DNA from: Nitrosopumilus sp. | GTDB taxonomy: Archaea > Thermoproteota > Nitrososphaeria > Nitrososphaerales > Nitrosopumilaceae | Assembly: GCA_963667665.2 (NCBI GenBank) | Contig: OY763927.2 | Span: 928,001 to 992,000 of the forward strand | Reading direction: 5' to 3' | Length of the DNA: 64,000 bases | In this document: in pieces, positions 1-64,000 of the stretch | Position numbering within the stretch: the stretch's first letter is position 1 | How the letters are laid out: every line of letters begins with the position of its first letter | Notes under the pieces: generated by a model | Seen by the model: only the letters and a program-made list of their open reading frames with translations | The model's database searches: none | What the model was told of the DNA's origin: nothing | Position numbers and translations under genes: made by a program

Positions 1-2867
1 GTTTCCATATTTTTATCAAATCCAAAAGCTGAAAGAATTTGCTGTAATTTTGATTCATTTTCTTTTAAATCATGTAAATCATGATTTAGTGAATCAGATT
101 GACGTTCCAATGTAGTAATTTGTTTTGTTATGTTCACTTTCTTTTCATTTAAGATTTTGAGTTTATCATCATATTCTTTGAGTTGCCCAATTAATGAACC
201 AGAAGTAGCTATAAGCTCTTGTTCTTTTTCTCTCAATTTTTCAAGGATTTCTCTTTTTGGTTCTTTTTGTTTTTCTAATTCTTGAATCTTTGTTTCTATT
301 TCTTGACGTTCTAAATTCAAAGAACTTTCTTCCTCATGAAGTCGATTAGACTGAGATTTTTCTTGATTAGATTTAGTTTGCAATGCTGTTAATTCAGATG
401 ACTTATCACGATATTCATTTGTAATTGTAGTGTATAATTTTTCAATATCCATTTTTTTTATGTTAATTTTATGCATCTCATTTGCAATACGAGTTTGTTC
501 TCCACTTGCATAATTTTTCTCAACAATGGAAATACGATCATTTAGTGAATCAATGTGGGATTCAGTTGTAATCATTTCTGATTCAATATGCATATTTCTT
601 GAAGAAAGTTCAGAATTTCTTTTAGTCAGTTGTTCTTTTACACGCATTACAGAAGTAATACTTGATTTCAAATTAGAATAATTTTCATTTGCGGAGGTCA
701 AAGATTTTTCTGAAACAGAAAGTCTTTCAACATATGATTGAATTGAATCATCTAATTTTTTCAAAGAATGTTTTTTCTGTAGTAAATATTTTTTAATCAT
801 ACTAATAGATTGAAACAAACTATCAATATCACCACTCATTGAAATCAGTTTTGTAAGTTTTGAAATTTTTGAATTGATATCAATTACAACAGTACCACCT
901 TTTGCTGCAAAGTATTCGCCATCCAGAGTTACTGCTTTGTATCCTAGTTGTGACACATTATAGGCAGATTCTCGATTTTGGGTGAGTATAATATTTCCAA
1001 ATAGGAAGGTTTTGAGCGTAGAATACGCAGGATTACAGGTTACATAATCACCAAGTACACCAATTACTCCAGATTCTTTTGGCATACTAATCTTAAATTT
1101 TGGAATGGCATCAAGAGGAATAATTTTTAGCTTTGGAAGTTTCTTGCTTCTTGCAACTTCGGCAATTCCAATCAACGTGGCAAAGTCTTTAACAACAATT
1201 GCCTTGATCCAATCAGAACTTACAGCTAAAACAGAACGTTCGTATTGTTTATCCCATGAAATCATTTCATATACTAAACCTTCAATGCCAAGTTTGTCTG
1301 CATCTTCCATTAATTTTGCAACAGTATAATCTTCATGCATGAATCCTTTTACAGTTTTGATTTTTGATTGATATTTAATTGCAGAGTTACTTGCTGTTTC
1401 TAAAATCACTGCCCATTCTTCCATGTCATCATTTATTTTTAATTTTTTTGTTTGTAATTTTTTGATTCGAGATTTTAATTCAGTAATAGTTGCAATATTA
1501 TTTTTCATTATGGATATAAATTTGGATTTAGATTCAGATAATTCAACAATACCTTGTTCTTGTTCAATTAATTTTGTAGAATTTATTTTAATTTTGTTTT
1601 TAGAGTCTTCTTTTTCATGTTGAATTTTAGAAAGTTTGAGTTCAGCGTCATTTAATTGATTAGTAAGAATTTTAATTTTGTCATCTATTTCAGATTTTTT
1701 TGCTGCAACATTTGATTGTTCTGTTAGAATTGTATTTCTTTCAATATCAACAATTTCTACATCTTTATTGATTTTATTTTTCTTTAGATTTGTCTCGTCA
1801 ATTGATTTTTTAATTTTTAAAATTTGACTATCAATATCACTTGCAGTATCTTTAAAACTTTCTAACTCTATTTTAATTTCTGGAATTCTTTTATCAATTT
1901 GTTCTATTCTTTTCTTTGATGCAGAAATTGCACTATTGTCAATTTCATATTGTTCCATTGCAGAACTTAGTTCGGCATCAATTGTTGCTTTTGCTTGATT
2001 GTAATCATTAGCATCACTCATTGATTTTGCCTTTTCAGTATCTAATACACTAATTTCAGTTTCTAACACACTTCGTTCACCACCAAATTGTGTGATTTCA
2101 GTAGTAGTGGAGTGTAAAGTAGACTCTATTGAATCTTTTTTGCTTGAAACAATCTTCATTTTATTGGCAGCATCTATTGCCTTGTATCGATTAAGTTCAC
2201 GTTCAAGAATATCATGGCGTAGTTTTTGATTTCTTTCTTCCTCAAGTTCATCAATTCTTTTTTTAATTTCACCCATTTTTGCTGCTGCAATCTCAAATCT
2301 TCTATCAGCCTCATCTAGTTGTTTTAGAGCTTCAGTCTTTTTTTCATCAAAATAAGACAATCCAATCAAATCTTCAATTGTTTGTCTTTTTTCGTCAGAA
2401 GTAAATTCAGAAATTCTAGTTACTGTTCCTTGTTGAACAACATTGAGTTGTCCTAACCCTGCATTTGCCATATCAAGTAAATCAAGAATTTGGTTTCGAG
2501 TTGTTTTCTTTTTGTTAAGATAGTATATGCTTTCACCATGTTCACTCATTTCTCTTGTAATCTCAACAGTATCAGAATCAACAGGGATCTTTCTATCGGA
2601 ATTATCAAAATGTACACTTGCCCTAGTCATTTTTACTGATCCATGACGATTGCCTTCAATATCATGAATTAGCGATCGTAATTTGTCAACCCTCAAAATT
2701 TTTGTTTTATTTTCTCCCAATGCAAACATAATGGCATCCAAGATGTTGCTCTTGCCAGATCCATTTGGGCCAGAGATCGATACAAGACCTGGTTCAAACT
2801 GAACAGTGGTATTCTTAAATCCAAATGATTTGAATCCAAAGATATCAACTTTTTTAATATGAACCAA
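1..2867 (-). CDS. smc: Chromosome segregation ATPase SMC (3' end runs off the window)
   Basis: Manual translation from TTG at 2867: MVHIKKVDIFGFKSFGFKNTTVQFEPGLVSISGPNGSGKSN (Walker A), LNVVQQG Q-loop, coiled coil, hinge-like AVTLDGE. Missing from the ORF track because there is no stop in the window. Confidence 0.93.
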   Translation of the reverse strand, partial: MVHIKKVDIFGFKSFGFKNTTVQFEPGLVSISGPNGSGKSNILDAIMFALGENKTKILRVDKLRSLIHDIEGNRHGSVKMTRASVHFDNSDRKIPVDSDTVEITREMSEHGESIYYLNKKKTTRNQILDLLDMANAGLGQLNVVQQGTVTRISEFTSDEKRQTIEDLIGLSYFDEKKTEALKQLDEADRRFEIAAAKMGEIKKRIDELEEERNQKLRHDILERELNRYKAIDAANKMKIVSSKKDSIESTLHSTTTEITQFGGERSVLETEISVLDTEKAKSMSDANDYNQAKATIDAELSSAMEQYEIDNSAISASKKRIEQIDKRIPEIKIELESFKDTASDIDSQILKIKKSIDETNLKKNKINKDVEIVDIERNTILTEQSNVAAKKSEIDDKIKILTNQLNDAELKLSKIQHEKEDSKNKIKINSTKLIEQEQGIVELSESKSKFISIMKNNIATITELKSRIKKLQTKKLKINDDMEEWAVILETASNSAIKYQSKIKTVKGFMHEDYTVAKLMEDADKLGIEGLVYEMISWDKQYERSVLAVSSDWIKAIVVKDFATLIGIAEVARSKKLPKLKIIPLDAIPKFKISMPKESGVIGVLGDYVTCNPAYSTLKTFLFGNIILTQNRESAYNVSQLGYKAVTLDGEYFAAKGGTVVIDINSKISKLTKLISMSGDIDSLFQSISMIKKYLLQKKHSLKKLDDSIQSYVERLSVSEKSLTSANENYSNLKSSITSVMRVKEQLTKRNSELSSRNMHIESEMITTESHIDSLNDRISIVEKNYASGEQTRIANEMHKINIKKMDIEKLYTTITNEYRDKSSELTALQTKSNQEKSQSNRLHEEESSLNLERQEIETKIQELEKQKEPKREILEKLREKEQELIATSGSLIGQLKEYDDKLKILNEKKVNITKQITTLERQSDSLNHDLHDLKENESKLQQILSAFGFDKNME

Positions 2868-3036
2868 TAAAGATCTTTTCTCAATCTGTAGGATAATCGA
2901 ATACTAACAAGTTTTGTTGACATAATTGCATAATTTTTCTTGTTGTATTATGAAATTTTTGAGTGCTTAAAATTTAATCCATGTTTTTCACACAAAAAGA
3001 TTGGAATTGTGCGTGAATAAAATACAAATTAATCGA

Positions 3037-4131
3037 TTAGTCACCAGCAACAAACTTTTCACATGCAGTTTTTGCTGCAACATCAGAAGTTTGTTCTATT
3101 GGATGTTTCATCAAATATGCACTTGCTGGTTTAATTGGTCCACCTACACCTCTATCAAGAGCAATTTTTGCCAATCTAATGGCATCAATTACAATTCCAG
3201 CAGAATTTGCTTTGTCATCAACTTCTAAGCGAACTTCCATATTGTAAGGGATGTTTGCCCATTGACGACCTTCGATTCTCATAAACATGAGTTTAGTATT
3301 ACCCAAAAATGGAATGAAATCAGAAGGACCTACATAAATTTGATCATCATCTAGTCTTTCAGCAAGTTGACTTTGAACACTTTCTGTTTTAGAAATTCTC
3401 TTCGAGACAAGTCTATCTTGTTCTTTCATGTTTAGAAAATCAGTATTTCCCCCAACATTGATTTGATATGTTTTTTCAATTTTGGTTCCTCTGTCACTAC
3501 ATAATTTAGCTAATGTTCTATGAACTATGGTTGCACCAACTTGACCTTTGATATCATCACCAATACAAGGAATATTTTTTTCTTCAAATTTTTTGGCCCA
3601 TTTTTCATCTGAGGCAATAAACGAAGGTATACAATTCACAAATGCAATATTTGTGTCTAGACAAATCTGTGCCCAATATTCAGTTACCTTATCAGAGCCT
3701 ACGGGTAAATAAGATACAATAATTTCAACACCAGTATCTTTGAGTACTTTTTTTACGTCTTCAGTAATCTGTTCAGCAGTTTTAGGGTTTTTAATTGGAT
3801 TTATTCTGTTTTCCACCCAGATGCCAACGCCATCTAAAATTGGACTTTCATAGACTTTGGCATCTGTTTTTGGCATTTCATCTTTTGAAATCCAATCAAC
3901 CATGTTAGGATATTCATAAATTGCCTCATTGAGTGGTTTGCCAACTTTATTTTCAGCAACATCAAATCCACACACAAAATCAATGTCATGAATTCCATAT
4001 CCAGCTAATTTGTCATGAATAATTCCAGTAACCTCTTGAGATGGGTTTTTTCTATAATATTCAATTCCTTCAATTAATCCAGAAAAACAATTACCTATAC
4101 CTACTAAACCAACTTTAATCCTACCTGCCAT
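3037..4131 (-). CDS. ino1: myo-inositol-1-phosphate synthase
   Basis: GIGNC Rossmann start; YLPVGS, GDDIKGQVGAT, NVGGNTDFLN and DKANSAG motifs. Confidence 0.93.
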   Translation of the reverse strand: MAGRIKVGLVGIGNCFSGLIEGIEYYRKNPSQEVTGIIHDKLAGYGIHDIDFVCGFDVAENKVGKPLNEAIYEYPNMVDWISKDEMPKTDAKVYESPILDGVGIWVENRINPIKNPKTAEQITEDVKKVLKDTGVEIIVSYLPVGSDKVTEYWAQICLDTNIAFVNCIPSFIASDEKWAKKFEEKNIPCIGDDIKGQVGATIVHRTLAKLCSDRGTKIEKTYQINVGGNTDFLNMKEQDRLVSKRISKTESVQSQLAERLDDDQIYVGPSDFIPFLGNTKLMFMRIEGRQWANIPYNMEVRLEVDDKANSAGIVIDAIRLAKIALDRGVGGPIKPASAYLMKHPIEQTSDVAAKTACEKFVAGD

Positions 4132-4358
4132 TCAAACAGTGGTTTCATTGAGCGAATTAATAGTTTTCCAAGTTGAGTAATAAAATAATTTCAATTAAGA
4201 CAGGTTATAAAACTCAATAGTTTTAGAGAGTAAATCTTTCTGATATTTTCCGTTGGCATATTTTATGATAAATGCTAAAATTATAACTATGACTTTTATT
4301 CAAACTGGAAATTTGAGATTAAGACAGAAATTTATACTTGCATTCAACGATTGAAAGG

Positions 4359-5300
4359 ATGATAGAACCTGGCCGTCCAGTCAAAGATATTGAGATTGAT
4401 TCAAACACATCTATAGAAAAAATATTTGAAGAGTTATCTCAATCAGGAGGGTTTGAATCAGTAAATCTATCAGATGGATTGAAGATTTTAACGGAAATGA
4501 TTTCAGATGAACAATGTCTTAGATTTGTTTCATGTGTAGCAGCTGTAATGTCAACAGGATTAAGAGGAATTTTCAAAGATATGATCAAAAACAAATGGTT
4601 TGATGTAGTCATGACTACCTGTGGAGCATTAGATCATGACATTGCAAGACATTTCTCACATTACAAAGAGGGGTCGTTTACAATGGATGACAAAGAATTG
4701 GCTGAACAAAACATCCACAGATTAGGTAACGTACTTGTACCTATGGAAAGTTATGGGCCAATTATTGAAGAAAAGATGCAGGAATTTTTAGAGGAAGAAT
4801 ATCAGAACGGAACAAGAGAAATGACTACAGCAGAAATATGCAAAATGATTGGAAAACATTTAGGAGAAGATTCATTTCTTTATTGGGCATACAAAAACAA
4901 TATCAATGTGGTAGTTCCAGGAATTGTGGATGGCGCTGTAGGAAGTCAAATTTGGTTATTCACACAAAAACACAATGATTTCAAATTAAACATAATAGGA
5001 GATGCCGAATTAATTTCAGGTTTAATTTTCAAAGCTAAAAAATCAGGTGCATTTATGATTGGAGGGGGAATTTCAAAACACCATACATTATGGTGGAATC
5101 AATACAGAGAAGGATTAGATTATGCATTTTACATTACAACTGCACAAGAATTTGACGGAAGTCTCAGTGGAGCATTAGTCAAGGAAGCAATTTCATGGGG
5201 AAAAGTAACGCAGGAAGCAAAACAAACAACTCTTCATGCAGAAGTAACAACAATATTACCATTCATCTATGCAGCACTTTTATCAAAACTAAAAAAATAA
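4359..5300 (+). CDS. dys: Deoxyhypusine synthase
   Basis: HRLGNV, IGGGISKH and DGSLSGA..EAISWGK motifs. Start moved to ATG 4359, about 25 nt after a TTTATA box. Confidence 0.92.
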   Translation: MIEPGRPVKDIEIDSNTSIEKIFEELSQSGGFESVNLSDGLKILTEMISDEQCLRFVSCVAAVMSTGLRGIFKDMIKNKWFDVVMTTCGALDHDIARHFSHYKEGSFTMDDKELAEQNIHRLGNVLVPMESYGPIIEEKMQEFLEEEYQNGTREMTTAEICKMIGKHLGEDSFLYWAYKNNINVVVPGIVDGAVGSQIWLFTQKHNDFKLNIIGDAELISGLIFKAKKSGAFMIGGGISKHHTLWWNQYREGLDYAFYITTAQEFDGSLSGALVKEAISWGKVTQEAKQTTLHAEVTTILPFIYAALLSKLKK

Positions 5301-5348
5301 ATGTAGAATTAGCAAAAATTATTATTCTATTAAAATTAAAATTATTCA

Positions 5349-6062
5349 TTGTTTCCTAGAATCACAATTAAAGAGTTAAAGAAAATTAATTTAGAAGGAG
5401 GATATCTAGTTGATGGTTTCCCATCAGTAGGATTTAGCAGTGCAATTGCAACTGAGTCAATGATACATACATCACAATTTGAGTTAGCTGGAATTATTGA
5501 TTCACCTAGTTTTCCACCAATCAGTATAGTCAAAGATGGTAAACCCAATTTTGCCTCCAGAATTTTTGTTAACGAAGATTTGAAAGTTGGAGTGTTTTTG
5601 TCATATATCACACTAGAGCAATCATTGCACAAAGCTGCAGCTAAAACAATGCTAAAGTGGGCAAAAAAACACAAAATAGGATTAATTGTTAGCAGCGTTG
5701 CAGTAAAATCTCAAGACGGTAGTGAAGAAGTAAGAGGGATTGGAAATTCAGATTCTGCAAGAGAAAAAATTAGAGCAGCAGGTTTGGAGGTGTTAGATCA
5801 TGGGACAATACCAGGAATTCCAGCAAGGTTGCTAAATGAAGGAAGTATGTCAGGCCAAGATGTAATTGTAATAATTTTTTACACAGATGGGAAAGGTCCA
5901 GATTTTAAATCAAGTGTTCAAATTTGTGATGCAATGTCTAAATTAATTCCCGGAGTGTCATGCGACATTCCAGTATTAGAAAAACAAGCTGAAAAAGCGG
6001 AAATAATTATGAAAGAAACAGAGAAAGAATCAAAACAGCTTAAAGATTCTATGTATAGATAA
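5349..6062 (+). CDS. PAC2-family proteasome assembly chaperone-like protein
   Basis: DGFPSVG N-terminal motif, FPPIS, GPDF, C-terminal MYR. Confidence 0.8.
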   Translation: MFPRITIKELKKINLEGGYLVDGFPSVGFSSAIATESMIHTSQFELAGIIDSPSFPPISIVKDGKPNFASRIFVNEDLKVGVFLSYITLEQSLHKAAAKTMLKWAKKHKIGLIVSSVAVKSQDGSEEVRGIGNSDSAREKIRAAGLEVLDHGTIPGIPARLLNEGSMSGQDVIVIIFYTDGKGPDFKSSVQICDAMSKLIPGVSCDIPVLEKQAEKAEIIMKETEKESKQLKDSMYR

Positions 6063-6114
6063 AATTTTTGATTATGTTTATTTCATAACTAAAAAGTAGG
6101 AATATCAGAAAACA

Positions 6115-6735
6115 ATGGTTCAGATTCTTGAATTTGCAGTATTAGTAATAGTAATTTCAGCATCAGGAGTTATGGCACCAGGACCTCTTTTTGCAGCAAA
6201 CATATCATATGGATTAAGAGAAGGTGTAAGAGCAGGTATCAAGATGGCAATTGGTCATACAATTGTCGAATTACCATTAGTAATTTTGTTAGGAGTTGGA
6301 GTATTTTCCCTAGAATCATTTCCAGAATTTAGGACAGTAATTTCTATTTTTGGAGCAATTACACTTTTTGCATTTGCAGCAATACAAATTAGAACGATAT
6401 TTAGAAGCAAAAATCTTGTTTCATCTAATCCAAAACAAGGCCCATTAATTGCAGGAATTGTATTAAGTGCATTAAATCCATTTTTTATAATTTGGTGGTT
6501 GGCTATTGGATTCAAATTAATTTCAGATGCAATGTTAATTTGGTCATTTGCAGGCATACTAATCGTGTTTGGTTTACACATTTGGATGGATTTTGCATGG
6601 TTAGGAACAGTTTCATTTCTTGCATCAAAAAGTTTGAAAATTCTTTCTAACAAAAATTACAAAATATTAATGATAGGACTAAGTTTAATGTTAATTTATT
6701 TTGGAATTACATTTTTGATAGACATATTGCCTTAA
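6115..6735 (+). CDS. LysE family transporter
   Basis: SGVMAPGP, GH..VE and LNPFFIIWW motifs; about six hydrophobic segments. Confidence 0.85.
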   Translation: MVQILEFAVLVIVISASGVMAPGPLFAANISYGLREGVRAGIKMAIGHTIVELPLVILLGVGVFSLESFPEFRTVISIFGAITLFAFAAIQIRTIFRSKNLVSSNPKQGPLIAGIVLSALNPFFIIWWLAIGFKLISDAMLIWSFAGILIVFGLHIWMDFAWLGTVSFLASKSLKILSNKNYKILMIGLSLMLIYFGITFLIDILP

Positions 6736-7004
6736 CCACAATCTAAAATTTCTATTTGAGGTTCACAGTTATCATTAAACAAATCAATTTTTTCAACTAT
6801 GATTTCACAAAATTCAGGTTCAAGAGATTTTTCATATGAAGAAATTTCATTTAAAATTATCATATGTTGCAGTCCACATGAATTATCAATTGAGTAAATT
6901 AAAATTCCAACAATAGAAATTCCAATTGCAATTAGAATTAAATTTCTTAAACTAAGTTTTTGAAAGATCAATTTCCATGGTAGAAACATTACGCTGCTTT
7001 CCAT
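6732..7004 (-). CDS. Small membrane-anchored hypothetical protein with four Cys (start uncertain; the 5' part overlaps alba)
   Basis: TM segment [16 protein letters not shown] followed by C..C..C..CG; fills the gap between lysE and alba. Confidence 0.55.
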
Positions 7005-7927
7005 CTTGAGAAGTAAGAGAATCAGATGAAATTCTTACATCGCTGATAACATAGCCTACTAAATCCATTCTTTTCATAATCATTTGAGATACATCAACGG
7101 CTTGTGTAATTCGTTTTCCTCTAGCTTTGATAGTAACTGTCTGTCTTGTTGAAAGTTGTGTTAAGGTTGCAGAAACATAAGTCATAATTGGTTTTGTTCC
7201 AACATAAATCACATCACGTTCTTCTAATTTTTTAGGAGAATCTGAAGTTTCACTAGTAGTTTCAGGTGTTGGTTCTGGTGTTGGTTCAGGTTCTGGTGTT
7301 GGTTCAGGTTCTGGTGTTGGTTCAGGTTCTGGTGTTGGTTCTGGTGTTGGTTCTGGTGTTGGTTCTGGTGTTGGTTCTGGTGTTGGTTCTGGTGTTGGTT
7401 CTGGTGTTGGTTCTGGTGTTGGTTCAGGTGTCTGGTGTTGGTTCTGGTGTTGGTTCTGGTGTTGGTTCTGGTGTTGGTTCTGGTGTTGGTTCTGGTGTTG
7501 GTTCTGGTGTTGGTTCTGGTGTTGGTTCTGGTTCTGGTGTTGGTTCAGGTTCTGGTGTTGGTTCAGGTTCTGGTGTTGGTTCTGGTGTTGGTTCTGGTGT
7601 TGGTTCTGGTGTTGGTTCAGGTTCTGGTGTTGGTTCAGGTTCTGGTGTTGGTTCAGGTTCTGGTGTTGGTTCTGGTGTTGGTTCTGGTGTTGGTTCAGGT
7701 TCTGGTGTTGGTTCAGGTTCTGGTGTTGGTTCAGGTTCTGGTGTTGGTTCTGGTGTTGGTTCTGGTGTTGGTTCAGGTTCTGGTGTTGGTTCTGGTGTTG
7801 GTTCAGGTTCTGGTGTTGGTTCTGGTGTTGGTTCAGGTTCTGGTGTTGGTTTAGGTTCTGGTTTAGTTCGAGAATCAAATTCTGATAAAATATCTTCTGC
7901 GTCTTTTGATTTTTTAGAGTCACTCAA
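6952..7927 (-). CDS. alba: Alba DNA/RNA-binding protein with a long N-terminal PEPT repeat, split by an apparent +1 frameshift near 7430
   Basis: C-terminal [34 protein letters not shown] is Alba. ORF 7424..7927 supplies the N-terminus. Removing the extra base in ggttcaggtGtct joins them into about 324 aa. Confidence 0.8.
7262..7862. repeat. ~600-bp coding minisatellite of 6-nt units (ggttct/ggtgtt/ggttca) arranged as 12- and 18-mers
   Basis: Directly visible tandem array; the minus strand reads CCA GAA / CCA ACA / CCT GAA (PE, PT). Confidence 0.98.
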
Positions 7928-7967
7928 TTTTAATACCTTTTATAACAAAACATTCTCTGGCTTTTAT

Positions 7968-8216
7968 TTAATTTTTGAGATTTTCCCCTTGGACATAATC
8001 TTCAAATAATTTTTCAAGTTCATCGTCATTATCACATTTTCTAATTTTCTCGACTAAATCTTCTTGCTCAATTTCATAACAATTCATGACATCTTGGGAA
8101 TCTTTGAAAACCAAAAATGCCTTATTTTTAAATATACAATGATATAGTTTTTCTTTTTCCATTTTTTCAGGTTTTAAATTTACACCATTTTCATCAGCAG
8201 ACACAGGATAATCCAT
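7968..8216 (-). CDS. Small acidic hypothetical protein
   Basis: ATG-started 82-aa ORF filling the gap, divergent from dinB. Confidence 0.75.
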   Translation of the reverse strand: MDYPVSADENGVNLKPEKMEKEKLYHCIFKNKAFLVFKDSQDVMNCYEIEQEDLVEKIRKCDNDDELEKLFEDYVQGENLKN

Positions 8217-8288
8217 GAAAAGAGTGAATCTGTTTAGTATTTAGATGAATACACAATATAGTAATAATCAAAAGAGATTAGAAGAATA

Positions 8289-9383
8289 TTGGAAACAAGA
8301 GTAGTTTTCCACATAGATTTTGATTATTTCTATGCTCAATGTGAAGAGATCAGATTACCAGAACTAAAATCAAAGCCAGTATGTGTTTGTGTATATTCGG
8401 ATAGAGGAGGAGATAGTGGAGCTATTGCTACAGCAAATTATACAGCAAGGAAATATGGAGTAAAGTCAGGAATACCAATAATCTTTGCGAAAAAAAGGCT
8501 AGAGGAAAGGAAAGATGCAGTGTTTTTACCTGTAGATTTTGATTATTATTTTGAAATGTCAGAAAAGGCAATGAAAATTATGGAAAGTGATGCAGATATT
8601 TTTGAATATGTAGGAAAAGACGAAGCATATTTGGATGTAACAAAAAGAGTGGAGGGGGATTATAAAAAAGCTAGTCATCTTGCACAACAAATTAAAAATT
8701 CAATTAGAGATCAAGTAAAACTTAGTTGTTCAATAGGAATTTCACCAAACAAGTTAATTTCAAAAATAGCATCAGACTTTCAGAAACCTGATGGTCTTAC
8801 TATTGTATCTCCAGAGAAAATTAATGAATTCTTAGAACCATTAGAAATCAGAGTAATACCAGGTATTGGAAAAAAGACAGAGAATAAATTTTCAGAAATG
8901 AATCTAAAAACAATTCAAGATTTAAAAAAATTAGATGTTTTTTCTTTGAATAAAGAATTTGGAAGAAAAAATGGGACGTATATCTATAATGCAGTTAGAG
9001 GAATTAACAATGAACCTGTAAAAGAAAGAGAAGCAAGAATACAATACAGTAAAATCACAACATTGAAAAAAGATTCAAAAGATTATCAGTTTCTATCTGA
9101 AAACATTATTGAATTATGTAAAGAAGTTCATGATGTTGTTATAAAAAATAATAGAATGTTCAAATCAATTGGCATACATTTTGTTCAGTCAGATTTATCA
9201 AATAAATCTAAATCAAGAATGCTAAGAAGTCCAACTGCAAATCTGGATGAATTGCAAAAAAATGCCATTCAATTACTAAAAGAAGCACTAGAAAACCAAA
9301 CAATCACAATTAGAAGGTTGGGTGTTAAAGTTACAGAGCTCTCAGAAGTTCAAGGACAAAGCGACATTACTCATTATTTCTAG
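8289..9383 (+). CDS. dinB: Y-family DNA polymerase IV
   Basis: HIDFDYFYAQCE, ANYTARKYGVKSG, DEAYLD, KIASDFQKPDG, IPGIG; PIP-like QSDITHYF tail. Confidence 0.95.
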   Translation: METRVVFHIDFDYFYAQCEEIRLPELKSKPVCVCVYSDRGGDSGAIATANYTARKYGVKSGIPIIFAKKRLEERKDAVFLPVDFDYYFEMSEKAMKIMESDADIFEYVGKDEAYLDVTKRVEGDYKKASHLAQQIKNSIRDQVKLSCSIGISPNKLISKIASDFQKPDGLTIVSPEKINEFLEPLEIRVIPGIGKKTENKFSEMNLKTIQDLKKLDVFSLNKEFGRKNGTYIYNAVRGINNEPVKEREARIQYSKITTLKKDSKDYQFLSENIIELCKEVHDVVIKNNRMFKSIGIHFVQSDLSNKSKSRMLRSPTANLDELQKNAIQLLKEALENQTITIRRLGVKVTELSEVQGQSDITHYF

Positions 9384-10314
9384 AAGGTGCATTACCTTTA
9401 GATTCTAGCTTTTTTAGACGTCTCGATTCTATTAGTATAACAACTAGGATGAACCCAAATAGCCACGGTAAAAACATAATTTCACCGGCAATTTGATGAA
9501 ATTCTTCCCATGCGGTAGGATCTGTAGTAACTTTCAGGGCATACCAAGACAACGAGAAAATTCGGATTAAATTAACAATGATTGTGCCAATAATTCCTAA
9601 AACAAAATACATAGCTTTTCGGTTTCTAGGTATGTTCAATTTTAACATGAATGCACCAATTACTAAAGAGAAAATTATAATACTATGAACCCCTGCAGAT
9701 GGCCAAAACACTTGAAGAGCTATTGAACCATGATCACCACGTAAGAACATTACATTATCTTTAGCTACAGCAGTTCCAAGATCAAGTACTGTAATCAACC
9801 ATACATTTGCTTGAATAAAGTAAGGAACAACATATTGTAATGGACCAAGAGTGTCATATGGAAAAAATGCATCAAGCGAAAGTATTATTGCAGTTCCAGT
9901 TAGAAAGATAGGTCCTGCAGGTGCAATCCTAATCCATCGTTTTCCAAAGAAGATAGACAATGCTGCAACGATGAAAATTGCCATAACAACAAAGTCCCAC
10001 ATCCATGTCCAAGAATAAATTAATTGTACACCAAATTGTTCTGCAGATTCAATAATGTAATCTCTTAATCCATATTCTAATGAAATTAGATATGAAATGG
10101 TAACAAGTGCCATAGGAATTACTGCAAGTAAACGTTTTTTTGAAATGACAATTTTGAGTCCAATAAGTTCAGCTACCACAAAAACAAGTGCAAAAAGATA
10201 GCCCCCTCTTCCTTCATTCCAACTCCAAGATATTGAATCTGGAAATGCGATCATTGCAAAAAGAATAGGACTGGAAATAATCAAAATTCCAAAAATGAGA
10301 TTCTTATTCTGCAT
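9367..10314 (-). CDS. Thaumarchaeosortase (archaeosortase/exosortase family)
   Basis: Multi-TM protein; VFWPSAGVHS (Ser at the usual Cys), NLIRI (Arg) and EFH (His) triad motifs. Confidence 0.85.
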   Translation of the reverse strand: MQNKNLIFGILIISSPILFAMIAFPDSISWSWNEGRGGYLFALVFVVAELIGLKIVISKKRLLAVIPMALVTISYLISLEYGLRDYIIESAEQFGVQLIYSWTWMWDFVVMAIFIVAALSIFFGKRWIRIAPAGPIFLTGTAIILSLDAFFPYDTLGPLQYVVPYFIQANVWLITVLDLGTAVAKDNVMFLRGDHGSIALQVFWPSAGVHSIIIFSLVIGAFMLKLNIPRNRKAMYFVLGIIGTIIVNLIRIFSLSWYALKVTTDPTAWEEFHQIAGEIMFLPWLFGFILVVILIESRRLKKLESKGNAPSRNNE

Positions 10315-10401
10315 TATGTTTAACCTAAAAAATGGTAAATAAATATCTCAACTTTTCAAGGTTTGAAAATTCATCAGATTGAATAAATTTGGAAAAAGAT
10401 G

Positions 10402-10479
10402 CTAATCTTCTGCATCTTCTAATTCATCAGCGTCAGGATCTCTCCTACTAGGTCTAATTGGAACATAAATTACTGTCAC
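10402..10479 (-). CDS. Putative 25-aa microprotein MTVIYVPIRPSRRDPDADELEDAED
   Basis: GTG..TAG ORF read by hand; TATA-like TCTTAAAG about 20-25 nt upstream; non-random acidic tail. Confidence 0.45.
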   Translation of the reverse strand: MTVIYVPIRPSRRDPDADELEDAED

Positions 10480-10558
10480 AATAACAGTTCAAAAGACTTT
10501 AAGATACACTCCAAGGTTGCAAAAGTTTGTCTAATTGGTAATTTCTAATACATCAAAG

Positions 10559-11038
10559 TTAAGAATTTAGATTACATTCAACTTTGAGTGATTTTATTGT
10601 TGTAAAATATGTGACAATTAGAATTGCAATAGCAATTATTCTAATTGGGATCTCGTAATTAGTTAGAAATGCAGTAGCAGTAGCCCCAACAGAACCAAAT
10701 GTAGAGATTACTGCAAATCCAATCTGTCCACAGCTACATGCACCTGCGGCAGTTCCAATAATTGAACCAAGAATTCCTCCACCCATTTTTTGTTTTGAAC
10801 TTTTGAGGATATTTATTCGGAATATATTCATTGGAATGACCAGTGCAGACAATGCTGAAAGTATTACAATAAGGACAAAACCTAATTCACTTCCAGAAGG
10901 AAGATGTGCAACAACATAAGGTTCTAAAAAGATATACTCTGACAATATCAATAAACCAATAGTCATCAATACAAAAATTCCAGATGCTAAAAGAAAATAT
11001 TTTGGATTAGAATATACAAGTTTGATTGGGCGTACCAT
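10559..11038 (-). CDS. 4-TM membrane protein with GACSCG motif
   Basis: Hydrophobic segments; abuts the DsbA gene stop, so likely an operon. Confidence 0.75.
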   Translation of the reverse strand: MVRPIKLVYSNPKYFLLASGIFVLMTIGLLILSEYIFLEPYVVAHLPSGSELGFVLIVILSALSALVIPMNIFRINILKSSKQKMGGGILGSIIGTAAGACSCGQIGFAVISTFGSVGATATAFLTNYEIPIRIIAIAILIVTYFTTIKSLKVECNLNS

Positions 11039-11698
11039 TTAGATCATAGAATCCAAGATTTGCTTAAAGACTGAGAAGGGTTGTGCTCCGCCAATTTTTT
11101 GTTGTCCATCAGGACCCACAATGAAGAATCCAGGGGTTCCCCTTACACTATTATCTCTTGCTTGTTGTATATTATACTGTACACGCTTGGAATATTTTCC
11201 AGAATCAAGACAACTTTCAAACAGTTCCATATCAAGGTCTAAGCTATTTGCAAAAGCTTTGAGTCTTTCAGAATTTGCCCATCCATTATCTACATGTTCT
11301 TGAAAATTGTATAGAAGGTCGTGGTATTCCCAATACATTCCTTGGTCTTCAGCACAATAGGTTGCCATAGATGCAGGAATGGAATCTCTTCCCAAAAATG
11401 CCAAATCAACAAACACCAAATTTGCTTTTCCAGTATCAATATAATTTTGAACTATTGTTGGTTTTGTTGCATGAAACCATGCAAAACATTGTTCGCATTG
11501 ATAATCACCAAATTCTACAATAGTAATTGGAGCAAAAGGATCACCTAAAATCGGGGAACCCATAGCCGTAGAAATGGTACCATGAGTTCTCCCCATATCG
11601 AGATTTACTGTTTCTGATGGAGTTGATGAGTATGATGCGACTATTCCAACAACAATCGCTACAACAATGACGCCTAAAATTAGGCCTTTTTTGTTCAT
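11039..11698 (-). CDS. DsbA/BdbD-like thioredoxin-fold oxidoreductase, membrane anchored
   Basis: EFGDYQCEQC active site, cis-Pro GTPGF, GAQPF; N-terminal TM. Confidence 0.9.
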   Translation of the reverse strand: MNKKGLILGVIVVAIVVGIVASYSSTPSETVNLDMGRTHGTISTAMGSPILGDPFAPITIVEFGDYQCEQCFAWFHATKPTIVQNYIDTGKANLVFVDLAFLGRDSIPASMATYCAEDQGMYWEYHDLLYNFQEHVDNGWANSERLKAFANSLDLDMELFESCLDSGKYSKRVQYNIQQARDNSVRGTPGFFIVGPDGQQKIGGAQPFSVFKQILDSMI

Positions 11699-11730
11699 AA
11701 TTTAAAACAGTAAAAATCGATTAAAAAAAC

Positions 11731-11928
11731 TTACTCCAAATTACGAGAAGAGTTTCTTTTAAACATATTTAGAAATTTTGCAATGACGGTATCAATTGGA
11801 CACACCTCACAAACAACTTTTGATGAATGACTATCAAGATGCTTTTCAAATTTTTCTCTGGATTCAAAAATTAAATCACATGTAACACAATAAACTTTTG
11901 TTACATTATTTTTTGATGGTTTATTCAC
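11731..11928 (-). CDS. Small C2H2-type zinc-finger protein
   Basis: CVTC..F....F..H...H plus CEVC. Confidence 0.7.
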   Translation of the reverse strand: MNKPSKNNVTKVYCVTCDLIFESREKFEKHLDSHSSKVVCEVCPIDTVIAKFLNMFKRNSSRNLE

Positions 11929-12013
11929 AATTATTTTGTGTAATTAGTGCTTATAAAGATCCTGTTGAAAACCAAATATACAAAATCATAATTTTCAGAA
12001 GTTCTAAATATTT

Positions 12014-12382
12014 TCAAAGATAATGTATTCGCATATGAACATTAAGTTCAACTTCATATCTTGTCACAAATCCACAATGGGTACATGAAAACATATCAGA
12101 TTGAGGGGCAGCATCTCGTTCTATTATCTTACCAGAGATTGCTTTGATACTTATTGTATCATTATTAGAAATTACAGCAAAATTTGAACCCTCACCAATT
12201 GAGTTCAGGAATTCCTTGATGGATGTGACAACTAAATTAGTATCAATGACTTCATCATCATCAAAAGTAGATAGAGTAAATTGGTGATGTTTTAGAGTAG
12301 GGATAGCTGCAACTTCATCTGACACATAAACAAGTAATTCATTTTTTATCGATAAAACTTCCTTGCAATCAATTGTAATCAT
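12014..12382 (-). CDS. Hypothetical protein with a C-terminal C2H2 zinc finger
   Basis: FSCTHCGF.......L..HMRIH. Confidence 0.78.
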   Translation of the reverse strand: MITIDCKEVLSIKNELLVYVSDEVAAIPTLKHHQFTLSTFDDDEVIDTNLVVTSIKEFLNSIGEGSNFAVISNNDTISIKAISGKIIERDAAPQSDMFSCTHCGFVTRYEVELNVHMRIHYL

Positions 12383-12464
12383 GAAAATTCATGGTCAAAT
12401 CGCTATTTTAGTTTAACAATGAGTTGAAAATGATTATTATGGTTAGATATAGAAACTTCGGTAT

Positions 12465-12851
12465 ATGGGAATTTCAGAAACTTTTGGTGTTGAGAAAGGT
12501 CATGGAGAAGAAGTCATCACATGGCTAAATGAGAAAGCAGAATCCCAAGGCAGTAAACTTGAAGCAAGATTATACGGTTATGACATCTCTACTGAAAATT
12601 TTGGAGATTTTGAAATGTTTTCATGGATGGGTGATGTACAAATTGCAAGAAAATTGATCATTAAAGCAAGTAAAAGATTCAAGATAAAAATTATTGAAGG
12701 AGGATACAAACCAAAAGAAAAAATATTTAGAATGAAAAAATTAGATTTTGCAAAAGTCAAAAAAGGTGATAAAACAATAGGACAGTTAGAATTTACAGTA
12801 TCAAGATTTAGAAATAAACAATGGGAAATTCAAAATGAAGAACGTCATTAA
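12465..12851 (+). CDS. Hypothetical protein
   Basis: 128-aa ATG ORF with host-like codon use, first gene of a + strand run. Confidence 0.72.
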   Translation: MGISETFGVEKGHGEEVITWLNEKAESQGSKLEARLYGYDISTENFGDFEMFSWMGDVQIARKLIIKASKRFKIKIIEGGYKPKEKIFRMKKLDFAKVKKGDKTIGQLEFTVSRFRNKQWEIQNEERH

Positions 12852-12863
12852 ACTAACAATTGT

Positions 12864-13757
12864 ATGGAATCAACAAAGATGATGAAAATAGGAATTATAG
12901 GACTTGGAATGTTAGGAAATGCAGTTGCCATACATTTACTAGATTCAGGTTTTGAAGTAACAGTATACAATAGGACAAAAGAAAAAACAACACAAGCAAA
13001 AGAAAAAGGTGCCAAAGTTGCCACATCACCAAAAGAAATTGCAGAGAACTCAGAATTAATTATTACAATAGTCAAGGATGCAAATGCAGTAAAAGAAATC
13101 TCTTTTAAAAAAGATGGAATTGTTGAAGGAAGTCATGCAAAATTAATTGTGGCAGATATGAGTACTATTGATCCTTCAGAATCTAAAAATATCACAAAAA
13201 AATTTCTAGAGTATGATATCCATAAATTAGACATACCAGTAATGGGAGGTCCAAATGTCGCCATAACAGGTAATTTAGTTATGATGGCATCAGGGAACAA
13301 AGAAATCTTTGATTATTGTAAAAAGATCTTTGAAAAGATTGCAAACAAAGTATTTTTTCTAGGAGAAAGTGGAGTTGCTAATTCTATCAAACTAGCCATG
13401 AATTTACAAATAACCATGCTTGCACTTTCATTATCTGAAGGAATTACTCTTGTCAAAAATGCAAATGTAGACCCAAAAATTTTTCTTAAAATTTTAAACT
13501 CAACATATTTCAAAACAGGGATGAGTGAAAAAAAGGCATACAGGATGATTGATGGTAAATATGATACAACATTCACACTTGCCAATTTAAAAAAAGACAT
13601 CAGCACCATAACAAACGCTGCAAAATCTTTAGGAATTGAACTTCCAATGATTAAAAAAGCAGAAGAAGTGTATGAAAATGCAGTTAAAGACGGATTTGGA
13701 GACACAGATTACACTGGAATTATTGAATACATCGAGAAAATTAACGATTCCAAATAA
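12864..13757 (+). CDS. NAD(P)-dependent beta-hydroxyacid dehydrogenase (3-hydroxyisobutyrate/tartronate semialdehyde reductase family)
   Basis: GIIGLGMLG, YNRT, DMST, DIPVMGG, catalytic K in IKLAMN. Confidence 0.88.
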   Translation: MESTKMMKIGIIGLGMLGNAVAIHLLDSGFEVTVYNRTKEKTTQAKEKGAKVATSPKEIAENSELIITIVKDANAVKEISFKKDGIVEGSHAKLIVADMSTIDPSESKNITKKFLEYDIHKLDIPVMGGPNVAITGNLVMMASGNKEIFDYCKKIFEKIANKVFFLGESGVANSIKLAMNLQITMLALSLSEGITLVKNANVDPKIFLKILNSTYFKTGMSEKKAYRMIDGKYDTTFTLANLKKDISTITNAAKSLGIELPMIKKAEEVYENAVKDGFGDTDYTGIIEYIEKINDSK

Positions 13758-13818
13758 AATCAAATTTACGAATGAAACTAATCAAAAATTCTATAAGTTA
13801 TGACAATAATATGATTTC

Positions 13819-14580
13819 ATGCGATTATCTGACAAAGTTGCAATTGTTACAGGAGCATCAAGTGACATAGGTAAAGGAATTGTAAAGAGATTTGCAGAAG
13901 AAGGTGCCAAAGTTGTCCTAATTGCAAGAAATCTAGAAGGATTAGAAAAAACCAGAAAAGAGATTGGAAACAAAGAAACAACGGTATCAATAACATGTGA
14001 TTTGACTGATGAGTCACAGGTATTGCAAGCTGTAAATCAAATTATGGACACATATGGTAAAATCGACATTTTAGTAAATAGTGCAGGTGCAATTAATGAT
14101 CCTGTACATTTTCACAAGATGCAAGATTCAGAAATTAAAAAACTCATAGACATAAACTTGTTAGGTGCATTTCACATGACAAAGGCTGTTCTTTCAAAAA
14201 TGTCAGATGTCAAAAGTGGTGCAATTGTAAATATTGGTTCTATTTCAAGTGAAAGAGCAATCCCACGAGTTCATCTGGCAGTATATTCTGCTACAAAAGC
14301 AGCAATTTCGATGTTTACAAAATCAATCGCAGTAGAATATGCAAGAAAAAACATCAGATGTAATTGTGTTAATCCAGGAATTATTAATTCAGGAATGATA
14401 AAGCCATATCTTGATGATCCTCAAGCAAGAAAAGTTCTGGAAGAAAGATTACCGCTGGCCAGAATAGGAGAGCCACTAGATGTTGCAAATGCAGCACTTT
14501 ATTTAGCGTCAGACGAGTCAAATTGGGTCACAGGAATAATTCTAAATGTTGATGGCGGTAAAACAGCTTCAGAAGGATAA
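13819..14580 (+). CDS. Short-chain dehydrogenase/reductase
   Basis: [23 protein letters not shown]. Confidence 0.92.
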
Positions 14581-15150
14581 TCATTTTAAAAGTAATGTTT
14601 TTGCAAGTAGTTGAGACACACGTATAGGTTCTGGAATAGAACCATGCAATGTTAATTCATCTAAAAGATGAGTTACATCACTTAATGTACAACCTTCTTT
14701 TCTAACAAAAACATCATGAGACGTACTTAGAGTAATTTTTTCTCGTTTACCTAATTTTCTATATGCAGAAATTTTTGATTCAAATGAATTTGGAAAATGA
14801 TGTTTAAGTGCAGATTCAATCCCCAAAGAATCATTGTAAGATATTCCAATTATTGGAATTTTAAGTGAATCATATAATTTTTTAATATTTATTATATTAT
14901 ACATAGATACTATCAAACCAGAAATCAAAACATAACTAATATCTGGTCTCTGAAGTTCATCATACATCTTCAAGATTGTATCTGTTGCATCATCACCCTC
15001 TAATGTTGCACTACCAAAAACAAACCCGTCAATGATAAAATCTCGCCGCATTACAATTCCAGAAAAAACTGATTTTTGAGAATTTGGTCTGAAGCTTTCA
15101 GCAATTGCAAGCCCACGTAACCCCTTTTTTTCAAGATGAAGCGATCTCAT
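14581..15150 (-). CDS. DUF99 family (endonuclease V-like) protein
   Basis: GLAIAESF, GDDATD, YNII, IPEPIRV motifs. Confidence 0.8.
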   Translation of the reverse strand: MRSLHLEKKGLRGLAIAESFRPNSQKSVFSGIVMRRDFIIDGFVFGSATLEGDDATDTILKMYDELQRPDISYVLISGLIVSMYNIINIKKLYDSLKIPIIGISYNDSLGIESALKHHFPNSFESKISAYRKLGKREKITLSTSHDVFVRKEGCTLSDVTHLLDELTLHGSIPEPIRVSQLLAKTLLLK

Positions 15151-15256
15151 GATTCTTTTTCCTCAAATACACACGATAACTCAGTCCAGTAATTATCATA
15201 ACGATTCCAGTAACTACAGACCACATTAGAAAAGATGTGATTTCAGATTCATCCAT
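15131..15256 (-). CDS. 41-aa single-TM microprotein MDESEITSFLMWSVVTGIVMIITGLSYRVYLRKKNHEIASS
   Basis: Hand-translated ATG..TGA; one TM helix with a basic C-flank; overlaps the DUF99 start. Confidence 0.6.
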   Translation of the reverse strand: MDESEITSFLMWSVVTGIVMIITGLSYRVYLRKKNHEIASS

Positions 15257-15368
15257 AATGAATAATGAATTCCTAAACATCTAAAGTTTCGGTTCAAAAA
15301 TACTTTGAATGTAGAATTTTCAGGAGAAAACCTGAAACATCTAAATAGATTTGATACAGATTGATTTT

Positions 15369-15578
15369 ATGCCTGAAATCATATGCCCCGATTGTGGAAA
15401 ACGCATATTTCATGAAAATGAAACTACATTAAAGATAGAAGAAACAATTCATTCAAAATTCTGTAGAAAAAAAGAAGGAGAAACTCACAGTTACATGCAC
15501 AGAGACCCCGCACATATGCAAACTTTTGATGTAGAAAGAGAAAACGATATGGCAGGTACAGCTATTTTAAAAAAATAA
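15369..15578 (+). CDS. Small zinc-binding hypothetical protein
   Basis: CPDCG ... H...C pattern; ATG at 15369. Confidence 0.65.
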   Translation: MPEIICPDCGKRIFHENETTLKIEETIHSKFCRKKEGETHSYMHRDPAHMQTFDVERENDMAGTAILKK

Positions 15579-15629
15579 TCCCCATAACACCCCTCAAAAT
15601 TATATCCTAGGTCTGCTGATTCAAGTCAA

Positions 15630-16844
15630 TTGTCAGAAGAACATTATTATGATTTAGTAGTTGTAGGTGGAGGTCCAGCAGGTTCATCTGCAGCATTTGC
15701 AGCTGCAAAAAATGGAATTAAAGTGGCACTGCTTGAAAAAGAAAATTCAATTGCAGAGACAGTTAGAACAAGTGGTGTAACATGGATTCAAAGTATCAAA
15801 GAATTTGGAATTCCAGATGATTGTTTTAATCCAATTAGAAATTTTTCATTTTGTTCACCAAATAATGAAATCACGATCAGTGACTCAATTCCAAGAGCTG
15901 CAGTATTAGATGTAAGAAAAACATACAGGTGGTTAGCAAATGAAGCAAAGAAAGCTGGTGCAGATATTTTTATTAAAATTAATGTTAACGAAGTAATCAA
16001 AAATGACAAAGGAGACATCATTGGAATAAGAGGGAGTGGGCCTAATGGAAAGATAACATTTCATGCCAAAGTGGTAATTGATGCAAGTGGATTCCAATCT
16101 ACTGTTTGTAAAGCAATGGGTTTTGTTACTCAATGGAAAAGATTTGGAGCAGGAGCAGAGTATGAAGTGGAAGTAGAGAATGTAGATGCGGAAACATGGT
16201 GGTTAATGGTTGGACAACAATATTCTCCTGCAGGATATGCATGGATTTTTCCATTAGGGAATAATATTGTAAGAATTGGTGTAGGAATAGGGAAACCAGA
16301 ATCAAACGTAGATCCTACTCAAAGACTAGAAGAATTAATGAAATCAAAATTAGGTCCAATTAAAAAACTAGGGAAAATTACACCAATAGAATTTCACTAT
16401 GGACTAATTCCTAATGATGGATTATCAAGAAAAACAGTCTTTAACAATTTGATACTTGTTGGAGATTCAGCTGGACAAGCAAACCCACTAGTTTTAGAAG
16501 GAATCAGATACGCAATAAAATTTGGAAGAGTAGCAGGAAAAGTGTCATCAAATGCCATAAAAACTGGAAAGACAGATGAATCTGAACTTTATCCATACGA
16601 AGAAAACTGGAGAAAAGAGATTGAATCAAAAATTAACTCTGCAGGAAAAGTTCAGGACAGATGGATTGGATTATCAGATGAAGAATGGGATAAAGAATTA
16701 GATATCATCAAAGAATTAAAAGCTGAAGAATTTATTGATTTTATAAAAGCTGATTTTGGATTATCAAACATGATTAAACTGGCAACACGTCATCCAAAAC
16801 TTGCTGTAAGACAACTTTTTAGTTTAGTGAAGGGAAAAAAATAA
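15630..16844 (+). CDS. Geranylgeranyl reductase family FAD oxidoreductase
   Basis: VGGGPAG, DASG, GYAWIFP, VGDSAGQANPLVLEGI. Confidence 0.88.
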   Translation: MSEEHYYDLVVVGGGPAGSSAAFAAAKNGIKVALLEKENSIAETVRTSGVTWIQSIKEFGIPDDCFNPIRNFSFCSPNNEITISDSIPRAAVLDVRKTYRWLANEAKKAGADIFIKINVNEVIKNDKGDIIGIRGSGPNGKITFHAKVVIDASGFQSTVCKAMGFVTQWKRFGAGAEYEVEVENVDAETWWLMVGQQYSPAGYAWIFPLGNNIVRIGVGIGKPESNVDPTQRLEELMKSKLGPIKKLGKITPIEFHYGLIPNDGLSRKTVFNNLILVGDSAGQANPLVLEGIRYAIKFGRVAGKVSSNAIKTGKTDESELYPYEENWRKEIESKINSAGKVQDRWIGLSDEEWDKELDIIKELKAEEFIDFIKADFGLSNMIKLATRHPKLAVRQLFSLVKGKK

Positions 16845-19802
16845 TTATCTTACATTAAAAAAGTCAGTAACTATCACATCATGATATTGTAACTGTACTA
16901 CATAAACACCAGAGTCAAAGGGTTGTGATAATACTTCAGTAAATAATCCTGAAGAATTGTCTTTTAGAGCAATCTCTTCAATCAAATTCCCTCGTTGATC
17001 ATAGATATCAATAAAAAGATCCTCTCTAAATGCAATAGTCTTTTGAACAACACCAGTTAGTATCAACTTATCATTGTCATAGAGAGCTTCAACTACTGCT
17101 ACATGTGATCTAATAGGAAGATATCTTTCAATAATCATCTTGAGTTCGTTTAGATTATCATTAACACTATCAGCATTTCTATCAGTAAAACCAAATTTGA
17201 TTTCATTAATTACAGATGCAAATCTAGGATTTTCATCAAAACTATCTCTACCAAATTCTTTTGCAAATGACTTTAATTCTTTAAATTCACGTGCTAGGTC
17301 TACCATATTTAGATTAGATTGAGTGTATTTGTAATCAAATTCAGCCTCAACATGAACAATCTGAGAGGCTTTTGAATTCTGATATTGCAACATTACAACA
17401 TAAAGACCAGGATCTGTGGGTGCAATCCATTGAGTGTAAAAGTTGCCCTGTTTAGTGTCAGTAAATTCCAAACTACTATGAGTACTTCCATCCATATTGT
17501 AAATTGTGACATACAAATTTTCTCTTCTATCAAATATTGGTTTGTCAGTGGCGCCTTTGATAACCCAAATATCTTTTTCAGCATCAAATGAGATATCATA
17601 AATAATTTTAGGATTATCTAGAACCAAATATTCACTAAGATAACTACCAATTTCTATAATCTTAGATTCAGCATCAACAAAGTTTGCAATATCAATTAAC
17701 TCATAGGCATCATCCATCATTTGATTATAACCATCAACATGTGCAGAAAATTCATTGTTATAGAAAGTAGATACCATGTTTGAAAATGTCTCTAGTTTTT
17801 TACGGAAATCAATTCGTTTTATTTCATCTACAGTATATCCAACATCAGAACCACGAGGATCATCAGAATATGCTTGGGAAACAAGAGTCCATTCATCAAA
17901 CAAATCACGAACTAGTTTATCTGCTTGATCAAGATCATTTTTGATTACAAGATCTCGTACATTATCAATTTTTTCATTAAATTTTTCAGTAAATTCAATA
18001 TAGTTTGGCAAGAAACGGTTCTTAGTTAAACTCAGTTCAACTAAATTTTCAAGAGATTTTGCTCTTTGTAAAACATCACTTGCACGAATTTTGAAAGAGT
18101 CTTTATTATAAGAATCCAAATCTGTTTTAATTTGAGGTGCTTTTTCACTTACCCATGTTAATAAAACTTCAATTCTATCAATTCGCATAATAGATGGATT
18201 ACCAGATTCCATTTGTTTGGCAGTACCTAGAATTTTCAAGGCATTATCAATCAAAAATAAATTTTCATAGTCTGCTTGAATTTCAGCTTTCATTTTCATA
18301 GTTTTATATTGAAATTCCAAAACTACCAAAGGATTTCGTTTCTCTCTTAGTTCAGTCATGGACTGATCAAACTCTGAAATAATTTCTAAAACCTCACCTA
18401 CGGATTTGGCGTTTTCAACTCTTTCTAAAAGAAATTCCCAATCAGATACAAGACTAGAATCAGCACCAGTTGCTTGTGAAATCTCAACACTCTTGCTAAT
18501 TCTTGATGAAATATCTATAATCTGAGACATTTGGTAAATTTCAGATTCTGATTCCAAAATATCCTTAACTGAAGTTGCTAATGCCAAATCAGATTCTAAA
18601 TTATTCCAATCAGGTATTATCAGGTTTGCAAGATCATTATTTTCTTCAGAATTAGAAGAAATGAATCTCTCAACGCCATCTAGTTCTCGTAAAAGAATAG
18701 ATGCTTGATGTAATTCAGATACACGTGTCTTTTTTTCAATTAATTCTTCGATTGAGTCTGCCTTCATTAAAGAAGGTTTGAGTGATTCCCAATCATTTTG
18801 GACTAGTCTATAAAGATCACTTTGCTTTCTGGAGATTATATCAAGATATCTTGATTTTGAAAGGATGTCAATGAGTTCAGTAATTTCATCAGAGTAAATA
18901 GGAGCAGTTCCCCTAGCAAAGATAAATCCAACTTCATGTTTAACATCTCTGCTCATTACTGTATCAGATTTTTTCATCAAGTTTAGTAATGTATCTTCTA
19001 ATTCATCAAAAGTTGGAGCTCTTTGGTTAGCAGTCTTGTCAGGATTTACATTTCTAATATCAATAAAGGCATCAGTTAACAAACCAATTGCTTTGGTTTT
19101 ATCACCAATTTCATAATGAAATACTGCTGCAAAAATTATTCTATCAATGGACTTTGCAATATTAAAAGATATTTCATCTTCATCTAATAATTGTTGTACA
19201 GAATCTAATGAGGAAGATACTGCAGGTCTAATTAATGGTTCAATTTCAACAATTAAATCATCTACAAAGAATTTATTCCACAAATCAACATAAACAGATT
19301 CTAATTCTGATAAATTATTAGAAGTTTGGTTTGATATTGGATATGAGATATCAAATGTTGTACTAATTAATGATGCATGATCAGATACCAAGTTTTGTGC
19401 TAAAGAAATTTTTTGATCAATGTTTGATTCAGAAAAATGATCAGAAGAAACATTGAAGGTAGTAGATTTTGAATAGTCACCATAGAATAATTTTATTTCA
19501 TATTCACCAGAAAGACCACAAATTCTACCTTTCAGTGGAATTACGTCGGTGATAAAAACTCCATTTACTAATGGTGTAAGTTGTTGAATTTGACATAGAT
19601 CACCACGAGGATTAATAATTTGCATTATCAGAAAAGAATCATCTAAAATATTTGCAACTTGACCATAAATGAATAGTGGTTCTCCTTGATCATAATTACC
19701 AAAGTTTTCAAGAATTGTGATTCTATCTGGGCTTTGAGCAGAAGCATAAACAGGCATCAAAAGAATAACAATTAAGCTCAAAACAACAAGAATTTGTCTC
19801 AT
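16845..19802 (-). CDS. Large secreted/surface hypothetical protein (985 aa)
   Basis: Signal peptide; Ig-like modules (GEYEIKLFY, GLYVVMLQY, GVYVVQLQY) flanking an acidic helical core. Confidence 0.82.
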   Translation of the reverse strand: MRQILVVLSLIVILLMPVYASAQSPDRITILENFGNYDQGEPLFIYGQVANILDDSFLIMQIINPRGDLCQIQQLTPLVNGVFITDVIPLKGRICGLSGEYEIKLFYGDYSKSTTFNVSSDHFSESNIDQKISLAQNLVSDHASLISTTFDISYPISNQTSNNLSELESVYVDLWNKFFVDDLIVEIEPLIRPAVSSSLDSVQQLLDEDEISFNIAKSIDRIIFAAVFHYEIGDKTKAIGLLTDAFIDIRNVNPDKTANQRAPTFDELEDTLLNLMKKSDTVMSRDVKHEVGFIFARGTAPIYSDEITELIDILSKSRYLDIISRKQSDLYRLVQNDWESLKPSLMKADSIEELIEKKTRVSELHQASILLRELDGVERFISSNSEENNDLANLIIPDWNNLESDLALATSVKDILESESEIYQMSQIIDISSRISKSVEISQATGADSSLVSDWEFLLERVENAKSVGEVLEIISEFDQSMTELREKRNPLVVLEFQYKTMKMKAEIQADYENLFLIDNALKILGTAKQMESGNPSIMRIDRIEVLLTWVSEKAPQIKTDLDSYNKDSFKIRASDVLQRAKSLENLVELSLTKNRFLPNYIEFTEKFNEKIDNVRDLVIKNDLDQADKLVRDLFDEWTLVSQAYSDDPRGSDVGYTVDEIKRIDFRKKLETFSNMVSTFYNNEFSAHVDGYNQMMDDAYELIDIANFVDAESKIIEIGSYLSEYLVLDNPKIIYDISFDAEKDIWVIKGATDKPIFDRRENLYVTIYNMDGSTHSSLEFTDTKQGNFYTQWIAPTDPGLYVVMLQYQNSKASQIVHVEAEFDYKYTQSNLNMVDLAREFKELKSFAKEFGRDSFDENPRFASVINEIKFGFTDRNADSVNDNLNELKMIIERYLPIRSHVAVVEALYDNDKLILTGVVQKTIAFREDLFIDIYDQRGNLIEEIALKDNSSGLFTEVLSQPFDSGVYVVQLQYHDVIVTDFFNVR

Positions 19803-19877
19803 AAGGATCCAAATCTACGCCTATCTTACTTAAGATTTAAGTAGCTATGATACTAGGAAATATCGAATTTGATATAA

Positions 19878-20093
19878 TCAAGCCAGAGCAACTACCAAAG
19901 AATAGTTGTCTGACTTGATTGTTGGTACAGTGTTGGTCTGGTGAGCATTATGAGAAATGCAAGTTGAATGAAATTGTTCTATTGTACAAAGTGCACATTC
20001 CATACAAATCATGCTATTTGGCTTCATGCATTGAAAACATTTAGTATTATCAAGTAATTTTCCACCGCAGTTTCGACAGGATTCATCAGGCAA
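19878..20093 (-). CDS. Small Cys-rich zinc-ribbon protein
   Basis: CRNC, CFQC, CMEC, H..C. Confidence 0.65.
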   Translation of the reverse strand: MPDESCRNCGGKLLDNTKCFQCMKPNSMICMECALCTIEQFHSTCISHNAHQTNTVPTIKSDNYSLVVALA

Positions 20094-20202
20094 TTCTTTT
20101 CAAATCAAATTAATAAAAATTGAATATAAGCAGCACGTAGAAGTCGTACAGCTCAAAGCTCAGCAAGACGAAGATTATAAGGGAACAAAAAAACAAAAAA
20201 TC

Positions 20203-20832
20203 ATGAATGGTGTTAAAAAAACTTTTGATAAATGGGCTCAAATTGGTAGAGCAGAATTAATGGAGAACGAACATGAAAATAATGTTTCAAAATTTTTACA
20301 GAAGATATCATTTGACAAACCATTTACATTTCTTGATGTTGGATGTGGAAATGGATGGGTTGTAAGAAAAATTGCAAAAGAAAATAATTGTAAAAAATCA
20401 ATAGGTATTGACATAAGCAAGAAGATGATCATTCAAGCCAAAAAGAAATTAGGTAATAAAAAAGAAGAATTTTTTCATACTGATATTGAATCTTGGGATT
20501 ACAAAGAAAAGTTTGATTTTATTTTTTCAATGGAGTCAATTTACTATGCAGATTCGATTGAAATAGCACTTGGAAAAATATACAAATTACTAAAACATGG
20601 GGGGCAATTTTTCTGTGGAACAGATTTTTACACAGAAAACAAGTCAACTGCAAGATGGGCAAATATTATGAAAATACAAATGCACTTACATTCAGAAAAA
20701 GAGTGGAGACAATTTTTTAAAAATGCAGGATTTCAAGTAAAAACAAAACACATCAAAGATTCAAAAAATAAAAAGAAATGGAAAAGAGAATTTGGGACTT
20801 TATTCATTACAGGCATAAAACCTGAAAAGTAA
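20203..20832 (+). CDS. Class I SAM-dependent methyltransferase
   Basis: LDVGCGNG, GIDIS, FD.IFS, LKHGG. Confidence 0.9.
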   Translation: MNGVKKTFDKWAQIGRAELMENEHENNVSKFLQKISFDKPFTFLDVGCGNGWVVRKIAKENNCKKSIGIDISKKMIIQAKKKLGNKKEEFFHTDIESWDYKEKFDFIFSMESIYYADSIEIALGKIYKLLKHGGQFFCGTDFYTENKSTARWANIMKIQMHLHSEKEWRQFFKNAGFQVKTKHIKDSKNKKKWKREFGTLFITGIKPEK

Positions 20833-20864
20833 AACTCAAATTCAAGAACAACATATTATTGCCA

Positions 20865-21146
20865 TGTGAGCTGGAGCACGACACGCTGCTACGGCAGAGG
20901 AAACTCCTCCCTCCATACAGGAAATGTGATCTGGAGATAGATAATCAGAGATGATTGGCAACGGAGCAGAAAAAAATCCAATATGGCGCACAATGATGGC
21001 AAAACCTGAGATTTCCATAAAAGGAATGAAAAAAGCCGACCCACATGGAGCAAGGCCAAACAGAACTCAAGGTTCCTGTACCAAGTTCAGGTAGGCTGCA
21101 AAGCGGAATATCGTGAAAACAGAAGGAGGGTTACTCCCAGCACACA
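20865..21146 (+). ncRNA. rnpB: Archaeal RNase P RNA
   Basis: GAGGAAACTCCTCCC near the 5' end, GAGCAAGGCCAAA, and AACAGAAGGAGGGTTAC at the 3' end (P4 pairing); terminal complementarity TGTGAGCTGG / CCAGCACACA; GC-rich. Confidence 0.93.
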
Positions 21147-21185
21147 TAATTTTTTTTAATAATAAAATTGTAATTTGAATTATTA

Positions 21186-22583
21186 TTACAATTGTCCTAC
21201 AGCTTCTTTACAAACATCAGTTGTACATTTGCAATCAGCACTACAAATACAATGACCTTGCATTGCACAATCACATGAGTAATCAGGATCGCCACAATCT
21301 GCTTCGCAACCACATGCTTGATCTACCATGTTAGGGGTTGCTGCTTGTGGTGGAGGACTCTGTTGTTCTAGAGGAGGACTTTGTTGTTGTGTTCCCTCAT
21401 AAACACTTCGAGTTTTTTGATAATCAGAATCATCTTTTAATTGAGCCTCACCTCTATTGGTTTGATAACCACCAGAAGATGCGCTAGTGGTATAACCCAC
21501 TAGTTGATCAGGTGCAATTCCTTGTTGTCCTTGTGCTTCTTTTTTGAGTGATCTATTGCTATAAATAAAAAATCCAATTCCTCCAAGAGCTGCCATTCCT
21601 GCCATGCCATAAACTATCATAACTGGAAATCCACCTGTTGAAGTTTGTGAATATCCCTCTGGTGGAGTTGGAGTTATTCCTACAATTTCAAGTCCTTCTA
21701 ATGTATCCAATGCACCAAAACCAATTGCAGATAGATTAGCTTGATCAGAGGATTGTACACTTCTAACAATATATTTTTCATCAGACATTATTTCTGCTTC
21801 ATAGATTTTTTCAATTTGAATTCCTTCTCTAATACTGCTTTCACCCATAGTCCAGCTAGAGATGACAAATCCTGCAATGCTTTCATCTAATCCAAATGTT
21901 GCAGCATCAGATGTAATTCCAGTTGGATCAAACAAAAAGTGCCAGTTAGTCATTGGTTGCTCTAAGATAAAGTCTGCATTAATGAGAGGGGTGTTAAGAA
22001 TGTCTTCTGCTTCAGTTCCAACAAAGAAGGTATAAGCTTCTGGCTCTTCAGATTTTAAAAGATTTAAAGGAATGTTGATATCCACACCATCAATTAAAAT
22101 TTCACCATCAACTGATAGCCCCCTCCAACCCAAATCAACCAAAGTTCTCTGAGTATCTTTTGTAATAACATAATTAGTTAATGTGCCTTCAATGATTACT
22201 TTGTAATCAACGGATGTACTGATGTTTCTTGCTTTAAGATGAAAATCATAAGATACATTCAAGTCTGAGATTCTTGCCTGACTTCCATCAGAAATAATTT
22301 TTTGATTAAGTTTAGCTAAAAGGTCTTTAACTCCAGGATTGGATAAATCAGCAGTACCAGAAACAGTCCATTGGTGTCCACGCAATTCATCAAATAGATT
22401 TCCACCATTTGGGTATTCAATAAAGATGGTTTTTTGATAATTCATTTTAAATGGAGATGAACCTTCATTTGGGTTAATTCTAGCATCCAGTTGGGCAGCC
22501 CAAACAGGTGTAGTAGTTCCTATAACAATTAGTCCTACAAGCATAACCGATAAAATTATAGCCCTAGACACGCAAAAAATCAT
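21186..22583 (-). CDS. Secreted single-pass membrane protein with a Cys-rich C-terminal tail
   Basis: Start moved to ATG 22583 (signal peptide ..VWAAQ); late TM VMIVYGMAGMAALGGIGFFIY; tail with nine Cys. Confidence 0.8.
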   Translation of the reverse strand: MIFCVSRAIILSVMLVGLIVIGTTTPVWAAQLDARINPNEGSSPFKMNYQKTIFIEYPNGGNLFDELRGHQWTVSGTADLSNPGVKDLLAKLNQKIISDGSQARISDLNVSYDFHLKARNISTSVDYKVIIEGTLTNYVITKDTQRTLVDLGWRGLSVDGEILIDGVDINIPLNLLKSEEPEAYTFFVGTEAEDILNTPLINADFILEQPMTNWHFLFDPTGITSDAATFGLDESIAGFVISSWTMGESSIREGIQIEKIYEAEIMSDEKYIVRSVQSSDQANLSAIGFGALDTLEGLEIVGITPTPPEGYSQTSTGGFPVMIVYGMAGMAALGGIGFFIYSNRSLKKEAQGQQGIAPDQLVGYTTSASSGGYQTNRGEAQLKDDSDYQKTRSVYEGTQQQSPPLEQQSPPPQAATPNMVDQACGCEADCGDPDYSCDCAMQGHCICSADCKCTTDVCKEAVGQL

Positions 22584-22686
22584 GGTTATTAAAGTAATAA
22601 ACTTATCCAAAATTATTGATCGATATTTTTTGAAAAAGTAATATGGAGTGATGCAAGTACACTTTACAGTTTTAGGAGAAAATGGC

Positions 22687-23607
22687 ATGATTACAGTTTT
22701 AGCAGGAGGGACAGGTTCAGTCAAGATAGTAAGAGGTTTAATATCTCATGAACCCAAAGTCAATGTAATTAGTAATGTTGGAGATAATTATTGGCTTTAT
22801 GGACTCTATATTTGCCCAGACATAGATACTATTGTTTATGGTTTAGCTGACTTGCTTGATCAAGAAAGAGGATGGGGAATTAAAAAAGACACATTCAACT
22901 TTTTGCGTCAAATGGAAGTTTTTGGAGAAGAAACTTGGTTCAGAATAGGGGATAGAGATGCTGCAACAAATTTGATTAGAACAAATATGCTAAAAAATGG
23001 AAAAAATTTAAGTGACATTACAAAATGGATGTGTGAAAAATTTGCAGTTACAGCAAACATAATTCCAGTTACAGATAACACTATTGAAACAAGAATAACT
23101 ACAAACAAAGGAGAATTACATTTACAAGAATACTGGGTCAAACACAGAGGAAAAGATCCTATTGAAGGGATTCAATATATTGGAGCAGAGAAAGCTCGCC
23201 CAAATCCTGAAGCTGTAAATGCAATACATGATGCAGACATGGTAATTTTAGCTCCTGGAAATCCACTAACATCAATTGGACCAATGCTTCAGATTAAAGG
23301 GATCAGAAAAGAACTATCAAAGATGAAGAAAAAAGTAGTAGCAATCAGCCCATTGATTGGAGATAATGCAATTAGTGGACCTGCAGCAAAATATATGCAG
23401 GCTGCAGGAATAGAATCAAATGCATATGGATTAGCAAAAATGTATTCTGATGTATGTTCCAACATTATTGTAGATTCAAAAGACAAAACGTTAATTAAAA
23501 AAATTCAGAGTTTAGATATGAAAGTTTATGAAACAAAAATTACTATGAAAAACAAAATAGCTGAAGATGCATTAGCAAATTTCATCTTAAAACAAGTACA
23601 CGTGTAA
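22687..23607 (+). CDS. cofD: 2-phospho-L-lactate transferase (F420 biosynthesis)
   Basis: MITVLAGGTG, CPDIDT, WFRIGDRD, QEYWV, PGNPLTSIGP, SGPA. Confidence 0.94.
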   Translation: MITVLAGGTGSVKIVRGLISHEPKVNVISNVGDNYWLYGLYICPDIDTIVYGLADLLDQERGWGIKKDTFNFLRQMEVFGEETWFRIGDRDAATNLIRTNMLKNGKNLSDITKWMCEKFAVTANIIPVTDNTIETRITTNKGELHLQEYWVKHRGKDPIEGIQYIGAEKARPNPEAVNAIHDADMVILAPGNPLTSIGPMLQIKGIRKELSKMKKKVVAISPLIGDNAISGPAAKYMQAAGIESNAYGLAKMYSDVCSNIIVDSKDKTLIKKIQSLDMKVYETKITMKNKIAEDALANFILKQVHV

Positions 23608-23608
23608 T

Positions 23609-24247
23609 TTGAAAATAGCTGCAATAATTCCTGTAAAGACTTTCTCTAATGCAAAAACTCGTTTAGATTTATCTCCACATCAAATAGAAGATTTGTGTAT
23701 GGTAATGTTAGAAGAGATCCTACACATTATATCAATATCTCCACAAATTGAAAAAACAATCATGATAACAAAAGAAGAAAAAGCAATTGAGATTGGAAAA
23801 AAATTCAATACAATCACCATAATTGATGAAAAAGAAGAAAGTGTCAATAGTGCAGTGGCGCTTGCAGACAAGTATCTTTTAGATAATGGTTTTGATGCAT
23901 CAATCGTATTTCCACAAGATATCCCATACATCAAAACTCAAGATATTGACTTTATGTTAAACTATAAGATGCCACCAAATTTTGCAATAATTGTACCATC
24001 AAGAAGATTTGATGGCACTAATGCACTTGTAAGAATGCCAATAGATCTAATGGAGACACATTATGATGAAGATAGCTACAAAATTCACATGAATACAGCT
24101 AAAGAACACACACTAAATGTTGCAATGGTTTTTGTAAAAAGAATCATGTGGGATGTGGATAATTTCGAAGATTTGAAATTTCTATTAGAACAAAATGAAA
24201 AACCACAGATTGCTGAAAAAATCAAGAAAATTTTAGGAACAAACTAA
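23609..24247 (+). CDS. cofC: 2-phospho-L-lactate guanylyltransferase
   Basis: IPVKTFSNAKTRL, DIP, DGTNAL, DVD..EDL; follows cofD. Confidence 0.92.
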   Translation: MKIAAIIPVKTFSNAKTRLDLSPHQIEDLCMVMLEEILHIISISPQIEKTIMITKEEKAIEIGKKFNTITIIDEKEESVNSAVALADKYLLDNGFDASIVFPQDIPYIKTQDIDFMLNYKMPPNFAIIVPSRRFDGTNALVRMPIDLMETHYDEDSYKIHMNTAKEHTLNVAMVFVKRIMWDVDNFEDLKFLLEQNEKPQIAEKIKKILGTN

Positions 24248-24365
24248 CAAAATATTTCAAAAAGTAACAAAATAGAAATTTTACTTATGAGATCATCAGC
24301 AAACTTATAAGGGATTAATTAGAAAACATTAAATATTATCAGAAAAGGTTTTGGTGAATATAAAC

Positions 24366-25274
24366 ATGGTGAATACAATTAACACAAAGGAAAAATGCCC
24401 TAGATGTGGAAAAGGCAATCTAGTTACAGATGCCAGCACGGGAGAAAATTTTTGTGGGAAATGTGGATTTGTGATTACTGATAAAGTAGAAGAATCAGGA
24501 CCAGAGTGGAGATCATTTTCAAACGAAGGTGAAAATAAAAGTAGAGCAGGCGTTCCAACTTCACTTGCAATGCACGATATGGGATTAGCAACAGTCATCA
24601 ATCCTCAAAATAGAGATGCAACTGGAAAACCACTTACTGCAGCAATGAAAAGTACTATTGAAAGACTAAGAACATGGGATAGCAGAAGTCAAGTTCACGA
24701 ACCAGTAGACAGAAACTTTAGACAAGCATTTAGTGAATTAGATAGACTGAAAGACAAACTTGCAGTAGGAGATGCAGTTGTGGAAAAAGCTGCATACATT
24801 TACAGAAAAGCATTAGAAAAAGGACTTGTCAGAGGACGTTCCATTTCAGCATTGATTGCATCAGCACTATACGCAGCATGTAGAGACACAGAAACACCTA
24901 GAACACTAAAAGATATTGCGCAAGGAAGCAATATTAAACGAAAAGATATTGCTCGATGTTATCGTCTTTTACTAAGAGAATTAAATTTGAGAATGCCAGT
25001 AGTTGATCCAGTTAAATGTATTTCAAGAATTGCAAGTAAAGCTGGATTATCTGAAAAAACAAAAAGAAAAGCAACAAAAATTTTACAGACTGCTGAAGAA
25101 CTAAAAATTTCTGCAGGAAAAGATCCGATGGGGTTGGCAGCTGCTGCACTTTATGTTGCATGTGTAACAAATGGAGAAAATAAAACACAAAGAGATGTAG
25201 CTGAAGCAGCAGGAGTAACTGAGGTTACAATTAGAAATAGATACAAAGGCTTGAAAGTAGCATTAAATCTCTAA
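24366..25274 (+). CDS. tfb: Transcription initiation factor IIB
   Basis: CPRC..CGKC zinc ribbon, GPEWRSF, LVRGRS, GKDPMGLAAA, VTEVTIRNRYK. Confidence 0.96.
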   Translation: MVNTINTKEKCPRCGKGNLVTDASTGENFCGKCGFVITDKVEESGPEWRSFSNEGENKSRAGVPTSLAMHDMGLATVINPQNRDATGKPLTAAMKSTIERLRTWDSRSQVHEPVDRNFRQAFSELDRLKDKLAVGDAVVEKAAYIYRKALEKGLVRGRSISALIASALYAACRDTETPRTLKDIAQGSNIKRKDIARCYRLLLRELNLRMPVVDPVKCISRIASKAGLSEKTKRKATKILQTAEELKISAGKDPMGLAAAALYVACVTNGENKTQRDVAEAAGVTEVTIRNRYKGLKVALNL

Positions 25275-26252
25275 ATCAGACACTTTTTTAGAATAGAATC
25301 TGTGTACAATCAACATAGAAAGTGATAGAACGCCAGTAACCAAAAATAATATCTCTAATGAGGACATTAAGGAATGAGAAAATGCATCTTCAATTGAAAT
25401 AAAATTTAGATGAGAAATAAAATTTGCATATGAAAATACAAAATAATTTGTAGCCCAATGAATCAAAAGAGAAGCTACAAAACCATATCTAAGGTAAACC
25501 CATCCTAAAATAATCCCACTTACTGCAGCTTGAGCAAATTTACCTTCACTCCAAGATTCACCTAGAGCAATATGTGCAAATCCAAAAACAAGTCCAACCA
25601 AAATAATCAAGAAAATAGCTTTTTTAGAATCATGAATATCTAAAGTACCAGGATTCCACAAGCATCTGATAAAATATTTTATTGAAGATTTGTGAGAATA
25701 AATAAAAAATAACGGAATCCCAATTAAGATTAATCTAAACCCAAATTCTTCTATTATTGGAGCAAGACTGACATAAAAAAATTGGATGAGATCGTTATCA
25801 GTAGAAGGCGGAATAGTTACAATTCCAAATCCCTCTTGAATGAAATTAATCAATGCAGAAATTAAAATTAAAATTGAAAACCACGCTGTCACTCCAAATA
25901 GATAGTTAGACTTTGAGTCATATTTTCCAAAAGATATTATCGATGAAAGAGATTTCAAAAACCCATGTTTTGGACCCAGCAATGCAATTACAAAAATTAC
26001 AAGATAAAAAGTCCACAATATAACAAACATATCACCAATACTGATATCAATTTCTGCTCGATACATTTCTGTTCCATCAAAAATATCTAAATGAGTAAGA
26101 GGATATTCATAATTGATATCTCCACCAATTTCACTTTCAAAAACAACAAAAAGTCCTATCGGAAAAGAAACAAGAAGTAAACCAAAAATTACAGACAATA
26201 ATGCAGTGAAAGGAATTCCAAGAGCTTGAATAATTTTGTTTGAATTTTGCAA
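25263..26252 (-). CDS. CPBP (CAAX/Abi) intramembrane glutamic protease
   Basis: APIIEEFGFR, FGFAH, HWATN. Confidence 0.88.
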   Translation of the reverse strand: MQNSNKIIQALGIPFTALLSVIFGLLLVSFPIGLFVVFESEIGGDINYEYPLTHLDIFDGTEMYRAEIDISIGDMFVILWTFYLVIFVIALLGPKHGFLKSLSSIISFGKYDSKSNYLFGVTAWFSILILISALINFIQEGFGIVTIPPSTDNDLIQFFYVSLAPIIEEFGFRLILIGIPLFFIYSHKSSIKYFIRCLWNPGTLDIHDSKKAIFLIILVGLVFGFAHIALGESWSEGKFAQAAVSGIILGWVYLRYGFVASLLIHWATNYFVFSYANFISHLNFISIEDAFSHSLMSSLEILFLVTGVLSLSMLIVHRFYSKKVSDLEI

Positions 26253-26258
26253 TTCGTT

Positions 26259-26567
26259 CTAATGTAATTCTATGCTATCTTCAGAAAATCCCAATCCAAT
26301 CAAAGTATCTTTAATGGTATCTCTATGATCACCCTGTAAGAAGATGTACCCTTCTTTTGCTGTTCCGCCACAAGCGTATTTATTTTTAAGATCTCTGGCA
26401 ACACTTTCTAAGTTGTTTAGTTTAGGATCTAATCCCTCAATCATAGTGCCTTTTTTTCTAAATCGTCTGGTTTCTAATCGAATTATAATTTTTGTACTGT
26501 CTTTGGCAAGTTCACCACAAGCACACAAGTCATCTGGAAGACCACAAGTATTACAAATTACTGCCAT
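26259..26567 (-). CDS. Translation initiation factor aIF1 (SUI1/YciH)
   Basis: CGLPDDLCAC, LKNKYACGGT, LQGDHR. Confidence 0.93.
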   Translation of the reverse strand: MAVICNTCGLPDDLCACGELAKDSTKIIIRLETRRFRKKGTMIEGLDPKLNNLESVARDLKNKYACGGTAKEGYIFLQGDHRDTIKDTLIGLGFSEDSIELH

Positions 26568-26671
26568 ACGTTCGATAGAAATTCACTATTACGCACTATT
26601 AAGCCTTGTTTGAATATCAATTAAAAATTAAAAATAATGATATTTTTTAGATAGAAAATCAAAGAGAAATA

Positions 26672-26998
26672 GTGTCAAAAGATCTCACAAAAAAAGCTGC
26701 TGAAATATTGCTCAAAGGCGGAACATTACTCAGTGAACATTGCCCATATTGTAAAGGAGTGAGAGTGATGAAAGACGGTCATGCATTATGTATCAATTGT
26801 GGACGTGAACCTGAAAAAAAAGACATTCCAAATGAAAAAACCCCACAAAAAACAAAATCAAATTTAGAAGAAACTTTAGAAAGAAAGATAGAATCATTAT
26901 CAAAAGAACTTGAACAAGAAAACAATCATGAAAAACAGCAAGAGATACTAAAATCGATCAATTCATTATTGGAAACTATGAAAAAAGCAAAGAATTGA
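26672..26998 (+). CDS. UPF0148 / autoantigen-p27-like zinc-ribbon protein
   Basis: LLKGGTLLSEHCPYC..CINC followed by a coiled coil. Confidence 0.82.
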   Translation: MSKDLTKKAAEILLKGGTLLSEHCPYCKGVRVMKDGHALCINCGREPEKKDIPNEKTPQKTKSNLEETLERKIESLSKELEQENNHEKQQEILKSINSLLETMKKAKN

Positions 26999-27039
26999 CA
27001 ATAAGGTTTTTATGTTAAAATCCGTGTTTTTGAATTGTA

Positions 27040-27204
27040 ATGGCCGATAAAAAATCAGCACCACTTCCAGCATCAAGTGGCGGTCTCATGAGATTCTTTG
27101 AAGATGAGACTAAAGGATGGAAAATAGATCCAAAAATCGTAGTATCAGTTCCTATCAGTTTAATTATTGTTTCATGGTTAATTGATATCTTTCTAGCTCC
27201 GTGA
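27040..27204 (+). CDS. secG: Preprotein translocase subunit Sec61beta
   Basis: Hand translation MADKKSAPLPASSGGLMRFFEDETKGWKIDPKIVV..; GLMRFF and IDP motifs plus a C-terminal TM. Below the ORF-track cutoff. Confidence 0.9.
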   Translation: MADKKSAPLPASSGGLMRFFEDETKGWKIDPKIVVSVPISLIIVSWLIDIFLAP

Positions 27205-27211
27205 AAAGACA

Positions 27212-28951
27212 ATGCAAAAAGCTCCAGATGATGTTTCAAATATACACAACAGATTTTCTCTTACTCTAATCAATCCATCATCACATTACTTTTCCTTAGT
27301 TGGATCATTAATTGTCGCAACAGTAATTACAGTTATAACATATTTGGGATATCTTAATTCAGAAGAATTCCTATTTAGAATTCCCTTAGTAGTTGGAGTT
27401 TTAGTAATTACACAATTAATTGATTCTAGATTTACAAAAAAGAAAGAATACTCCAAAGCACTTCATGCATCACTTTTTTCAAACCTGTTATGGATAGCAA
27501 CTCTGCTTATGGGGTTATTAGCAAGTTTTGTATTATCAAAAGAAACATCTTTGTTTTTTGTGACATTTGGAATGTTTTTGTTTGCAAGTTTAAGAATTGG
27601 TCTTTTTACAACTGTGCTGGGAGCAAATATCAAAAAGGCGTGGGCAATTTGTTTTGTACAACCACTTGCAATGTTTCTAGTATTAATTCCACAAGATATG
27701 TGGATGCCAATGCTTACAAACCCAATGTCATTAGGGTACGGAATAGTATTTTTGATCATTGCCAGTGTGTGGTCCATAGTTACAGATAGAGCTGGAAGAC
27801 CAGGAATGGAAAGTACACACAAAACAATTCAAGCATATTTAGCTTCACAAAAAAATGACTTTACAGAAGCGGAAGAGTTGATGGAGCAACGCTCAAGCAA
27901 GACCAAAGTATCTACATCTCAAATTAGACTACTATCATCTAATGAAAATACAGAATTTAGAATGATTTTGCCAGAAATTCATCCAGGACCATATCATCCA
28001 GTAGGAGGAAGTAACATACCCTATCTAATTTACAAAAATTTTAATTCATCAGCCATGGTAATGCACAGTATTTCAGACCATGCACTAAATCTACCCTCAA
28101 AAAACGAAGTAGATAACTATCTAAAAAATTTAGAAAATAGTGTAGTCAAGGAAGAAGGATTACAATGTACAGAACCAGTAACAGTTCAGATAAACAAAGC
28201 AAGAGTAACAGGATTATTATTTGGAAAAAGTCCATTATTGTTTTTGTCTTTAGCACCACATGGAATGGAAGATATTCCAAGTTACATGAAGACAGAAATC
28301 GAACAATACGCAAAGAACCGAAGTTATGTTAGAGCAATCATAGTAGATTGCCACAATGCTATGGGAAAAGAAATTTCAAAAGACAATGGAGAAGATATGT
28401 TAAAGGCCGCAAAATCTTGCTTAGACACTCTAATAACAAAAGACAGTTTTCCAATTGAATTTGGATATGCAAATTCTGATGACATGGATGTATGGACTGA
28501 AGATCTAGGTATGGGAGGAATAGGAATTATTTGTCTTAAAATTAATGATAAAAAATATTTTCTTGGATGGGCAGATGCCAATAATATGGAAAATGGTGTA
28601 AGAGAGAAGATAATAGATAGTTTAGCAGAGAGGAATTTTCAATTACTTGAAATTTGTACATCAGACACACATTATGCTCCAGTTAAAGCTAGAAACAAAA
28701 ACGGATACTATCAATTAGGTTTGATTACAGGAGCTGAGAAATTATCGAAATGGTTTTTGGACATTGCTAAGATTGCTGAAACAAAAATAACATTTGCAAA
28801 ATATGAAATTTTAGAAAACCAAACATATGTGAAAATAATGGGACAGGGAATATTTGAGGATTATTCTAAAGCACTTGATAACTCTTTGAAAATAACAAAA
28901 GGGTTTATGATTGGCGGAGTATGTCTTTTCATAACTAGTCTGTTTCTATAG
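27212..28951 (+). CDS. DUF2070 family membrane protein
   Basis: N-terminal TMs; IHPGP, VDCHN, DANNM and TSDTH motifs; next to Sec61beta. Confidence 0.85.
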   Translation: MQKAPDDVSNIHNRFSLTLINPSSHYFSLVGSLIVATVITVITYLGYLNSEEFLFRIPLVVGVLVITQLIDSRFTKKKEYSKALHASLFSNLLWIATLLMGLLASFVLSKETSLFFVTFGMFLFASLRIGLFTTVLGANIKKAWAICFVQPLAMFLVLIPQDMWMPMLTNPMSLGYGIVFLIIASVWSIVTDRAGRPGMESTHKTIQAYLASQKNDFTEAEELMEQRSSKTKVSTSQIRLLSSNENTEFRMILPEIHPGPYHPVGGSNIPYLIYKNFNSSAMVMHSISDHALNLPSKNEVDNYLKNLENSVVKEEGLQCTEPVTVQINKARVTGLLFGKSPLLFLSLAPHGMEDIPSYMKTEIEQYAKNRSYVRAIIVDCHNAMGKEISKDNGEDMLKAAKSCLDTLITKDSFPIEFGYANSDDMDVWTEDLGMGGIGIICLKINDKKYFLGWADANNMENGVREKIIDSLAERNFQLLEICTSDTHYAPVKARNKNGYYQLGLITGAEKLSKWFLDIAKIAETKITFAKYEILENQTYVKIMGQGIFEDYSKALDNSLKITKGFMIGGVCLFITSLFL

Positions 28952-29588
28952 TCTTCATTTGATCAATGTTTCCATAAAATTCATCAATAAATGAAGAAAA
29001 TTGGAAGATAGGCACTATTGGGACATTTTCAATGAAATCAACTTTATCTTGATACAATGTAACAATTACAGGTACAGATATGGCTCCAGGTGTTTTTTTA
29101 ACATAGTGTTTTGTTCTTTCAATTTGTTTTTTGACTACAGTTGATAATGATGAAACACTATAACGCTTCCAATGTTTACAATCAATTAAAATTGCAACAC
29201 CCAATCTAATACCAATTACATCAATCTCCATTCTAGGTTTAGTCAACATCAAATTCTTGATTACTGCAAAATTTTTTGATGTTAAAATTGCTGCAGTCAA
29301 TCCTTCAAAATCTTTCCAATCTAATGCAATGGAAACTTCATCAATAGGAAGTCCTCTTTCAAGTAATTTGACTGCGATTTTTAACTTATCACCGTCCTCA
29401 AAATAATATGAATTGTCTTGTTGGGTTCCAATATTATTTTTTATGAATTCATCCAAAATTGTTTTTGAATCAACGATATTCAGTTTTGTAACAGCTGAAA
29501 AATCTTCAACGGATATTCCACCTACAAGAATTCCGGGTAATCCAACAATCATTTTAGAGTGAATTTTCAACTGAATATTTTGATTCAT
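28935..29588 (-). CDS. Mrr-like PD-(D/E)XK nuclease-domain protein
   Basis: WKDFE, EIDV, IDCKHW. Confidence 0.75.
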   Translation of the reverse strand: MNQNIQLKIHSKMIVGLPGILVGGISVEDFSAVTKLNIVDSKTILDEFIKNNIGTQQDNSYYFEDGDKLKIAVKLLERGLPIDEVSIALDWKDFEGLTAAILTSKNFAVIKNLMLTKPRMEIDVIGIRLGVAILIDCKHWKRYSVSSLSTVVKKQIERTKHYVKKTPGAISVPVIVTLYQDKVDFIENVPIVPIFQFSSFIDEFYGNIDQMKTIETD

Positions 29589-29663
29589 GTGAACGATATA
29601 GGTTTTAGGAGATATGAATCTCAGGGTATTATAACATAGATTTTATTACAAGCGTTTTAAATT

Positions 29664-32135
29664 ATGATTATGAAAAAATTGCTAGTTGCCATACTAGCTC
29701 TTTCAATTGCAACAATCATGTATAATGAATCATTTGCAGAAAAAGGTACATTTTTTGATTCGGTAAAATTCATTCAATATCTTGATGAAAATACAGCATT
29801 AGAAGAAGTACGAAATGGGAATCTAGATGTTTATTATTATAGAATTTCATCAGATAGATTAGAGAATTTTCAGGCAAGAGAAGGATTACAAGTTTTTGAT
29901 TCTACAGGTGGATCATATAGTATTCTAGTAAATCCTGCAGAGTCTGAAGAATTTAATCCATTTTCAAATAAGGATATCAGATTTGCACTAAACTATCTAG
30001 TTGATAGAAAGTTAATTGTAAATGAATTGATGGGAGGATTTGGATCTCCAATCATTTCTTACTATAGCCCATCAGATCCAGAATACCTTACAGTTATTGA
30101 AGAATTAGAGACATTTAATTTCAAATACAATCCCACACTAGCAGAAAAAATCATCTCCCAGGTACTAAAAGAAGAAGGAGCTGTTAAAATTGATGAGAAA
30201 TGGCAATTTGATTCAAAACCAATAGTAATTACAATTTTTATCAGAAGTGATGATCCAGTAAGAAAATCAATAGGGGAAATCCTAGCAGTTGAATTACAAA
30301 AAATTGGATTTACAGTCAAAAAGGATTTTGGAGATCTGAACAAAGCATTTGTTATAGTGTATGGTTCAGACCCATCTGATTTGAAGTGGAGTTTATACAC
30401 TGAGGGCTGGGCACGTTCTGCATTTGTAAGATATGATTCTGTAGGATTAGGTCAAATGTATTCTCCTTGGTTTTCAAATATGCCAGGATTCAATGACCCA
30501 TCTTATTGGAATTACAAAAATGATAGATTAGATGAACTCACACAGAAAATATACACTGGTGATTTTGAGTCATCAGAAAAAAGATCAGAATTGATTCAAG
30601 AGGCAGTTGTTGAAGGAGTAAATGAGGCAGTTAGAATTTTTTTGGCAAGCAAGATTGATCAATATGTTGCAAATGAAAATGTGAAGGGAATTATAAATGA
30701 CTTTGGTGCAGGAGTTCCAAGTAGATTTACTCCGATTAATGCAAAAAGCAATAGTAATGAGTTTGTAATTGGTGTAAAGCAAATCTATCAAGGAGCATGG
30801 AATCCAGTCATGGGATTATCTGATAGTTATAGTAGACACATTTGGGGAATAATTTCAGATCCTGCAACATTCAAGCATCCATTTACAGGAGAAACATTTC
30901 CTGTCAGAGCAAAATGGCAAGTTGAAACTGCAGGGCCAAGTGAAAAACTAAGTGTTCCTCAAGATGCAAAAATTTGGAACCCAACATTACAGAAATGGGA
31001 AAATATTTTGCCAGATACATTTGCAACAAGTAAGGTAACATTTGATTTTGAATTTAGTAATTGGCATAATGGACAAATGATGGATATTAATGACATTTTA
31101 CACTCGTTATATTTCACAATAGAGTGGGGAACTCAAACAGATGACAATGATAGAACTTTTGATACAGAATTCACACCAAGAGCATCACAAGTTATTAAAA
31201 CAATTATCGGAGTGACCCAAATTGATGAAGACACAATAGAAGTTTATGTTGATTATTGGCATTTTGATGAAGGTGAGATTGCAGATTGGGCAGTACTATG
31301 GAATTCAATGCCATGGGAAATTTCATCGGCAATGGAGAAAGCAGTCATGGATGGAAAAGTATCATTTTCAAGATCTGGAGCTACAAGTAAAAATGTAAGC
31401 TGGTTATCATTGATTATTCCAAAAGATGCAAACATCATCAAAGATTATTTGCAAGAATTCAAGGATTCAAACTATGTTCCTGCGCCATTAAAAGAAAATT
31501 ATCAAAATTTAGAATATTTTCAAAATAGATATGATTCTTCAATAAAATGGATTGATAACAACAATCATGCAGTGATTAGTAACGGTCCATTTTATTTGAA
31601 ATCATATGCACCAGAATCACGGACAATAACAGTAAGCGCATTCAATGATGATTCATATCCATTTAAGATTGGGAAATGGTCACAATTTGAAAAAGCAAAA
31701 GAACCAATCATCACAAACATAGAAATGAAAAACATCATTCAGCAAGGAGAAAAATTAGAAATTAGAGTAGAGACGGAACATGCAGATTCTATTCTATACT
31801 TTTTAACAAATAGTGAAGGGAAGATGATATCATCAGAGACACTCAACATAACAGAAAATATTATTACCATCGACATACCTTCAGAAAATACAAACTATTT
31901 AGGGATAGGTGCAAACAATGTCAAGATATTTGCAATTTCAAATTCTGTTCTAAAACCTGATTTTTATGAATCAAGTTTTATCGTAACTAACTATAAAGAA
32001 GAATTACCAATGAGTGCACCAGGTAACATAGAATTTGCAGAAAGTGAACCAGAGTATGGAATATGGATAATTCCAATACTAATCATTATAGGAATAATGA
32101 TTTATTTTAAGAGAAAAAGATCTATAACAACTTAA
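29664..32135 (+). CDS. ABC transporter substrate-binding protein (family 5, peptide/nickel type)
   Basis: NPFSNKDIRFALNYLVDR, WHNG, SNGPFYL; signal peptide and C-terminal TM anchor. Confidence 0.88.
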   Translation: MIMKKLLVAILALSIATIMYNESFAEKGTFFDSVKFIQYLDENTALEEVRNGNLDVYYYRISSDRLENFQAREGLQVFDSTGGSYSILVNPAESEEFNPFSNKDIRFALNYLVDRKLIVNELMGGFGSPIISYYSPSDPEYLTVIEELETFNFKYNPTLAEKIISQVLKEEGAVKIDEKWQFDSKPIVITIFIRSDDPVRKSIGEILAVELQKIGFTVKKDFGDLNKAFVIVYGSDPSDLKWSLYTEGWARSAFVRYDSVGLGQMYSPWFSNMPGFNDPSYWNYKNDRLDELTQKIYTGDFESSEKRSELIQEAVVEGVNEAVRIFLASKIDQYVANENVKGIINDFGAGVPSRFTPINAKSNSNEFVIGVKQIYQGAWNPVMGLSDSYSRHIWGIISDPATFKHPFTGETFPVRAKWQVETAGPSEKLSVPQDAKIWNPTLQKWENILPDTFATSKVTFDFEFSNWHNGQMMDINDILHSLYFTIEWGTQTDDNDRTFDTEFTPRASQVIKTIIGVTQIDEDTIEVYVDYWHFDEGEIADWAVLWNSMPWEISSAMEKAVMDGKVSFSRSGATSKNVSWLSLIIPKDANIIKDYLQEFKDSNYVPAPLKENYQNLEYFQNRYDSSIKWIDNNNHAVISNGPFYLKSYAPESRTITVSAFNDDSYPFKIGKWSQFEKAKEPIITNIEMKNIIQQGEKLEIRVETEHADSILYFLTNSEGKMISSETLNITENIITIDIPSENTNYLGIGANNVKIFAISNSVLKPDFYESSFIVTNYKEELPMSAPGNIEFAESEPEYGIWIIPILIIIGIMIYFKRKRSITT

Positions 32136-32622
32136 AATCTTTTAGAATTGATTCTATTTCGTCTTCATTTTCAAGTTTCGAATATTCATCTAAAAGGTTC
32201 TGGTTAAGTTCATGGAAAGTATGTCCCCATTTGAATTTATTAAGTAATTCTAAACTTTGTTCTTTAAAACCCATAATGAATAATGACGCAGACAATGCTT
32301 CTGCCGTAGTGAGTTTGTTTAGTTTTGAATAATTTACAGGATTTCCTGCAAGTAATGGTGGAAGTTTTCGTTTAATACCATTAAATTTTTTAGAAAATGC
32401 TTGGTCTGCCAAATTCCAAGAGCAATCAATTCCAACAATAGAATTGATGGAATATCTATCTTTAGGTAATAAAGTCTTTTCAGAAAAAGGATCTAAAACC
32501 AATCCTTTATTGCCAATTTTCTTGATATTTTGAGCAAGACCAAATTTTACCATCTTTGCAGCTGTGCACTTTTTTGGATCATCTTGATAAAACATCAAAA
32601 CTTGTAACTTCATTTCACTCAA
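32122..32622 (-). CDS. tsr3: 16S rRNA aminocarboxypropyltransferase (DUF367)
   Basis: DDPKKCT, IDCSW, LPPLLAGNPVNY, EAL, FKWGHTF. Confidence 0.92.
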   Translation of the reverse strand: MSEMKLQVLMFYQDDPKKCTAAKMVKFGLAQNIKKIGNKGLVLDPFSEKTLLPKDRYSINSIVGIDCSWNLADQAFSKKFNGIKRKLPPLLAGNPVNYSKLNKLTTAEALSASLFIMGFKEQSLELLNKFKWGHTFHELNQNLLDEYSKLENEDEIESILKDFKLL

Positions 32623-32647
32623 TAATGAAATGAACCGTATTTTGAAT

Positions 32648-35600
32648 TTACTCTAAAGTTTTGTATGTGACTTTGTAATAGAATCGTGAAACTTGGTCAT
32701 CTTTAATGACTTCAACATTCCAGTTTGTATCAGGCAAAAATGCAGTAGATGTTTCAGGTAGAATACTGAATTTTTCTAGGCGTACATCAGGACCACTATA
32801 TCTCACTTTAAGGCTCATTCCATCAATTTCAACAACATCATAGATTTGTCCTTGTTTTCTTGTAGATTCTTTAACTAAACAATCAACATCAGGGCCAATA
32901 ATACATACACCAGAGACAGTTGATATCTTCAGATTAACATCAGATTGATCATCTCTTGATGGTGTAATCAAAGAACCAGAAATCACTCTAGGGGCAATGG
33001 TTGCATCATCTATAGTTTTTTCCTCAGTAAAGATAGAAATTTCTTTTTCAGGTATTCTATTTTCTTTTTCAATCACAGTATCAAATTTTGGAGCTTTAGG
33101 TTTTTCAATCACTGTAAATTGAATTGATTTTGTTTCAAAGTCGGCATCAACTGTTACTTCGTATAATCCAATAGATGTTGCAGAATCAGGAATTAGGAAT
33201 TCATGATTAAATGAACCAGAAGGACTTGGACGAATAGTAGTTGTAGGTCCAAGATTTGTTCCACAAATAAATGAGCCACATGTAATCTCAGAATCTGTCT
33301 TTTGAATTACATTTACATCAAATTTTTCAAGATAGATTAACTTGTTTGGCTTTCCGTTAATTATTACTGTATCACCAGGATAATATTCTGATTTGTCAGT
33401 AGATACTAAAAGAGACACAGGATCATCAATACCGAAAACAAAATCATTAGTTACGCTAAATTCTGCTTCAGCTCGAGTATTAGTGTAAAGTGTTTTTACA
33501 GTATATGGCCCTTCACTAAAAATTGTGATTGGTAATTCAAAGAGACTTGAGAATTCACCACCTTGATTTGGATAAACAAAAGATTCATGAATTTGTTTGA
33601 ATGGGAAAGTACCATCTACTACTTTGATCTGTACTCTTTCTGGAACTACTAATCCTTCATCACCTTGTGCGCGTTTGATCACATTTCCAGTTACTTTCAA
33701 TGTGTCACCTGCTTTGTACAGTGATTTGTCAGTAGACACAAAGAGAGGAGTTGTAGATAAAGAGTCATTTTCAGGGTCTGCAGAGACTTTGAAGAAATGG
33801 TCTTGACTATAGGTGTCAGTAGCTATTCTAATTTTATAGATTCCAAAATTAGATTTTATAACATCTCGTCCATCATCAGTTTTGATATTTTGATATTTTT
33901 CAGCAATTGGGGTATTCCATGACCATGAAAAACGTTGATTGTCAATAGATGTACCAGAATTAATCACGGTTCCATCTGGTTTTGTAAGTGAGATTTCAAC
34001 TGCCCCAGCATTAGTAGGAGGTAAAATGCCAGTAAGATAGACAGTATCACCAAGACCATAAACTTCTTGGTCAAGTGAAATAACTGCACCCTCTTTCAAA
34101 TTAAGAGGATCAACAATTGTGAAAGTTTTTGTTGCAGTATTATCAAAATATTCCGATTTAACTACATAGTTTCCTTCAGGAAAGATACTCTGAGTTACAT
34201 CAATTCTAACTGAATAACTTCCAGAAATTTCAGGAATTGCTGTAAAGTCATAAGCAACAACTATACCTCCAGTGGATAATCTTTTACCTCCTTCAGGTAA
34301 CCCAATTATTTCTAGAGGAGTACCATCCTCATGTGAAATAGATATTTTAACAGATGAACCAGTTTGATAACTTGAATTGCTAAATGGGTCTTTGATAAAT
34401 CCACTAATGATCATTTCATCACCTAGTTCATAGATTTCTTTATCAGAATGAATTGTAAGTGGATCATCTGATACAACAAATTCGCTAGGATCAGAAACTA
34501 CATGAATTATTGTAGATGCAGAGCCAACATCTTTGATAACTTTTATCGAATAATCGCCTAATCGTGAATCACCAGCTGGAATAATGAATGAATATTGAAA
34601 TTTGCTATCCCCATCTAATCTTACAATATCCTGAATTTTAAAAGAAGAGCCACCACCGGATTGATCATTTACACCTAAAGCAAGATTTGTAGTCTGTAAT
34701 ATTTCCAAATCAAAATAACTTATCCAATGACTGTTTAATCTTCCAGTAATAGTTACAGTATCTCCTAATGCATAAGCTACTTTATCAGTCCAAAGGGAGA
34801 TTAGAACATCCTCTTTAATGTCCTCTACAACCTCAAAAGTAGAAGAAATAGATTTGCCTGAATACTCTGCATTAATTTCATAAGTTCCATATTCTGGAGA
34901 TATGGTTGTTATGAATACACTAGTTGTAAATTCACCGTTAGTTGGAAAGAGATTTCCATTAGAAATTATTTCACCTAAAGAATTTGTTACGGTAAACTTC
35001 ATTCCCTCAAAAGGAATAATGTCCTCAGCAAAACCGGAAATCGAAACTGTCTGTCCTGGAAGATATAGTGATTTATCAGTGATTAAACTAAGAGCACCAT
35101 CAATTTTTTCTTCCAGTTCAATTATTTCAAATCCAACTGAGAAACCTGTGTTTGTTGTTATTCCAGCATAATTTACAGATACATCATAAATTCCTTCATT
35201 GATTCCAAGAACTTGGTGTAAACTTAAGGTAGTTTCATAATTAAGATTCAGATCAGGGTATAAAGATATAGTTTTGTAAAAGTTGGGACCCGAGATATTT
35301 ACTATGATTTGTGCAGGTAGGAATTCAGGAGCTACAGGATTAACTTCTTCAGAAATACTTCCTTGAATTACTGCAACTTCACCAAATAGGTAAGAAGGTT
35401 TTTCTGATGAAACTGTTACAATGATCTCTTCGGATTCTTGTGTTTCGATTAGTTTTCCATTTGATGAACCTGCTGTAGAGGTAACAAATTTCCAATCATC
35501 AGAGCTGTTCATATCATAACCATCATAGATTCTCTGCCATGATGTAAAGTCATTTTGAATATCAACAAGAGCAGGAGTTTTATCAATAACAATTCCATTT

Positions 35601-35938
35601 TCATCTCGAAGTTCTACTGATTCATTTGAATCAGTAAACCAAACAGTTTGATATGAATAAGTCAAGAATCTGCCTGGTTCAAGTATTGTACCAGTAGGGA
35701 TAGTCATTGTTTTTTTGAGAACAGTTGTAGATGCAATTTCCCAATCGCCTATGTTAATATCAGAATCAGTAGGATTGTAAAGCTCTACCCATTCTGATAC
35801 GGATGATGCATCATTACCAGGTGGGTTGATATCCACTTCATTAATTACAACATTATCAGAACCAGTCTGAGCATATGCTGGAACTAGGATTCCTGCAAGT
35901 AGGAATATAGAAAATACTATAGACAGATTCCGATTCAT
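32648..35938 (-). CDS. Secreted lamin-tail-domain protein with repeated Ig/MG2-like modules
   Basis: VVINEVDINPPG..EWVELYNPT (LTD); about seven TDK.Y..G.TV.I.G modules; signal peptide. Confidence 0.85.
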   Translation of the reverse strand: MNRNLSIVFSIFLLAGILVPAYAQTGSDNVVINEVDINPPGNDASSVSEWVELYNPTDSDINIGDWEIASTTVLKKTMTIPTGTILEPGRFLTYSYQTVWFTDSNESVELRDENGIVIDKTPALVDIQNDFTSWQRIYDGYDMNSSDDWKFVTSTAGSSNGKLIETQESEEIIVTVSSEKPSYLFGEVAVIQGSISEEVNPVAPEFLPAQIIVNISGPNFYKTISLYPDLNLNYETTLSLHQVLGINEGIYDVSVNYAGITTNTGFSVGFEIIELEEKIDGALSLITDKSLYLPGQTVSISGFAEDIIPFEGMKFTVTNSLGEIISNGNLFPTNGEFTTSVFITTISPEYGTYEINAEYSGKSISSTFEVVEDIKEDVLISLWTDKVAYALGDTVTITGRLNSHWISYFDLEILQTTNLALGVNDQSGGGSSFKIQDIVRLDGDSKFQYSFIIPAGDSRLGDYSIKVIKDVGSASTIIHVVSDPSEFVVSDDPLTIHSDKEIYELGDEMIISGFIKDPFSNSSYQTGSSVKISISHEDGTPLEIIGLPEGGKRLSTGGIVVAYDFTAIPEISGSYSVRIDVTQSIFPEGNYVVKSEYFDNTATKTFTIVDPLNLKEGAVISLDQEVYGLGDTVYLTGILPPTNAGAVEISLTKPDGTVINSGTSIDNQRFSWSWNTPIAEKYQNIKTDDGRDVIKSNFGIYKIRIATDTYSQDHFFKVSADPENDSLSTTPLFVSTDKSLYKAGDTLKVTGNVIKRAQGDEGLVVPERVQIKVVDGTFPFKQIHESFVYPNQGGEFSSLFELPITIFSEGPYTVKTLYTNTRAEAEFSVTNDFVFGIDDPVSLLVSTDKSEYYPGDTVIINGKPNKLIYLEKFDVNVIQKTDSEITCGSFICGTNLGPTTTIRPSPSGSFNHEFLIPDSATSIGLYEVTVDADFETKSIQFTVIEKPKAPKFDTVIEKENRIPEKEISIFTEEKTIDDATIAPRVISGSLITPSRDDQSDVNLKISTVSGVCIIGPDVDCLVKESTRKQGQIYDVVEIDGMSLKVRYSGPDVRLEKFSILPETSTAFLPDTNWNVEVIKDDQVSRFYYKVTYKTLE

Positions 35939-36076
35939 TGCTGTTTCCTAATTTTGTTGACTAAAGGACTCATTTTAGAATGAAATTGAGGAAAAGTTGA
36001 GCTTGTTGTTAAAGGGATATATCTTAAAACCATCAAGAATTAACCGGATTTTTCAGTATTAAGGCATACGTAGGAA

Positions 36077-36331
36077 TTATTCCTGAGAATGGTCACAATT
36101 TGGACATTTTTTGTTTAATACTTTAGAACCACACTCCATACAGATTCCTTCCCCAACATCTCGTTCAATGGATTGTTTTCTCTTTCCCACGTACACTTTG
36201 ATTCCAAAATACATGATTGCTACAATAATCACGGCATAAACAAGTCCCATGAAAGGCATAAGACCAATCATAAAAAGTAAAAGTCCCACAATCAAAAGAA
36301 TATCTCGTCTTTCAAATTTCAATAAAATCAT
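36077..36331 (-). CDS. Small membrane protein with a C-terminal zinc ribbon
   Basis: Two TMs, then CMEC..CPNC. Confidence 0.72.
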   Translation of the reverse strand: MILLKFERRDILLIVGLLLFMIGLMPFMGLVYAVIIVAIMYFGIKVYVGKRKQSIERDVGEGICMECGSKVLNKKCPNCDHSQE

Positions 36332-36355
36332 GACATCATAGAATTGATAAAAACG

Positions 36356-36427
36356 TGCCGGAGCTCAGAGCCAATTAGTTTACTTCATTTCAAAGTCATT
36401 TCTCTAACTCTTCTTCATTGCTCGGCA
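36356..36427 (-). ncRNA. Putative C/D-box guide sRNA
   Basis: Minus strand: TGCCGAGC stem, box C ATGAAGA, D' ATGA, C' ATGAAGT, box D CTGA, closing GCTCCGGCA. Confidence 0.7.
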
Positions 36428-36467
36428 GTAATATTGAACAATAATTTGATAATAAGATGATGATTAG

Positions 36468-36544
36468 TGGTGGGACCGGCGAAATTTGAATTCGCGACCT
36501 CTGCGTCCCAAACGCAGAATCATACCAAGCTAGACCACGATCCC
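36468..36544 (-). tRNA. tRNA-Pro(TGG), intronless, CCA encoded
   Basis: GGGATCG..CGGTCCCA-CCA acceptor; anticodon arm CTGCG-TTTGGGA-CGCAG; T loop TTCAAAT. Confidence 0.95.
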
Positions 36545-36744
36545 AGTAAATCATAAAAATTACCCAATTTAATCTACTATGAAATTTAGTTATAATTTTG
36601 ATTTAGCACAAATGATTTACTGATTTGATTATTTGTTCCTGCTACTTTTCCATTGTATAATGAATCAGAAATTAGTTTGAAAAAACTCAATACTCTATGA
36701 AATCTTCAGATAATCATTTTAAAGGCACACAAGGGATCACAAAT

Positions 36745-37641
36745 GTGCAAATCGAGGATTACATCAAAGCAGGAAAAATTGCTGCAGAAGTAAGAGAAAT
36801 GGTCAGAGTAAAAGACTGGATTGGAAAAACAGTTTATGAAATTTGTGAAGAAGTTGAAGGAGAGATTAAAAAAAGAGGAGCAAAATGTGCATTTCCAGTA
36901 AATACTAGTATTAACGAAGTTGCAGCTCATTATACTGCAGAACCAAATGATCCAATTACAATCAAGGATACTGACTTGGTAAAAATTGATCTAGGTGCAC
37001 AAATTAATGGATACATTGCAGATACGGCAGTAACTGTTTGTTATGATGCGCAATTTGATGGCTTGGTTCAAGCAGCCGAAGAGGCATTAGGAAATGCAAT
37101 GGCCATGGCAAAGTCAGGGGTAAAGGTAAGTGACATTGGACGTACTATTGAAAAAACAATAAAACAATTAGGATTCAAACCAATTGCGAATCTTAGTGGG
37201 CATTCATTAGATCAATACACAATACATGCTGGAAAATCCATTCCAAACATTTGGTCAATAGGTGGATTTTCGCTTTCAGATAGTTCTGCTTATGCATGTG
37301 AACCATTTGTAACAACAAAAGATGCAGGAGGATTTGTAAGAAATGGAAAAATAAAAAACATTTTTGCCATAAATTCACGAAAGAAAACAAAAGATCCTGA
37401 AGCTAACAGATTACTTGATTTTATTTGGGAGAATTTCAACATGTTACCATTTGCATTAAGATGGATAACAAAAGAATGGGAAGAAAAGAAAGCAAGAGAA
37501 TTGTTAGAAATTTTGATAAAGAAAAAGGCAGTACAAGCTTATCCAATTCTTATCGAAGTAAATGAGCAAAGAGTTGCACAAGCTGAGCACACATTTATTC
37601 CAAATGAAAACGGAGTAACTGTAACAACTAGTGCTCTATAA
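36745..37641 (+). CDS. map: Type II methionine aminopeptidase
   Basis: AFPVN, AAHYT, KIDLG, DTA, NLSGH, EPF, QAEHT; GTG start at 36745. Confidence 0.94.
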   Translation: MQIEDYIKAGKIAAEVREMVRVKDWIGKTVYEICEEVEGEIKKRGAKCAFPVNTSINEVAAHYTAEPNDPITIKDTDLVKIDLGAQINGYIADTAVTVCYDAQFDGLVQAAEEALGNAMAMAKSGVKVSDIGRTIEKTIKQLGFKPIANLSGHSLDQYTIHAGKSIPNIWSIGGFSLSDSSAYACEPFVTTKDAGGFVRNGKIKNIFAINSRKKTKDPEANRLLDFIWENFNMLPFALRWITKEWEEKKARELLEILIKKKAVQAYPILIEVNEQRVAQAEHTFIPNENGVTVTTSAL

Positions 37642-37703
37642 TACTACATTTCCAACATAACCAAGCCCAAATCAAAAAATAGTATCATAAATTTGTTAAT
37701 CTA

Positions 37704-37883
37704 TTACTCGATAGTTTCGCCAAATATTTTTTCAATACTAGTGATTCCATCACATGAGGTGCATTTTGAGGATTCAGTAAACAACATATCACCTTCAGCA
37801 AATTTTCTTTTTCTTAACATTCCACATTTTTTACATTTTTCAACAGTATATGCAATAATGATTTTTTCCTTAGAGAAGATCAT
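37704..37883 (-). CDS. 59-aa zinc-ribbon protein
   Basis: Hand translation ..EKCKKCG..KFAEGDMLF..KCTSCDG..; ATGA overlap with the upstream gene stop. Confidence 0.75.
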   Translation of the reverse strand: MIFSKEKIIIAYTVEKCKKCGMLRKRKFAEGDMLFTESSKCTSCDGITSIEKIFGETIE

Positions 37884-39001
37884 TGAGGCACCCCAGCAGT
37901 ATTTCCCACACCAATTATCAATACAGATTGGCCTTCTTTGGTGTTTTCTTGAATCATTTCATAAACTTGGGAACGAACATCGTCAGCTTGATCAGCAATT
38001 TCTTTAGTCATCAAAGTTATTGCTTCCTTTACTGATTGTTTAACCACTATAGAAAAGACTGGAATGTTATTGTTTGTGGCAATTGCTTCAATTTGAAATC
38101 TATCAAAACCTATTCCACCAATAGCTGCACCAAAACCCTGTGAAATAGATGCAGAGTCTTCACCTTCCATTTTCAATGCAGCATCAATCATAATTATTGC
38201 ATCAAGTTTGTTACTAGAAATAATTGTCTCTAAGGCATCAGCAGGTCTACCCACAGTTGAGCTTGGTCCTTCTGCTTTTAAAAGAAACAATTTTCTATTC
38301 TCAAATTCAGTTTTTGCAAGAACAGTTTGAAATGCAACAGTTTCTTTTTGAATATCCAACATCATTTTTCCTACAACCATTGGACCAATTCCATCACCAA
38401 CAGGTTGTCCTGCTTTAAACGCAGGAATGGCTTCTTTCATCGCCTCTGCTTGCTCCATAATAAAAGGAAGAAGCATTTGAAGAGGTAGTATTAGGGGATA
38501 GTTGTTTTGTTTTTTTGCAGTCAAGTACATATGATTAACGATTTTGTAAATCATTTGTAATGAAGAAGCAATTTCTAGTAAAGTTTGGACTTTGGTTAAT
38601 TCCAAAGTACTAATTTCTGGAGAAAATAATTTTACTTGTTCTCTAGTGTAATCTTCTCTTGACCTAACAATATGTCTTACTTTGTCAATTATACCATTAG
38701 GATCCATATCAACTGGCATTATTGTAAAATAATCTAAAAATCGGTCAATTTTTTTTATTGGATCATCTTTAGGTTTTAGATTTTGTTTAATGTAATCAAT
38801 TAGTTCGGTTCTTGATTCATCTTTAAAACTATCAAGTTTTTTGATTCCTTTTTTAATTTCACCAGAAGTAATGTATAATTGAATTCGTTGGCCATAAAAT
38901 ACGAAAAGGATTATTGGGATTATCCAGATTATCATCATTAGGGGATTTGTGTCATCACCCATTCCAAACAGCTGATCAAAATCAAAATTTGTAAAATTCA
39001 C
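37880..39001 (-). CDS. DUF1512 family protein
   Basis: PVGDGIGP, IDAALKMEGE, GAAIGGIG, GVGNT; N-terminal TM. Confidence 0.85.
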   Translation of the reverse strand: MNFTNFDFDQLFGMGDDTNPLMMIIWIIPIILFVFYGQRIQLYITSGEIKKGIKKLDSFKDESRTELIDYIKQNLKPKDDPIKKIDRFLDYFTIMPVDMDPNGIIDKVRHIVRSREDYTREQVKLFSPEISTLELTKVQTLLEIASSLQMIYKIVNHMYLTAKKQNNYPLILPLQMLLPFIMEQAEAMKEAIPAFKAGQPVGDGIGPMVVGKMMLDIQKETVAFQTVLAKTEFENRKLFLLKAEGPSSTVGRPADALETIISSNKLDAIIMIDAALKMEGEDSASISQGFGAAIGGIGFDRFQIEAIATNNNIPVFSIVVKQSVKEAITLMTKEIADQADDVRSQVYEMIQENTKEGQSVLIIGVGNTAGVPQ

Positions 39002-39142
39002 TAGAACTAGCGTTTGTCAGATCTAAATTAAACCATTCGTCTACTCTTCTGAGTAAATTGTTCTCAAAAATTCTGAAAAAAGCATGAGTGAATGAAATAA
39101 TGGCGAGTGCTTTTATTATAGTTCAAATAAAAAAATCTGAAT

Positions 39143-39700
39143 ATGCCACAAACAAGACCTATCGTAAGCGTAGAAAATGTTGTAGCTTCGGCAGACGTAG
39201 GCCAGAAAATGGATTTGAATGAAATTACTAGAACATTTCCAGATGTAGAATATCACCCTGATCAATTTCCAGGTCTAGTTTTTAGATTAAAAACACCAAA
39301 AACTGCAACATTGATTTTCACCTCAGGCAAAATGGTCTGTACTGGCTCAAAATCAGAAGATATGGCAAGAAAGGCAGTAAAAACAGTTGTACAAAAACTT
39401 CGAAAAGGCGGAATTAAAGTAAAAAAAGATGCAACAGTCACAATTCAAAACATGGTTGCTTCAATCAATTTAGGTGGAAGAATCCATTTGGAACAAGCAG
39501 CTAGAACATTACCACGAAGCATGTATGAACCAGAACAATTTCCAGGACTTATTCATAGAATGTTAGACCCAAAGACAGTCATTTTGTTATTTTCTTCAGG
39601 AAAACTTGTCTGTACTGGAGCTAAAAAAGAGGAAGATGTGTACAGATCTGTAAATAATTTACATGCATTATTAGAAGAAAAAGAACTAATGATTTACTAA
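39143..39700 (+). CDS. tbp: TATA-box-binding protein
   Basis: Two repeats of Y.P.QFPGL..R....LF.SGK.VCTG. Confidence 0.97.
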   Translation: MPQTRPIVSVENVVASADVGQKMDLNEITRTFPDVEYHPDQFPGLVFRLKTPKTATLIFTSGKMVCTGSKSEDMARKAVKTVVQKLRKGGIKVKKDATVTIQNMVASINLGGRIHLEQAARTLPRSMYEPEQFPGLIHRMLDPKTVILLFSSGKLVCTGAKKEEDVYRSVNNLHALLEEKELMIY

Positions 39701-39747
39701 TAGCCAGATTAGTCAAATTTAATTTTAATTCTCTAAAATTAATCAGA

Positions 39748-40074
39748 TTATTTAATAGGACTTCCTAAAGGAACATCTTCATTTACTGTTAACCAAAATG
39801 GTTTATCATCAACATCAGCTGCCAACAACATTGCATTTGATTCAACACCTGCCATCTTTTTTGGTTCCAGATTTGCAATTACAATAACAGTTTTTCCCAC
39901 AATATCTTCAGGTTGATAATATTGTGCACCACCAATAATTACATCTCGTTGATCATCATTTCCCAAATCAATTCTCCCCTTGATGATTCTTGATTTTCCT
40001 TCGATTGGTTCAGTTGCAATAATTTTTGCAACTCGAATGTCTAGTTTTGCAAAATCATCATAAGATATAGTCAT
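39748..40074 (-). CDS. tRNA-binding OB-fold protein (Trbp111/CsaA/MetRS C-terminal-like)
   Basis: DFAKLDIRV, ANLEPKKMAGVESNAMLL. Confidence 0.9.
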   Translation of the reverse strand: MTISYDDFAKLDIRVAKIIATEPIEGKSRIIKGRIDLGNDDQRDVIIGGAQYYQPEDIVGKTVIVIANLEPKKMAGVESNAMLLAADVDDKPFWLTVNEDVPLGSPIK

Positions 40075-40113
40075 AAGAATCACTAATTTTTCCAGTTAAA
40101 ATGAATTTCGAAT

Positions 40114-40311
40114 TTATTGTAGTTCATTTTTGTTTAATCCACTAGTTTCAATTTCATATTTTAGGGCAGCAGGAAGCTCCATGTATTTTTTGTTAACGAG
40201 TACAATAATTTGATCTTCTGGAACATTGACTTTTTTTAACAATTTTCCTCGTTGATGAGCGTATACATTTTTCCAAAAGCTAGCACCATCAAATGTTTCT
40301 ATTTTTGGCAT
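40114..40311 (-). CDS. Small hypothetical protein
   Basis: ATG at 40311 with a TTTAAA box about 30 nt upstream. Confidence 0.7.
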   Translation of the reverse strand: MPKIETFDGASFWKNVYAHQRGKLLKKVNVPEDQIIVLVNKKYMELPAALKYEIETSGLNKNELQ

Positions 40312-40348
40312 GTATTTCGAGGGTTTCATTTTCTTTCAAATTTAAAGT

Positions 40349-40427
40349 GACTGTGATGGAAGAGTGGCAAAAGCCATTGGAACTGGAGTTACTGTTCCGG
40401 ATTTTAGGCATGTTGCCCACCACAGTC
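40349..40427 (-). ncRNA. Unassigned ~79-nt structured RNA candidate (closing stem plus three hairpins)
   Basis: GACTGTGGTGG/CCATCACAGTC stem (one G-U), GGCA/TGCC, GGAAC/GTTCC and TGGC/GCCA hairpins; GC-rich island in AT-rich intergenic DNA; TATA about 25-33 nt upstream. Confidence 0.55.
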
Positions 40428-40484
40428 TATTTGAAACCAAACAGGAATCTAATATATTTAATGCGGAACAAATGTGTGTTCAAT

Positions 40485-40901
40485 ATGGCAACAATTGAGG
40501 TTGAAATTGAAATCAATGCTACAATTGACAAAGTGTGGAATGTTGTCTCAGACATTGATAATGAACCAAAATTTTGGAAGGGAACAAAAGAAATCAAAAA
40601 CTTGTCTAAAGAGGGAAACATCGTAAATAGAGAGATTACAATAGCATTCAGAGATCAAAAATGCCTGCAAGAGGTGAAACTCGTACCTAAAGAGAAGATA
40701 GAGGCAAAATTCACAAAAGGTATCCTAAATGGCGAGAAAATCGTATCACTTATTCCAAAAGATGAAAAAACCATACTAAACACGGTTTGGGACATCAAGT
40801 TAACTGGAATGATGAGCATGTTTACAGGTGTAATTAAAAAACACATCAAAAGTGGTACTGAGCAAGCAATGCAAAGCATCAAAGAAGAAGTCGAGAGATA
40901 A
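40485..40901 (+). CDS. SRPBCC/START (polyketide cyclase-like) protein
   Basis: IEINATIDKVWNVVSD..PKFW; true start is ATG 40485. Confidence 0.85.
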   Translation: MATIEVEIEINATIDKVWNVVSDIDNEPKFWKGTKEIKNLSKEGNIVNREITIAFRDQKCLQEVKLVPKEKIEAKFTKGILNGEKIVSLIPKDEKTILNTVWDIKLTGMMSMFTGVIKKHIKSGTEQAMQSIKEEVER

Positions 40902-40905
40902 CCCC

Positions 40906-42114
40906 ATGGAGTTAATTATTGATGTTTTCAACTATTCACTAACTGCAATTCTAATAGGAGTTTGTGGAGCTTGGATATTTCTAATAAAATCAATGACTGA
41001 TTCATTTAGATTTACACCATATCTTGACAAATTTGAAAATACATCCAATTCATCCCCTAAGGTTTCAATAATTCTTCCAGCAAGAAATGAAGGGAAATTT
41101 ATTGGTAAATGTTTAGACTCGTTAATTAAACAAGATTATGAAAATTATGAAATTATAGTTATTGATGATTCATCGAAGGATACCACAGGTGAAATAATTT
41201 CAGAGTATGCAAAAAAATATTCTAAAATAATTCCAGTTTCTGCAAAACCCAAACCAGAAGGATGGATGGGTAAAAATTGGGCATGTATGGAAGGGTATAG
41301 AAAAGCTACAGGAGAACTTTTGTTATTCACTGATGCAGATACAATTCATTCTAAAAATGTACTATCACTTGCAGTGGCTCATTTAATTTCATTTAATTTA
41401 GATGCATTATCTGCAATTCCAAAAATGTTAACATTTGATTTTTGGACCAAGATTACACTTCCAATGATTTCTACATTTTTGCATACTAGATTTTCTGCAT
41501 TAAATGTAAACAATCCTTCAAAAAAGACAGGATATTTCTTTGGGAGTTTTTTCATCTTGGAAAAAAAGACATACGAAGAAGTAGGCATGCATGAAGGAGT
41601 AAAACAAGAAATTATTGAAGATGGTGCATTAGGGAAAAAAGTAAAAGAATCAGGATACAAAATGAAGATGGTTAGAGGAGACCATCTAATTGATGCTGTT
41701 TGGGCTAGAGACAAAATTACTTTGTGGAATGCACTGAAAAGATTGATGGTTCCATTATATCTTCAAAGTGGAAAAATTGCAATTGGTATTTTCTTTGCTG
41801 TATTATTTTTGTTGTTTATTCCATTTCCAGTATTTGCCGCATCTGTAATATTTCCAGTTGAAGAGACATCGGCTAAAATGCTGTGTATTTCTGCAGCAAT
41901 TGCTTCAATTCTAATTTACATAGGTGCAATAATCGAGGCAAAAGTTGGACTCAAACTAAGATTTGTTCATGCATTATTTGCACCTATAGGAGGCCTGGTG
42001 GTTGTTTTAGGATTTCTAAGCGGATTACTTCAGGCAAAGTGTGACTCAGCTATTACATGGAAAGAAAGAAGATATTCAATGAAAGATCATACTCAAAATT
42101 CAATTAGTGTATAG
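40906..42114 (+). CDS. Membrane GT2 glycosyltransferase
   Basis: IILPARNE, DDSSKD, GWMGKNWAC, FTDAD, IIED; TMs at both ends. Confidence 0.9.
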   Translation: MELIIDVFNYSLTAILIGVCGAWIFLIKSMTDSFRFTPYLDKFENTSNSSPKVSIILPARNEGKFIGKCLDSLIKQDYENYEIIVIDDSSKDTTGEIISEYAKKYSKIIPVSAKPKPEGWMGKNWACMEGYRKATGELLLFTDADTIHSKNVLSLAVAHLISFNLDALSAIPKMLTFDFWTKITLPMISTFLHTRFSALNVNNPSKKTGYFFGSFFILEKKTYEEVGMHEGVKQEIIEDGALGKKVKESGYKMKMVRGDHLIDAVWARDKITLWNALKRLMVPLYLQSGKIAIGIFFAVLFLLFIPFPVFAASVIFPVEETSAKMLCISAAIASILIYIGAIIEAKVGLKLRFVHALFAPIGGLVVVLGFLSGLLQAKCDSAITWKERRYSMKDHTQNSISV

Positions 42115-42151
42115 CAAGCCTTTTAGATAGAAAATTGAGAATAAAATTCTC

Positions 42152-43294
42152 ATGGACAAATCAAGTGTGTTTGTAGGTGGAACTATTGGAGCCTTAATTG
42201 TCATTGTGATATTTGCTGTACTATTTGTTTCACCACCAGAATCAATAAAATCTGAAATTGTAGTAAGTAATGGAAATTCAGCAAGTACAGTAGGAGAAAC
42301 AATTCAAATTTATTCACAGAATTTATCATTAATTGAGATTTTTGAAAAATCTGAATCAGGAGTAGTGAGAGTTAATGTACAAAGAGGGGAAGTAGATGAT
42401 GGAATAGGAGGGTTAGGTTCAGGTTTTGTTTTTGATAAAAAAGGACATGTAATTACAAATGCACATGTTGTTAATGATGCAAAAAAAGTTGTAGTTACAT
42501 TTCTTGACGGGAGATCATACAATGCAGAAATAATCGGAATAGATGAGTTTACTGATCTTGCAGTAATCAAAGTCAATGCAGATTTGACACTGTTACATCC
42601 ATTAGCACTTGGTGATTCATCTAATCTCAAAGTAGGAGAAGCAATAGCTGCTATTGGAAACCCATTTGGATTATCAGGTTCTATGACTTCAGGAATAGTA
42701 AGTCAATTAGGAAGATTACTCCCATCAGGTTCTGGATATTCCATTCCAGATGTAATTCAAACTGATGCAGCCATCAATCCTGGTAATTCAGGTGGGCCGC
42801 TACTTAACATGAGAGGAGAGATAGTTGGAATAAATACTGCAATTCAATCAACAACAGGTGAATTTACAGGAGTAGGATTTGCAATACCATCACAGACTAT
42901 TGCCAAAATTATACCAACTCTTACAGAGAAAGGAGAATACAAACATCCTTGGATTGGAATCTCAGGTAGGGATATTGATCCAGATCTAGCAAAAGTTTTG
43001 GGCCTAAAAGATGCAGTTGGGTTTTTGATAGTAACAGTTGTAGAAAATAGCCCAGCTTCTAAAGCAGGATTAATCGGATCTGATAAAATCATCGAAGAGG
43101 ATGGAGTCAATTATCCAATGGGAGGAGACATCATTTTATCGGTGGATAAAATTGAAGTTAGGAAAATTAGTGATATTTTGATACATCTTCAAAGAGTAAA
43201 AACAGTTGGAGACGAAATGGTTTTAGAGATTTTAAGAGATAATAGAACAACAAATGTTACAATTGTTCTTCAAGAGAGACCAAATGGTAATTAG
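42152..43294 (+). CDS. HtrA/DegP-like serine protease with PDZ domain
   Basis: GSGF, TNAHVV, DLAV, QTDAAINPGNSGGPL. Confidence 0.94.
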   Translation: MDKSSVFVGGTIGALIVIVIFAVLFVSPPESIKSEIVVSNGNSASTVGETIQIYSQNLSLIEIFEKSESGVVRVNVQRGEVDDGIGGLGSGFVFDKKGHVITNAHVVNDAKKVVVTFLDGRSYNAEIIGIDEFTDLAVIKVNADLTLLHPLALGDSSNLKVGEAIAAIGNPFGLSGSMTSGIVSQLGRLLPSGSGYSIPDVIQTDAAINPGNSGGPLLNMRGEIVGINTAIQSTTGEFTGVGFAIPSQTIAKIIPTLTEKGEYKHPWIGISGRDIDPDLAKVLGLKDAVGFLIVTVVENSPASKAGLIGSDKIIEEDGVNYPMGGDIILSVDKIEVRKISDILIHLQRVKTVGDEMVLEILRDNRTTNVTIVLQERPNGN

Positions 43295-43336
43295 CACAAT
43301 ACAAGCATAAATACTTCTAGTCGAGAATTCTTTCTA

Positions 43337-44506
43337 TTGAACAATCTTGTGTTAAACTCTGAGAGTTTAAACAATGTTTTAGAGAATAAAGTGATATCTC
43401 GACAAAGCGTAATAGAGATTTATCAAAATGCAGTAAAAGATCCCAGTGAGCTTTTTTCTGCTGCACAAAATTTAAGAAAAAAATTCAAAAAAGATTCAGT
43501 TACATTTTCAAAAAAGGCATTTTTTAACATAGTAAATCTATGCAAAGATACTTGTTCTTATTGCACATACAAAGCAGACCCAGGAGAAGAAAAACTTTCT
43601 TTAATGTCAAAACAGCAAATATTAGAACTATTACAACTTGCAAAAAAATACAGATGTGTTGAAGCACTTTTTGTTACGGGTGAAAAACCAGAACAAAAAT
43701 ATCAAGAAGCACGAGATTGGCTTGAAAAAAATGGATTCAAATCAACTGTTGAATATCTTATTCATTCATCAGAACTAGCATTAGAATTAGGATTATTTCC
43801 ACACACAAACGCTGGTAATCTAAATTTTGAAGAGATGAAAGAGTTGAAGAAAACAAATGTGTCAATGGGAATAATGCTTGAAAATGTAAGTGAAAGATTA
43901 ACAGAAAAAGGAATGCCACATTATTTGGCGGCAAGTAAAAGACCAAAAGCAAGATTAGAAGTCTTGGAGAATTCTGGAAAATTAAGAATTCCAATGACAA
44001 CAGGAATTTTGGTTGGAATTGGAGAGACAATAGAGGAAGTTATTGATTCAATTTTAGCCATAAAACAATTACATCAAAAATATGGAAATATTCAAGAAGT
44101 GATTTTGCAAAATTTTCAACCAAAACCAGATACAATTATGAAGAACACACCATCAGCTGATGAAAACTATTTCAAAACAATTGTTGCATTATCAAGAATC
44201 ATCATGCCAGAAATGAACATACAGATTCCTCCAAACTTATCCCCAAAATCATATCAAAGTTTCTTATCAGTGGGAATAAATGATTGGGGAGGAATATCAC
44301 CACTAACCCCAGATTTTGTTAATCCAGAATTTTCTTGGCCAGAAATTAGTAAAGTAGATGAAAATTCAAAAGATGCAGGATTTGAATTAAAATGTAGGTT
44401 CCCAATATACCCAGAATTCTTTTCTTTTGTTAGTAAAGAGTTAAGAGATAAGATGTTAGTAATTGAAAATGGGGAAGGATTGGTAAAAGAGGAGTATTGG
44501 AGATGA
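43337..44506 (+). CDS. cofG: FO synthase subunit CofG (radical SAM)
   Basis: CKDTCSYC, PHTNAG, SMGIMLE, QEVILQNF, IQIPPNL, DWGGISP, NPE..WP. Confidence 0.93.
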   Translation: MNNLVLNSESLNNVLENKVISRQSVIEIYQNAVKDPSELFSAAQNLRKKFKKDSVTFSKKAFFNIVNLCKDTCSYCTYKADPGEEKLSLMSKQQILELLQLAKKYRCVEALFVTGEKPEQKYQEARDWLEKNGFKSTVEYLIHSSELALELGLFPHTNAGNLNFEEMKELKKTNVSMGIMLENVSERLTEKGMPHYLAASKRPKARLEVLENSGKLRIPMTTGILVGIGETIEEVIDSILAIKQLHQKYGNIQEVILQNFQPKPDTIMKNTPSADENYFKTIVALSRIIMPEMNIQIPPNLSPKSYQSFLSVGINDWGGISPLTPDFVNPEFSWPEISKVDENSKDAGFELKCRFPIYPEFFSFVSKELRDKMLVIENGEGLVKEEYWR

Positions 44507-45759
44507 CAAACATAGAGTCACTTTTTAAAAATGCAGACCCGCTAGTATCTACAATTCTAAATAATGCATTATCTGATAAAGAAATTTCTGAAAAAGACGC
44601 TCTGACATTATACAAAACAACTGGGATAGACTTTCACCTAGTGGGACTAGTTGCTGATGAAATTAGAAGAAGAAGAGTTGGCGATGTTGTATCATATGTA
44701 GTTAATAGAAATATCAATTTTACAAATGTCTGTATCAAGCAATGTGGATTTTGTGCATTTAGTAGAGATTTTCGAGAGGAAGAAGGGTATTTCCTACCAA
44801 CTGAAGAGATTGTACGAAGAGCAAAAGAGGCACATGATCTAGGTGCAACTGAAGTATGCATTCAAGCAGGATTGCCACCAGACATGGAAGGAGACTTATA
44901 TGAAAGCATATGCAGAGAAATCAAAAAAGAAATACCAGATATTCACATTCATGGATTTTCTCCTGAAGAGATTCTATATGGAGCAACAAGATCAGAGATA
45001 ACAATTGAAGAATTTCTAAAGAGGATGAAAGAAGCTGGAGTAAATACACTTCCAGGAACATCTGCTGAAATTCTTGACCAAGATCTCAGAGATAAGATAT
45101 CCCCAGGTAGAATTAGTGTAAAAGATTGGGAGAAAGTTATCAAGACTGCTCACAAAATGGGAATCAACACAACATCAACTATGATGTTTGGGCATCTAGA
45201 AACACTTGAAGATAGAGTAAAACATATTGCAAAACTAAGAGAAATTCAAAAGGAGACAAAAGGATTTACAGAATTTGTTCCACTAAATTTTATTCCTGAC
45301 GAAGCACCAATGTACAAACATCAGTTACATGAAGGAATTAAGGATGGTGCAAGTGGAAATGATGTTCTGCTTACACATGCAATTGCAAGAATTATGTTGA
45401 ATAATTCTATTAATAATCTTCAGATGTCATGGGTAAAAGAGGGTCAAAAGATGTCTCAATTATTACTAATGTGGGGAGCAAATGATTTTGGTGGTACATT
45501 GATCAATGAAAGTATTTCAACATCTGCAGGTTCAGAACATGGTCAGTTATTAAGACCTAAAGAAATAAGGAGACTAGTAAAAGAAATTGGAAGAGTTCCA
45601 GCAGAAAGAGATACCACATACAATATTCTAAGAAAGTTTGATAATGAAAATGAAGTTGAAGATGAGCTTGATAAAATTACAGACACTTCTCAATTTGGAT
45701 CATATGTAGAATTAATTAAAATTAATAAATTTAATTATAAAAATCCAAGGAGAAAATGA
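44503..45759 (+). CDS. cofH: FO synthase subunit CofH (radical SAM)
   Basis: NRNINFTNVCIKQCGFC, PGTSAEIL, QMSWVKEG, GANDFGGTLINESI. Confidence 0.93.
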   Translation: MTNIESLFKNADPLVSTILNNALSDKEISEKDALTLYKTTGIDFHLVGLVADEIRRRRVGDVVSYVVNRNINFTNVCIKQCGFCAFSRDFREEEGYFLPTEEIVRRAKEAHDLGATEVCIQAGLPPDMEGDLYESICREIKKEIPDIHIHGFSPEEILYGATRSEITIEEFLKRMKEAGVNTLPGTSAEILDQDLRDKISPGRISVKDWEKVIKTAHKMGINTTSTMMFGHLETLEDRVKHIAKLREIQKETKGFTEFVPLNFIPDEAPMYKHQLHEGIKDGASGNDVLLTHAIARIMLNNSINNLQMSWVKEGQKMSQLLLMWGANDFGGTLINESISTSAGSEHGQLLRPKEIRRLVKEIGRVPAERDTTYNILRKFDNENEVEDELDKITDTSQFGSYVELIKINKFNYKNPRRK

Positions 45760-47118
45760 TTGTCTGCCTTAGATAAGGCATTGAATCATTCAAAGAACAT
45801 AGGAATTGATGAATGCGAGATAGTTGTTGTAAAAAAAAAGATCATTACAGTAAGAATTACTGATTCAGAAATTGCTGAAATTAAGCAAAACTTTGATGAA
45901 AATTATGGAATTAGATTAATTCATGAAAAAAAAATTATATCAATTCAAACAACTAACCAAGAAGAGATAGAAAAGGTAATTGATAGTACATTTGAGACAT
46001 CAACGAAACTTAAATCAAGAGATTTTTGGAAGGGGCTACCATCAGATACAACACACAAGCAACTAGAAGGAACATTTGATGGGAAATTGGAGAAGATTTC
46101 CGGCACAAATGTAATGGATATCGCACAAAATATGATAAATTCAGCAAATAATGACATGGTAAATACGATTACAGGATCACTAAACATTGTTTCAGAGAAT
46201 TTTGAGTTAGCAAATTCTAATGGGTTGCATCTAAATGACAAGGCAACATACATTTCAGGAATAATTAATGCGGAATCAGAATCAGGAGTTATACCAGTAT
46301 CAGGTATTGGATACGCAAGTTGTAGAACATTATCAAATTTTTCTGCAGAACAAGTTGGAGATGATGCAAAAGTTATGTGTATTGAATCAATAAACCCACA
46401 AAAAATTGATTCAGACAAGTATTCTATAATTTTCGAACCATATTCAGTAGGAGAACTATTGGCATTTGTTGTTGCAGCAAATTTTAGTTTTAAAACATTT
46501 TCAGAAAAGAAAAGTTGTTTTTCAAATAATTTTGAAGAAAAAATAGCAACTGAACAACTGAGTTTAGTTGATGATCCACACATACCAGAAGGAATTGGAA
46601 CAAAATATGTAGATGATGAAGGAGTAGAAACTCAAAAAAGAAGTTTAATAGAAAAAGGAATTTTCAAGAATACTTTTTCAAATCTATTTGATAGTTACAA
46701 AGAAAGAAAACAATCTTCAGGTAATGCATCAAGAGCAGGTTCACCTATGGGAAGAAGTTCCGAGCCTATACCAATTTCAGCACCACATAATCTCAAAATA
46801 AATCCAGGGAATATTTCTCAAGAAGATATGATCAAAGATACAAAACATGGATTGTTAGTTGGAAGATTATGGTACACATATGCAGTAAATCCAATTAAAG
46901 GAGATTTTTCATGTACAGCAAGAAGTGGTATAAGAATTATTGAAAAGGGTAAAATAAAGGGACCTGGAAGATCAGTAAGAATAATTCACAATCTTCCAAC
47001 TATGATAAAAAATATTTCAGAAATTGGAAACAATCAAAAAAATGTAATTCAATGGGCATCACTTCCATCCATTGTACCATCAATTAAGGCTAAAAATATT
47101 ATGGTAAATTCTATCTAA
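45760..47118 (+). CDS. TldD/PmbA family protein (PmbA-like, no HExxH)
   Basis: ANSNG, DDEG, SSGNA, NPIKGDFS. Confidence 0.87.
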   Translation: MSALDKALNHSKNIGIDECEIVVVKKKIITVRITDSEIAEIKQNFDENYGIRLIHEKKIISIQTTNQEEIEKVIDSTFETSTKLKSRDFWKGLPSDTTHKQLEGTFDGKLEKISGTNVMDIAQNMINSANNDMVNTITGSLNIVSENFELANSNGLHLNDKATYISGIINAESESGVIPVSGIGYASCRTLSNFSAEQVGDDAKVMCIESINPQKIDSDKYSIIFEPYSVGELLAFVVAANFSFKTFSEKKSCFSNNFEEKIATEQLSLVDDPHIPEGIGTKYVDDEGVETQKRSLIEKGIFKNTFSNLFDSYKERKQSSGNASRAGSPMGRSSEPIPISAPHNLKINPGNISQEDMIKDTKHGLLVGRLWYTYAVNPIKGDFSCTARSGIRIIEKGKIKGPGRSVRIIHNLPTMIKNISEIGNNQKNVIQWASLPSIVPSIKAKNIMVNSI

Positions 47119-47138
47119 ATGCCAAATTCAGGCACAAA

Positions 47139-48074
47139 TTACTTGAAAAACGTGACTACAAGATATGCAACATAACCTATAGCCAAACAAACACCCATGG
47201 CTCTATTGATAATTCCAGTTTTCAGAGCAATCAGTAATGAAATGCTAAAGATAATCATTATTGCATAATCAACATAAACATCAGCGCCAATCATTACACC
47301 TCCAAGTGCAGCACCAATTCCCATTATCATCAAGATGTTGTAGATATTACTTCCAATAATGGTTCCAATACCAATATCTGCATGACCCTTTCTAATTGCA
47401 ATTATTGATGTTATTAATTCGGGAAGAGAAGTTCCAATTGCAATTACAGTTAACCCAATAATTTTTTCTGATAATCCAAACTCGTGTGCTAAAATTACAG
47501 CATTATCAACTGTAAGAATTGCGCCAACATACAAAAGTGCAATACCTATTCCAATTAATCCTACAGATTTTAGATATATGTTAGTTTTTTCTTTTTCAGT
47601 GTTCTCTTTGTTTTCCTCTCTATGTTTCATTGCATCTTTGAATGTATAAAATGCAAATACCCCCAATCCGCCAAGTAATAATATTCCATCATAATTAGAA
47701 AGTTCACCATCAACTGAGAGTAAAACAAGTAAAAGAGAAACGCCCAACATGATTGGAATTTCTTTTCGCAAAATAGATTTTCTTACTGCTAAAGGAATAA
47801 GCATTGCAGACACACCAATCACCATTCCAATGTTTGCAATATTACTTCCAATAACATTTCCCAGAATAATTGCACTGTGTTCACCTGCTGCAGCAACACT
47901 AGCAGCAAGTTCTGGAGTTGAAGTACCATACGCTACAATAGTCATCCCTATTACAAGATTACTTATTCTGAATTTTTTTGCAATGTTTACACCGCCGTTT
48001 ACTAACCAATTTCCGCCAAAACATAACATTACTAATCCAACTACAGTTAAAATTGCACTTACTGCTACTTCCAC
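47139..48074 (-). CDS. Calcium/sodium antiporter (YrbG family)
   Basis: Two alpha repeats GTSTPE..GSNIAN and GTSLPE..GSNIYN. Confidence 0.93.
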   Translation of the reverse strand: MEVAVSAILTVVGLVMLCFGGNWLVNGGVNIAKKFRISNLVIGMTIVAYGTSTPELAASVAAAGEHSAIILGNVIGSNIANIGMVIGVSAMLIPLAVRKSILRKEIPIMLGVSLLLVLLSVDGELSNYDGILLLGGLGVFAFYTFKDAMKHREENKENTEKEKTNIYLKSVGLIGIGIALLYVGAILTVDNAVILAHEFGLSEKIIGLTVIAIGTSLPELITSIIAIRKGHADIGIGTIIGSNIYNILMIMGIGAALGGVMIGADVYVDYAIMIIFSISLLIALKTGIINRAMGVCLAIGYVAYLVVTFFK

Positions 48075-48236
48075 AAAGAACGTTCAGATTTTCGTGGTTT
48101 AAAGGAGATTATTCACTATAATTTCACAATTCTAACAATTGCAATAAACCTGAATTTATCAATCTAGATCTAGGTGTAAAAAAACCAGCTCGGTAGATCA
48201 ACAAAGCTAAAGTTAAAGATTAATAAAGTAATATAC

Positions 48237-48246
48237 CGTACCATAC
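48237..48246 (+). promoter_or_regulatory. CGTA-N3-TAC operator-like site just before the wHTH start codon
   Basis: CGTACCATAC, ending 4 nt before ATG 48250; matches the island motif. Confidence 0.4.
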
Positions 48247-48249
48247 AGT

Positions 48250-48597
48250 ATGATGCGAACAAGACTAACATATGTACCACTAGAAGTAGCTGACCAATTC
48301 GAAGATTTCATCATAGAAAGAGATGTGCAAATACTTGATGCAGTAAAAGCAAGAACACGAGATTACAGTACACTATCACTGTTGAAGCTGTTGTATCAGC
48401 TTAGAGGAAATCCTATGACATTCTCAAATTTGTATTCAAAGTCAAAGATTAGAATGAAGAAATCATTTTTGAATTATCTACATCTGTGTGTGAATTACAA
48501 CTTTATCAAAAAAGAGCCAGTAGGGCCAAATGTAATCTATACAATTACAGACAAAGGACGAACTATGTTGAATCTCTTTATCAACAAAGAGTTGTAA
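48250..48597 (+). CDS. Winged-helix DNA-binding protein
   Basis: LLKLLYQL..PMTFSNLY..FLNYLHLC..FIKK..YTITDKGR wHTH pattern. Confidence 0.8.
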   Translation: MMRTRLTYVPLEVADQFEDFIIERDVQILDAVKARTRDYSTLSLLKLLYQLRGNPMTFSNLYSKSKIRMKKSFLNYLHLCVNYNFIKKEPVGPNVIYTITDKGRTMLNLFINKEL

Positions 48598-48646
48598 AAG
48601 AACATAAAGATAATTTTAGAAAATATATTTTTTTATTTTTAGCGAC

Positions 48647-50341
48647 TTAATAGTAATGATGCATTTGTCTTTGTTCTAATCCTTCTTGCTCAAAGTGATT
48701 GTGAGACTTTCCACCATCATGATGAGCATGAACTACTCCATCAATATGACAATGGGTATTGTCAATCAAATTCTTCATGAACACATCATCTACATTCAGT
48801 ATCATGTTAGCAACTTCAACTGCAGTTTTGAAAACTTGTTGTTTAACAACTACTGTTTCAATAATGTCAGATGATGATACGTCAGATATCTTTCTAGTGT
48901 TAGAATTTATTCCATACCATCTTATCTTGCCATTCAATGTTGCAAATTTTGCTCGAAATTGTGTTAATGTATCTAACACATCCATTCCCACATTCTGTGC
49001 TAATGTTAATGGTATTTCATCTACAGCATCTGCAAATCTTTGTATTACAATTTGTTCCTTACCTTCAACAGTTACAGATTGCTTTCTAATTTTTTGTGCA
49101 ACTATTCCTTCAACAGAGCCAGCACCATATACAATGAATGGATGTTCAATGAAATTTCTTAATACATAAAATGCATTCAAAGCATTTCTGTGAAATTCAT
49201 CTAGAAATCGTTTTGAGTTGGCCCTCAATAACAAAGTTACAGATTTTGGATTGTTTCCACCTTCCACAAAAACCATTTTATCTCCACCTACAGTCTTCTC
49301 ATACACTCTTTTTGCAAAACCTAATTCATCGTTAGATATTTTCTCAATATTTTTACAGATCTCAGCACCAGTCGCCTTTTCTAGCCACCATAAATCATTG
49401 TACTTTACTCGCCGCATTGAGATAATACCATGTTTTGCAAGAGCTTCTTGAACAAACTCATTAACTCCTTTCCTAGATATTACGACATTAGCCCCCGAAT
49501 CTACAATATTTTTTACAAGTGCAAGTAAGTCTGTGTTTTCTTGGTTAAGGAATTGGTTCATCTGTTTGGGAGAGTCTATTTCTATCTCTGCCTCCGTTCT
49601 TGTTCTCATTGGTTCTAATGATTCATTAATTAACAGAATCTTGGCATTGTGAATAGTTCTAGGCATTGCAGAACTATCTATTGTTTTATCAATCACAGTA
49701 CCTTTGATCAATTGTATTTCTGTAGCATTTCCTATTTTTTCTTCAATTTTTATGTCATCAATATCTATCTGCCCTCTTTCCAAGTTGGCAATATCACATA
49801 CAGCCTCAATGATAATATCTACAATCTTTGTATTTTCTTCTTGTAAATCAAAAATTGCTTTTCCCTCTAAACATGTAGTTAGTAATTGTCGCATTATTTT
49901 TCTGTCTCTTCTGTTTGATTTTATCTTAATTTCATCCAATGTTTCTAAAGCACAATCTAAACTTTGATTATAACCGCGAGTAATTGTAGCAACAGGAATT
50001 CCAATTTTTAATAATTCTTCAGCATGTTTGAGTAAACTACCAATCAAAACAGCTGTAGATGTTGTACCATCTCCAACATGAGTATCAACGGTGTTAATAG
50101 ATTCTACAACTGATTTAGCTGCAGGATGATCAACATCAACTTTTCTCAAAAACGCACCACCGTGACTTGTAATTGTATCTTCTCCAAGTATGTCAATGTA
50201 TATTTTTTCCATACCGCGCGGACCAAGAGATGTTTTAACTATTTCCGTAACAAGTTTACCTGAAATTAAATTATACATTTGTGATTCTTGTAATCCAATA
50301 CGTGAAATATCTTGATCAAGTAAACCAGGGTATTTCATCAC
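48647..50341 (-). CDS. Divergent group II chaperonin (thermosome-like) with a His-rich C-terminus
   Basis: TSLGPRGM, HPAA, GDGTTS, LAQNVGMD, ILNVDD; tail THCHIDGVVHAHHDGGKSHNH..MHHYY. Confidence 0.88.
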   Translation of the reverse strand: MMKYPGLLDQDISRIGLQESQMYNLISGKLVTEIVKTSLGPRGMEKIYIDILGEDTITSHGGAFLRKVDVDHPAAKSVVESINTVDTHVGDGTTSTAVLIGSLLKHAEELLKIGIPVATITRGYNQSLDCALETLDEIKIKSNRRDRKIMRQLLTTCLEGKAIFDLQEENTKIVDIIIEAVCDIANLERGQIDIDDIKIEEKIGNATEIQLIKGTVIDKTIDSSAMPRTIHNAKILLINESLEPMRTRTEAEIEIDSPKQMNQFLNQENTDLLALVKNIVDSGANVVISRKGVNEFVQEALAKHGIISMRRVKYNDLWWLEKATGAEICKNIEKISNDELGFAKRVYEKTVGGDKMVFVEGGNNPKSVTLLLRANSKRFLDEFHRNALNAFYVLRNFIEHPFIVYGAGSVEGIVAQKIRKQSVTVEGKEQIVIQRFADAVDEIPLTLAQNVGMDVLDTLTQFRAKFATLNGKIRWYGINSNTRKISDVSSSDIIETVVVKQQVFKTAVEVANMILNVDDVFMKNLIDNTHCHIDGVVHAHHDGGKSHNHFEQEGLEQRQMHHYY

Positions 50342-50449
50342 TTTTAGCCTCCTTTTAGATATTAAAACATGCTTACTGACGAATTTAATTTACCAAAAAT
50401 AAAGAACACAAAATAAAACGAACAGTAAATTGTTTATTATTTGATTTTA

Positions 50450-52054
50450 CTACGTTACTTCCTTACTTGTAGCATCATCAGGTCCGGGTGTGTCAGGTCC
50501 TGGTGTATTAGAGCCAGGTCCACCTGCACTTGTCGCTGAAGTATCATTTTGGAAGTGTAACAAATCTTCTCCGGCAATTACATCTTCTTCAGGTGGTACA
50601 TAGTCGCGTACATCGTGTCTTGCTTTTCCTGGATACTTTCCTTGGGTTGCTTGTGCTACTATAAAGAACAAAGCAAATGCAATGATAGGAGGTATCATTG
50701 TATCCAATCCTGCCCATTCTTCTGGCATTGTAAAGAAGAATGCAAATCGAATTAGTGAACCAACAACAAGAGCTACAACGGCTGCGGGCATGTTTGCCTT
50801 TTTCCAGAACAAACCTAATGTGAGAGGAGCAAATGCTCCGGCAAAAACTATGTCAAATGCTAAGATGAGATAAATTCCAGGAGCTGGAACAAAGTAACCG
50901 ATAGCAGTTCCAACTATCATCATTGGAATAATTACAACACGAGTAACTTTGAGTAATTGACTATCACTCCAATTTGGTTTGCCCATCCATCGTCTTCGGA
51001 TAATTCTCTGCATCATATTTCTTGAAATTACACTGGAAATTGCCAATAGACCACCACTGGCAGTAGACATTGATGCTCCAACTACGCCCATTAGTATTGC
51101 TGCACCAATTGCAAATGGCAATACTTCTGTAGATAGTAAAGGTAAAGCCATGTTTGGATCAATATCTATTGGAAGATAGAAGAATGCTACAATTCCTAAC
51201 ATGCTAGTTGGAATTACTGTAAACATTGTAAGTGCGCCACCCATCAATGCACCTCTTTGTGCTGTTTTCGGGTTCTTAGCTGAAAATACTCGCTCCATAA
51301 AGTCAAGCGCAACGATATCTCCCAATCCTAGCGCAAGAATAGCACCCCAATTAATCAGCGCGCCATTAGCCATATCATACAATCCCGATAGATCCAAAAA
51401 CGCTGGTGGAGCGTTGTTGTAAATGACATCCCATGGAGTATCTGCAAAGCCACCATAGAAGAAAAGGAAACCAGCCCAAAATGCACCAATTGCAAGATAA
51501 ACTTGGAACAGATTTGTATAAGCCGATGCAAATAATCCTCCAGCAACTGTATAGATTACCACAACTATAGCTGAAATTGCAATACCATAGAAATAATTTA
51601 TACCAAACACAACTTCCAAAATAAATCCACTAGCTGCTAAATTGCCTGCAACAAGAATTAGAAAACTAACAATCATAAGAATGCCGGAAAGACCTTCTGC
51701 TCCATTTCCAAATCTTCTGAAATAGAAATCAGGTAATGTGATCATTGACATTTTGTTTAATGGTTTAGCATAGAATGCAGCTGTTACAAACAGACATAAT
51801 CCTAAACCAATTGGAATAACTGCTCCTGCCCAAAATCCAAATTCAAATACAAGAGCAACATTGCCTAACGATGAATTTCCATCAACTGCTTGAGCTGCAA
51901 GCATAGTTCCAACCATAAACAAAGGCAAACTTTTTCCTGCAATGATCAGTCGCTTACCACTATTTTTGACTAGTTTACCTGCAAATACCCCTACTGCAAG
52001 TGTAATGATAATAAATACGGCAACAGCGATGCCAAACCCATCCATCTCCACCAT
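50450..52054 (-). CDS. Sodium:solute symporter (SSS/SLC5), not DUR3 type
   Basis: AGKSLP, ITLPDFYFRRFG, YTVAGG, ERVFSAK, ASMST; about 13 TMs; lacks the DUR3 SAWTWAATLL signature. Confidence 0.9.
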   Translation of the reverse strand: MVEMDGFGIAVAVFIIITLAVGVFAGKLVKNSGKRLIIAGKSLPLFMVGTMLAAQAVDGNSSLGNVALVFEFGFWAGAVIPIGLGLCLFVTAAFYAKPLNKMSMITLPDFYFRRFGNGAEGLSGILMIVSFLILVAGNLAASGFILEVVFGINYFYGIAISAIVVVIYTVAGGLFASAYTNLFQVYLAIGAFWAGFLFFYGGFADTPWDVIYNNAPPAFLDLSGLYDMANGALINWGAILALGLGDIVALDFMERVFSAKNPKTAQRGALMGGALTMFTVIPTSMLGIVAFFYLPIDIDPNMALPLLSTEVLPFAIGAAILMGVVGASMSTASGGLLAISSVISRNMMQRIIRRRWMGKPNWSDSQLLKVTRVVIIPMMIVGTAIGYFVPAPGIYLILAFDIVFAGAFAPLTLGLFWKKANMPAAVVALVVGSLIRFAFFFTMPEEWAGLDTMIPPIIAFALFFIVAQATQGKYPGKARHDVRDYVPPEEDVIAGEDLLHFQNDTSATSAGGPGSNTPGPDTPGPDDATSKEVT

Positions 52055-52093
52055 GTGTTTATTGATTTGATCAAGCTATATTAGCTTTGAATT

Positions 52094-52110
52094 TTGCAAG
52101 TATAGTACGT
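52094..52110 (-). promoter_or_regulatory. Operator-like motif ACGTACTATACTTGCAA, 56 nt upstream of the SSS start
   Basis: 15/17 identity and identical spacing to the motif at 54737. Confidence 0.7.
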
Positions 52111-52317
52111 TTTATGAGGAAAAAATTATTCGTATAATACATTTTATGAAATAATTTCTATAAATTTCATGATTTTAAAGAAAACTTTTACGATCATAGT
52201 ATGAAATTCATAATTTGTAATTTACAAAAATAATTTATTTTTAAGATAATTTTTCGATCAAACATTCATTACGATTTTAATTCAAAATTTTATTAATTCA
52301 ACAATCTTGCACATATC

Positions 52318-52488
52318 GTGGATAAACAATATGCCATTGCAGTAATTCTGATTATCTTAGGACTGGGGTTAAACCAATCTGGCTCAGCTAACCCATTCTA
52401 TAGTGGTCTTGGAATAGGAGTCATAGCAATGGGAACATTTTGGGTAGTAATTAGATTAATTAAAGAACTCAAGAAAAAACAATCTTAA
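52318..52488 (+). CDS. 56-aa two-TM membrane microprotein
   Basis: Hand translation MDKQYAIAVILIILGLGLNQSGSANPFYSGLGIGVIAMGTFWVVIRLIKELKKKQS; TTTATTAA about 25 nt upstream. Confidence 0.65.
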   Translation: MDKQYAIAVILIILGLGLNQSGSANPFYSGLGIGVIAMGTFWVVIRLIKELKKKQS

Positions 52489-52536
52489 TTTTCAAAATTC
52501 ATAAAATAATATAAACACTAATTTAGAATATTTTGT

Positions 52537-53049
52537 GTGCCAGGAAAAGGATATTCTACATTTGGTATGAAACCTGTAATTACAACTAGATTACAAGAAG
52601 CAACAGACAAGAGTTATCCTGGAATGTTTCTTCCCAGTACATTAATTATCATAATGAATGAGATCAAGAGAGGATATTATTCAGTAGAATCACATAAAAT
52701 AAAATTAGATTTGTCTGGTAGATACAATACCATAACTATAAGATCAGATGTTAAAGAATGGTCAGTAGAAAATCATGAAAAACTTGGAAAAGATTATGAA
52801 GAAAGATACAATGTAAAATGCTTTACAAAATTTGTGAGTTATTTTATAGTTAACATGTTAGAATCAAAAAGTGATGCTCAAAACCATTCTATTAGTCTAA
52901 AGGAATTAGATTTCAGTTGGCTTCAAGATAAATATAAAAAACAAAAAAAGAGTCCTGAAGGAATTTCTAGTTTTGAACGATTTGCAGATAGTTACATTAA
53001 TGATTTACTGGTAAAGATTAAAGCGGCAAAAGAAATCTTAACATTATAA
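52537..53049 (+). CDS. Hypothetical protein (possible tandem ribbon-helix-helix-like units)
   Basis: 170-aa GTG ORF with a TATAAA box about 25 nt upstream. Confidence 0.7.
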   Translation: MPGKGYSTFGMKPVITTRLQEATDKSYPGMFLPSTLIIIMNEIKRGYYSVESHKIKLDLSGRYNTITIRSDVKEWSVENHEKLGKDYEERYNVKCFTKFVSYFIVNMLESKSDAQNHSISLKELDFSWLQDKYKKQKKSPEGISSFERFADSYINDLLVKIKAAKEILTL

Positions 53050-53082
53050 ATTTTATTTATAACAATTTAAATTTATAAAAAA

Positions 53083-53334
53083 TTAAAGTGGTGTCATAGT
53101 ATCAATTAATCGTGCATTAACAACATGACAATCTTTTTCTTGTATTTCAAGGTCTACAGTATATTTCAAACCATCTAGCATGAAATTAACTTGAACATCC
53201 CAAGATACTCTAGGTCCTTTTTCAGGAACTTGGAATGTTTCATTCACTCTAAAGTCACTTACGTCACCATATAATGCATTGATTATTCTACGAGACTCTC
53301 TATCGATGTCTTCTGATGTGCTAACAGCCTGCAT
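53083..53334 (-). CDS. Small hypothetical protein
   Basis: 83-aa ATG ORF with a TTTATA box upstream. Confidence 0.7.
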   Translation of the reverse strand: MQAVSTSEDIDRESRRIINALYGDVSDFRVNETFQVPEKGPRVSWDVQVNFMLDGLKYTVDLEIQEKDCHVVNARLIDTMTPL

Positions 53335-53395
53335 AACTAAACTATCAAAGAATGAATATAAAAATATTCTAATTAATTTTTCCTAGTAACAGTCA

Positions 53396-54652
53396 TCATA
53401 ATTTTGTTAGTCTTTTTAAAAATGATTCTTTATTCATTTTGTCCAACTTTTCTTGAACTTTAAATCGATGAAAAATTGCAGTTTGATTTGTAGGTTCAAG
53501 TTCTAGTGCTTTGTTGTAACATTTTAGAGACTCTTCATATTTTTTTAATAATAAAAGTAATTTTCCTTTATAGCTTATTGCATAGACGTAATTAGGATTG
53601 ATTTTTAGTGCTTTTTCACAATATTCAAGCGCCTCATCATATTTTTTTGAGTGTTCTAGAAACCACACCATAGTGCATAACGCCAGTACATTTCTTGGTT
53701 CAATCTCCAAAGCACATTCAAAATAGAATCTTGCTTTACCAAATTTTTTCAACTGAAACAAAGATGTGCCTTTACTGTAAAGTGCCTTAACATTATCAGA
53801 GTCATATTCTAAAATTTTATCGAAACACTCTATGGCTTTTTTATATAGTCGTGTTCTATCCAAGACTATTCCTTTATTGAATTGAGCATCAGTACATTTA
53901 GGATCAATTTTTAGGGCGTCATCATAAAAAACAAAAATCTCTTTGTTTGAAAATCCTGCTAAATCAAGAGTCCATCCCTTAGCCACAAGAGCTTTAGTAT
54001 TTTTCTTATCTATCTCCAGAGCTTTTGTATAGAATTTTATTGCTTCTTCATGTTTTCCTTTCTTTGTACGCTTCTGTCCTTTTTCATATAGAATGTCTGA
54101 TTGTCTAGAATCTTCATCAATAGCTTTTTGTAAGAATAGCATGGACTCTGAACTTTTTGCTAATCTTCCCAGAATCAAACTTTTGGCGTAAAGAGCAGCC
54201 GAGTTTTTTGGATTATTCAATAAAACTTGATCAATTATTGTTATAGCCTCATCATTACGCTCTAATTTACTTAAACATAATCCCATAGATGTTAATGAAT
54301 CAGAATATTGTGAATCAATTTCAAGAGATTTTTTGAAAGAAGATATTGCTTCTTCGTATTTTTCTATTTTTTCAAGTGCAAGACCTTTGTTGTATAAAGC
54401 ATCAAGACTTTTGGGATCTATAGATAAAATTTTATCAAAACAAATTATAGCATTTTGAAAATCTTCCAATTTGTATAATGTCCTGCCTTTATGAAGTTGA
54501 GCTACAATGTTTTCAGGTTCAAGTGAAATAGCCTTGTTAAATTTTAAAACAGCTTTTTTAAATTGATTGTAATAAACTGCGGTTAATCCTTGATTTAAAA
54601 AATACCATGCATTTTTTGAATTTTGTAAAATCATATTGGTATTGTCACCCAA
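53396..54652 (-). CDS. Tetratricopeptide repeat protein (start possibly ATG 54634)
   Basis: About eleven 34-aa repeats of the A.Y.KG..L.....Y..A...F...L..DP type. Confidence 0.9.
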   Translation of the reverse strand: MGDNTNMILQNSKNAWYFLNQGLTAVYYNQFKKAVLKFNKAISLEPENIVAQLHKGRTLYKLEDFQNAIICFDKILSIDPKSLDALYNKGLALEKIEKYEEAISSFKKSLEIDSQYSDSLTSMGLCLSKLERNDEAITIIDQVLLNNPKNSAALYAKSLILGRLAKSSESMLFLQKAIDEDSRQSDILYEKGQKRTKKGKHEEAIKFYTKALEIDKKNTKALVAKGWTLDLAGFSNKEIFVFYDDALKIDPKCTDAQFNKGIVLDRTRLYKKAIECFDKILEYDSDNVKALYSKGTSLFQLKKFGKARFYFECALEIEPRNVLALCTMVWFLEHSKKYDEALEYCEKALKINPNYVYAISYKGKLLLLLKKYEESLKCYNKALELEPTNQTAIFHRFKVQEKLDKMNKESFLKRLTKL

Positions 54653-54736
54653 ATGTTATGTTTATAGTTAAAACGTACATTACACATAATTGATTTTTTT
54701 AGAAAATGATGATATTTAATAATTAAAATACAATAT

Positions 54737-54753
54737 ACGTACTTTACTTGAAA
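54737..54753 (+). promoter_or_regulatory. Operator-like motif ACGTACTTTACTTGAAA, 56 nt upstream of the ureohydrolase start
   Basis: Twin of 52094-52110; lies just upstream of the TTTAATTA box. Confidence 0.7.
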
Positions 54754-54792
54754 TCTTTAATTATCAAAGTTGCACATAGAATTTGATTTAAA

Positions 54793-55908
54793 ATGGGCAT
54801 GGAATTTTATGGTGATGATTTTCAAGGTGCAGATGTTGCGCCATTTGTAGGAATTAATACATTTTTACATCTTCCTTGGGTAAAGACACACAAAGAATTA
54901 CTTGAAGCAAAACCAGACGTTGCAATTATTGGAGAGCCATTTGACTTTGGTACTACTATCCGCCCCGGAGCAAGATATGGGCCAAGAGCAATTAGAGCTG
55001 CATCTACAATTCCATCACCACCTTTTGAACGATTCAACATTGAAACGGGTGCAGACCCATTTGGAACTTTTCGAACAGTAGATTATGGAGACGTCATAGT
55101 TTCACCAGGGGATGTTATAGAATCACACAAGAGGATGACTCTAAAAGTTAAGGAAGTGTTAGAGGCAGATGGTATTCCTGTAATGCTTGGAGGAGATCAC
55201 TCAATTACTTATGCAAACGTTAGAGCATTTCAGAAAAAATACAAAAACATAGGCATGATTCATTTTGACACACACGCTGATTGTGCACCACAAGGACTAA
55301 CGGGTTTCAAGTATGATCATGGAGCACATATTAGAAGAATAATGGAGATGGGTTGTCTTAAAGGAAAGAACTACTCGCTTGTAGGTCCAAGAGGATATTG
55401 GCCAGGACGTGATTTGTACAAATGGATGTCAGACCAAGATTTCCAATGGTTTACAATGCTTGATGTTGAAGAATTAGGAATTGATGTTATTGCAAAAGAA
55501 ATAGCTGATAGAGCAAATGATGGAACAGATGCAGTCTATCTTAGTTGGGATATTGATTCTTTTGATCCTGCTTATGCACCAGGTACGGGAGAACCAGAAC
55601 CAAACGGACTTACATCAAGAGAAGGCATTAGAATGATTCGTCTATTATCAAAATCATTTGATCCTGATAGATTTGCAATGGATTTGGTAGAAATTGCTCC
55701 AGCATATGATGTCAGTGATTCAAGTTCTTACAACGGAGGAATCACATCTGGATTAGGACAAAGATTAGTTATTGAACTATTGGCAGGATTATCATTAACA
55801 AAGAGAGGTTTGGAGGGAGGAGATCCTGTAAGACCAAAGGCATACATGGGTACTGGAAACACATACAGTTTTGGTAATCCAACATCTAAAATTCCAAAGA
55901 GAGATTAA
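54793..55908 (+). CDS. Ureohydrolase (agmatinase/arginase superfamily), substrate unknown
   Basis: RPGARYGP, GGDHS, DTHAD, SWDIDSFDP, PGTGEPEPNG, VEIAP; all six metal ligands present. Confidence 0.92.
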   Translation: MGMEFYGDDFQGADVAPFVGINTFLHLPWVKTHKELLEAKPDVAIIGEPFDFGTTIRPGARYGPRAIRAASTIPSPPFERFNIETGADPFGTFRTVDYGDVIVSPGDVIESHKRMTLKVKEVLEADGIPVMLGGDHSITYANVRAFQKKYKNIGMIHFDTHADCAPQGLTGFKYDHGAHIRRIMEMGCLKGKNYSLVGPRGYWPGRDLYKWMSDQDFQWFTMLDVEELGIDVIAKEIADRANDGTDAVYLSWDIDSFDPAYAPGTGEPEPNGLTSREGIRMIRLLSKSFDPDRFAMDLVEIAPAYDVSDSSSYNGGITSGLGQRLVIELLAGLSLTKRGLEGGDPVRPKAYMGTGNTYSFGNPTSKIPKRD

Positions 55909-56303
55909 TGAAAATTGAAGTAGTGGTACAGGGAGATCCGGATATCAAGCCATTTACCAAGATATTTTATTATGAAAAATCTGATGAAACAATTTTCTTT
56001 GAATCCACACAATTAATCAAAAATCACCTATCAAACAATATGCGATTAAACATAAACGAGACACTAGGATTGTTTGTAGCTTATGTCATAACTTCGTTAA
56101 ATGAACGTAAAACAATCAACGAAATACAAAAACACATACCAGATATGCTTTTACCACATCAAGTGATGATTGGGGTTCCTGAAAGTTTGAGAAAACTAAC
56201 TTTTACAATTACAACCAAAGATATTGATAAAGAACAAATATTCATTACAACACCCATTCAAATTGTTCAATATTCTCTTGATGGACAGAAACAAACAGCA
56301 TAG
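55908..56303 (+). CDS. Urease gamma-subunit-like paralogue with an N-terminal extension
   Basis: RLNINET..ERKTINEI..LLPHQVMIGVPESL aligns by eye with Ure[30 protein letters not shown]. Confidence 0.7.
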   Translation: MKIEVVVQGDPDIKPFTKIFYYEKSDETIFFESTQLIKNHLSNNMRLNINETLGLFVAYVITSLNERKTINEIQKHIPDMLLPHQVMIGVPESLRKLTFTITTKDIDKEQIFITTPIQIVQYSLDGQKQTA

Positions 56304-56317
56304 GAGTAATGGAATAA

Positions 56318-57076
56318 TTGATTGAAACAATAATGGGAATGTTACAAGCCAACAACCCTTTTTTAATTATAATTGCTGGTTTGATGATTGGATTATTGCA
56401 TGCTTTTGAGCCTGATCATCTTAGTGCAGTTTCCACTCAACTATTAAAAAACAACAATAATTCAAAGAGTTCAAAAAAACGAGACTTGCAAAATCTTACC
56501 ATTATCTCTTCTTTAAGAGGAGCACTTTGGGGAATGGGACATACATCAAGTATTATTTTAATCGGACTATTGATTGCAGGTTTATCATTAAACATACCTG
56601 ATGATTTTTTTATTAGTGCAGAAGTGCTTGTTGGTTTAATGTTGATTACTTTAGCAATTTTTACATTTACAAACAAAAGTATCTTTAAACAAAAACATGT
56701 TCATCCTCACACACATTCAGACGGAATTTCTCACACACATTCTCATGAACATAATGAAAATCACAAACATGGTCACAAAGCATACCTAATTGGTTGTGTT
56801 CACGGTATTGCAGGTAGTGGTAGTCTTGTTGCATTATTTGCATCTACAATGAATGGTTTTGATATGATGATTTATTTTCTAATTTTATTTGGCATAGGCA
56901 GTATAATTGGTATGACTGTTGCTAGCGGCGTTATGGGATTACCATTTATTTTATTATCAAAAGTTAATTCTATTACTAAATATCTAAGATACACAATAGC
57001 TAGTATAACTTTCATAATTGGTCTTAATATTATAATTACAATTGGATTAGATAATAAATTATTTTCTTTAAACTAA
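56318..57076 (+). CDS. Nickel/cobalt transporter (UreH/NiCoT-like)
   Basis: GLLHAFEPDH, WGMGH, His-rich loop HVHPHTHSDGISHTHSHEH, GCVHGIAGSG. Confidence 0.88.
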   Translation: MIETIMGMLQANNPFLIIIAGLMIGLLHAFEPDHLSAVSTQLLKNNNNSKSSKKRDLQNLTIISSLRGALWGMGHTSSIILIGLLIAGLSLNIPDDFFISAEVLVGLMLITLAIFTFTNKSIFKQKHVHPHTHSDGISHTHSHEHNENHKHGHKAYLIGCVHGIAGSGSLVALFASTMNGFDMMIYFLILFGIGSIIGMTVASGVMGLPFILLSKVNSITKYLRYTIASITFIIGLNIIITIGLDNKLFSLN

Positions 57077-57095
57077 ACATATAGTTTGAAAACTA

Positions 57096-58808
57096 TTAAA
57101 ACAAATTGTATAGTCTTGACATAGAAACTTTGTCGGCAGGATCTGTTGTTGCAATTTTCCCATCAACTTTAACTTCATATGTTTCAGGATTTACCTCAAT
57201 GTTTGGAGTAAGATCATTATACAACATGTCTTTCTTTCCAATAGAACGGCAATTTTTCACAGGAACCAATTTCTTTTTTGAATTGATTTCAGATTCAATA
57301 CCCTTGTCTAGTGCCAGTTGAGATGTGAATGTTACAGAAGTGGAATATTTTGTTTGGCCAAGGGCTCCAAACATAGGACGATACATGACAGGTTCAGTAG
57401 TAGGAATTGATGCATTAGGATCACCCATAAGGGAATATGCAATAAAACCGCCTTTTATGATCATTTTTGGTTTGACTCCAAAAAATGCAGGGGACCAAAT
57501 TACAATATCAGCTAATCGTCCAGGCTGCAATGAGCCCACATAATCTGAAACTCCATGAGTTATGGCAGGATTTATTGTAATTTTAGCAAGATAACGCTTC
57601 ACTCTGAAATTATCATTTTGAGCATTGTCTTCAGGTAATGCACCAGCCATCTTTTTCATTTTATCAGCAGTCTGCCAATTTCTGGTTGTAACTTCTCCTA
57701 CTCTTCCCATAGCTTGACTATCAGAAGACATCATACTCAACACACCAATATCATGTAGTACATCCTCTGCAGCAATAGTCTCACCCCTAATTCTAGACAT
57801 TGCAAAGGAAACATCTTCAGGTACTGATGAGTTTAGATGATGGCAAACCATCATCATGTCAAGATGTTCTGCTAGTGTGTTTACTGTAAATGGTCTTGTA
57901 GGATTTGTAGATGAAGGAAGTATATTTTCTTCACCTGCAATTTTCATAATATCTGGAGCATGTCCACCTCCAGCACCTTCAGTATGATAAGTATGAATTG
58001 TTCTTCCTGCAATTGCTTCAATTGTGTCATCAACAAATCCACATTCATTTAGAGTATCAGTATGGATTGCAACTTGGGTATCAGTTTTGTCTGCAACCCT
58101 CAAAGCAGAATCAATCGTAGCAGGAGTTGTACCCCAATCTTCATGTAGTTTTAGTCCACAAGCTCCTGCTTCAATTTGTTCAAGTAATGCAGATTCACGA
58201 GAGTCATTTCCTTTTGCAAGAAATCCAAAGTTTAGTGGTAATTCATCAACAGACTCAATCATTCTATGAATATTCCATTTACCAGGAGTGCATGTTGTTG
58301 CATTTGTTCCATCAGCTGGACCAGTTCCACCGCCAATCATCGTGGTGGTACCATTACATATTGCATGTATTGCTTGTTGAGGAGAAATAAAATGAATATG
58401 TGAATCAATTGTTCCAGGAGTACAAATGGTATGCTCGCCGGCAATTATCTCAGTGTTAGAAGATATTACCATATCAATATCATCCATGATGTCAGGATTA
58501 CCAGCATTTCCTATTCCAACAATTTTTCCATCTTTTACTCCAATGTCTGCTTTGATAATTCCCAAAATAGGATCCATTACAATTGCGTTAGTAATTACAA
58601 GATCAAGTGATTCTGCTCTAGATACGCCACTTGCTTGCCCCTGCCCATCTCTTATGCTCTTTCCTCCTCCAAATACAGCCTCATCACCATACGTAGTCAA
58701 GTCTTTTTCAATTTCAATAATCAAATCAGTATCTGCAAGACGGATTCGGTCACCCACAGTAGGACCAAACAAATCAACATGTGTTTTTCTTGGAATATCT
58801 AGAGTCAT
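57096..58808 (-). CDS. ureC: Urease subunit alpha
   Basis: [56 protein letters not shown]. Confidence 0.99.
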
Positions 58809-59182
58809 TGGGTCATTCCTTTGAATCCTTTTTCAGTAGCTTTTTTGAATGCCTCTTCTTGCTTTTCTTCTAGACTTCCATTCACCAGTCCACTAAATCC
58901 ATAAACAATTTTTTTTCCTCCAAATTCCGTTAGTTCAATTTCTTTTGTATCTCCGGGTTCAAATCTAACTGATGTGCCGGCAGGAATATTGAGATGGTAT
59001 CCGTAAGATTGTTTCCTTTGAAATTCAAGAGCTTTGTTTACTTCAAAAAAGTGTGTATGTGATCCTACCTGTATTGGTCTATCTCCAGTATTTCTAACAC
59101 TAACAGATGTAGTTGATTTTCCTACGTTAGCAATGATAGGTTCATTAGATGAGAAGTATTCGCCAGGAATCATAGTTATCAC
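58805..59182 (-). CDS. ureB: Urease subunit beta
   Basis: [34 protein letters not shown]. Confidence 0.98.
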
Positions 59183-59481
59183 ACAATAGGGTCATGAATT
59201 GTTACAAGTTTAGTTCCATCTTCAAATGTTGCCTCCACTTGAATAGATGTAATTAATTCTACAACTCCAGGTAAAACATCATCTTTTGATAGAACATTTT
59301 TTCCAGAGCTCATAAGTTCCGGAACAGATCTTCCATCTCTTGCACCTTCTAAGATATGATCAGCAAGAATAGATACAGCTTCAGGATGATTAAGTTTCAA
59401 TCCACGATTTTTTCTTCTTCGAGCAAGTTCTGATGTAACAAAAACATTTAGTTTTTCTAATTCTCTAGGAGTAAGCATCAT
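59179..59481 (-). CDS. ureA: Urease subunit gamma
   Basis: [35 protein letters not shown]; start moved to 59481. Confidence 0.98.
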
Positions 59482-59566
59482 TGAATTGGATAGTGTATCA
59501 GAGTATTTAATCATTAAAACGGTAAAATCTAACAAAGTATAACTCTGTCAAAAAACAAAGTTACTT

Positions 59567-60052
59567 GTGTTAGAAGTTAATTCCCCTATAGGAAATATTT
59601 TTCATGATAAAGAATTTGATAATTTGAAAAATGAGAATTTTGAAAGACTCAAGATTTCCCGAATTGAATTAGAAAAAAGAATTTTGAGAAGAAAGACAGA
59701 TCGAGGAACAGATATTGGTTTGAATTTAGACCCAGGAGTGAAACTTTGCAATGGAGATATTATCAAAAATGGAGATACAAAAATTGTTGTGGAGCAATTA
59801 CCAGAAAAAATAATTACAGTTAAACTAAAAAATGAAAAGATGACAGATGTAATGGTGCTGTTAGGGCACATCATTGGAAACAGACACAGACCGATATCCA
59901 TTCAAGGAGATGAGATTTCATTTCCAATTCAAGCAGATTCAGAAAAGGAAATATTTACAAAATTATTTCAGAGCATTATCAACCATATCAACATTACAGT
60001 AGAAGAACAGATATTTTCCCCTCAATTAGGTGCAGATGTACATGAACATTGA
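59567..60052 (+). CDS. ureE: Urease accessory protein UreE
   Basis: GHIIGNRH; short VHEH tail. Confidence 0.93.
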   Translation: MLEVNSPIGNIFHDKEFDNLKNENFERLKISRIELEKRILRRKTDRGTDIGLNLDPGVKLCNGDIIKNGDTKIVVEQLPEKIITVKLKNEKMTDVMVLLGHIIGNRHRPISIQGDEISFPIQADSEKEIFTKLFQSIINHINITVEEQIFSPQLGADVHEH

Positions 60053-60743
60053 CGAGATAGAACAAGAGTTAGGGGTAATGCAGTTATCTGACTCATTTTT
60101 TCCTACAGGTATTTTTGCTACTTCAAATGGATTAGAATTTCTTTTCACAGAAAAAAAAATTCAAGATATGGCAGACTTGATAGAAATTATCAGAATTAAC
60201 ATTACTCAGCAGATAGGACCATCAGATTGTGTTGCACTTGCAAATGCATTTGATAGTGCAAACAAATGTGATTTTGAAAAAGTGATTGAAGTAGACAATA
60301 TTGCTTTTGCCACTAAATCAATTAAAGAAATACGCAATTCATCAGTAAGATCGGGGGTTCAATTAGTAAAATGTGTTTCAGAATTTATAACAGATGATGA
60401 AATTTTAAATCAATACAAAAACAACATAACAAAAAACAATGCACATGGGATATTTCCTGTGGCATTTGCAATTTGTTGTAATGCATTAAAAATTAAAAAA
60501 GAAAAAAGCATGACGATGTTATTGTATGGTTTTACTGTTGGGGTTGTAGGTGCAGCATTACGATTAGGATTAATTCAACATTTTGAAGGTCAAAAAATAA
60601 TTCACAATATAAAACCAATCATCAGTCAAACTATCAAAGAATATTCTAATGAATCACTTTTTGAAATGTGGCAATTTGCACCCCAAATAGATATTGTTCA
60701 AATGTCACATGAAAAAATGGATTCAAAAATGTTTATTACATAA
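60042..60743 (+). CDS. ureF: Urease accessory protein UreF
   Basis: [21 protein letters not shown]....KMFIT. Confidence 0.95.
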
Positions 60744-60760
60744 AAATTAGATTTTTCATC

Positions 60761-61417
60761 ATGACTCACATCGCAAGAATCGGTATTGGTGGACCAGTTG
60801 GTTCTGGTAAAAGCATGTTAATTGAACGCTTGGTGCCAATGTTGGCTGAAAAGGGATACAGTGTAAGTATAATCTCAAATGATGTGATTTCAAAAGAAGA
60901 TGCTGACAGAATGAGGGATAATTTAGCTACGAAAAAAGGACTACTTCCAGAAAATTTAGTGATTGGTCTTGCAACTGGCGGTTGTCCACATACTGCAATC
61001 AGAGAAGATCCTTCCATGAATCTTGCAGTAATAGAAGAAATAGAATCAGAGCATCCTGATCTTGACCTTATAATTATTGAAAGTGGAGGAGATAACATTA
61101 CAACTACATTCAGTCCCATTCTTGCAGATTATTCTATTTACATAGTTGATGTTGCAGGAGGAGACAAGTATCCAAGAAAAGGCGGATTAGGAATTGAGAG
61201 TTGTGATCTTTTAGTAATTAACAAGATAGATCTTGCCATGATGGTTGGAGCAGACCTTGATATCATGAAAAGAGATGCAGAAAAGATTAGAAAAGAAAAA
61301 CCATTTGAATTTATCAATTGTAAAACAGATGAAGGTATAATGAAGATAACTGAACACATTATTCATGATGTCTTGTTTGATTCTGCACCAAAATCAGAAC
61401 TTACACAAAAGGTGTGA
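60761..61417 (+). CDS. ureG: Urease accessory GTPase UreG
   Basis: [32 protein letters not shown]. Confidence 0.98.
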
Positions 61418-61420
61418 TTA

Positions 61421-62347
61421 TTGAATAAACTAGAATACTACACACCAAATGACATACCAAAAGAAATTCAGACATATGATTCAGAAATAAAACAATTAGG
61501 AGTTGGAAAATCAGGAAAAGTAGGCATTCTTGATTTGGAACTTCAAAAAAACAGTAATGGTAAAACAGTTGTTACAAAACAATTTTCTCAAGTTCCGTTA
61601 CAATTTCAACGAGCATTATATCCTGAAAACTCACTTCCTGAAATGGCATATCTTTATGTTATTTCTCCATCAGGAGGAGTTCTACAAGGGGATAGATACA
61701 GAATGGATGTGTCATTAAAAAATAAGGCCATCGCTCATATGACAACTCAAGGTGCCACTAGCATCTACAGTATGGATTCAAATTTTGCATCACAAATTGT
61801 AAACATCACACTTGATGAGAATTGTTATTTAGAATACATCCCTGATCAAATAATACCAAACAAGAATTCCAGGTATTATCAAAAAGTTAATCTGAATATT
61901 CACGATAATGCAACTTTGGTATATTCAGAAATTTTAACTCCTGGAAGAGTAGCCATGGATGAATCTTTTGAATATGATATTTGTTACCTAAGAACACACT
62001 GTAAGAACCAAGACAAAAAAATAAGGTTTTTAGAAAATACAAAAATTGAGCCAAAAAAACAAAAATTAAAAAATTTTGGAATATTAGGCAAATACAACAC
62101 AGTTGGAACAGTTTACATCTTGACTAGAAAAGAAAATGTAATTGAACTAGAAAATTCAATAAATGAAAGAATCAAAAAGACAGATGCAATGTCTATTGGA
62201 ACATCCATTCTTCCAGATGAATCCGGAATAGTCATCAGAATTTTAGGAGATAAGACAGATAATATTTCTGATGTAATTTTCAAGATACTTGAAATTAGTA
62301 GAAAGAAAATTCTTGGTGCATCAATTAGTAAAATAAGAAAAAACTAG
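61421..62347 (+). CDS. ureD: Urease accessory protein UreD
   Basis: SPSGGVLQGD, TTQGAT, LEYIPD, PGRVAMDESF. Confidence 0.95.
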   Translation: MNKLEYYTPNDIPKEIQTYDSEIKQLGVGKSGKVGILDLELQKNSNGKTVVTKQFSQVPLQFQRALYPENSLPEMAYLYVISPSGGVLQGDRYRMDVSLKNKAIAHMTTQGATSIYSMDSNFASQIVNITLDENCYLEYIPDQIIPNKNSRYYQKVNLNIHDNATLVYSEILTPGRVAMDESFEYDICYLRTHCKNQDKKIRFLENTKIEPKKQKLKNFGILGKYNTVGTVYILTRKENVIELENSINERIKKTDAMSIGTSILPDESGIVIRILGDKTDNISDVIFKILEISRKKILGASISKIRKN

Positions 62348-62378
62348 GCTTAATGCTATACATGGAATATGTAAGACA

Positions 62379-62594
62379 CTAGGGAAGAAGTGAAATATTC
62401 ATTTCTTCTTCTAATTCAGCGTTTTTATCAATCAACAGTTGATTTTGATCATCAATTTCAAACTGATTTTCTGATTCATCTGAAGAATCAAATCCAAAAT
62501 AAAAAATCAAATTAACTACAATAAACATTATTAGAATTAGAACTAATTTGGTTTTAGTTGATAGTGCTCTATTAGAGTCGGGTCTATTAGCCAT
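62379..62594 (-). CDS. Small single-TM hypothetical protein with an acidic tail
   Basis: 71-aa ATG ORF with one TM. Confidence 0.6.
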   Translation of the reverse strand: MANRPDSNRALSTKTKLVLILIMFIVVNLIFYFGFDSSDESENQFEIDDQNQLLIDKNAELEEEMNISLLP

Positions 62595-62679
62595 AATGTA
62601 AATTCAAATTACTCATTTTTATCTATGCCTAAAATGAAAATCTCGCCACAAGATTTAAAATTCAATTTGATATGGAAAA

Positions 62680-62919
62680 ATGAAATTGAATGAAAACAAA
62701 ATAGAATGGTATGATGAAATTTTTGATTTTTTAAAGGACGAACACCCTGATTGGGAAAAATTGCTAGTAGATGAACAAGTCAAAATAAAAACAAATCAAC
62801 ATACAATAGAATTTTCTGTAATAGAGCAAGTTTTACAAAAATTTAATCTTAGAATTACTAATATTTCATATACAGACTATTATGGTATAATTTTTAGAAT
62901 TGAGAAATTAGAAAAATAA
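62680..62919 (+). CDS. Small hypothetical protein
   Basis: 79-aa ATG ORF with a TTTAAAA box upstream. Confidence 0.65.
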   Translation: MKLNENKIEWYDEIFDFLKDEHPDWEKLLVDEQVKIKTNQHTIEFSVIEQVLQKFNLRITNISYTDYYGIIFRIEKLEK

Positions 62920-62984
62920 TTTCACTATACTATATTTCATTTTGACCAATTAGATTTTAATAATCAATTTACCAACGAATTTCA

Positions 62985-63350
62985 ATGGATTATGAAAAAC
63001 TGTGCAAAAACATTCTTGAATTAGATCCAAAAATAAGGTTCACAGGAGTCGTAAATACCAAAGGTGTTCTAGTTAATAGTTTTGAACAGAAGGGAGTGGA
63101 GCAGTATTTGTCCCCTGACGAATTGAAAATGTCCATTCATTATTCAATGTGAGAATGGGAGAAATCTCAAAATCTATCCCATGAACTTGGTTTTGAGAAA
63201 TCTTCAGTTTTAGAATATGACAAAGTTTCCTTAATTAGCATACCAATTGACAGCAGTAACTTATTTGTGGCAAGTATTGAGCCTAATGAAGATTTTTTCA
63301 AAATGATTTCAAAAATAAAACCAATAATACAAAATTTTAATAAAGAATAG
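62985..63350 (+). pseudogene. Roadblock/profilin-like thaumarchaeal protein (DUF6659-like) interrupted by an in-frame TGA at 63150
   Basis: MDYEKLCKNILELDPKIRFTGVVNTKG...SIHYSM*EWEKSQNLSHELG..EYDKVSLISIP...SIEP; the frame stays open to TAG 63350. Confidence 0.7.
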
Positions 63351-63479
63351 TCATAAGATTTCATTTTTGAAACTTGAAAAAGTTTGATTGGATAGTATGA
63401 TTACTAAAAACCATCTTACCAAAAGCGTACAAAATTCTTAGTTAGTATAGTAATTAGACATAACAAATCGACGTAAACT

Positions 63480-64000
63480 GTGCAAAAAGAATTTCCTGAA
63501 GCTGAGATCTTTGAGATTAAGAAAGTAGAATTAAAGAACCCAATAATTTTTGCAGGTTTTGTTGGAGCAGGCCTTGTAGGTCCTGTTGCAATTAATCACA
63601 TTATTGATAAATTAGAAATGGAGGAGATCGGAGTGATGAGATCAAAGTATCTTCCCCCATCAACAGTTTTCATGAGAGGTAGATTACGTCATCCTTTTAG
63701 ATTTTATGCAAATCAAAAAGGAACAATTTGTGCAATAATTTGTGAAATAACATTGAAGATGGAAGGACTTTACTGTCTGGTATCATCAATTTTAGATTGG
63801 GCAGCAGAAAAAGGATCAAAAGAAATTGTAATTCTAGATGGAGTTGCAAGTGATGAACATGATAACAAAGCATACTGTGCAGCTGAAGAAGATCTGATTA
63901 GAACAATGGCAGACAAAGATATCAGTATGATTCCTCAAGGATTCATTACAGGTATTCCTGGAGGTATACTAAACGAATGTCTAGTAAGAGAAATTCAAGG
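63480..64000 (+). CDS. PAC2-family proteasome assembly chaperone-like protein (3' end runs off the window)
   Basis: Hand translation MQKEFPEAEIFEIKKVELKNPIIFAGFVGAGLVG..YLPPSTVF..HPFRFY..ITGIPGGIL. Confidence 0.85.
   Translation, partial: MQKEFPEAEIFEIKKVELKNPIIFAGFVGAGLVGPVAINHIIDKLEMEEIGVMRSKYLPPSTVFMRGRLRHPFRFYANQKGTICAIICEITLKMEGLYCLVSSILDWAAEKGSKEIVILDGVASDEHDNKAYCAAEEDLIRTMADKDISMIPQGFITGIPGGILNECLVREIQ

What the first reader, a model, noticed from the sequence alone, without database searches (positions are those of the whole stretch)
48250..62347. Candidate guanidino-compound-to-ammonia pathway linked to urease in an ammonia-oxidising archaeon
Seen: one island holds an SSS symporter, a ureohydrolase with intact metal ligands, a UreA-like gene, a Ni transporter, ureABC/EFGD, a chaperonin and a wHTH regulator. 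Established: ureohydrolases release urea from guanidino compounds, and urease converts urea to ammonia, the energy substrate of AOA. The symporter lacks the DUR3 urea-transporter signature (it has AQAVDGNSSLGN instead), and no dedicated urea transporter is visible in the window. Inference: the cell imports an organic guanidino compound (agmatine, guanidinobutyrate/propionate, taurocyamine, methylguanidine or similar) and makes urea internally. That would be an organic-N route to nitrification distinct from the comammox guanidinase system.
Basis: partly seen in the sequence, partly recalled or inferred. Interest (0 to 1): 0.88.

Follow-up and report, generated by a model that had tools for sequence, protein, structure and literature searches.

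The report
Urease-linked symporter and ureohydrolase module
Beside the urease genes of this marine ammonia-oxidising archaeon lies a conserved gene set, a transporter plus a urea-releasing type of enzyme with its own helper proteins, that probably turns an unidentified nitrogen-rich compound into urea and so into ammonia, the cell's fuel.

Summary
The island is real, but it is two units: the urease operon (ureCBA/ureEFGD) and a separate nine-gene module. The module holds a third thermosome, a 534-aa SSS symporter, a 56-aa membrane ORF, an RHH-like protein, an 83-aa protein, a TPR protein, an arginase-family hydrolase, a UreA-like protein and a Ni-permease-like protein.

- **Symporter is not DUR3.** It gives no match to solved DUR3 structures, whereas the long SSS beside ureC in relatives scores 644 bits.
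- **Hydrolase is not housekeeping agmatinase.** It is a third paralogue, closest to guanidinobutyrase and guanidine hydrolase. It occurs in 66 of 151 family genomes, 64 of which have urease.
- **The two genes stay linked.** They co-occur in 63 genomes and stay within 0.6-6.5 kb in 9 of 10 genomes (24 kb in the tenth) where ureC is 0.09-1.3 Mb away.

The same pair occurs in Halobacteria, only in genomes with urease. In Aquificota the hydrolase sits in urease clusters with its own ABC importer beside a Urt-type set.

Substrate and chemistry are untested. An invariant Glu replaces the guanidinase Trp.

Verdict: a probable new import-to-urea route feeding urease, not found in the literature searched.

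The parts
48647..50341 (-). Third, divergent thermosome (group II chaperonin) paralogue; part of the module
   Evidence: PF00118 at 448.5 bits. G000 and G110, which carry the module, have 3 chaperonin genes, the third scoring about 450-460 bits against about 630. Four module-less genomes have 2. It is syntenic with the SSS in 12 of 14 relatives.
50450..52054 (-). 534-aa sodium:solute symporter of a non-DUR3 type; the proposed importer
   Evidence: PF00474 at 96.9 bits. It is the only SSF gene in the genome. Best solved relatives are choline transporter CHT1 (90 bits) and vSGLT, with no DUR3 hit. Orthologues occur in 64 of 151 genomes, 63 of which hold the hydrolase. It forms a clade with haloarchaeal hydrolase-linked SSS. 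RNA-library contigs cover 50415-52044.
52318..52488 (+). Small conserved ORF: 56 aa with two hydrophobic helices
   Evidence: Read from the sequence. tblastn finds it between the SSS and the 170-aa gene in 11 of 14 relatives at 36-89% identity. Function unknown.
52537..53049 (+). 170-aa protein found only in Nitrososphaerota; possibly a ribbon-helix-helix regulator
   Evidence: No Pfam or NCBIfam match. The AF2 model (pLDDT 65) shows two strand-helix-helix units. Atlas leads to RHH_3, ParG and NikA all score below 0.9. Present in 11 of 14 syntenic loci.
53083..53334 (-). 83-aa highly conserved protein of unknown function
   Evidence: Present in 14 of 14 syntenic loci at 56-83% identity (alignment A4). 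The AF2 model (pLDDT 79) is one helix on a four-stranded sheet. No PDB match at E<=0.001. RNA-library contigs cover it.
53396..54652 (-). TPR-repeat protein; possibly a co-chaperone or scaffold
   Evidence: TPR_1 at 211.7 bits. Present in 13 of 14 syntenic loci. A TPR protein also follows the orthologue in Halorientalis locus L071.
54793..55908 (+). Arginase-family ureohydrolase, the third paralogue, 371 aa; the proposed urea-releasing enzyme
   Evidence: PF00491 at 267.9 bits. It scores below both NCBIfam agmatinase cut-offs. Best solved relatives are GbuA (174 bits) and GdmH (170 bits). Metal ligands are intact, and an invariant Glu267 stands where guanidinases have Trp and most relatives have Thr. 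It is 77-95% identical across the family, then drops to 35% for the paralogues. RNA-library contigs cover 54801-55936.
55908..56303 (+). Divergent urease-gamma (UreA)-like protein; its start overlaps the hydrolase stop
   Evidence: PF00547 at 28.3 bits. hhalign against true UreA gives probability 96.5%. It lies directly downstream of the hydrolase in 12 of 14 relatives and was not found in G013 or G080.
56318..57076 (+). His-rich membrane protein; putative Ni/Co permease
   Evidence: His-rich loop. Only a weak DsbD_2 Pfam match. Atlas feature match 0.95-0.98 to NicO/UreH-like transporters. In the module in 12 of 14 relatives. Beside the ure operon in 2 of 12 ureC loci.
57096..59535 (-). ureC, ureB, ureA (urease structural genes)
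   Evidence: Pfam Urease_alpha/Amidohydro_1, Urease_beta and Urease_gamma.
59567..62347 (+). ureE, ureF, ureG, ureD (urease maturation genes)
   Evidence: Pfam UreE_N/C, UreF, cobW (UreG) and UreD.
48250..48597 (+).
   Evidence: Only sub-threshold winged-helix matches, E 0.007-0.03. No tblastn match at 50% coverage or more in the 14 module loci. RNA-library contigs cover it.

Best explanation
The window holds a urease operon and, fused next to it, a separate conserved module. The core of that module is a Na+-coupled SSS importer and a binuclear-metal ureohydrolase of a distinct subfamily.

Proposed mechanism:
1. The symporter takes up an external compound that carries a guanidino or amidino group. 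Its identity is unknown. Candidates are free guanidine or methylguanidine, agmatine, and guanidino acids such as guanidinoacetate, guanidinopropionate, guanidinobutyrate or taurocyamine.
2. The hydrolase cleaves it to urea plus a co-product.
3. Urease converts the urea to 2 NH3 + CO2.
4. The ammonia feeds ammonia oxidation and assimilation.

The dedicated thermosome, the TPR protein, the UreA-like protein and the Ni-permease-like protein are read as folding, metal-supply or assembly helpers of the hydrolase. The 170-aa RHH-like protein is read as its regulator.

Shown: gene content, intact catalytic ligands, family placement, synteny, co-occurrence with urease in three phyla, and presence in RNA libraries.

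Inferred: that urea is the product, that the symporter's substrate is the enzyme's substrate, and all helper roles.
For: Enzyme type
- PF00491 at 267.9 bits.
- All six metal ligands plus the T, H and E catalytic residues align with the N. inopinata guanidinase 9FEK. The residue list comes from PMC11410670 (passages read).
- The best solved relatives all release urea: GbuA 174 bits, GdmH 170, 9FEK 166, GpuA 147.

Not housekeeping
- The genome has two other paralogues, both best matched to archaeal agmatinase 3PZL.
- The scores lie below both agmatinase cut-offs.

Dependence on urease
- Nitrosopumilaceae sample of 151 genomes: orthologue in 66, UreC in 83, both in 64. The two exceptions are 76% and 85% complete. 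UreC without the orthologue occurs in 19.
- Halobacteria class sample of 121 genomes: orthologue in 9, all with UreC, against 34 of 121 overall.
- A further 10 of 10 haloarchaeal holders without nearby ure genes have UreC elsewhere in the genome.

The importer follows the enzyme, not urease
- SSS and hydrolase co-occur in 63 genomes, with 3 and 1 singletons.
- In 10 genomes where ureC lies 0.09-1.3 Mb away, the pair stays 0.6-6.5 kb apart in 9 and 24 kb in one.
- Five of 5 urease-positive genomes without the module carry DUR3-type SSS at ureC and no 534-aa type.
- An SSS homologue lies within 10 kb of the orthologue in 42 of 51 loci found with P0128.
- The two SSS groups form one clade, SH-aLRT 100.

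Not a DUR3.

Bacteria
- In 3 of 3 Aquificota holders (of 178 searched), the enzyme is followed by an NMT1/TauA-type ABC importer inside a ure cluster.
- In G447 that cluster also holds a Urt-type set.

Expression
- Contigs at 99% identity or more from four RNA libraries of one study cover the SSS and the hydrolase almost gene for gene.
Against: - No activity, product or transport was measured.
- The guanidinase signature Trp is replaced by Glu, and the Thr of GbuA and GpuA is also absent. No known substrate can therefore be assigned.
- No guanidine riboswitch was found in the three bacterial loci.
- No gene for using an organic co-product is conserved in the module.
- G000 and G013 have no other recognisable urea transporter, and there the module sits exactly where DUR3 usually lies. 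That is what the rival 'SSS carries urea' would predict.
- Co-occurrence counts come from related genomes, many of them MAGs, and are not independent.
- One counted genome (G092) is unpublished.
- Contigs from RNA libraries show presence only, not expression level, and come from one study.
Confidence: 0.6

Rival explanations
1. The 534-aa symporter is a third kind of urea (or urea-analogue) transporter, the 'unknown transporter' of AOA that have urease but no dur3 or utp. The hydrolase only salvages urea from an internal guanidino metabolite such as agmatine or arginine.
For: - G000 and G013 have urease but no DUR3-type SSF, and G000 also has no UT or Urt. In both, the module sits directly beside ureC.
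- DUR3 belongs to the same superfamily.
- PMC10753782 (passages) lists five AOA with urease and no detected urea transporter, and notes urea use by one of them.
Against: - The symporter's presence and position follow the hydrolase, not ureC.
- It coexists with 2-3 DUR3 genes in G110, G030, G014 and G065.
- It is only 23-27% identical to the DUR3 types and has no DUR3 match.
- In Aquificota the enzyme has its own ABC importer beside a Urt-type set.
- A dedicated chaperonin and an enzyme kept at 77-95% identity seem excessive for salvage.
Confidence: 0.17
2. The tie to urease concerns metal loading, not urea. The hydrolase needs nickel and borrows UreDEFG, perhaps through the UreA-like protein, and its product need not be urea.
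For: - A Ni-permease-like gene and a UreA homologue sit directly downstream of the enzyme.
- GdmH and metformin hydrolase in the same superfamily are Ni enzymes (PMC11410670 passages; abstracts of PMC11399263 and PMC11271267 in the listing).
Against: - No homologue of the UreA-like gene or the Ni permease was found by tblastn in any of the 51 P0128-derived loci, yet Halobacteria show the same restriction to urease genomes and Aquificota the same placement in ure clusters.
- G013 and G080 lack the UreA-like gene.
- All the closest characterised relatives release urea.
Confidence: 0.1
3. The extra thermosome and symporter are a deep-sea (pressure) adaptation unrelated to nitrogen supply, as was suggested for a hadal MAG.
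For: [quoted passage not shown]
Against: - The module occurs in 66 of 151 genomes from 20 of 27 sampled genera (my tally from the rows) and tracks urease.
- Homologous enzyme-symporter pairs occur in Halobacteria, a group known (recalled, not tested here) from salt lakes and salterns.
Confidence: 0.03

Closest known systems
Guanidinobutyrase GbuA and guanidinopropionase GpuA of Pseudomonas aeruginosa (PDB 3NIO, 3NIP)
   Same: Same arginase fold and ligand set. These are among the best-scoring solved relatives: GbuA 174 bits is the top hit and GpuA 147 bits the fourth. They release urea from an imported guanidino acid.
   Different: Local identity is roughly 40% by eye. Thr is replaced by an invariant Glu267. 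There are a 7-residue insertion (S312-G316 invariant), a PSPP insertion and a C-terminal extension. The enzyme is partnered with an SSS importer and with urease.
Ni-dependent guanidine hydrolase: GdmH of Synechocystis (7ESR, 7OI1) and the comammox guanidinase (9FEK)
   Same: Close in score, 170 and 166 bits. It feeds nitrifiers through urea plus ammonia in comammox (PMC11410670). A nickel link is plausible here because a Ni-permease-like gene lies in the module.
   Different: The signature Trp313 is Glu here. The importer is an SSS, not an APC permease or ABC system. No guanidine riboswitch was found. PMC11410670 states that no guanidine-degradation genes were found in AOA (passage).
DUR3 urea symporters of AOA and eukaryotes
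   Same: Same SSS superfamily, and located near urease in this genome.
   Different: No detectable match to DUR3 structures. It is 534 aa against 658-840 aa, 23-27% identical, and in a separate clade. Its distribution follows the hydrolase.
SpeB agmatinase (polyamine synthesis), described as ubiquitous in Thaumarchaeota
   Same: Same superfamily. PMC10753782 counts '2-3 copies of speB' in most AOA (passage), which probably includes this gene.
   Different: It scores below the agmatinase cut-offs. It is 28-35% identical to the two true SpeB-like paralogues. It is restricted to urease genomes.
The extra thermosome plus 'unique Na+/solute symporter' near urease in hadal MAG MTA1 (PMC7265257)
   Same: Probably the same module, seen in part.
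   Different: It was read as a pressure adaptation. The passages I read mention neither the hydrolase nor the link to urease distribution. Supplementary Figure S7b could not be seen.

Membership tests
Arginase/ureohydrolase superfamily (PF00491) | Profile match above the gathering score | tested here: met
   267.9 bits against a cut-off of 22.
Arginase/ureohydrolase superfamily (PF00491) | Six binuclear-metal ligands (His, Asp, His, Asp, Asp, Asp) | tested here: met
   H136, D159, H161, D163, D253 and D255 align with H182, D207, H209, D211, D299 and D301 of 9FEK. They are invariant in 24 orthologues.
SpeB agmatinase (TIGR01230, NF002564) | Score at or above the curated cut-off | tested here: not met
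   157.2 against 174.3, and 205.8 against 302.
GdmH-type guanidinase | Signature residues T105, H222, W313 and E344 (PMC11410670, Extended Data Fig. 4 legend) | tested here: not met
   T, H and E are kept, but W313 aligns with Glu267. No Trp at this column in a quick alignment of 132 sequences.
GdmH-type guanidinase | Nickel dependence | not testable with these tools
   Only a neighbouring Ni-permease-like gene points that way.
GbuA/GpuA guanidino-acid hydrolases | Closest sequence relatives and the same product (urea) | tested here: inconclusive
   GbuA gives the best PDB score, 174 bits, but GdmH is nearly equal at 170. No curated model is available, and no tree with characterised references could be built because PDB sequences are not held as ids.
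DUR3 urea symporter | Homology to solved DUR3 proteins | tested here: not met
   No DUR3 hit at E<=0.001 for P0002. The control SSS from G110 scores 637-644 bits.
Sodium:solute symporter family (PF00474) | Profile match above the gathering score | tested here: met
   96.9 bits against 22.8. Below all NCBIfam equivalog cut-offs (PutP, PanF, ActP).
Urease gamma subunit (UreA) | Profile match; equivalog score | tested here: inconclusive
   Pfam 28.3 against 23.9 is met, and hhalign gives probability 96.5%. NCBIfam equivalog scores of 26.1 against 123 and 24.2 against 82.3 are not met. This is a divergent paralogue, not a urease subunit by score.
NicO/HoxN-type Ni/Co transporter | Profile match to PF03824 | tested here: inconclusive
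   No PF03824 match, only DsbD_2 at 20.8 bits. Language-model feature match 0.95-0.98 to NicO/UreH-like clusters.
Thermosome (PF00118) | Profile match; housekeeping copy | tested here: met
   448.5 bits. It is a third copy that is absent from four module-less genomes.

The most novel reading that the evidence does not exclude
The enzyme is a second, independently evolved nickel guanidinase or alkylguanidinase. The UreA-like protein docks it to the urease maturation machinery (UreDEFG) for nickel loading, or to urease itself for urea channelling. Many marine ammonia-oxidising archaea (module found in 66 of the 151 Nitrosopumilaceae genomes sampled) would then oxidise free guanidine-type nitrogen, yielding three NH3 per guanidine with no organic remainder. 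This substrate is currently credited among nitrifiers to comammox, with partial conversion by some AOB.
Probability: 0.2. Interest if true: 0.92.

Novelty: new variant of a known kind. Interest (0 to 1): 0.8.

Why it matters
Marine ammonia-oxidising archaea drive much of ocean nitrification. Recent work treats urea use as ureC plus dur3 (PMC12686405, passages).

In this sample, 64 of 83 urease-bearing Nitrosopumilaceae genomes carry an extra importer-hydrolase module. That points to a further organic nitrogen substrate that is converted to urea inside the cell.

If confirmed, it would:
- add a source term to marine nitrification budgets;
- explain urease genes in strains that lack urea transporters;
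- define a new ureohydrolase subfamily shared with Halobacteria and Aquificota;
- give an example of a dedicated group II chaperonin attached to one metabolic module.

The question can be tested directly with cultured strains and a simple urea-release assay.

Tried and rejected
- **Complex prediction, hydrolase (A3) with UreA-like (A2):** 'no answer', score 0.00. This is no evidence either way.
- **83-aa protein:** the fold search found no PDB match at E<=0.001, only generic helix-on-sheet folds.
- **170-aa protein:** the model is of low confidence (pLDDT 65). I ran no fold search on it. The RHH reading is a lead only.
- **Guanidine riboswitches:** none in the window or in the three Aquificota loci, at gathering score or at E<=0.5.
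- **Names in the large protein collection:** the symporter's relatives are labelled only generically, as 'sodium:solute symporter' or 'Na+/proline symporter'.
- **RNA libraries:** parts of the island without RNA-library contigs (thermosome, TPR, most of ureC) prove nothing.
- **Tree with characterised enzymes:** I used score ranking and printed alignments instead.
- **SSS tree:** the deep branches are long and unreliable. Rows from L050 (in-frame TGA) and L089 did not pass my ORF filter. L042, L044, L046 and L047 were not entered into the tree script and were left out.
- **Pressure-adaptation reading of the thermosome:** rejected on its distribution.
- **Literature:** ten full-text searches found no paper that links Nitrosopumilus or Thaumarchaeota with a guanidino-compound hydrolase.
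- **Supplements (closed):** several may bear on this. They are Palatinszky Supplementary Table 1 and the grey branches of Fig. 2a, Zhong Fig. S7b, and Fig. 3 of PMC10753782.

Full report
**What is there.** The window is G000:C1:928001-992000, from a 1.89-Mb genome of about 33% G+C that is 99.97% complete.
- a thermosome
- an SSS symporter
- an arginase-family hydrolase
- a UreA-like gene whose start overlaps the hydrolase stop
- a His-rich membrane protein
- ureCBA and ureEFGD

The 'wHTH' ORF has only sub-threshold matches and is not conserved beside the module.

**Two units, not one island.** I compared 14 relatives by tblastn. The following set recurs as a block, with some rearrangement: thermosome, SSS, (56-aa ORF), 170-aa gene, 83-aa gene, TPR, hydrolase, UreA-like, Ni permease.
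- In G030, G014, G110, G080, G006, G065, G135, G125, G083 and G052, ureC lies 0.09-1.3 Mb from the hydrolase (coordinates).
- In those ten genomes the symporter stays 0.6-6.5 kb from the hydrolase in nine, and 24 kb away in G083.
- Around ureC in 12 genomes, the operon is ureEFGD/ureABC followed by a long SSS gene. No thermosome, TPR or hydrolase is present there. A Ni-permease paralogue appears in only two of the 12.
- In G000, G013 and G041 the module abuts the ure genes. In G000 and G013 it sits directly beside ureC, the position a DUR3-type gene occupies downstream of ureC in the loci (in G041 a weak SSS match still lies there).

**The symporter is not a DUR3.**
- The 663-aa SSS next to ureC in G110 scores 637-644 bits to three solved 'urea-proton symporter DUR3' entries.
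- The window's 534-aa protein has no DUR3 hit at E<=0.001. Its best solved relatives are the choline transporter CHT1 (90 bits) and vSGLT.
- It is 23-27% identical to the DUR3 types.
- Urease-positive genomes without the module (G038, G142, G001, G012, G073) have only long, ureC-adjacent SSF genes.
- G110, G030, G014 and G065 have those genes plus the 534-aa type. G000 and G013 have only the 534-aa type.
- G000 also lacks the UT family and any UrtA-like protein over the cut-off.
- In a 35-row tree, the AOA 534-aa type and the haloarchaeal hydrolase-linked SSS form one clade (SH-aLRT 100), apart from the DUR3-type clade (100). The deep branches to E. coli PutP, PanF and ActP are long and unreliable.

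**The hydrolase is a distinct, urease-dependent paralogue.**
- G000 has three arginase-family genes.
- Two are best matched to the Thermoplasma agmatinase 3PZL, at 168 and 127 bits.
- The island copy is best matched to GbuA (174), GdmH (170), the comammox guanidinase 9FEK (166) and GpuA (147). It scores below both NCBIfam agmatinase cut-offs.
- Across 151 family genomes its orthologues are 77-95% identical. The next matches drop to 35%.

Counts, verified by script:

| Feature | Genomes of 151 |
|---|---|
| Hydrolase orthologue | 66 |
| UreC | 83 |
| Hydrolase and UreC | 64 |
| Hydrolase without UreC | 2 (G097, 76% complete; G106, 85% complete) |
| UreC without hydrolase | 19 |
| Symporter | 64 |
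| Symporter and hydrolase | 63 |
| Hydrolase only | 3 (G018, G106, G133) |
| Symporter only | 1 (G119, 60% complete) |

These genomes are related to one another and many are MAGs, so the counts describe the sample and are not independent trials. G092 (unpublished) is among the holders.

In a class-wide sample the orthologue was found in family f1 (24 of 80) and f3 (1 of 3). It was not found in 67 genomes of the other families.

**Active site.**
- Aligned to 9FEK, all six metal ligands are kept. So are the Thr, His and Glu residues that PMC11410670 lists as important.
- The Trp that marks guanidinases is Glu267 here.
- GbuA, GpuA and proclavaminate amidinohydrolase have Thr at this position.
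- In a quick alignment of 132 full-length sequences (the query plus 131 cluster representatives), Glu occurs in 3 and Thr in 79.
- Glu267, a 7-residue insertion (S312-G316) and a PSPP insertion are invariant in 24 orthologues from three phyla.

The enzyme therefore belongs to none of the characterised specificity groups.

**Beyond AOA.** The nearest full-length relative in 1.84 billion representatives is P0128, 49% identical, with the same Glu and the same insertion. It led to 51 loci: 49 in Halobacteria, one in an Aquificaceae MAG, and one unrelated hit at 33% identity.
- A homologue of the 534-aa symporter (34-40% identical) lies within 10 kb in 42 of the 51 loci. Urease genes lie within 10 kb in 8.
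- In the two loci examined, an AbrB/MazE-PhoU regulator lies between the symporter and the hydrolase. In Halorientalis a TPR protein follows the hydrolase.
- Ten of 10 haloarchaeal holders without nearby ure genes have UreC elsewhere in the genome.
- In a class sample of 121 genomes, 9 hold the orthologue and all 9 have UreC, against 34 of 121 overall. The centre genome was chosen for having the orthologue, so 8 of 8 is the fair figure.
- In Aquificota, 3 of 178 genomes hold it. In all three it is followed by an NMT1/TauA-type ABC importer inside a urease cluster.
- In G447 the same cluster also has a Peripla_BP_5 binding protein, two BPD_transp_2 permeases and two ATPases. From recall, that is the architecture of the Urt urea transporter. 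In that genome, the enzyme's own importer is thus unlikely to be the urea transporter.

**Helper genes.**
- Module-bearing G000 and G110 have three thermosome genes. The third is divergent, at about 450-460 bits against about 630.
- Four genomes without the module have two thermosome genes.
- PMC7265257 noted such an extra thermosome near a 'unique' symporter and urease in one hadal MAG, and read it as a pressure adaptation (passages).
- The UreA-like family is a true but distant UreA homologue. It lies directly after the hydrolase in 12 of 14 relatives.
- The Ni-permease assignment rests on the His-rich loop and on feature similarity only.
- Roles for these genes in folding, metal loading or docking are inference.

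**Expression.** Four metatranscriptome runs from one study hold contigs at 99% identity or more. These cover 50415-52044 (symporter) and 54801-55936 (hydrolase). They also cover the 83-aa gene, the 115-aa ORF and ureG. The contigs end near gene boundaries. They show presence in RNA libraries, not expression level.

**Literature.**
- PMC11410670 states that no guanidine-degradation genes were found in AOA.
- PMC12625717 found none in its floodplain MAGs.
- PMC10753782 counts '2-3 copies of speB' in most AOA, and lists AOA that have urease but no detected urea transporter.
- PMC6790972 treats agmatinase as ubiquitous in the group.
- PMC12686405 analyses only ureC and dur3.

For all of these I read passages found by term search, not the whole papers. 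Ten searches found no description of this module, and supplements were closed.

**Reading.** The best reading is import of a urea-yielding guanidino or amidino compound, hydrolysis to urea, and urease-dependent release of ammonia (confidence 0.6). The substrate is open:
- Free guanidine or an alkylguanidine is attractive for three reasons. No gene for handling a co-product is conserved, a nickel link is plausible, and, from recall, guanidine ABC importers in bacteria are of the NitT/TauT type.
- Against that, the guanidinase Trp is missing and no guanidine riboswitch was found.

The main rival is that the symporter carries urea (0.17).

Noticed in passing
window 58365-58655 (+), antisense to ureC; also L122 17052-17331 and L123 1-318: An Rfam '5_ureB_sRNA' match scores 51 bits (gathering score 40) on the strand opposite ureC. 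It recurs at lower scores in Aquificota ureC. It most likely reflects conserved ureC coding sequence rather than a real antisense RNA.
   Followed up: partly
window 52318-52488 (+): An unannotated 56-aa ORF with two hydrophobic helices lies between the symporter and the 170-aa gene. It is conserved in 11 of 14 relatives. It may be a small membrane partner of the symporter.
   Followed up: partly
G110:C1:1206845-1221031 (L029, L031, L034): This relative carries three DUR3-type genes around ureC. Two of them have identical scores, which suggests a recent tandem duplication. G000 and G013 have none.
   Followed up: no
window 50450-52054, 54793-55908 and 57096-58808: The symporter (40.2% G+C), the hydrolase (38.9%) and ureC (37.9%) are richer in G+C than the window as a whole (32.6%). 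Their neighbours in the module are at 28-35%. PMC10753782 reports a similar excess for dur3.
   Followed up: no
window 43337-48074: Upstream lie two radical-SAM genes (one CofH/MqnC-like), a TldD/PmbA peptidase and a Na+/Ca2+ exchanger. The two radical-SAM genes and the exchanger also lie upstream of the ure operon in G001 (L053), so this flank may be the ancestral site of the urease operon.
   Followed up: no
window 20866-21145 (+) and 36471-36544 (-): Archaeal RNase P RNA (189 bits) and one tRNA gene.
   Followed up: no
L122 6791-7096 and 11345-11650 (G447): This Aquificota urease cluster carries two ureA copies that flank the hydrolase-ABC transporter unit.
   Followed up: no

Follow-up and report, generated by a model that had tools for sequence, protein, structure and literature searches.

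The window, a stretch of 64,000 nucleotides from a Nitrosopumilus sp. genome (GenBank assembly GCA_963667665.2, contig OY763927.2, positions 928,001 to 992,000 of the forward strand), carries a chaperonin gene, here named cpn3, together with genes for a transporter, an arginase-family ureohydrolase, a membrane protein and urease. In the order in which they lie, the genes are:

48647..50341, minus strand: cpn3, third group II chaperonin paralogue, 564 aa counted from GTG
50450..52054, minus strand: SSS-family sodium:solute symporter (Pfam SSF, 1.6e-27), directly upstream of cpn3 across a 108 bp gap
52537..53049, plus strand: 170-aa protein without a family match, conserved alongside the module in both archaeal families
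54793..55908, plus strand: arginase-family ureohydrolase (Pfam Arginase, 1.4e-79)
55908..56303, plus strand: urease-gamma-like 131-aa protein (Pfam Urease_gamma, 28.3 bits against a cut-off of 23.9)
56318..57076, plus strand: 252-aa membrane protein, putative Ni/Co permease, with HAFEPDH at 56399-56419 and a His-rich loop at 56687-56779
57096..59535, minus strand: ureC, ureB and ureA, by profile matches
59567..62347, plus strand: ureE, ureF, ureG and ureD, by profile matches

The module beside which cpn3 is found consists of the SSS transporter, the ureohydrolase, the urease-gamma-like protein and the His-loop membrane protein, usually with urease nearby; in the window, cpn3 lies 6.8 kb from ureC. 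The ureohydrolase features the motifs GGDHS, DTHAD and DIDSFD and is an extra paralogue, the genome having three arginase-family genes. Its closest relative in the PDB is the guanidinobutyrase 3nio (4e-50), followed by 7esr/7oi1 and 9fek, and its identity between the two archaeal families that carry it, Nitrosopumilaceae and a soil family, is 78-82%. The start of the gamma-like gene overlaps the ureohydrolase stop, and its product aligns over the full length with the UreA of the window at 15% identity.

The membrane protein reaches no family cut-off (the Pfam DsbD_2 profile remains below its own, with 20.8 vs 24.9 bits) and has weak matches to the His-rich parts of DmeF, RcnA, UreE and HypB. 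It contains an H-x4-D-H motif, which we take to be a Ni/Co transporter signature, and the sequence HTHSDGISHTH within its His-rich loop. H-x4-D-H is shared by all 45 distinct orthologues, which also reach a density of 11-13 His per 40 residues. The strict motif H.H.DG..H.H is found in only 15 of these 45, most of the others having N for D, and among 6642 six-frame ORFs of the genome it occurs twice only, once in the cpn3 tail and once in the membrane protein's loop.

Fold, ATP site and tail of cpn3

The first-pass annotation had described cpn3 as a repurposed group II chaperonin paralogue, a description borne out by family profiles, fold and a separate clade. Most orthologues have 563 aa, which makes the ATG at 50336-50338 the probable start codon. 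The protein matches Pfam Cpn60_TCP1 (PF00118) over residues 31-522 (E 3.6e-134, 448.5 bits against a cut-off of 34.3), NCBIfam thermosome_alpha (NF041082, 491.1 bits against 450) and thermosome_beta (483.1 bits against 400), and stays below the stricter cut-off of TIGR02339 (481 vs 671 bits). The best GroEL model gives 51.7 bits against a cut-off of 352, which places cpn3 outside the group I lineage. Solved group II chaperonins are matched by HMMER at E 1e-105 to 1e-111, and residues 3-522 align to residues 3-517 of Mm-cpn (PDB 5w79) with small gaps only. In the AF2 model (mean pLDDT 84.9, pTM 0.81) residues 1-523 are ordered, including a helix at 258-282, and the predicted structure is a complete group II fold with three domains, a built-in lid segment and no large deletions.

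Two further thermosome genes, both with Gly-Met tails and with 41-43% identity to cpn3, are present in the genome, and in the genomes scanned cpn3 is always accompanied by both of these housekeeping copies. In a tree obtained with a quick method, the tail-bearing proteins form one clade of 32 rows (SH-aLRT 100) on a long stem of 1.02, and within the same quick tree a subclade of 19 rows with H60 and N389 has a support of 100. As far as the tree resolves it, cpn3 is one paralogue clade spanning two families of ammonia-oxidising archaea. The features that set the protein apart are:

50162..50164, minus strand: codon of H60, the Mm-cpn D60 position by alignment to Mm-cpn
49175..49192, minus strand: HRNALN, residues 384-389, with H384 for the Glu of "ER" and N389 for the catalytic Asp
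49175..49177, minus strand: codon of N389, the Mm-cpn D386 position by alignment to Mm-cpn
48650..48763, minus strand: tail, residues 527-564, DNTHCHIDGVVHAHHDGGKSHNHFEQEGLEQRQMHHYY, standing in for the housekeeping Gly-Met tail

Where the housekeeping genes read ITNDGATIL and ERSVHDAL or DRSIHDAL, cpn3 reads ITSHGGAFL and FHRNALNAF, and it has GDGTTS, which the first reading had rightly seen as kept. The HMMER alignment to PDB 5w79 (ungapped rows, positions counted by hand) sets H60 on D60 and N389 on D386. The earlier proposal that both catalytic aspartates are replaced is thus confirmed by alignment to Mm-cpn and to the housekeeping copies; the two positions are presumably, as was assumed there, the equivalents of GroEL D52 and D398. 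Among 74 full-length orthologues, taken from 80 loci after leaving out six partial ones, position 60 is H in every case and position 389 is N in 73 and S in the other, and H384 occupies the place of the "ER" Glu throughout the whole cpn3 paralogue family.

A comparison of 43 aligned rows distinguishes the two archaeal families. Position 60 is H in 27/27 Nitrosopumilaceae rows, and D in 9/11 soil-family rows and in 5/5 housekeeping or outgroup rows, while N389 is found in 26/27 Nitrosopumilaceae rows. Since 9 of the 11 soil-family members retain both catalytic aspartates, their loss does not define the cpn3 family; tree and alignment trace the replacement by His and Asn to a single event at the root of the Nitrosopumilaceae branch. 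Further drift of the ATP site is seen in the Nitrosopumilaceae rows, with T94 in 10/27 and G407 in 12/27, as against 9/11 and 11/11 in the soil family. G40, P41, G43, K46, D91, G92, T93, G406, G408 and E411 are invariant in all 43 rows, and the window's protein retains GPxGxxK, GDGT, the loop Lys161 (K161) and the G-x-G near 406-408, which makes nucleotide binding plausible. The D386A mutant of Mm-cpn is reported to bind ATP without hydrolysing it and to remain open (PMC5019054). The same position is altered in cpn3, but here the change is natural and fixed, is to Asn instead of Ala, is paired with D60H and is known from sequence.

The nine His and one Cys that the first-pass annotation had noted at the C-terminus are confirmed by a count in the translated ORF, where they fall within the last 45 residues. 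A tail of 7-10 His and one Cys is present in 74/74 full-length orthologues, as a near-invariant 38-residue peptide with four His pairs and the pattern THxHxDGTxHxH..HxHF..G..QR..HHYY. In 27 same-family sequences the pairwise identity of the tail is 0.89 vs 0.60 for the body, and across both families, in a table of 38 rows, it is 0.72 vs 0.54. The His-rich tail is therefore a real feature under strong constraint, more conserved than the remainder of the protein, even though AF2 predicts it to be disordered (pLDDT <50). A word-based search of the tail region against shorter proteins revealed no stand-alone tail protein: each of its 49 matches either has the PF00118 domain or is a very short piece with no less than 76% identity to the query tail, and all are therefore fragments of the same chaperonin.

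Distribution and gene neighbourhood

An open full-length cpn3 frame, with no internal stops listed, is present in 81 of 251 Nitrosopumilaceae genomes. The record titles of the carriers point to groundwater, Lake Baikal, the Caspian Sea, sponge symbionts, soils and marine samples. In the comparison with the ureohydrolase, 80 of the 251 genomes have both genes, one has cpn3 only, four have the ureohydrolase only and 166 have neither; moreover, G015, among the four ureohydrolase-only genomes, turned out to carry a cpn3. With G015 counted, 81 of the 83 genomes with the SSS transporter also have cpn3, two have the transporter only and one has cpn3 only. For ureC the figures are 80 with both, one with cpn3 only, 37 with ureC only and 133 with neither. 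Hence, the linkage to urease or the ureohydrolase that had been suggested at the outset stands in part. The ureohydrolase and the SSS transporter follow cpn3 nearly one-to-one, and co-occurrence with ureC is found in 80 of 81 cpn3 genomes, but the association with urease is looser in the other direction, as 37 of 117 ureC-positive genomes are without cpn3. From this co-occurrence it follows that cpn3 belongs to the module; which member of the module it touches does not follow.

In the soil family, 22 of 49 genomes carry cpn3; exactly these 22 have the ureohydrolase, and ureC is present in 43 of the 49. Four genomes of a further family, f3, have an orthologue-like ureohydrolase (72-74% identity) beside ureC without a tail-bearing chaperonin, so the enzyme can exist without cpn3.

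Of 68 loci with the SSS gene, 40 have it directly upstream of cpn3 and in the same direction. Full flanks are available for 39 loci of the window's family: 36 of them contain the ureohydrolase, 38 the gene for the 170-aa protein, and 13 have ureC within 10 kb. In the soil family, cpn3 lies beside the ureohydrolase and gamma-like operon in all ten loci and ureABC adjoins it in seven; in five of the ten, cpn3 and ureABC are divergently transcribed across a short spacer, a pairing that fits a link to urease equally well.

The first reading had also remarked that the local UreE has only VHEH at its end and that UreG has no His tract. Both observations are correct, but the short UreE tail fails as an argument for a role of cpn3: UreE ends in ...VHEH or a similar short tail with cpn3 (25 distinct loci) and in the same ...VHEH in 5/5 relatives without it, and no compensating His-rich UreE was found in these five cpn3-lacking genomes.

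In four metatranscriptome runs of one study, contigs of at least 99% identity cover the SSS gene, the ureohydrolase, an 83-aa ORF, a 115-aa ORF and a Na/Ca exchanger; the cpn3 body (48855-50178) and the TPR gene are left uncovered by all of them, as is most of the gene for the membrane protein. As such contigs cannot show absence and RNA libraries may contain DNA, nothing follows for the expression of cpn3.

Related systems

Housekeeping thermosomes (Mm-cpn, PDB 5w79, 3kfb and the genome's own two) share the length and domain order of cpn3. They differ from it in the two catalytic aspartates (D60 to H, D386 to N), in the "ER" Glu (to H) and in the 38-residue His-rich tail, and cpn3 is in addition confined to genomes with the ureohydrolase module, with one cpn3-only exception among the 251 Nitrosopumilaceae genomes.

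Third thermosome-like genes in a urea gene neighbourhood have been reported before, according to the accessible text of two papers. Abby et al. (2018, PMC5797428) describe an Hsp60 homolog at the urease loci of soil and thermophilic ammonia-oxidising archaea, and Zhong et al. (2020, PMC7265257) an extra thermosome beside symporter and urease genes in the hadal genome MTA1. The soil-group homolog and the MTA1 thermosome almost certainly belong to the cpn3 family, which likewise forms a distinct clade (support 100) in a urea gene neighbourhood. The linkage to urease is thus already in print; in the open papers and preprints searched, no description of the tail, the loss of the aspartates or the ureohydrolase link was found, and figure S7 of Zhong et al. 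and figure 4 of Abby et al. may show more. A different protein is the urease-operon Hsp60 of family f8, which we infer to be the thermophilic group of ammonia-oxidising archaea: it is tail-less and very divergent (28% identity, branch length 3.75), falls outside the cpn3 clade and occurs in a family without a cpn3-type ureohydrolase.

HspA of H. pylori, a GroES, reportedly has a His-rich metal-binding tail, and the likeness to such His-tailed chaperonin paralogues holds good, as cpn3 has a His-rich peptide in place of the usual tail. Mycobacterial GroEL1, a non-essential paralogue beside a Gly-Met-tailed housekeeping copy, has a His-rich tail as well, as described in the available text of PMC10170517 and 10.1101/766162. 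In all three, the usual C-terminus of a paralogue is replaced or extended by a His-rich peptide, which in cpn3 is putatively metal-binding. However, HspA and GroEL1 are bacterial group I proteins and cpn3 belongs to group II, which makes this a likeness of function and not of descent; their tails are loose His runs, whereas that of cpn3 is a fixed motif with conserved non-His residues, and, unlike them, cpn3 sits in an enzyme-specific gene module.

On the side of the enzyme, the nickel-dependent guanidinase GdmH, whose structures 7esr and 7oi1 rank second among the PDB relatives of the module ureohydrolase, has dedicated nickel-loading chaperones, said in the accessible part of PMC11410670 to be HypA/HypB-like. 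It provides a precedent for an arginase-family enzyme that needs nickel and its own loading proteins, although these are unrelated in family to cpn3. No genes for guanidine degradation are reported for ammonia-oxidising archaea by Palatinszky et al. in the same part of that paper (PMC11410670).

Candidate roles of cpn3

Taken together with its neighbours, cpn3 probably assists the module's metal enzymes as a dedicated helper. In its fuller form, to which we give an even chance, this reading holds that cpn3 would be a module-dedicated, ATPase-impaired chaperonin with a metal-binding tail, having the ureohydrolase as its likelier client and urease as the second. Like other chaperonin termini, the tails would point into the cavity, and they would bind divalent metal, of which nickel would be the likeliest, because the permease-like module protein shares HxHxDGxxHxH and the module contains or feeds nickel enzymes. 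The ring may then hold a newly made metalloenzyme of the module during folding, assembly or metal uptake, and the ureohydrolase is favoured over urease since it is the tightest phyletic partner. The Nitrosopumilaceae cpn3 might bind ATP and hardly hydrolyse it; its role could then be that of a holdase, of a scaffold for metal, or of a non-catalytic member of mixed rings shared with the housekeeping subunits. Against this reading, guanidinobutyrase, represented by 3nio, the best solved relative of the ureohydrolase, is a manganese enzyme, and His-rich peptides are poor manganese binders. A complex prediction of the ureohydrolase with cpn3 residues 515-564 gave a score of 0.00, which counts neither for nor against binding.

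That cpn3 is instead a urease-dedicated chaperone or nickel store, with the ureohydrolase and the transporter merely sharing its gene island, appears unlikely, though it retains an appreciable share of our belief. Stabilisation of urease was proposed for the Hsp60 homolog in the available text of Abby et al. (2018, PMC5797428), and it agrees with the near-constant presence of ureC in cpn3-bearing Nitrosopumilaceae genomes, with the adjacent and often divergent ureABC of the soil family, with a separate chaperonin homologue in the f8 urease operon, and with the finding that the cpn3-linked UreC of the soil family is a distinct type, 77-79% identical to that of the window vs 66-69% for the other type. 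What weighs against it is the number of ureases that do without cpn3, namely the 37 ureC-positive Nitrosopumilaceae genomes mentioned above and 22 of 43 in the soil family. The Nitrosopumilaceae cases include G035, G123, G172 and G189, closed genomes of 98-99% completeness that have two thermosome matches only, with a UreC 87-93% identical to the window's. Conversely, the soil-family genomes G307, G318 and G377 combine cpn3 and the ureohydrolase with only the other, non-adjacent UreC type, and G355 has cpn3 and no ureC match. The short tail of UreE, unchanged by the presence or absence of cpn3, also speaks against a dedication to urease.

Eukaryotic CCT has low-activity subunits, and cpn3 would resemble them if it were a non-catalytic specificity subunit of housekeeping thermosome rings, adding client selectivity and the His tail. 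A degraded ATP site combined with well-conserved equatorial and intermediate domains (the 10 invariant positions in 43 rows) and the constant company of two housekeeping copies are in favour of this rather improbable arrangement, but with 41-43% identity to those copies and a long stem the ring contacts may have drifted, and most soil-family members keep the catalytic residues and could therefore run their own ring. A general stress, pressure-adaptation or metal-buffering chaperonin unconnected to the urea module is very improbable. Ammonia oxidisers depend heavily on copper, and the His-rich tail of mycobacterial GroEL1 has been linked to that metal (PMC10170517, 10.1101/766162, in the text available), while for the extra thermosome of the hadal genome an adaptation to high pressure is suggested in the accessible text of Zhong et al. 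(2020, PMC7265257); yet cpn3 accompanies the ureohydrolase and the SSS transporter nearly one-to-one and neighbours both genes in two families. The record titles of the carriers span many habitats, from groundwater to sponge and soil, and for this reason the hadal-pressure reading was rejected. Least credible of all, and barely worth entertaining, is a decaying paralogue on its way to a pseudogene. The loss of both aspartates, the drifting P-loop positions and the lack of RNA contigs over the body, itself not evidence of silence, would suit it, but it is contradicted by the conservation seen in the sequences: 81 of 251 genomes have an open, full-length frame, the residues that took the place of the aspartates are fixed in their turn (H60 in 27/27 and N389 in 26/27 rows), and no part of the protein is better conserved than the tail. 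The confident AF2 model also opposes decay.

Returning to cpn3 as a helper of the module's metal enzymes, a speculative and on the whole doubtful extension would make it a hybrid of folding cage and metallochaperone, in which 8-9 cavity tails pass permease-derived nickel to a caged ureohydrolase, with ATP hydrolysis unneeded in the marine family, and which would serve a nickel-dependent pathway in many ammonia-oxidising archaea, by which an imported guanidino compound yields urea and, from it, ammonia. If true, this would add a class of nitrification substrate that is new for ammonia-oxidising archaea, which are among the most abundant microbes of ocean and soil and shape nitrification through the urea and other organic nitrogen that they use. 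The chaperonin marks a conserved module hitherto read only as "urease cluster plus urea transporter", in which an extremely conserved ureohydrolase is accompanied by a gamma-like partner of its own, a permease-like protein and a chaperonin. For metalloenzyme maturation, cpn3 suggests a testable folding cage that may also handle metal, and to chaperonin research it presents a naturally occurring group II case with a fixed D386-type lesion and a defined tail of predicted metal-binding type, with the Asp-keeping sister proteins as built-in controls. In three soil-family members of the clade, a second, internal His-rich insert has arisen.

A complete chaperonin fold with a histidine-rich tail

Three group II chaperonin genes are encoded in the genome (1.89 Mb, ~33% G+C). 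The third paralogue, cpn3, shares its surroundings with the genes below.

48647-50341 (-): cpn3, 564 aa counted from GTG
50450-52054 (-): sodium:solute symporter family (SSS) transporter
52537-53049 (+): 170-aa protein without family match
53396-54652 (-): TPR protein
54793-55908 (+): arginase-family enzyme (ureohydrolase)
55908-56303 (+): urease-gamma-like protein
56318-57076 (+): 252-aa membrane protein
57096-59535 (-): ureCBA
59567-62347 (+): ureEFGD

Most cpn3 orthologues have 563 aa, which makes the ATG at 50336-50338, one codon further downstream, a likelier start than the GTG. The 108-bp spacer from the SSS stop to the cpn3 start contains a T-rich run and then TTTTAATA, ~25 nt ahead of the start codon, which hints at a putative separate promoter. 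An 83-aa ORF (53083-53334, -) has no family match, and contigs of at least 99% identity to it occur in all four RNA libraries. Just downstream of cpn3, on the opposite strand, a 115-aa ORF (48250-48597, +) has weak winged-helix matches; as it is present in only 2 of 80 related loci, it lies outside the module.

The protein has a complete chaperonin fold. Residues 31-522 match Pfam Cpn60_TCP1 (3.6e-134), the scores exceed the NCBIfam thermosome_alpha and thermosome_beta cut-offs, and the closest solved relatives are group II chaperonins (E 1e-105 to 1e-111). An AlphaFold2 model built on a 43-row alignment (mean pLDDT 84.9, pTM 0.81) is ordered over residues 1-523, with pLDDT below 50 for residues 524-564. 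In the two housekeeping thermosome copies the motifs are ITNDGATIL and ERSVHDAL or DRSIHDAL and the C-terminus is a Gly-Met tail, while cpn3 reads ITSHGGAFL, GDGTTS and FHRNALNAF, and a conserved multi-His tail (...DNTHCHIDGVVHAHHDGGKSHNHFEQEGLEQRQMHHYY) replaces the Gly-Met one. The first-pass annotation, in which both catalytic aspartates appeared to be replaced, described the sequence correctly in every checkable point: in the gap-free rows of a HMMER alignment to the reference chaperonin Mm-cpn, H60 falls on D60 and N389 on D386 (counted by hand). Its remarks on the urease accessory proteins also hold, as UreE has a short His end (...VHEH) and UreG carries no His tract.

Conservation of the tail and loss of the aspartates in one branch

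A scan of relatives, with one genome per species, recovered 80 loci at 52-96% identity, of which 74 encode full-length proteins once six partial ones are left out. All 74 have H at position 60, keep GDGT and carry 7-10 His and one Cys in the tail; N occupies position 389 in 73 and S in the remaining one. In a 38-row alignment of the cpn3 family, pairwise identity within the window's family is 0.89 for the tail vs 0.60 for the body, and across both families 0.72 vs 0.54. Only 3 of 98 body stretches of tail length match the tail's identity, all of them in the nucleotide-site segment (starts 36, 41 and 56). The state of cpn3 is conserved and is not one of decay. Among 1.84 billion cluster representatives only P0122, P0123 and P0139 (partial) match as far as the tail, and the family is therefore compact.

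The pattern THxHxDGTxHxH..G...HxHF[DE]..G..QR..HHYY is common to P0123 and to members of f14, a second family of ammonia-oxidising archaea which probably represents the soil group. A maximum-likelihood tree computed with a quick method from 48 rows groups all 32 tail-bearing proteins into a single clade (SH-aLRT 100, stem 1.02), with the housekeeping copies outside it. Within that clade, the 19 rows carrying both H60 and N389 make up a single subclade (support 100, stem 0.41). This topology indicates that the tail is ancestral and that the loss of both aspartates was a single event at the root of the Nitrosopumilaceae branch. Most soil-family proteins retain the two aspartates: in the 38-row alignment, 9 of 11 soil-family rows have D at 60 and 9 of 11 have D at 389. 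Single losses elsewhere comprise D60S (loci L091 and L103), D60N (L107) and S389 (L100 and L101). Substitution of His for the 'ER'-motif Glu is family-wide (37/38 rows). Other nucleotide-site positions drift in the H60/N389 branch, where T94 survives in 10/27 rows vs 9/11 in the other branch, and G407 in 12/27 vs 11/11. A second, internal His-rich insert with 14-16 His per 40 residues was gained in three soil-family genomes (G335, G355 and G367); in the corresponding loci (L128, L126 and L127) it sits just N-terminal of GDIDIKLG.AERV, and the tail is also present.

A module nested within urease-positive genomes

Flanks of at least 9 kb on each side are available for 39 related loci. Of these, 38 contain the SSS gene and 38 the 170-aa gene; the arginase-family enzyme is encoded in 36, the membrane protein in 35 and the gamma-like protein in 30, and ureC is present in 13. 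In all ten soil-family loci examined, cpn3 and the operon of the arginase-family and gamma-like genes are arranged tail to tail, and the SSS gene adjoins cpn3; the 170-aa gene, a companion of the module in both families (49-53% identity), lies beside SSS in seven, and ureABC is adjacent in seven, divergently paired with cpn3 in five. The UreC encoded in those seven is the first of two soil-family types (76-79% identity to the window's); the types overall show 77-79% and 66-69%, and G333, G353, G361 and G371 hold both.

The survey of Nitrosopumilaceae covered 251 genomes of at least 85% completeness. Matches of the cpn3 type (identity at least 50%, reaching residue 564) separate cleanly from housekeeping ones (at most 45%, ending near residue 521) and are found in 81 genomes.

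Table. Co-occurrence of cpn3 in the Nitrosopumilaceae survey; related genomes are not independent, and the counts carry no probability.
ureC: both 80; cpn3 only 1 (G096, 85% complete); ureC only 37; neither 133
Arginase-family gene: both 80; cpn3 only 1; arginase only 4; neither 166
SSS (G015 counted as cpn3-positive): both 81; cpn3 only 1; SSS only 2

The four 'arginase only' genomes are all fragmented assemblies, and one of them, G015, has an H60-type cpn3 on the same contig as the arginase-family gene. Seven genomes flagged as unpublished were kept in the counts, two positive for all four genes (G188, G086) and five without a cpn3-type match (G198, G171, G210, G071, G072); the pattern is unchanged without them. 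The suggested linkage of cpn3 to ureC holds in one direction, since cpn3 almost never occurs without ureC, but the 37 ureC genomes without cpn3 do not fit it. They include closed genomes, 98-99% complete, with just two thermosome matches and a UreC 87-93% identical to the window's. In several genera the arginase-family gene is far less frequent than ureC, with tallies of 10 vs 19 of 51 genomes in g1, 3 vs 13 of 18 in g22 and 0 vs 3 of 3 in g12. In the soil family, cpn3 is present in 22 of 49 genomes (18, three with the insert and one split across two contigs), the arginase-family gene in the same 22, and ureC in 43. The module is nested within urease-positive genomes. Urease may be required to use the urea that the module produces; alternatively, the ureohydrolase may draw on the nickel machinery of urease, for which the gamma-like protein could serve as adaptor.

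The arginase-family enzyme, one of three in the genome, retains GGDHS, DTHAD and DIDSFD. Its conservation is unusually high, at 78-82% identity from one archaeal family to the other (mean column identity 89%, 20 rows); the corresponding between-family values are 76-79% for UreC and 45-48% for the chaperonin. It has a conserved C-terminal extension of ~45 residues, and one copy (G367:C80:7364-8473) has one in-frame TAG. Its best solved relatives are the guanidinobutyrase 3nio, then 7esr/7oi1 and 9fek, with metformin hydrolase, reported to be nickel-dependent, ranking lower. According to Palatinszky et al. (PMC11410670), 7oi1 and 9fek are nickel-containing guanidinases; the same authors report no guanidine-degradation genes in ammonia-oxidising archaea. 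The gamma-like protein (131 aa) exceeds the Pfam Urease_gamma cut-off (28.3 vs 23.9 bits) and can be aligned over its full length to the window's UreA, at 15% identity; its start overlaps the arginase-family stop, a position kept in both archaeal families.

The membrane protein, encoded in the same operon as the ureohydrolase, reaches no family cut-off in family searches. It has HAFEPDH near the N-terminus and the loop KQKHVHPHTHSDGISHTHSHEHNENHKHGHK, and all 45 distinct orthologues combine H-x4-D-H, which we take to be a Ni/Co permease signature, with 11-13 His per 40 residues. Across the genome's 6642 six-frame ORFs of 60 aa or longer, the strict motif H.H.DG..H.H occurs exactly twice, once in this loop and once in the cpn3 tail; it is present in 15 of the 45 orthologues, with N for D in most others. 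The loop core, HTHSDGISHTH, mirrors the chaperonin tail. Elsewhere in the genome, the tail motif is matched loosely at just one further site, outside the window (G000:C1:1661715-1662083, +), in the N-terminal His-rich extension HGHSHNDGTEPHSHDGSEPHEHSH of a small protein which, by eye, resembles a PDCD5-like DNA-binding protein.

Proposed role and candidate clients

Chaperonin termini point into the cavity. The tails of cpn3 would bind a divalent metal, most likely nickel, and the ring would hold a metalloenzyme of the module during folding, assembly or metal uptake. Marine cpn3 would serve either as a holdase or scaffold for metal, or as a subunit without catalytic function in mixed rings. 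The Mm-cpn mutant D386A is described as binding ATP without hydrolysing it and remaining open (PMC5019054).

That such a gene exists, and roughly where it lies, was known before. In the portions available, Abby et al. 2018 (PMC5797428) report a Hsp60 homologue in urease loci of the soil group and a thermophile, propose urease stabilisation and state that they did not find it in Nitrosopumilales, while Zhong et al. 2020 (PMC7265257) describe, in one hadal genome, an extra, phylogenetically distinct thermosome beside symporter and urease genes and suggest pressure adaptation; neither mentions there the tail, the replaced aspartates or an arginase-family gene. The literature searched yielded no description of these three features, and specifically no defined tail motif, no fixed natural D60H + D386N lesion with Asp-keeping sister proteins, no near one-to-one tie to a ureohydrolase and SSS module, and no motif common to the tail and a permease-like protein. 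The H. pylori protein HspA has a His-rich tail. Mycobacterial GroEL1 is reported to have one too, but the two proteins are part of the bacterial group I system, unlike cpn3.

As the tightest phyletic partner, the ureohydrolase would be the likelier client, with urease second. Two results count against the ureohydrolase: in the archaeal family f3, 4 of 7 genomes carry an arginase-family gene (72-74% identity) directly beside ureC, and no tail-bearing chaperonin was found in those four; in f8, a further family of the order, the two urease-positive genomes among ten sampled both have a very divergent, tail-less, Asp-keeping Hsp60 homologue, and none of the ten yielded a module-type arginase-family gene. 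It could also be argued in favour of urease that the cpn3-linked UreC of the soil family is a distinct type (77-79% vs 66-69% identity to the window's), but G307, G318 and G377 possess cpn3 with UreC of the other type only.

The f8 homologue seems to represent a further, distinct case of a chaperonin linked to urease. Its position in the tree, outside the cpn3 clade on a branch of 3.75, is uncertain. In G257 it is encoded between ureC and ureE (L125, G257:C1, 1459-3009, -; 516 aa) and retains the motifs NDG and GDGTTT.
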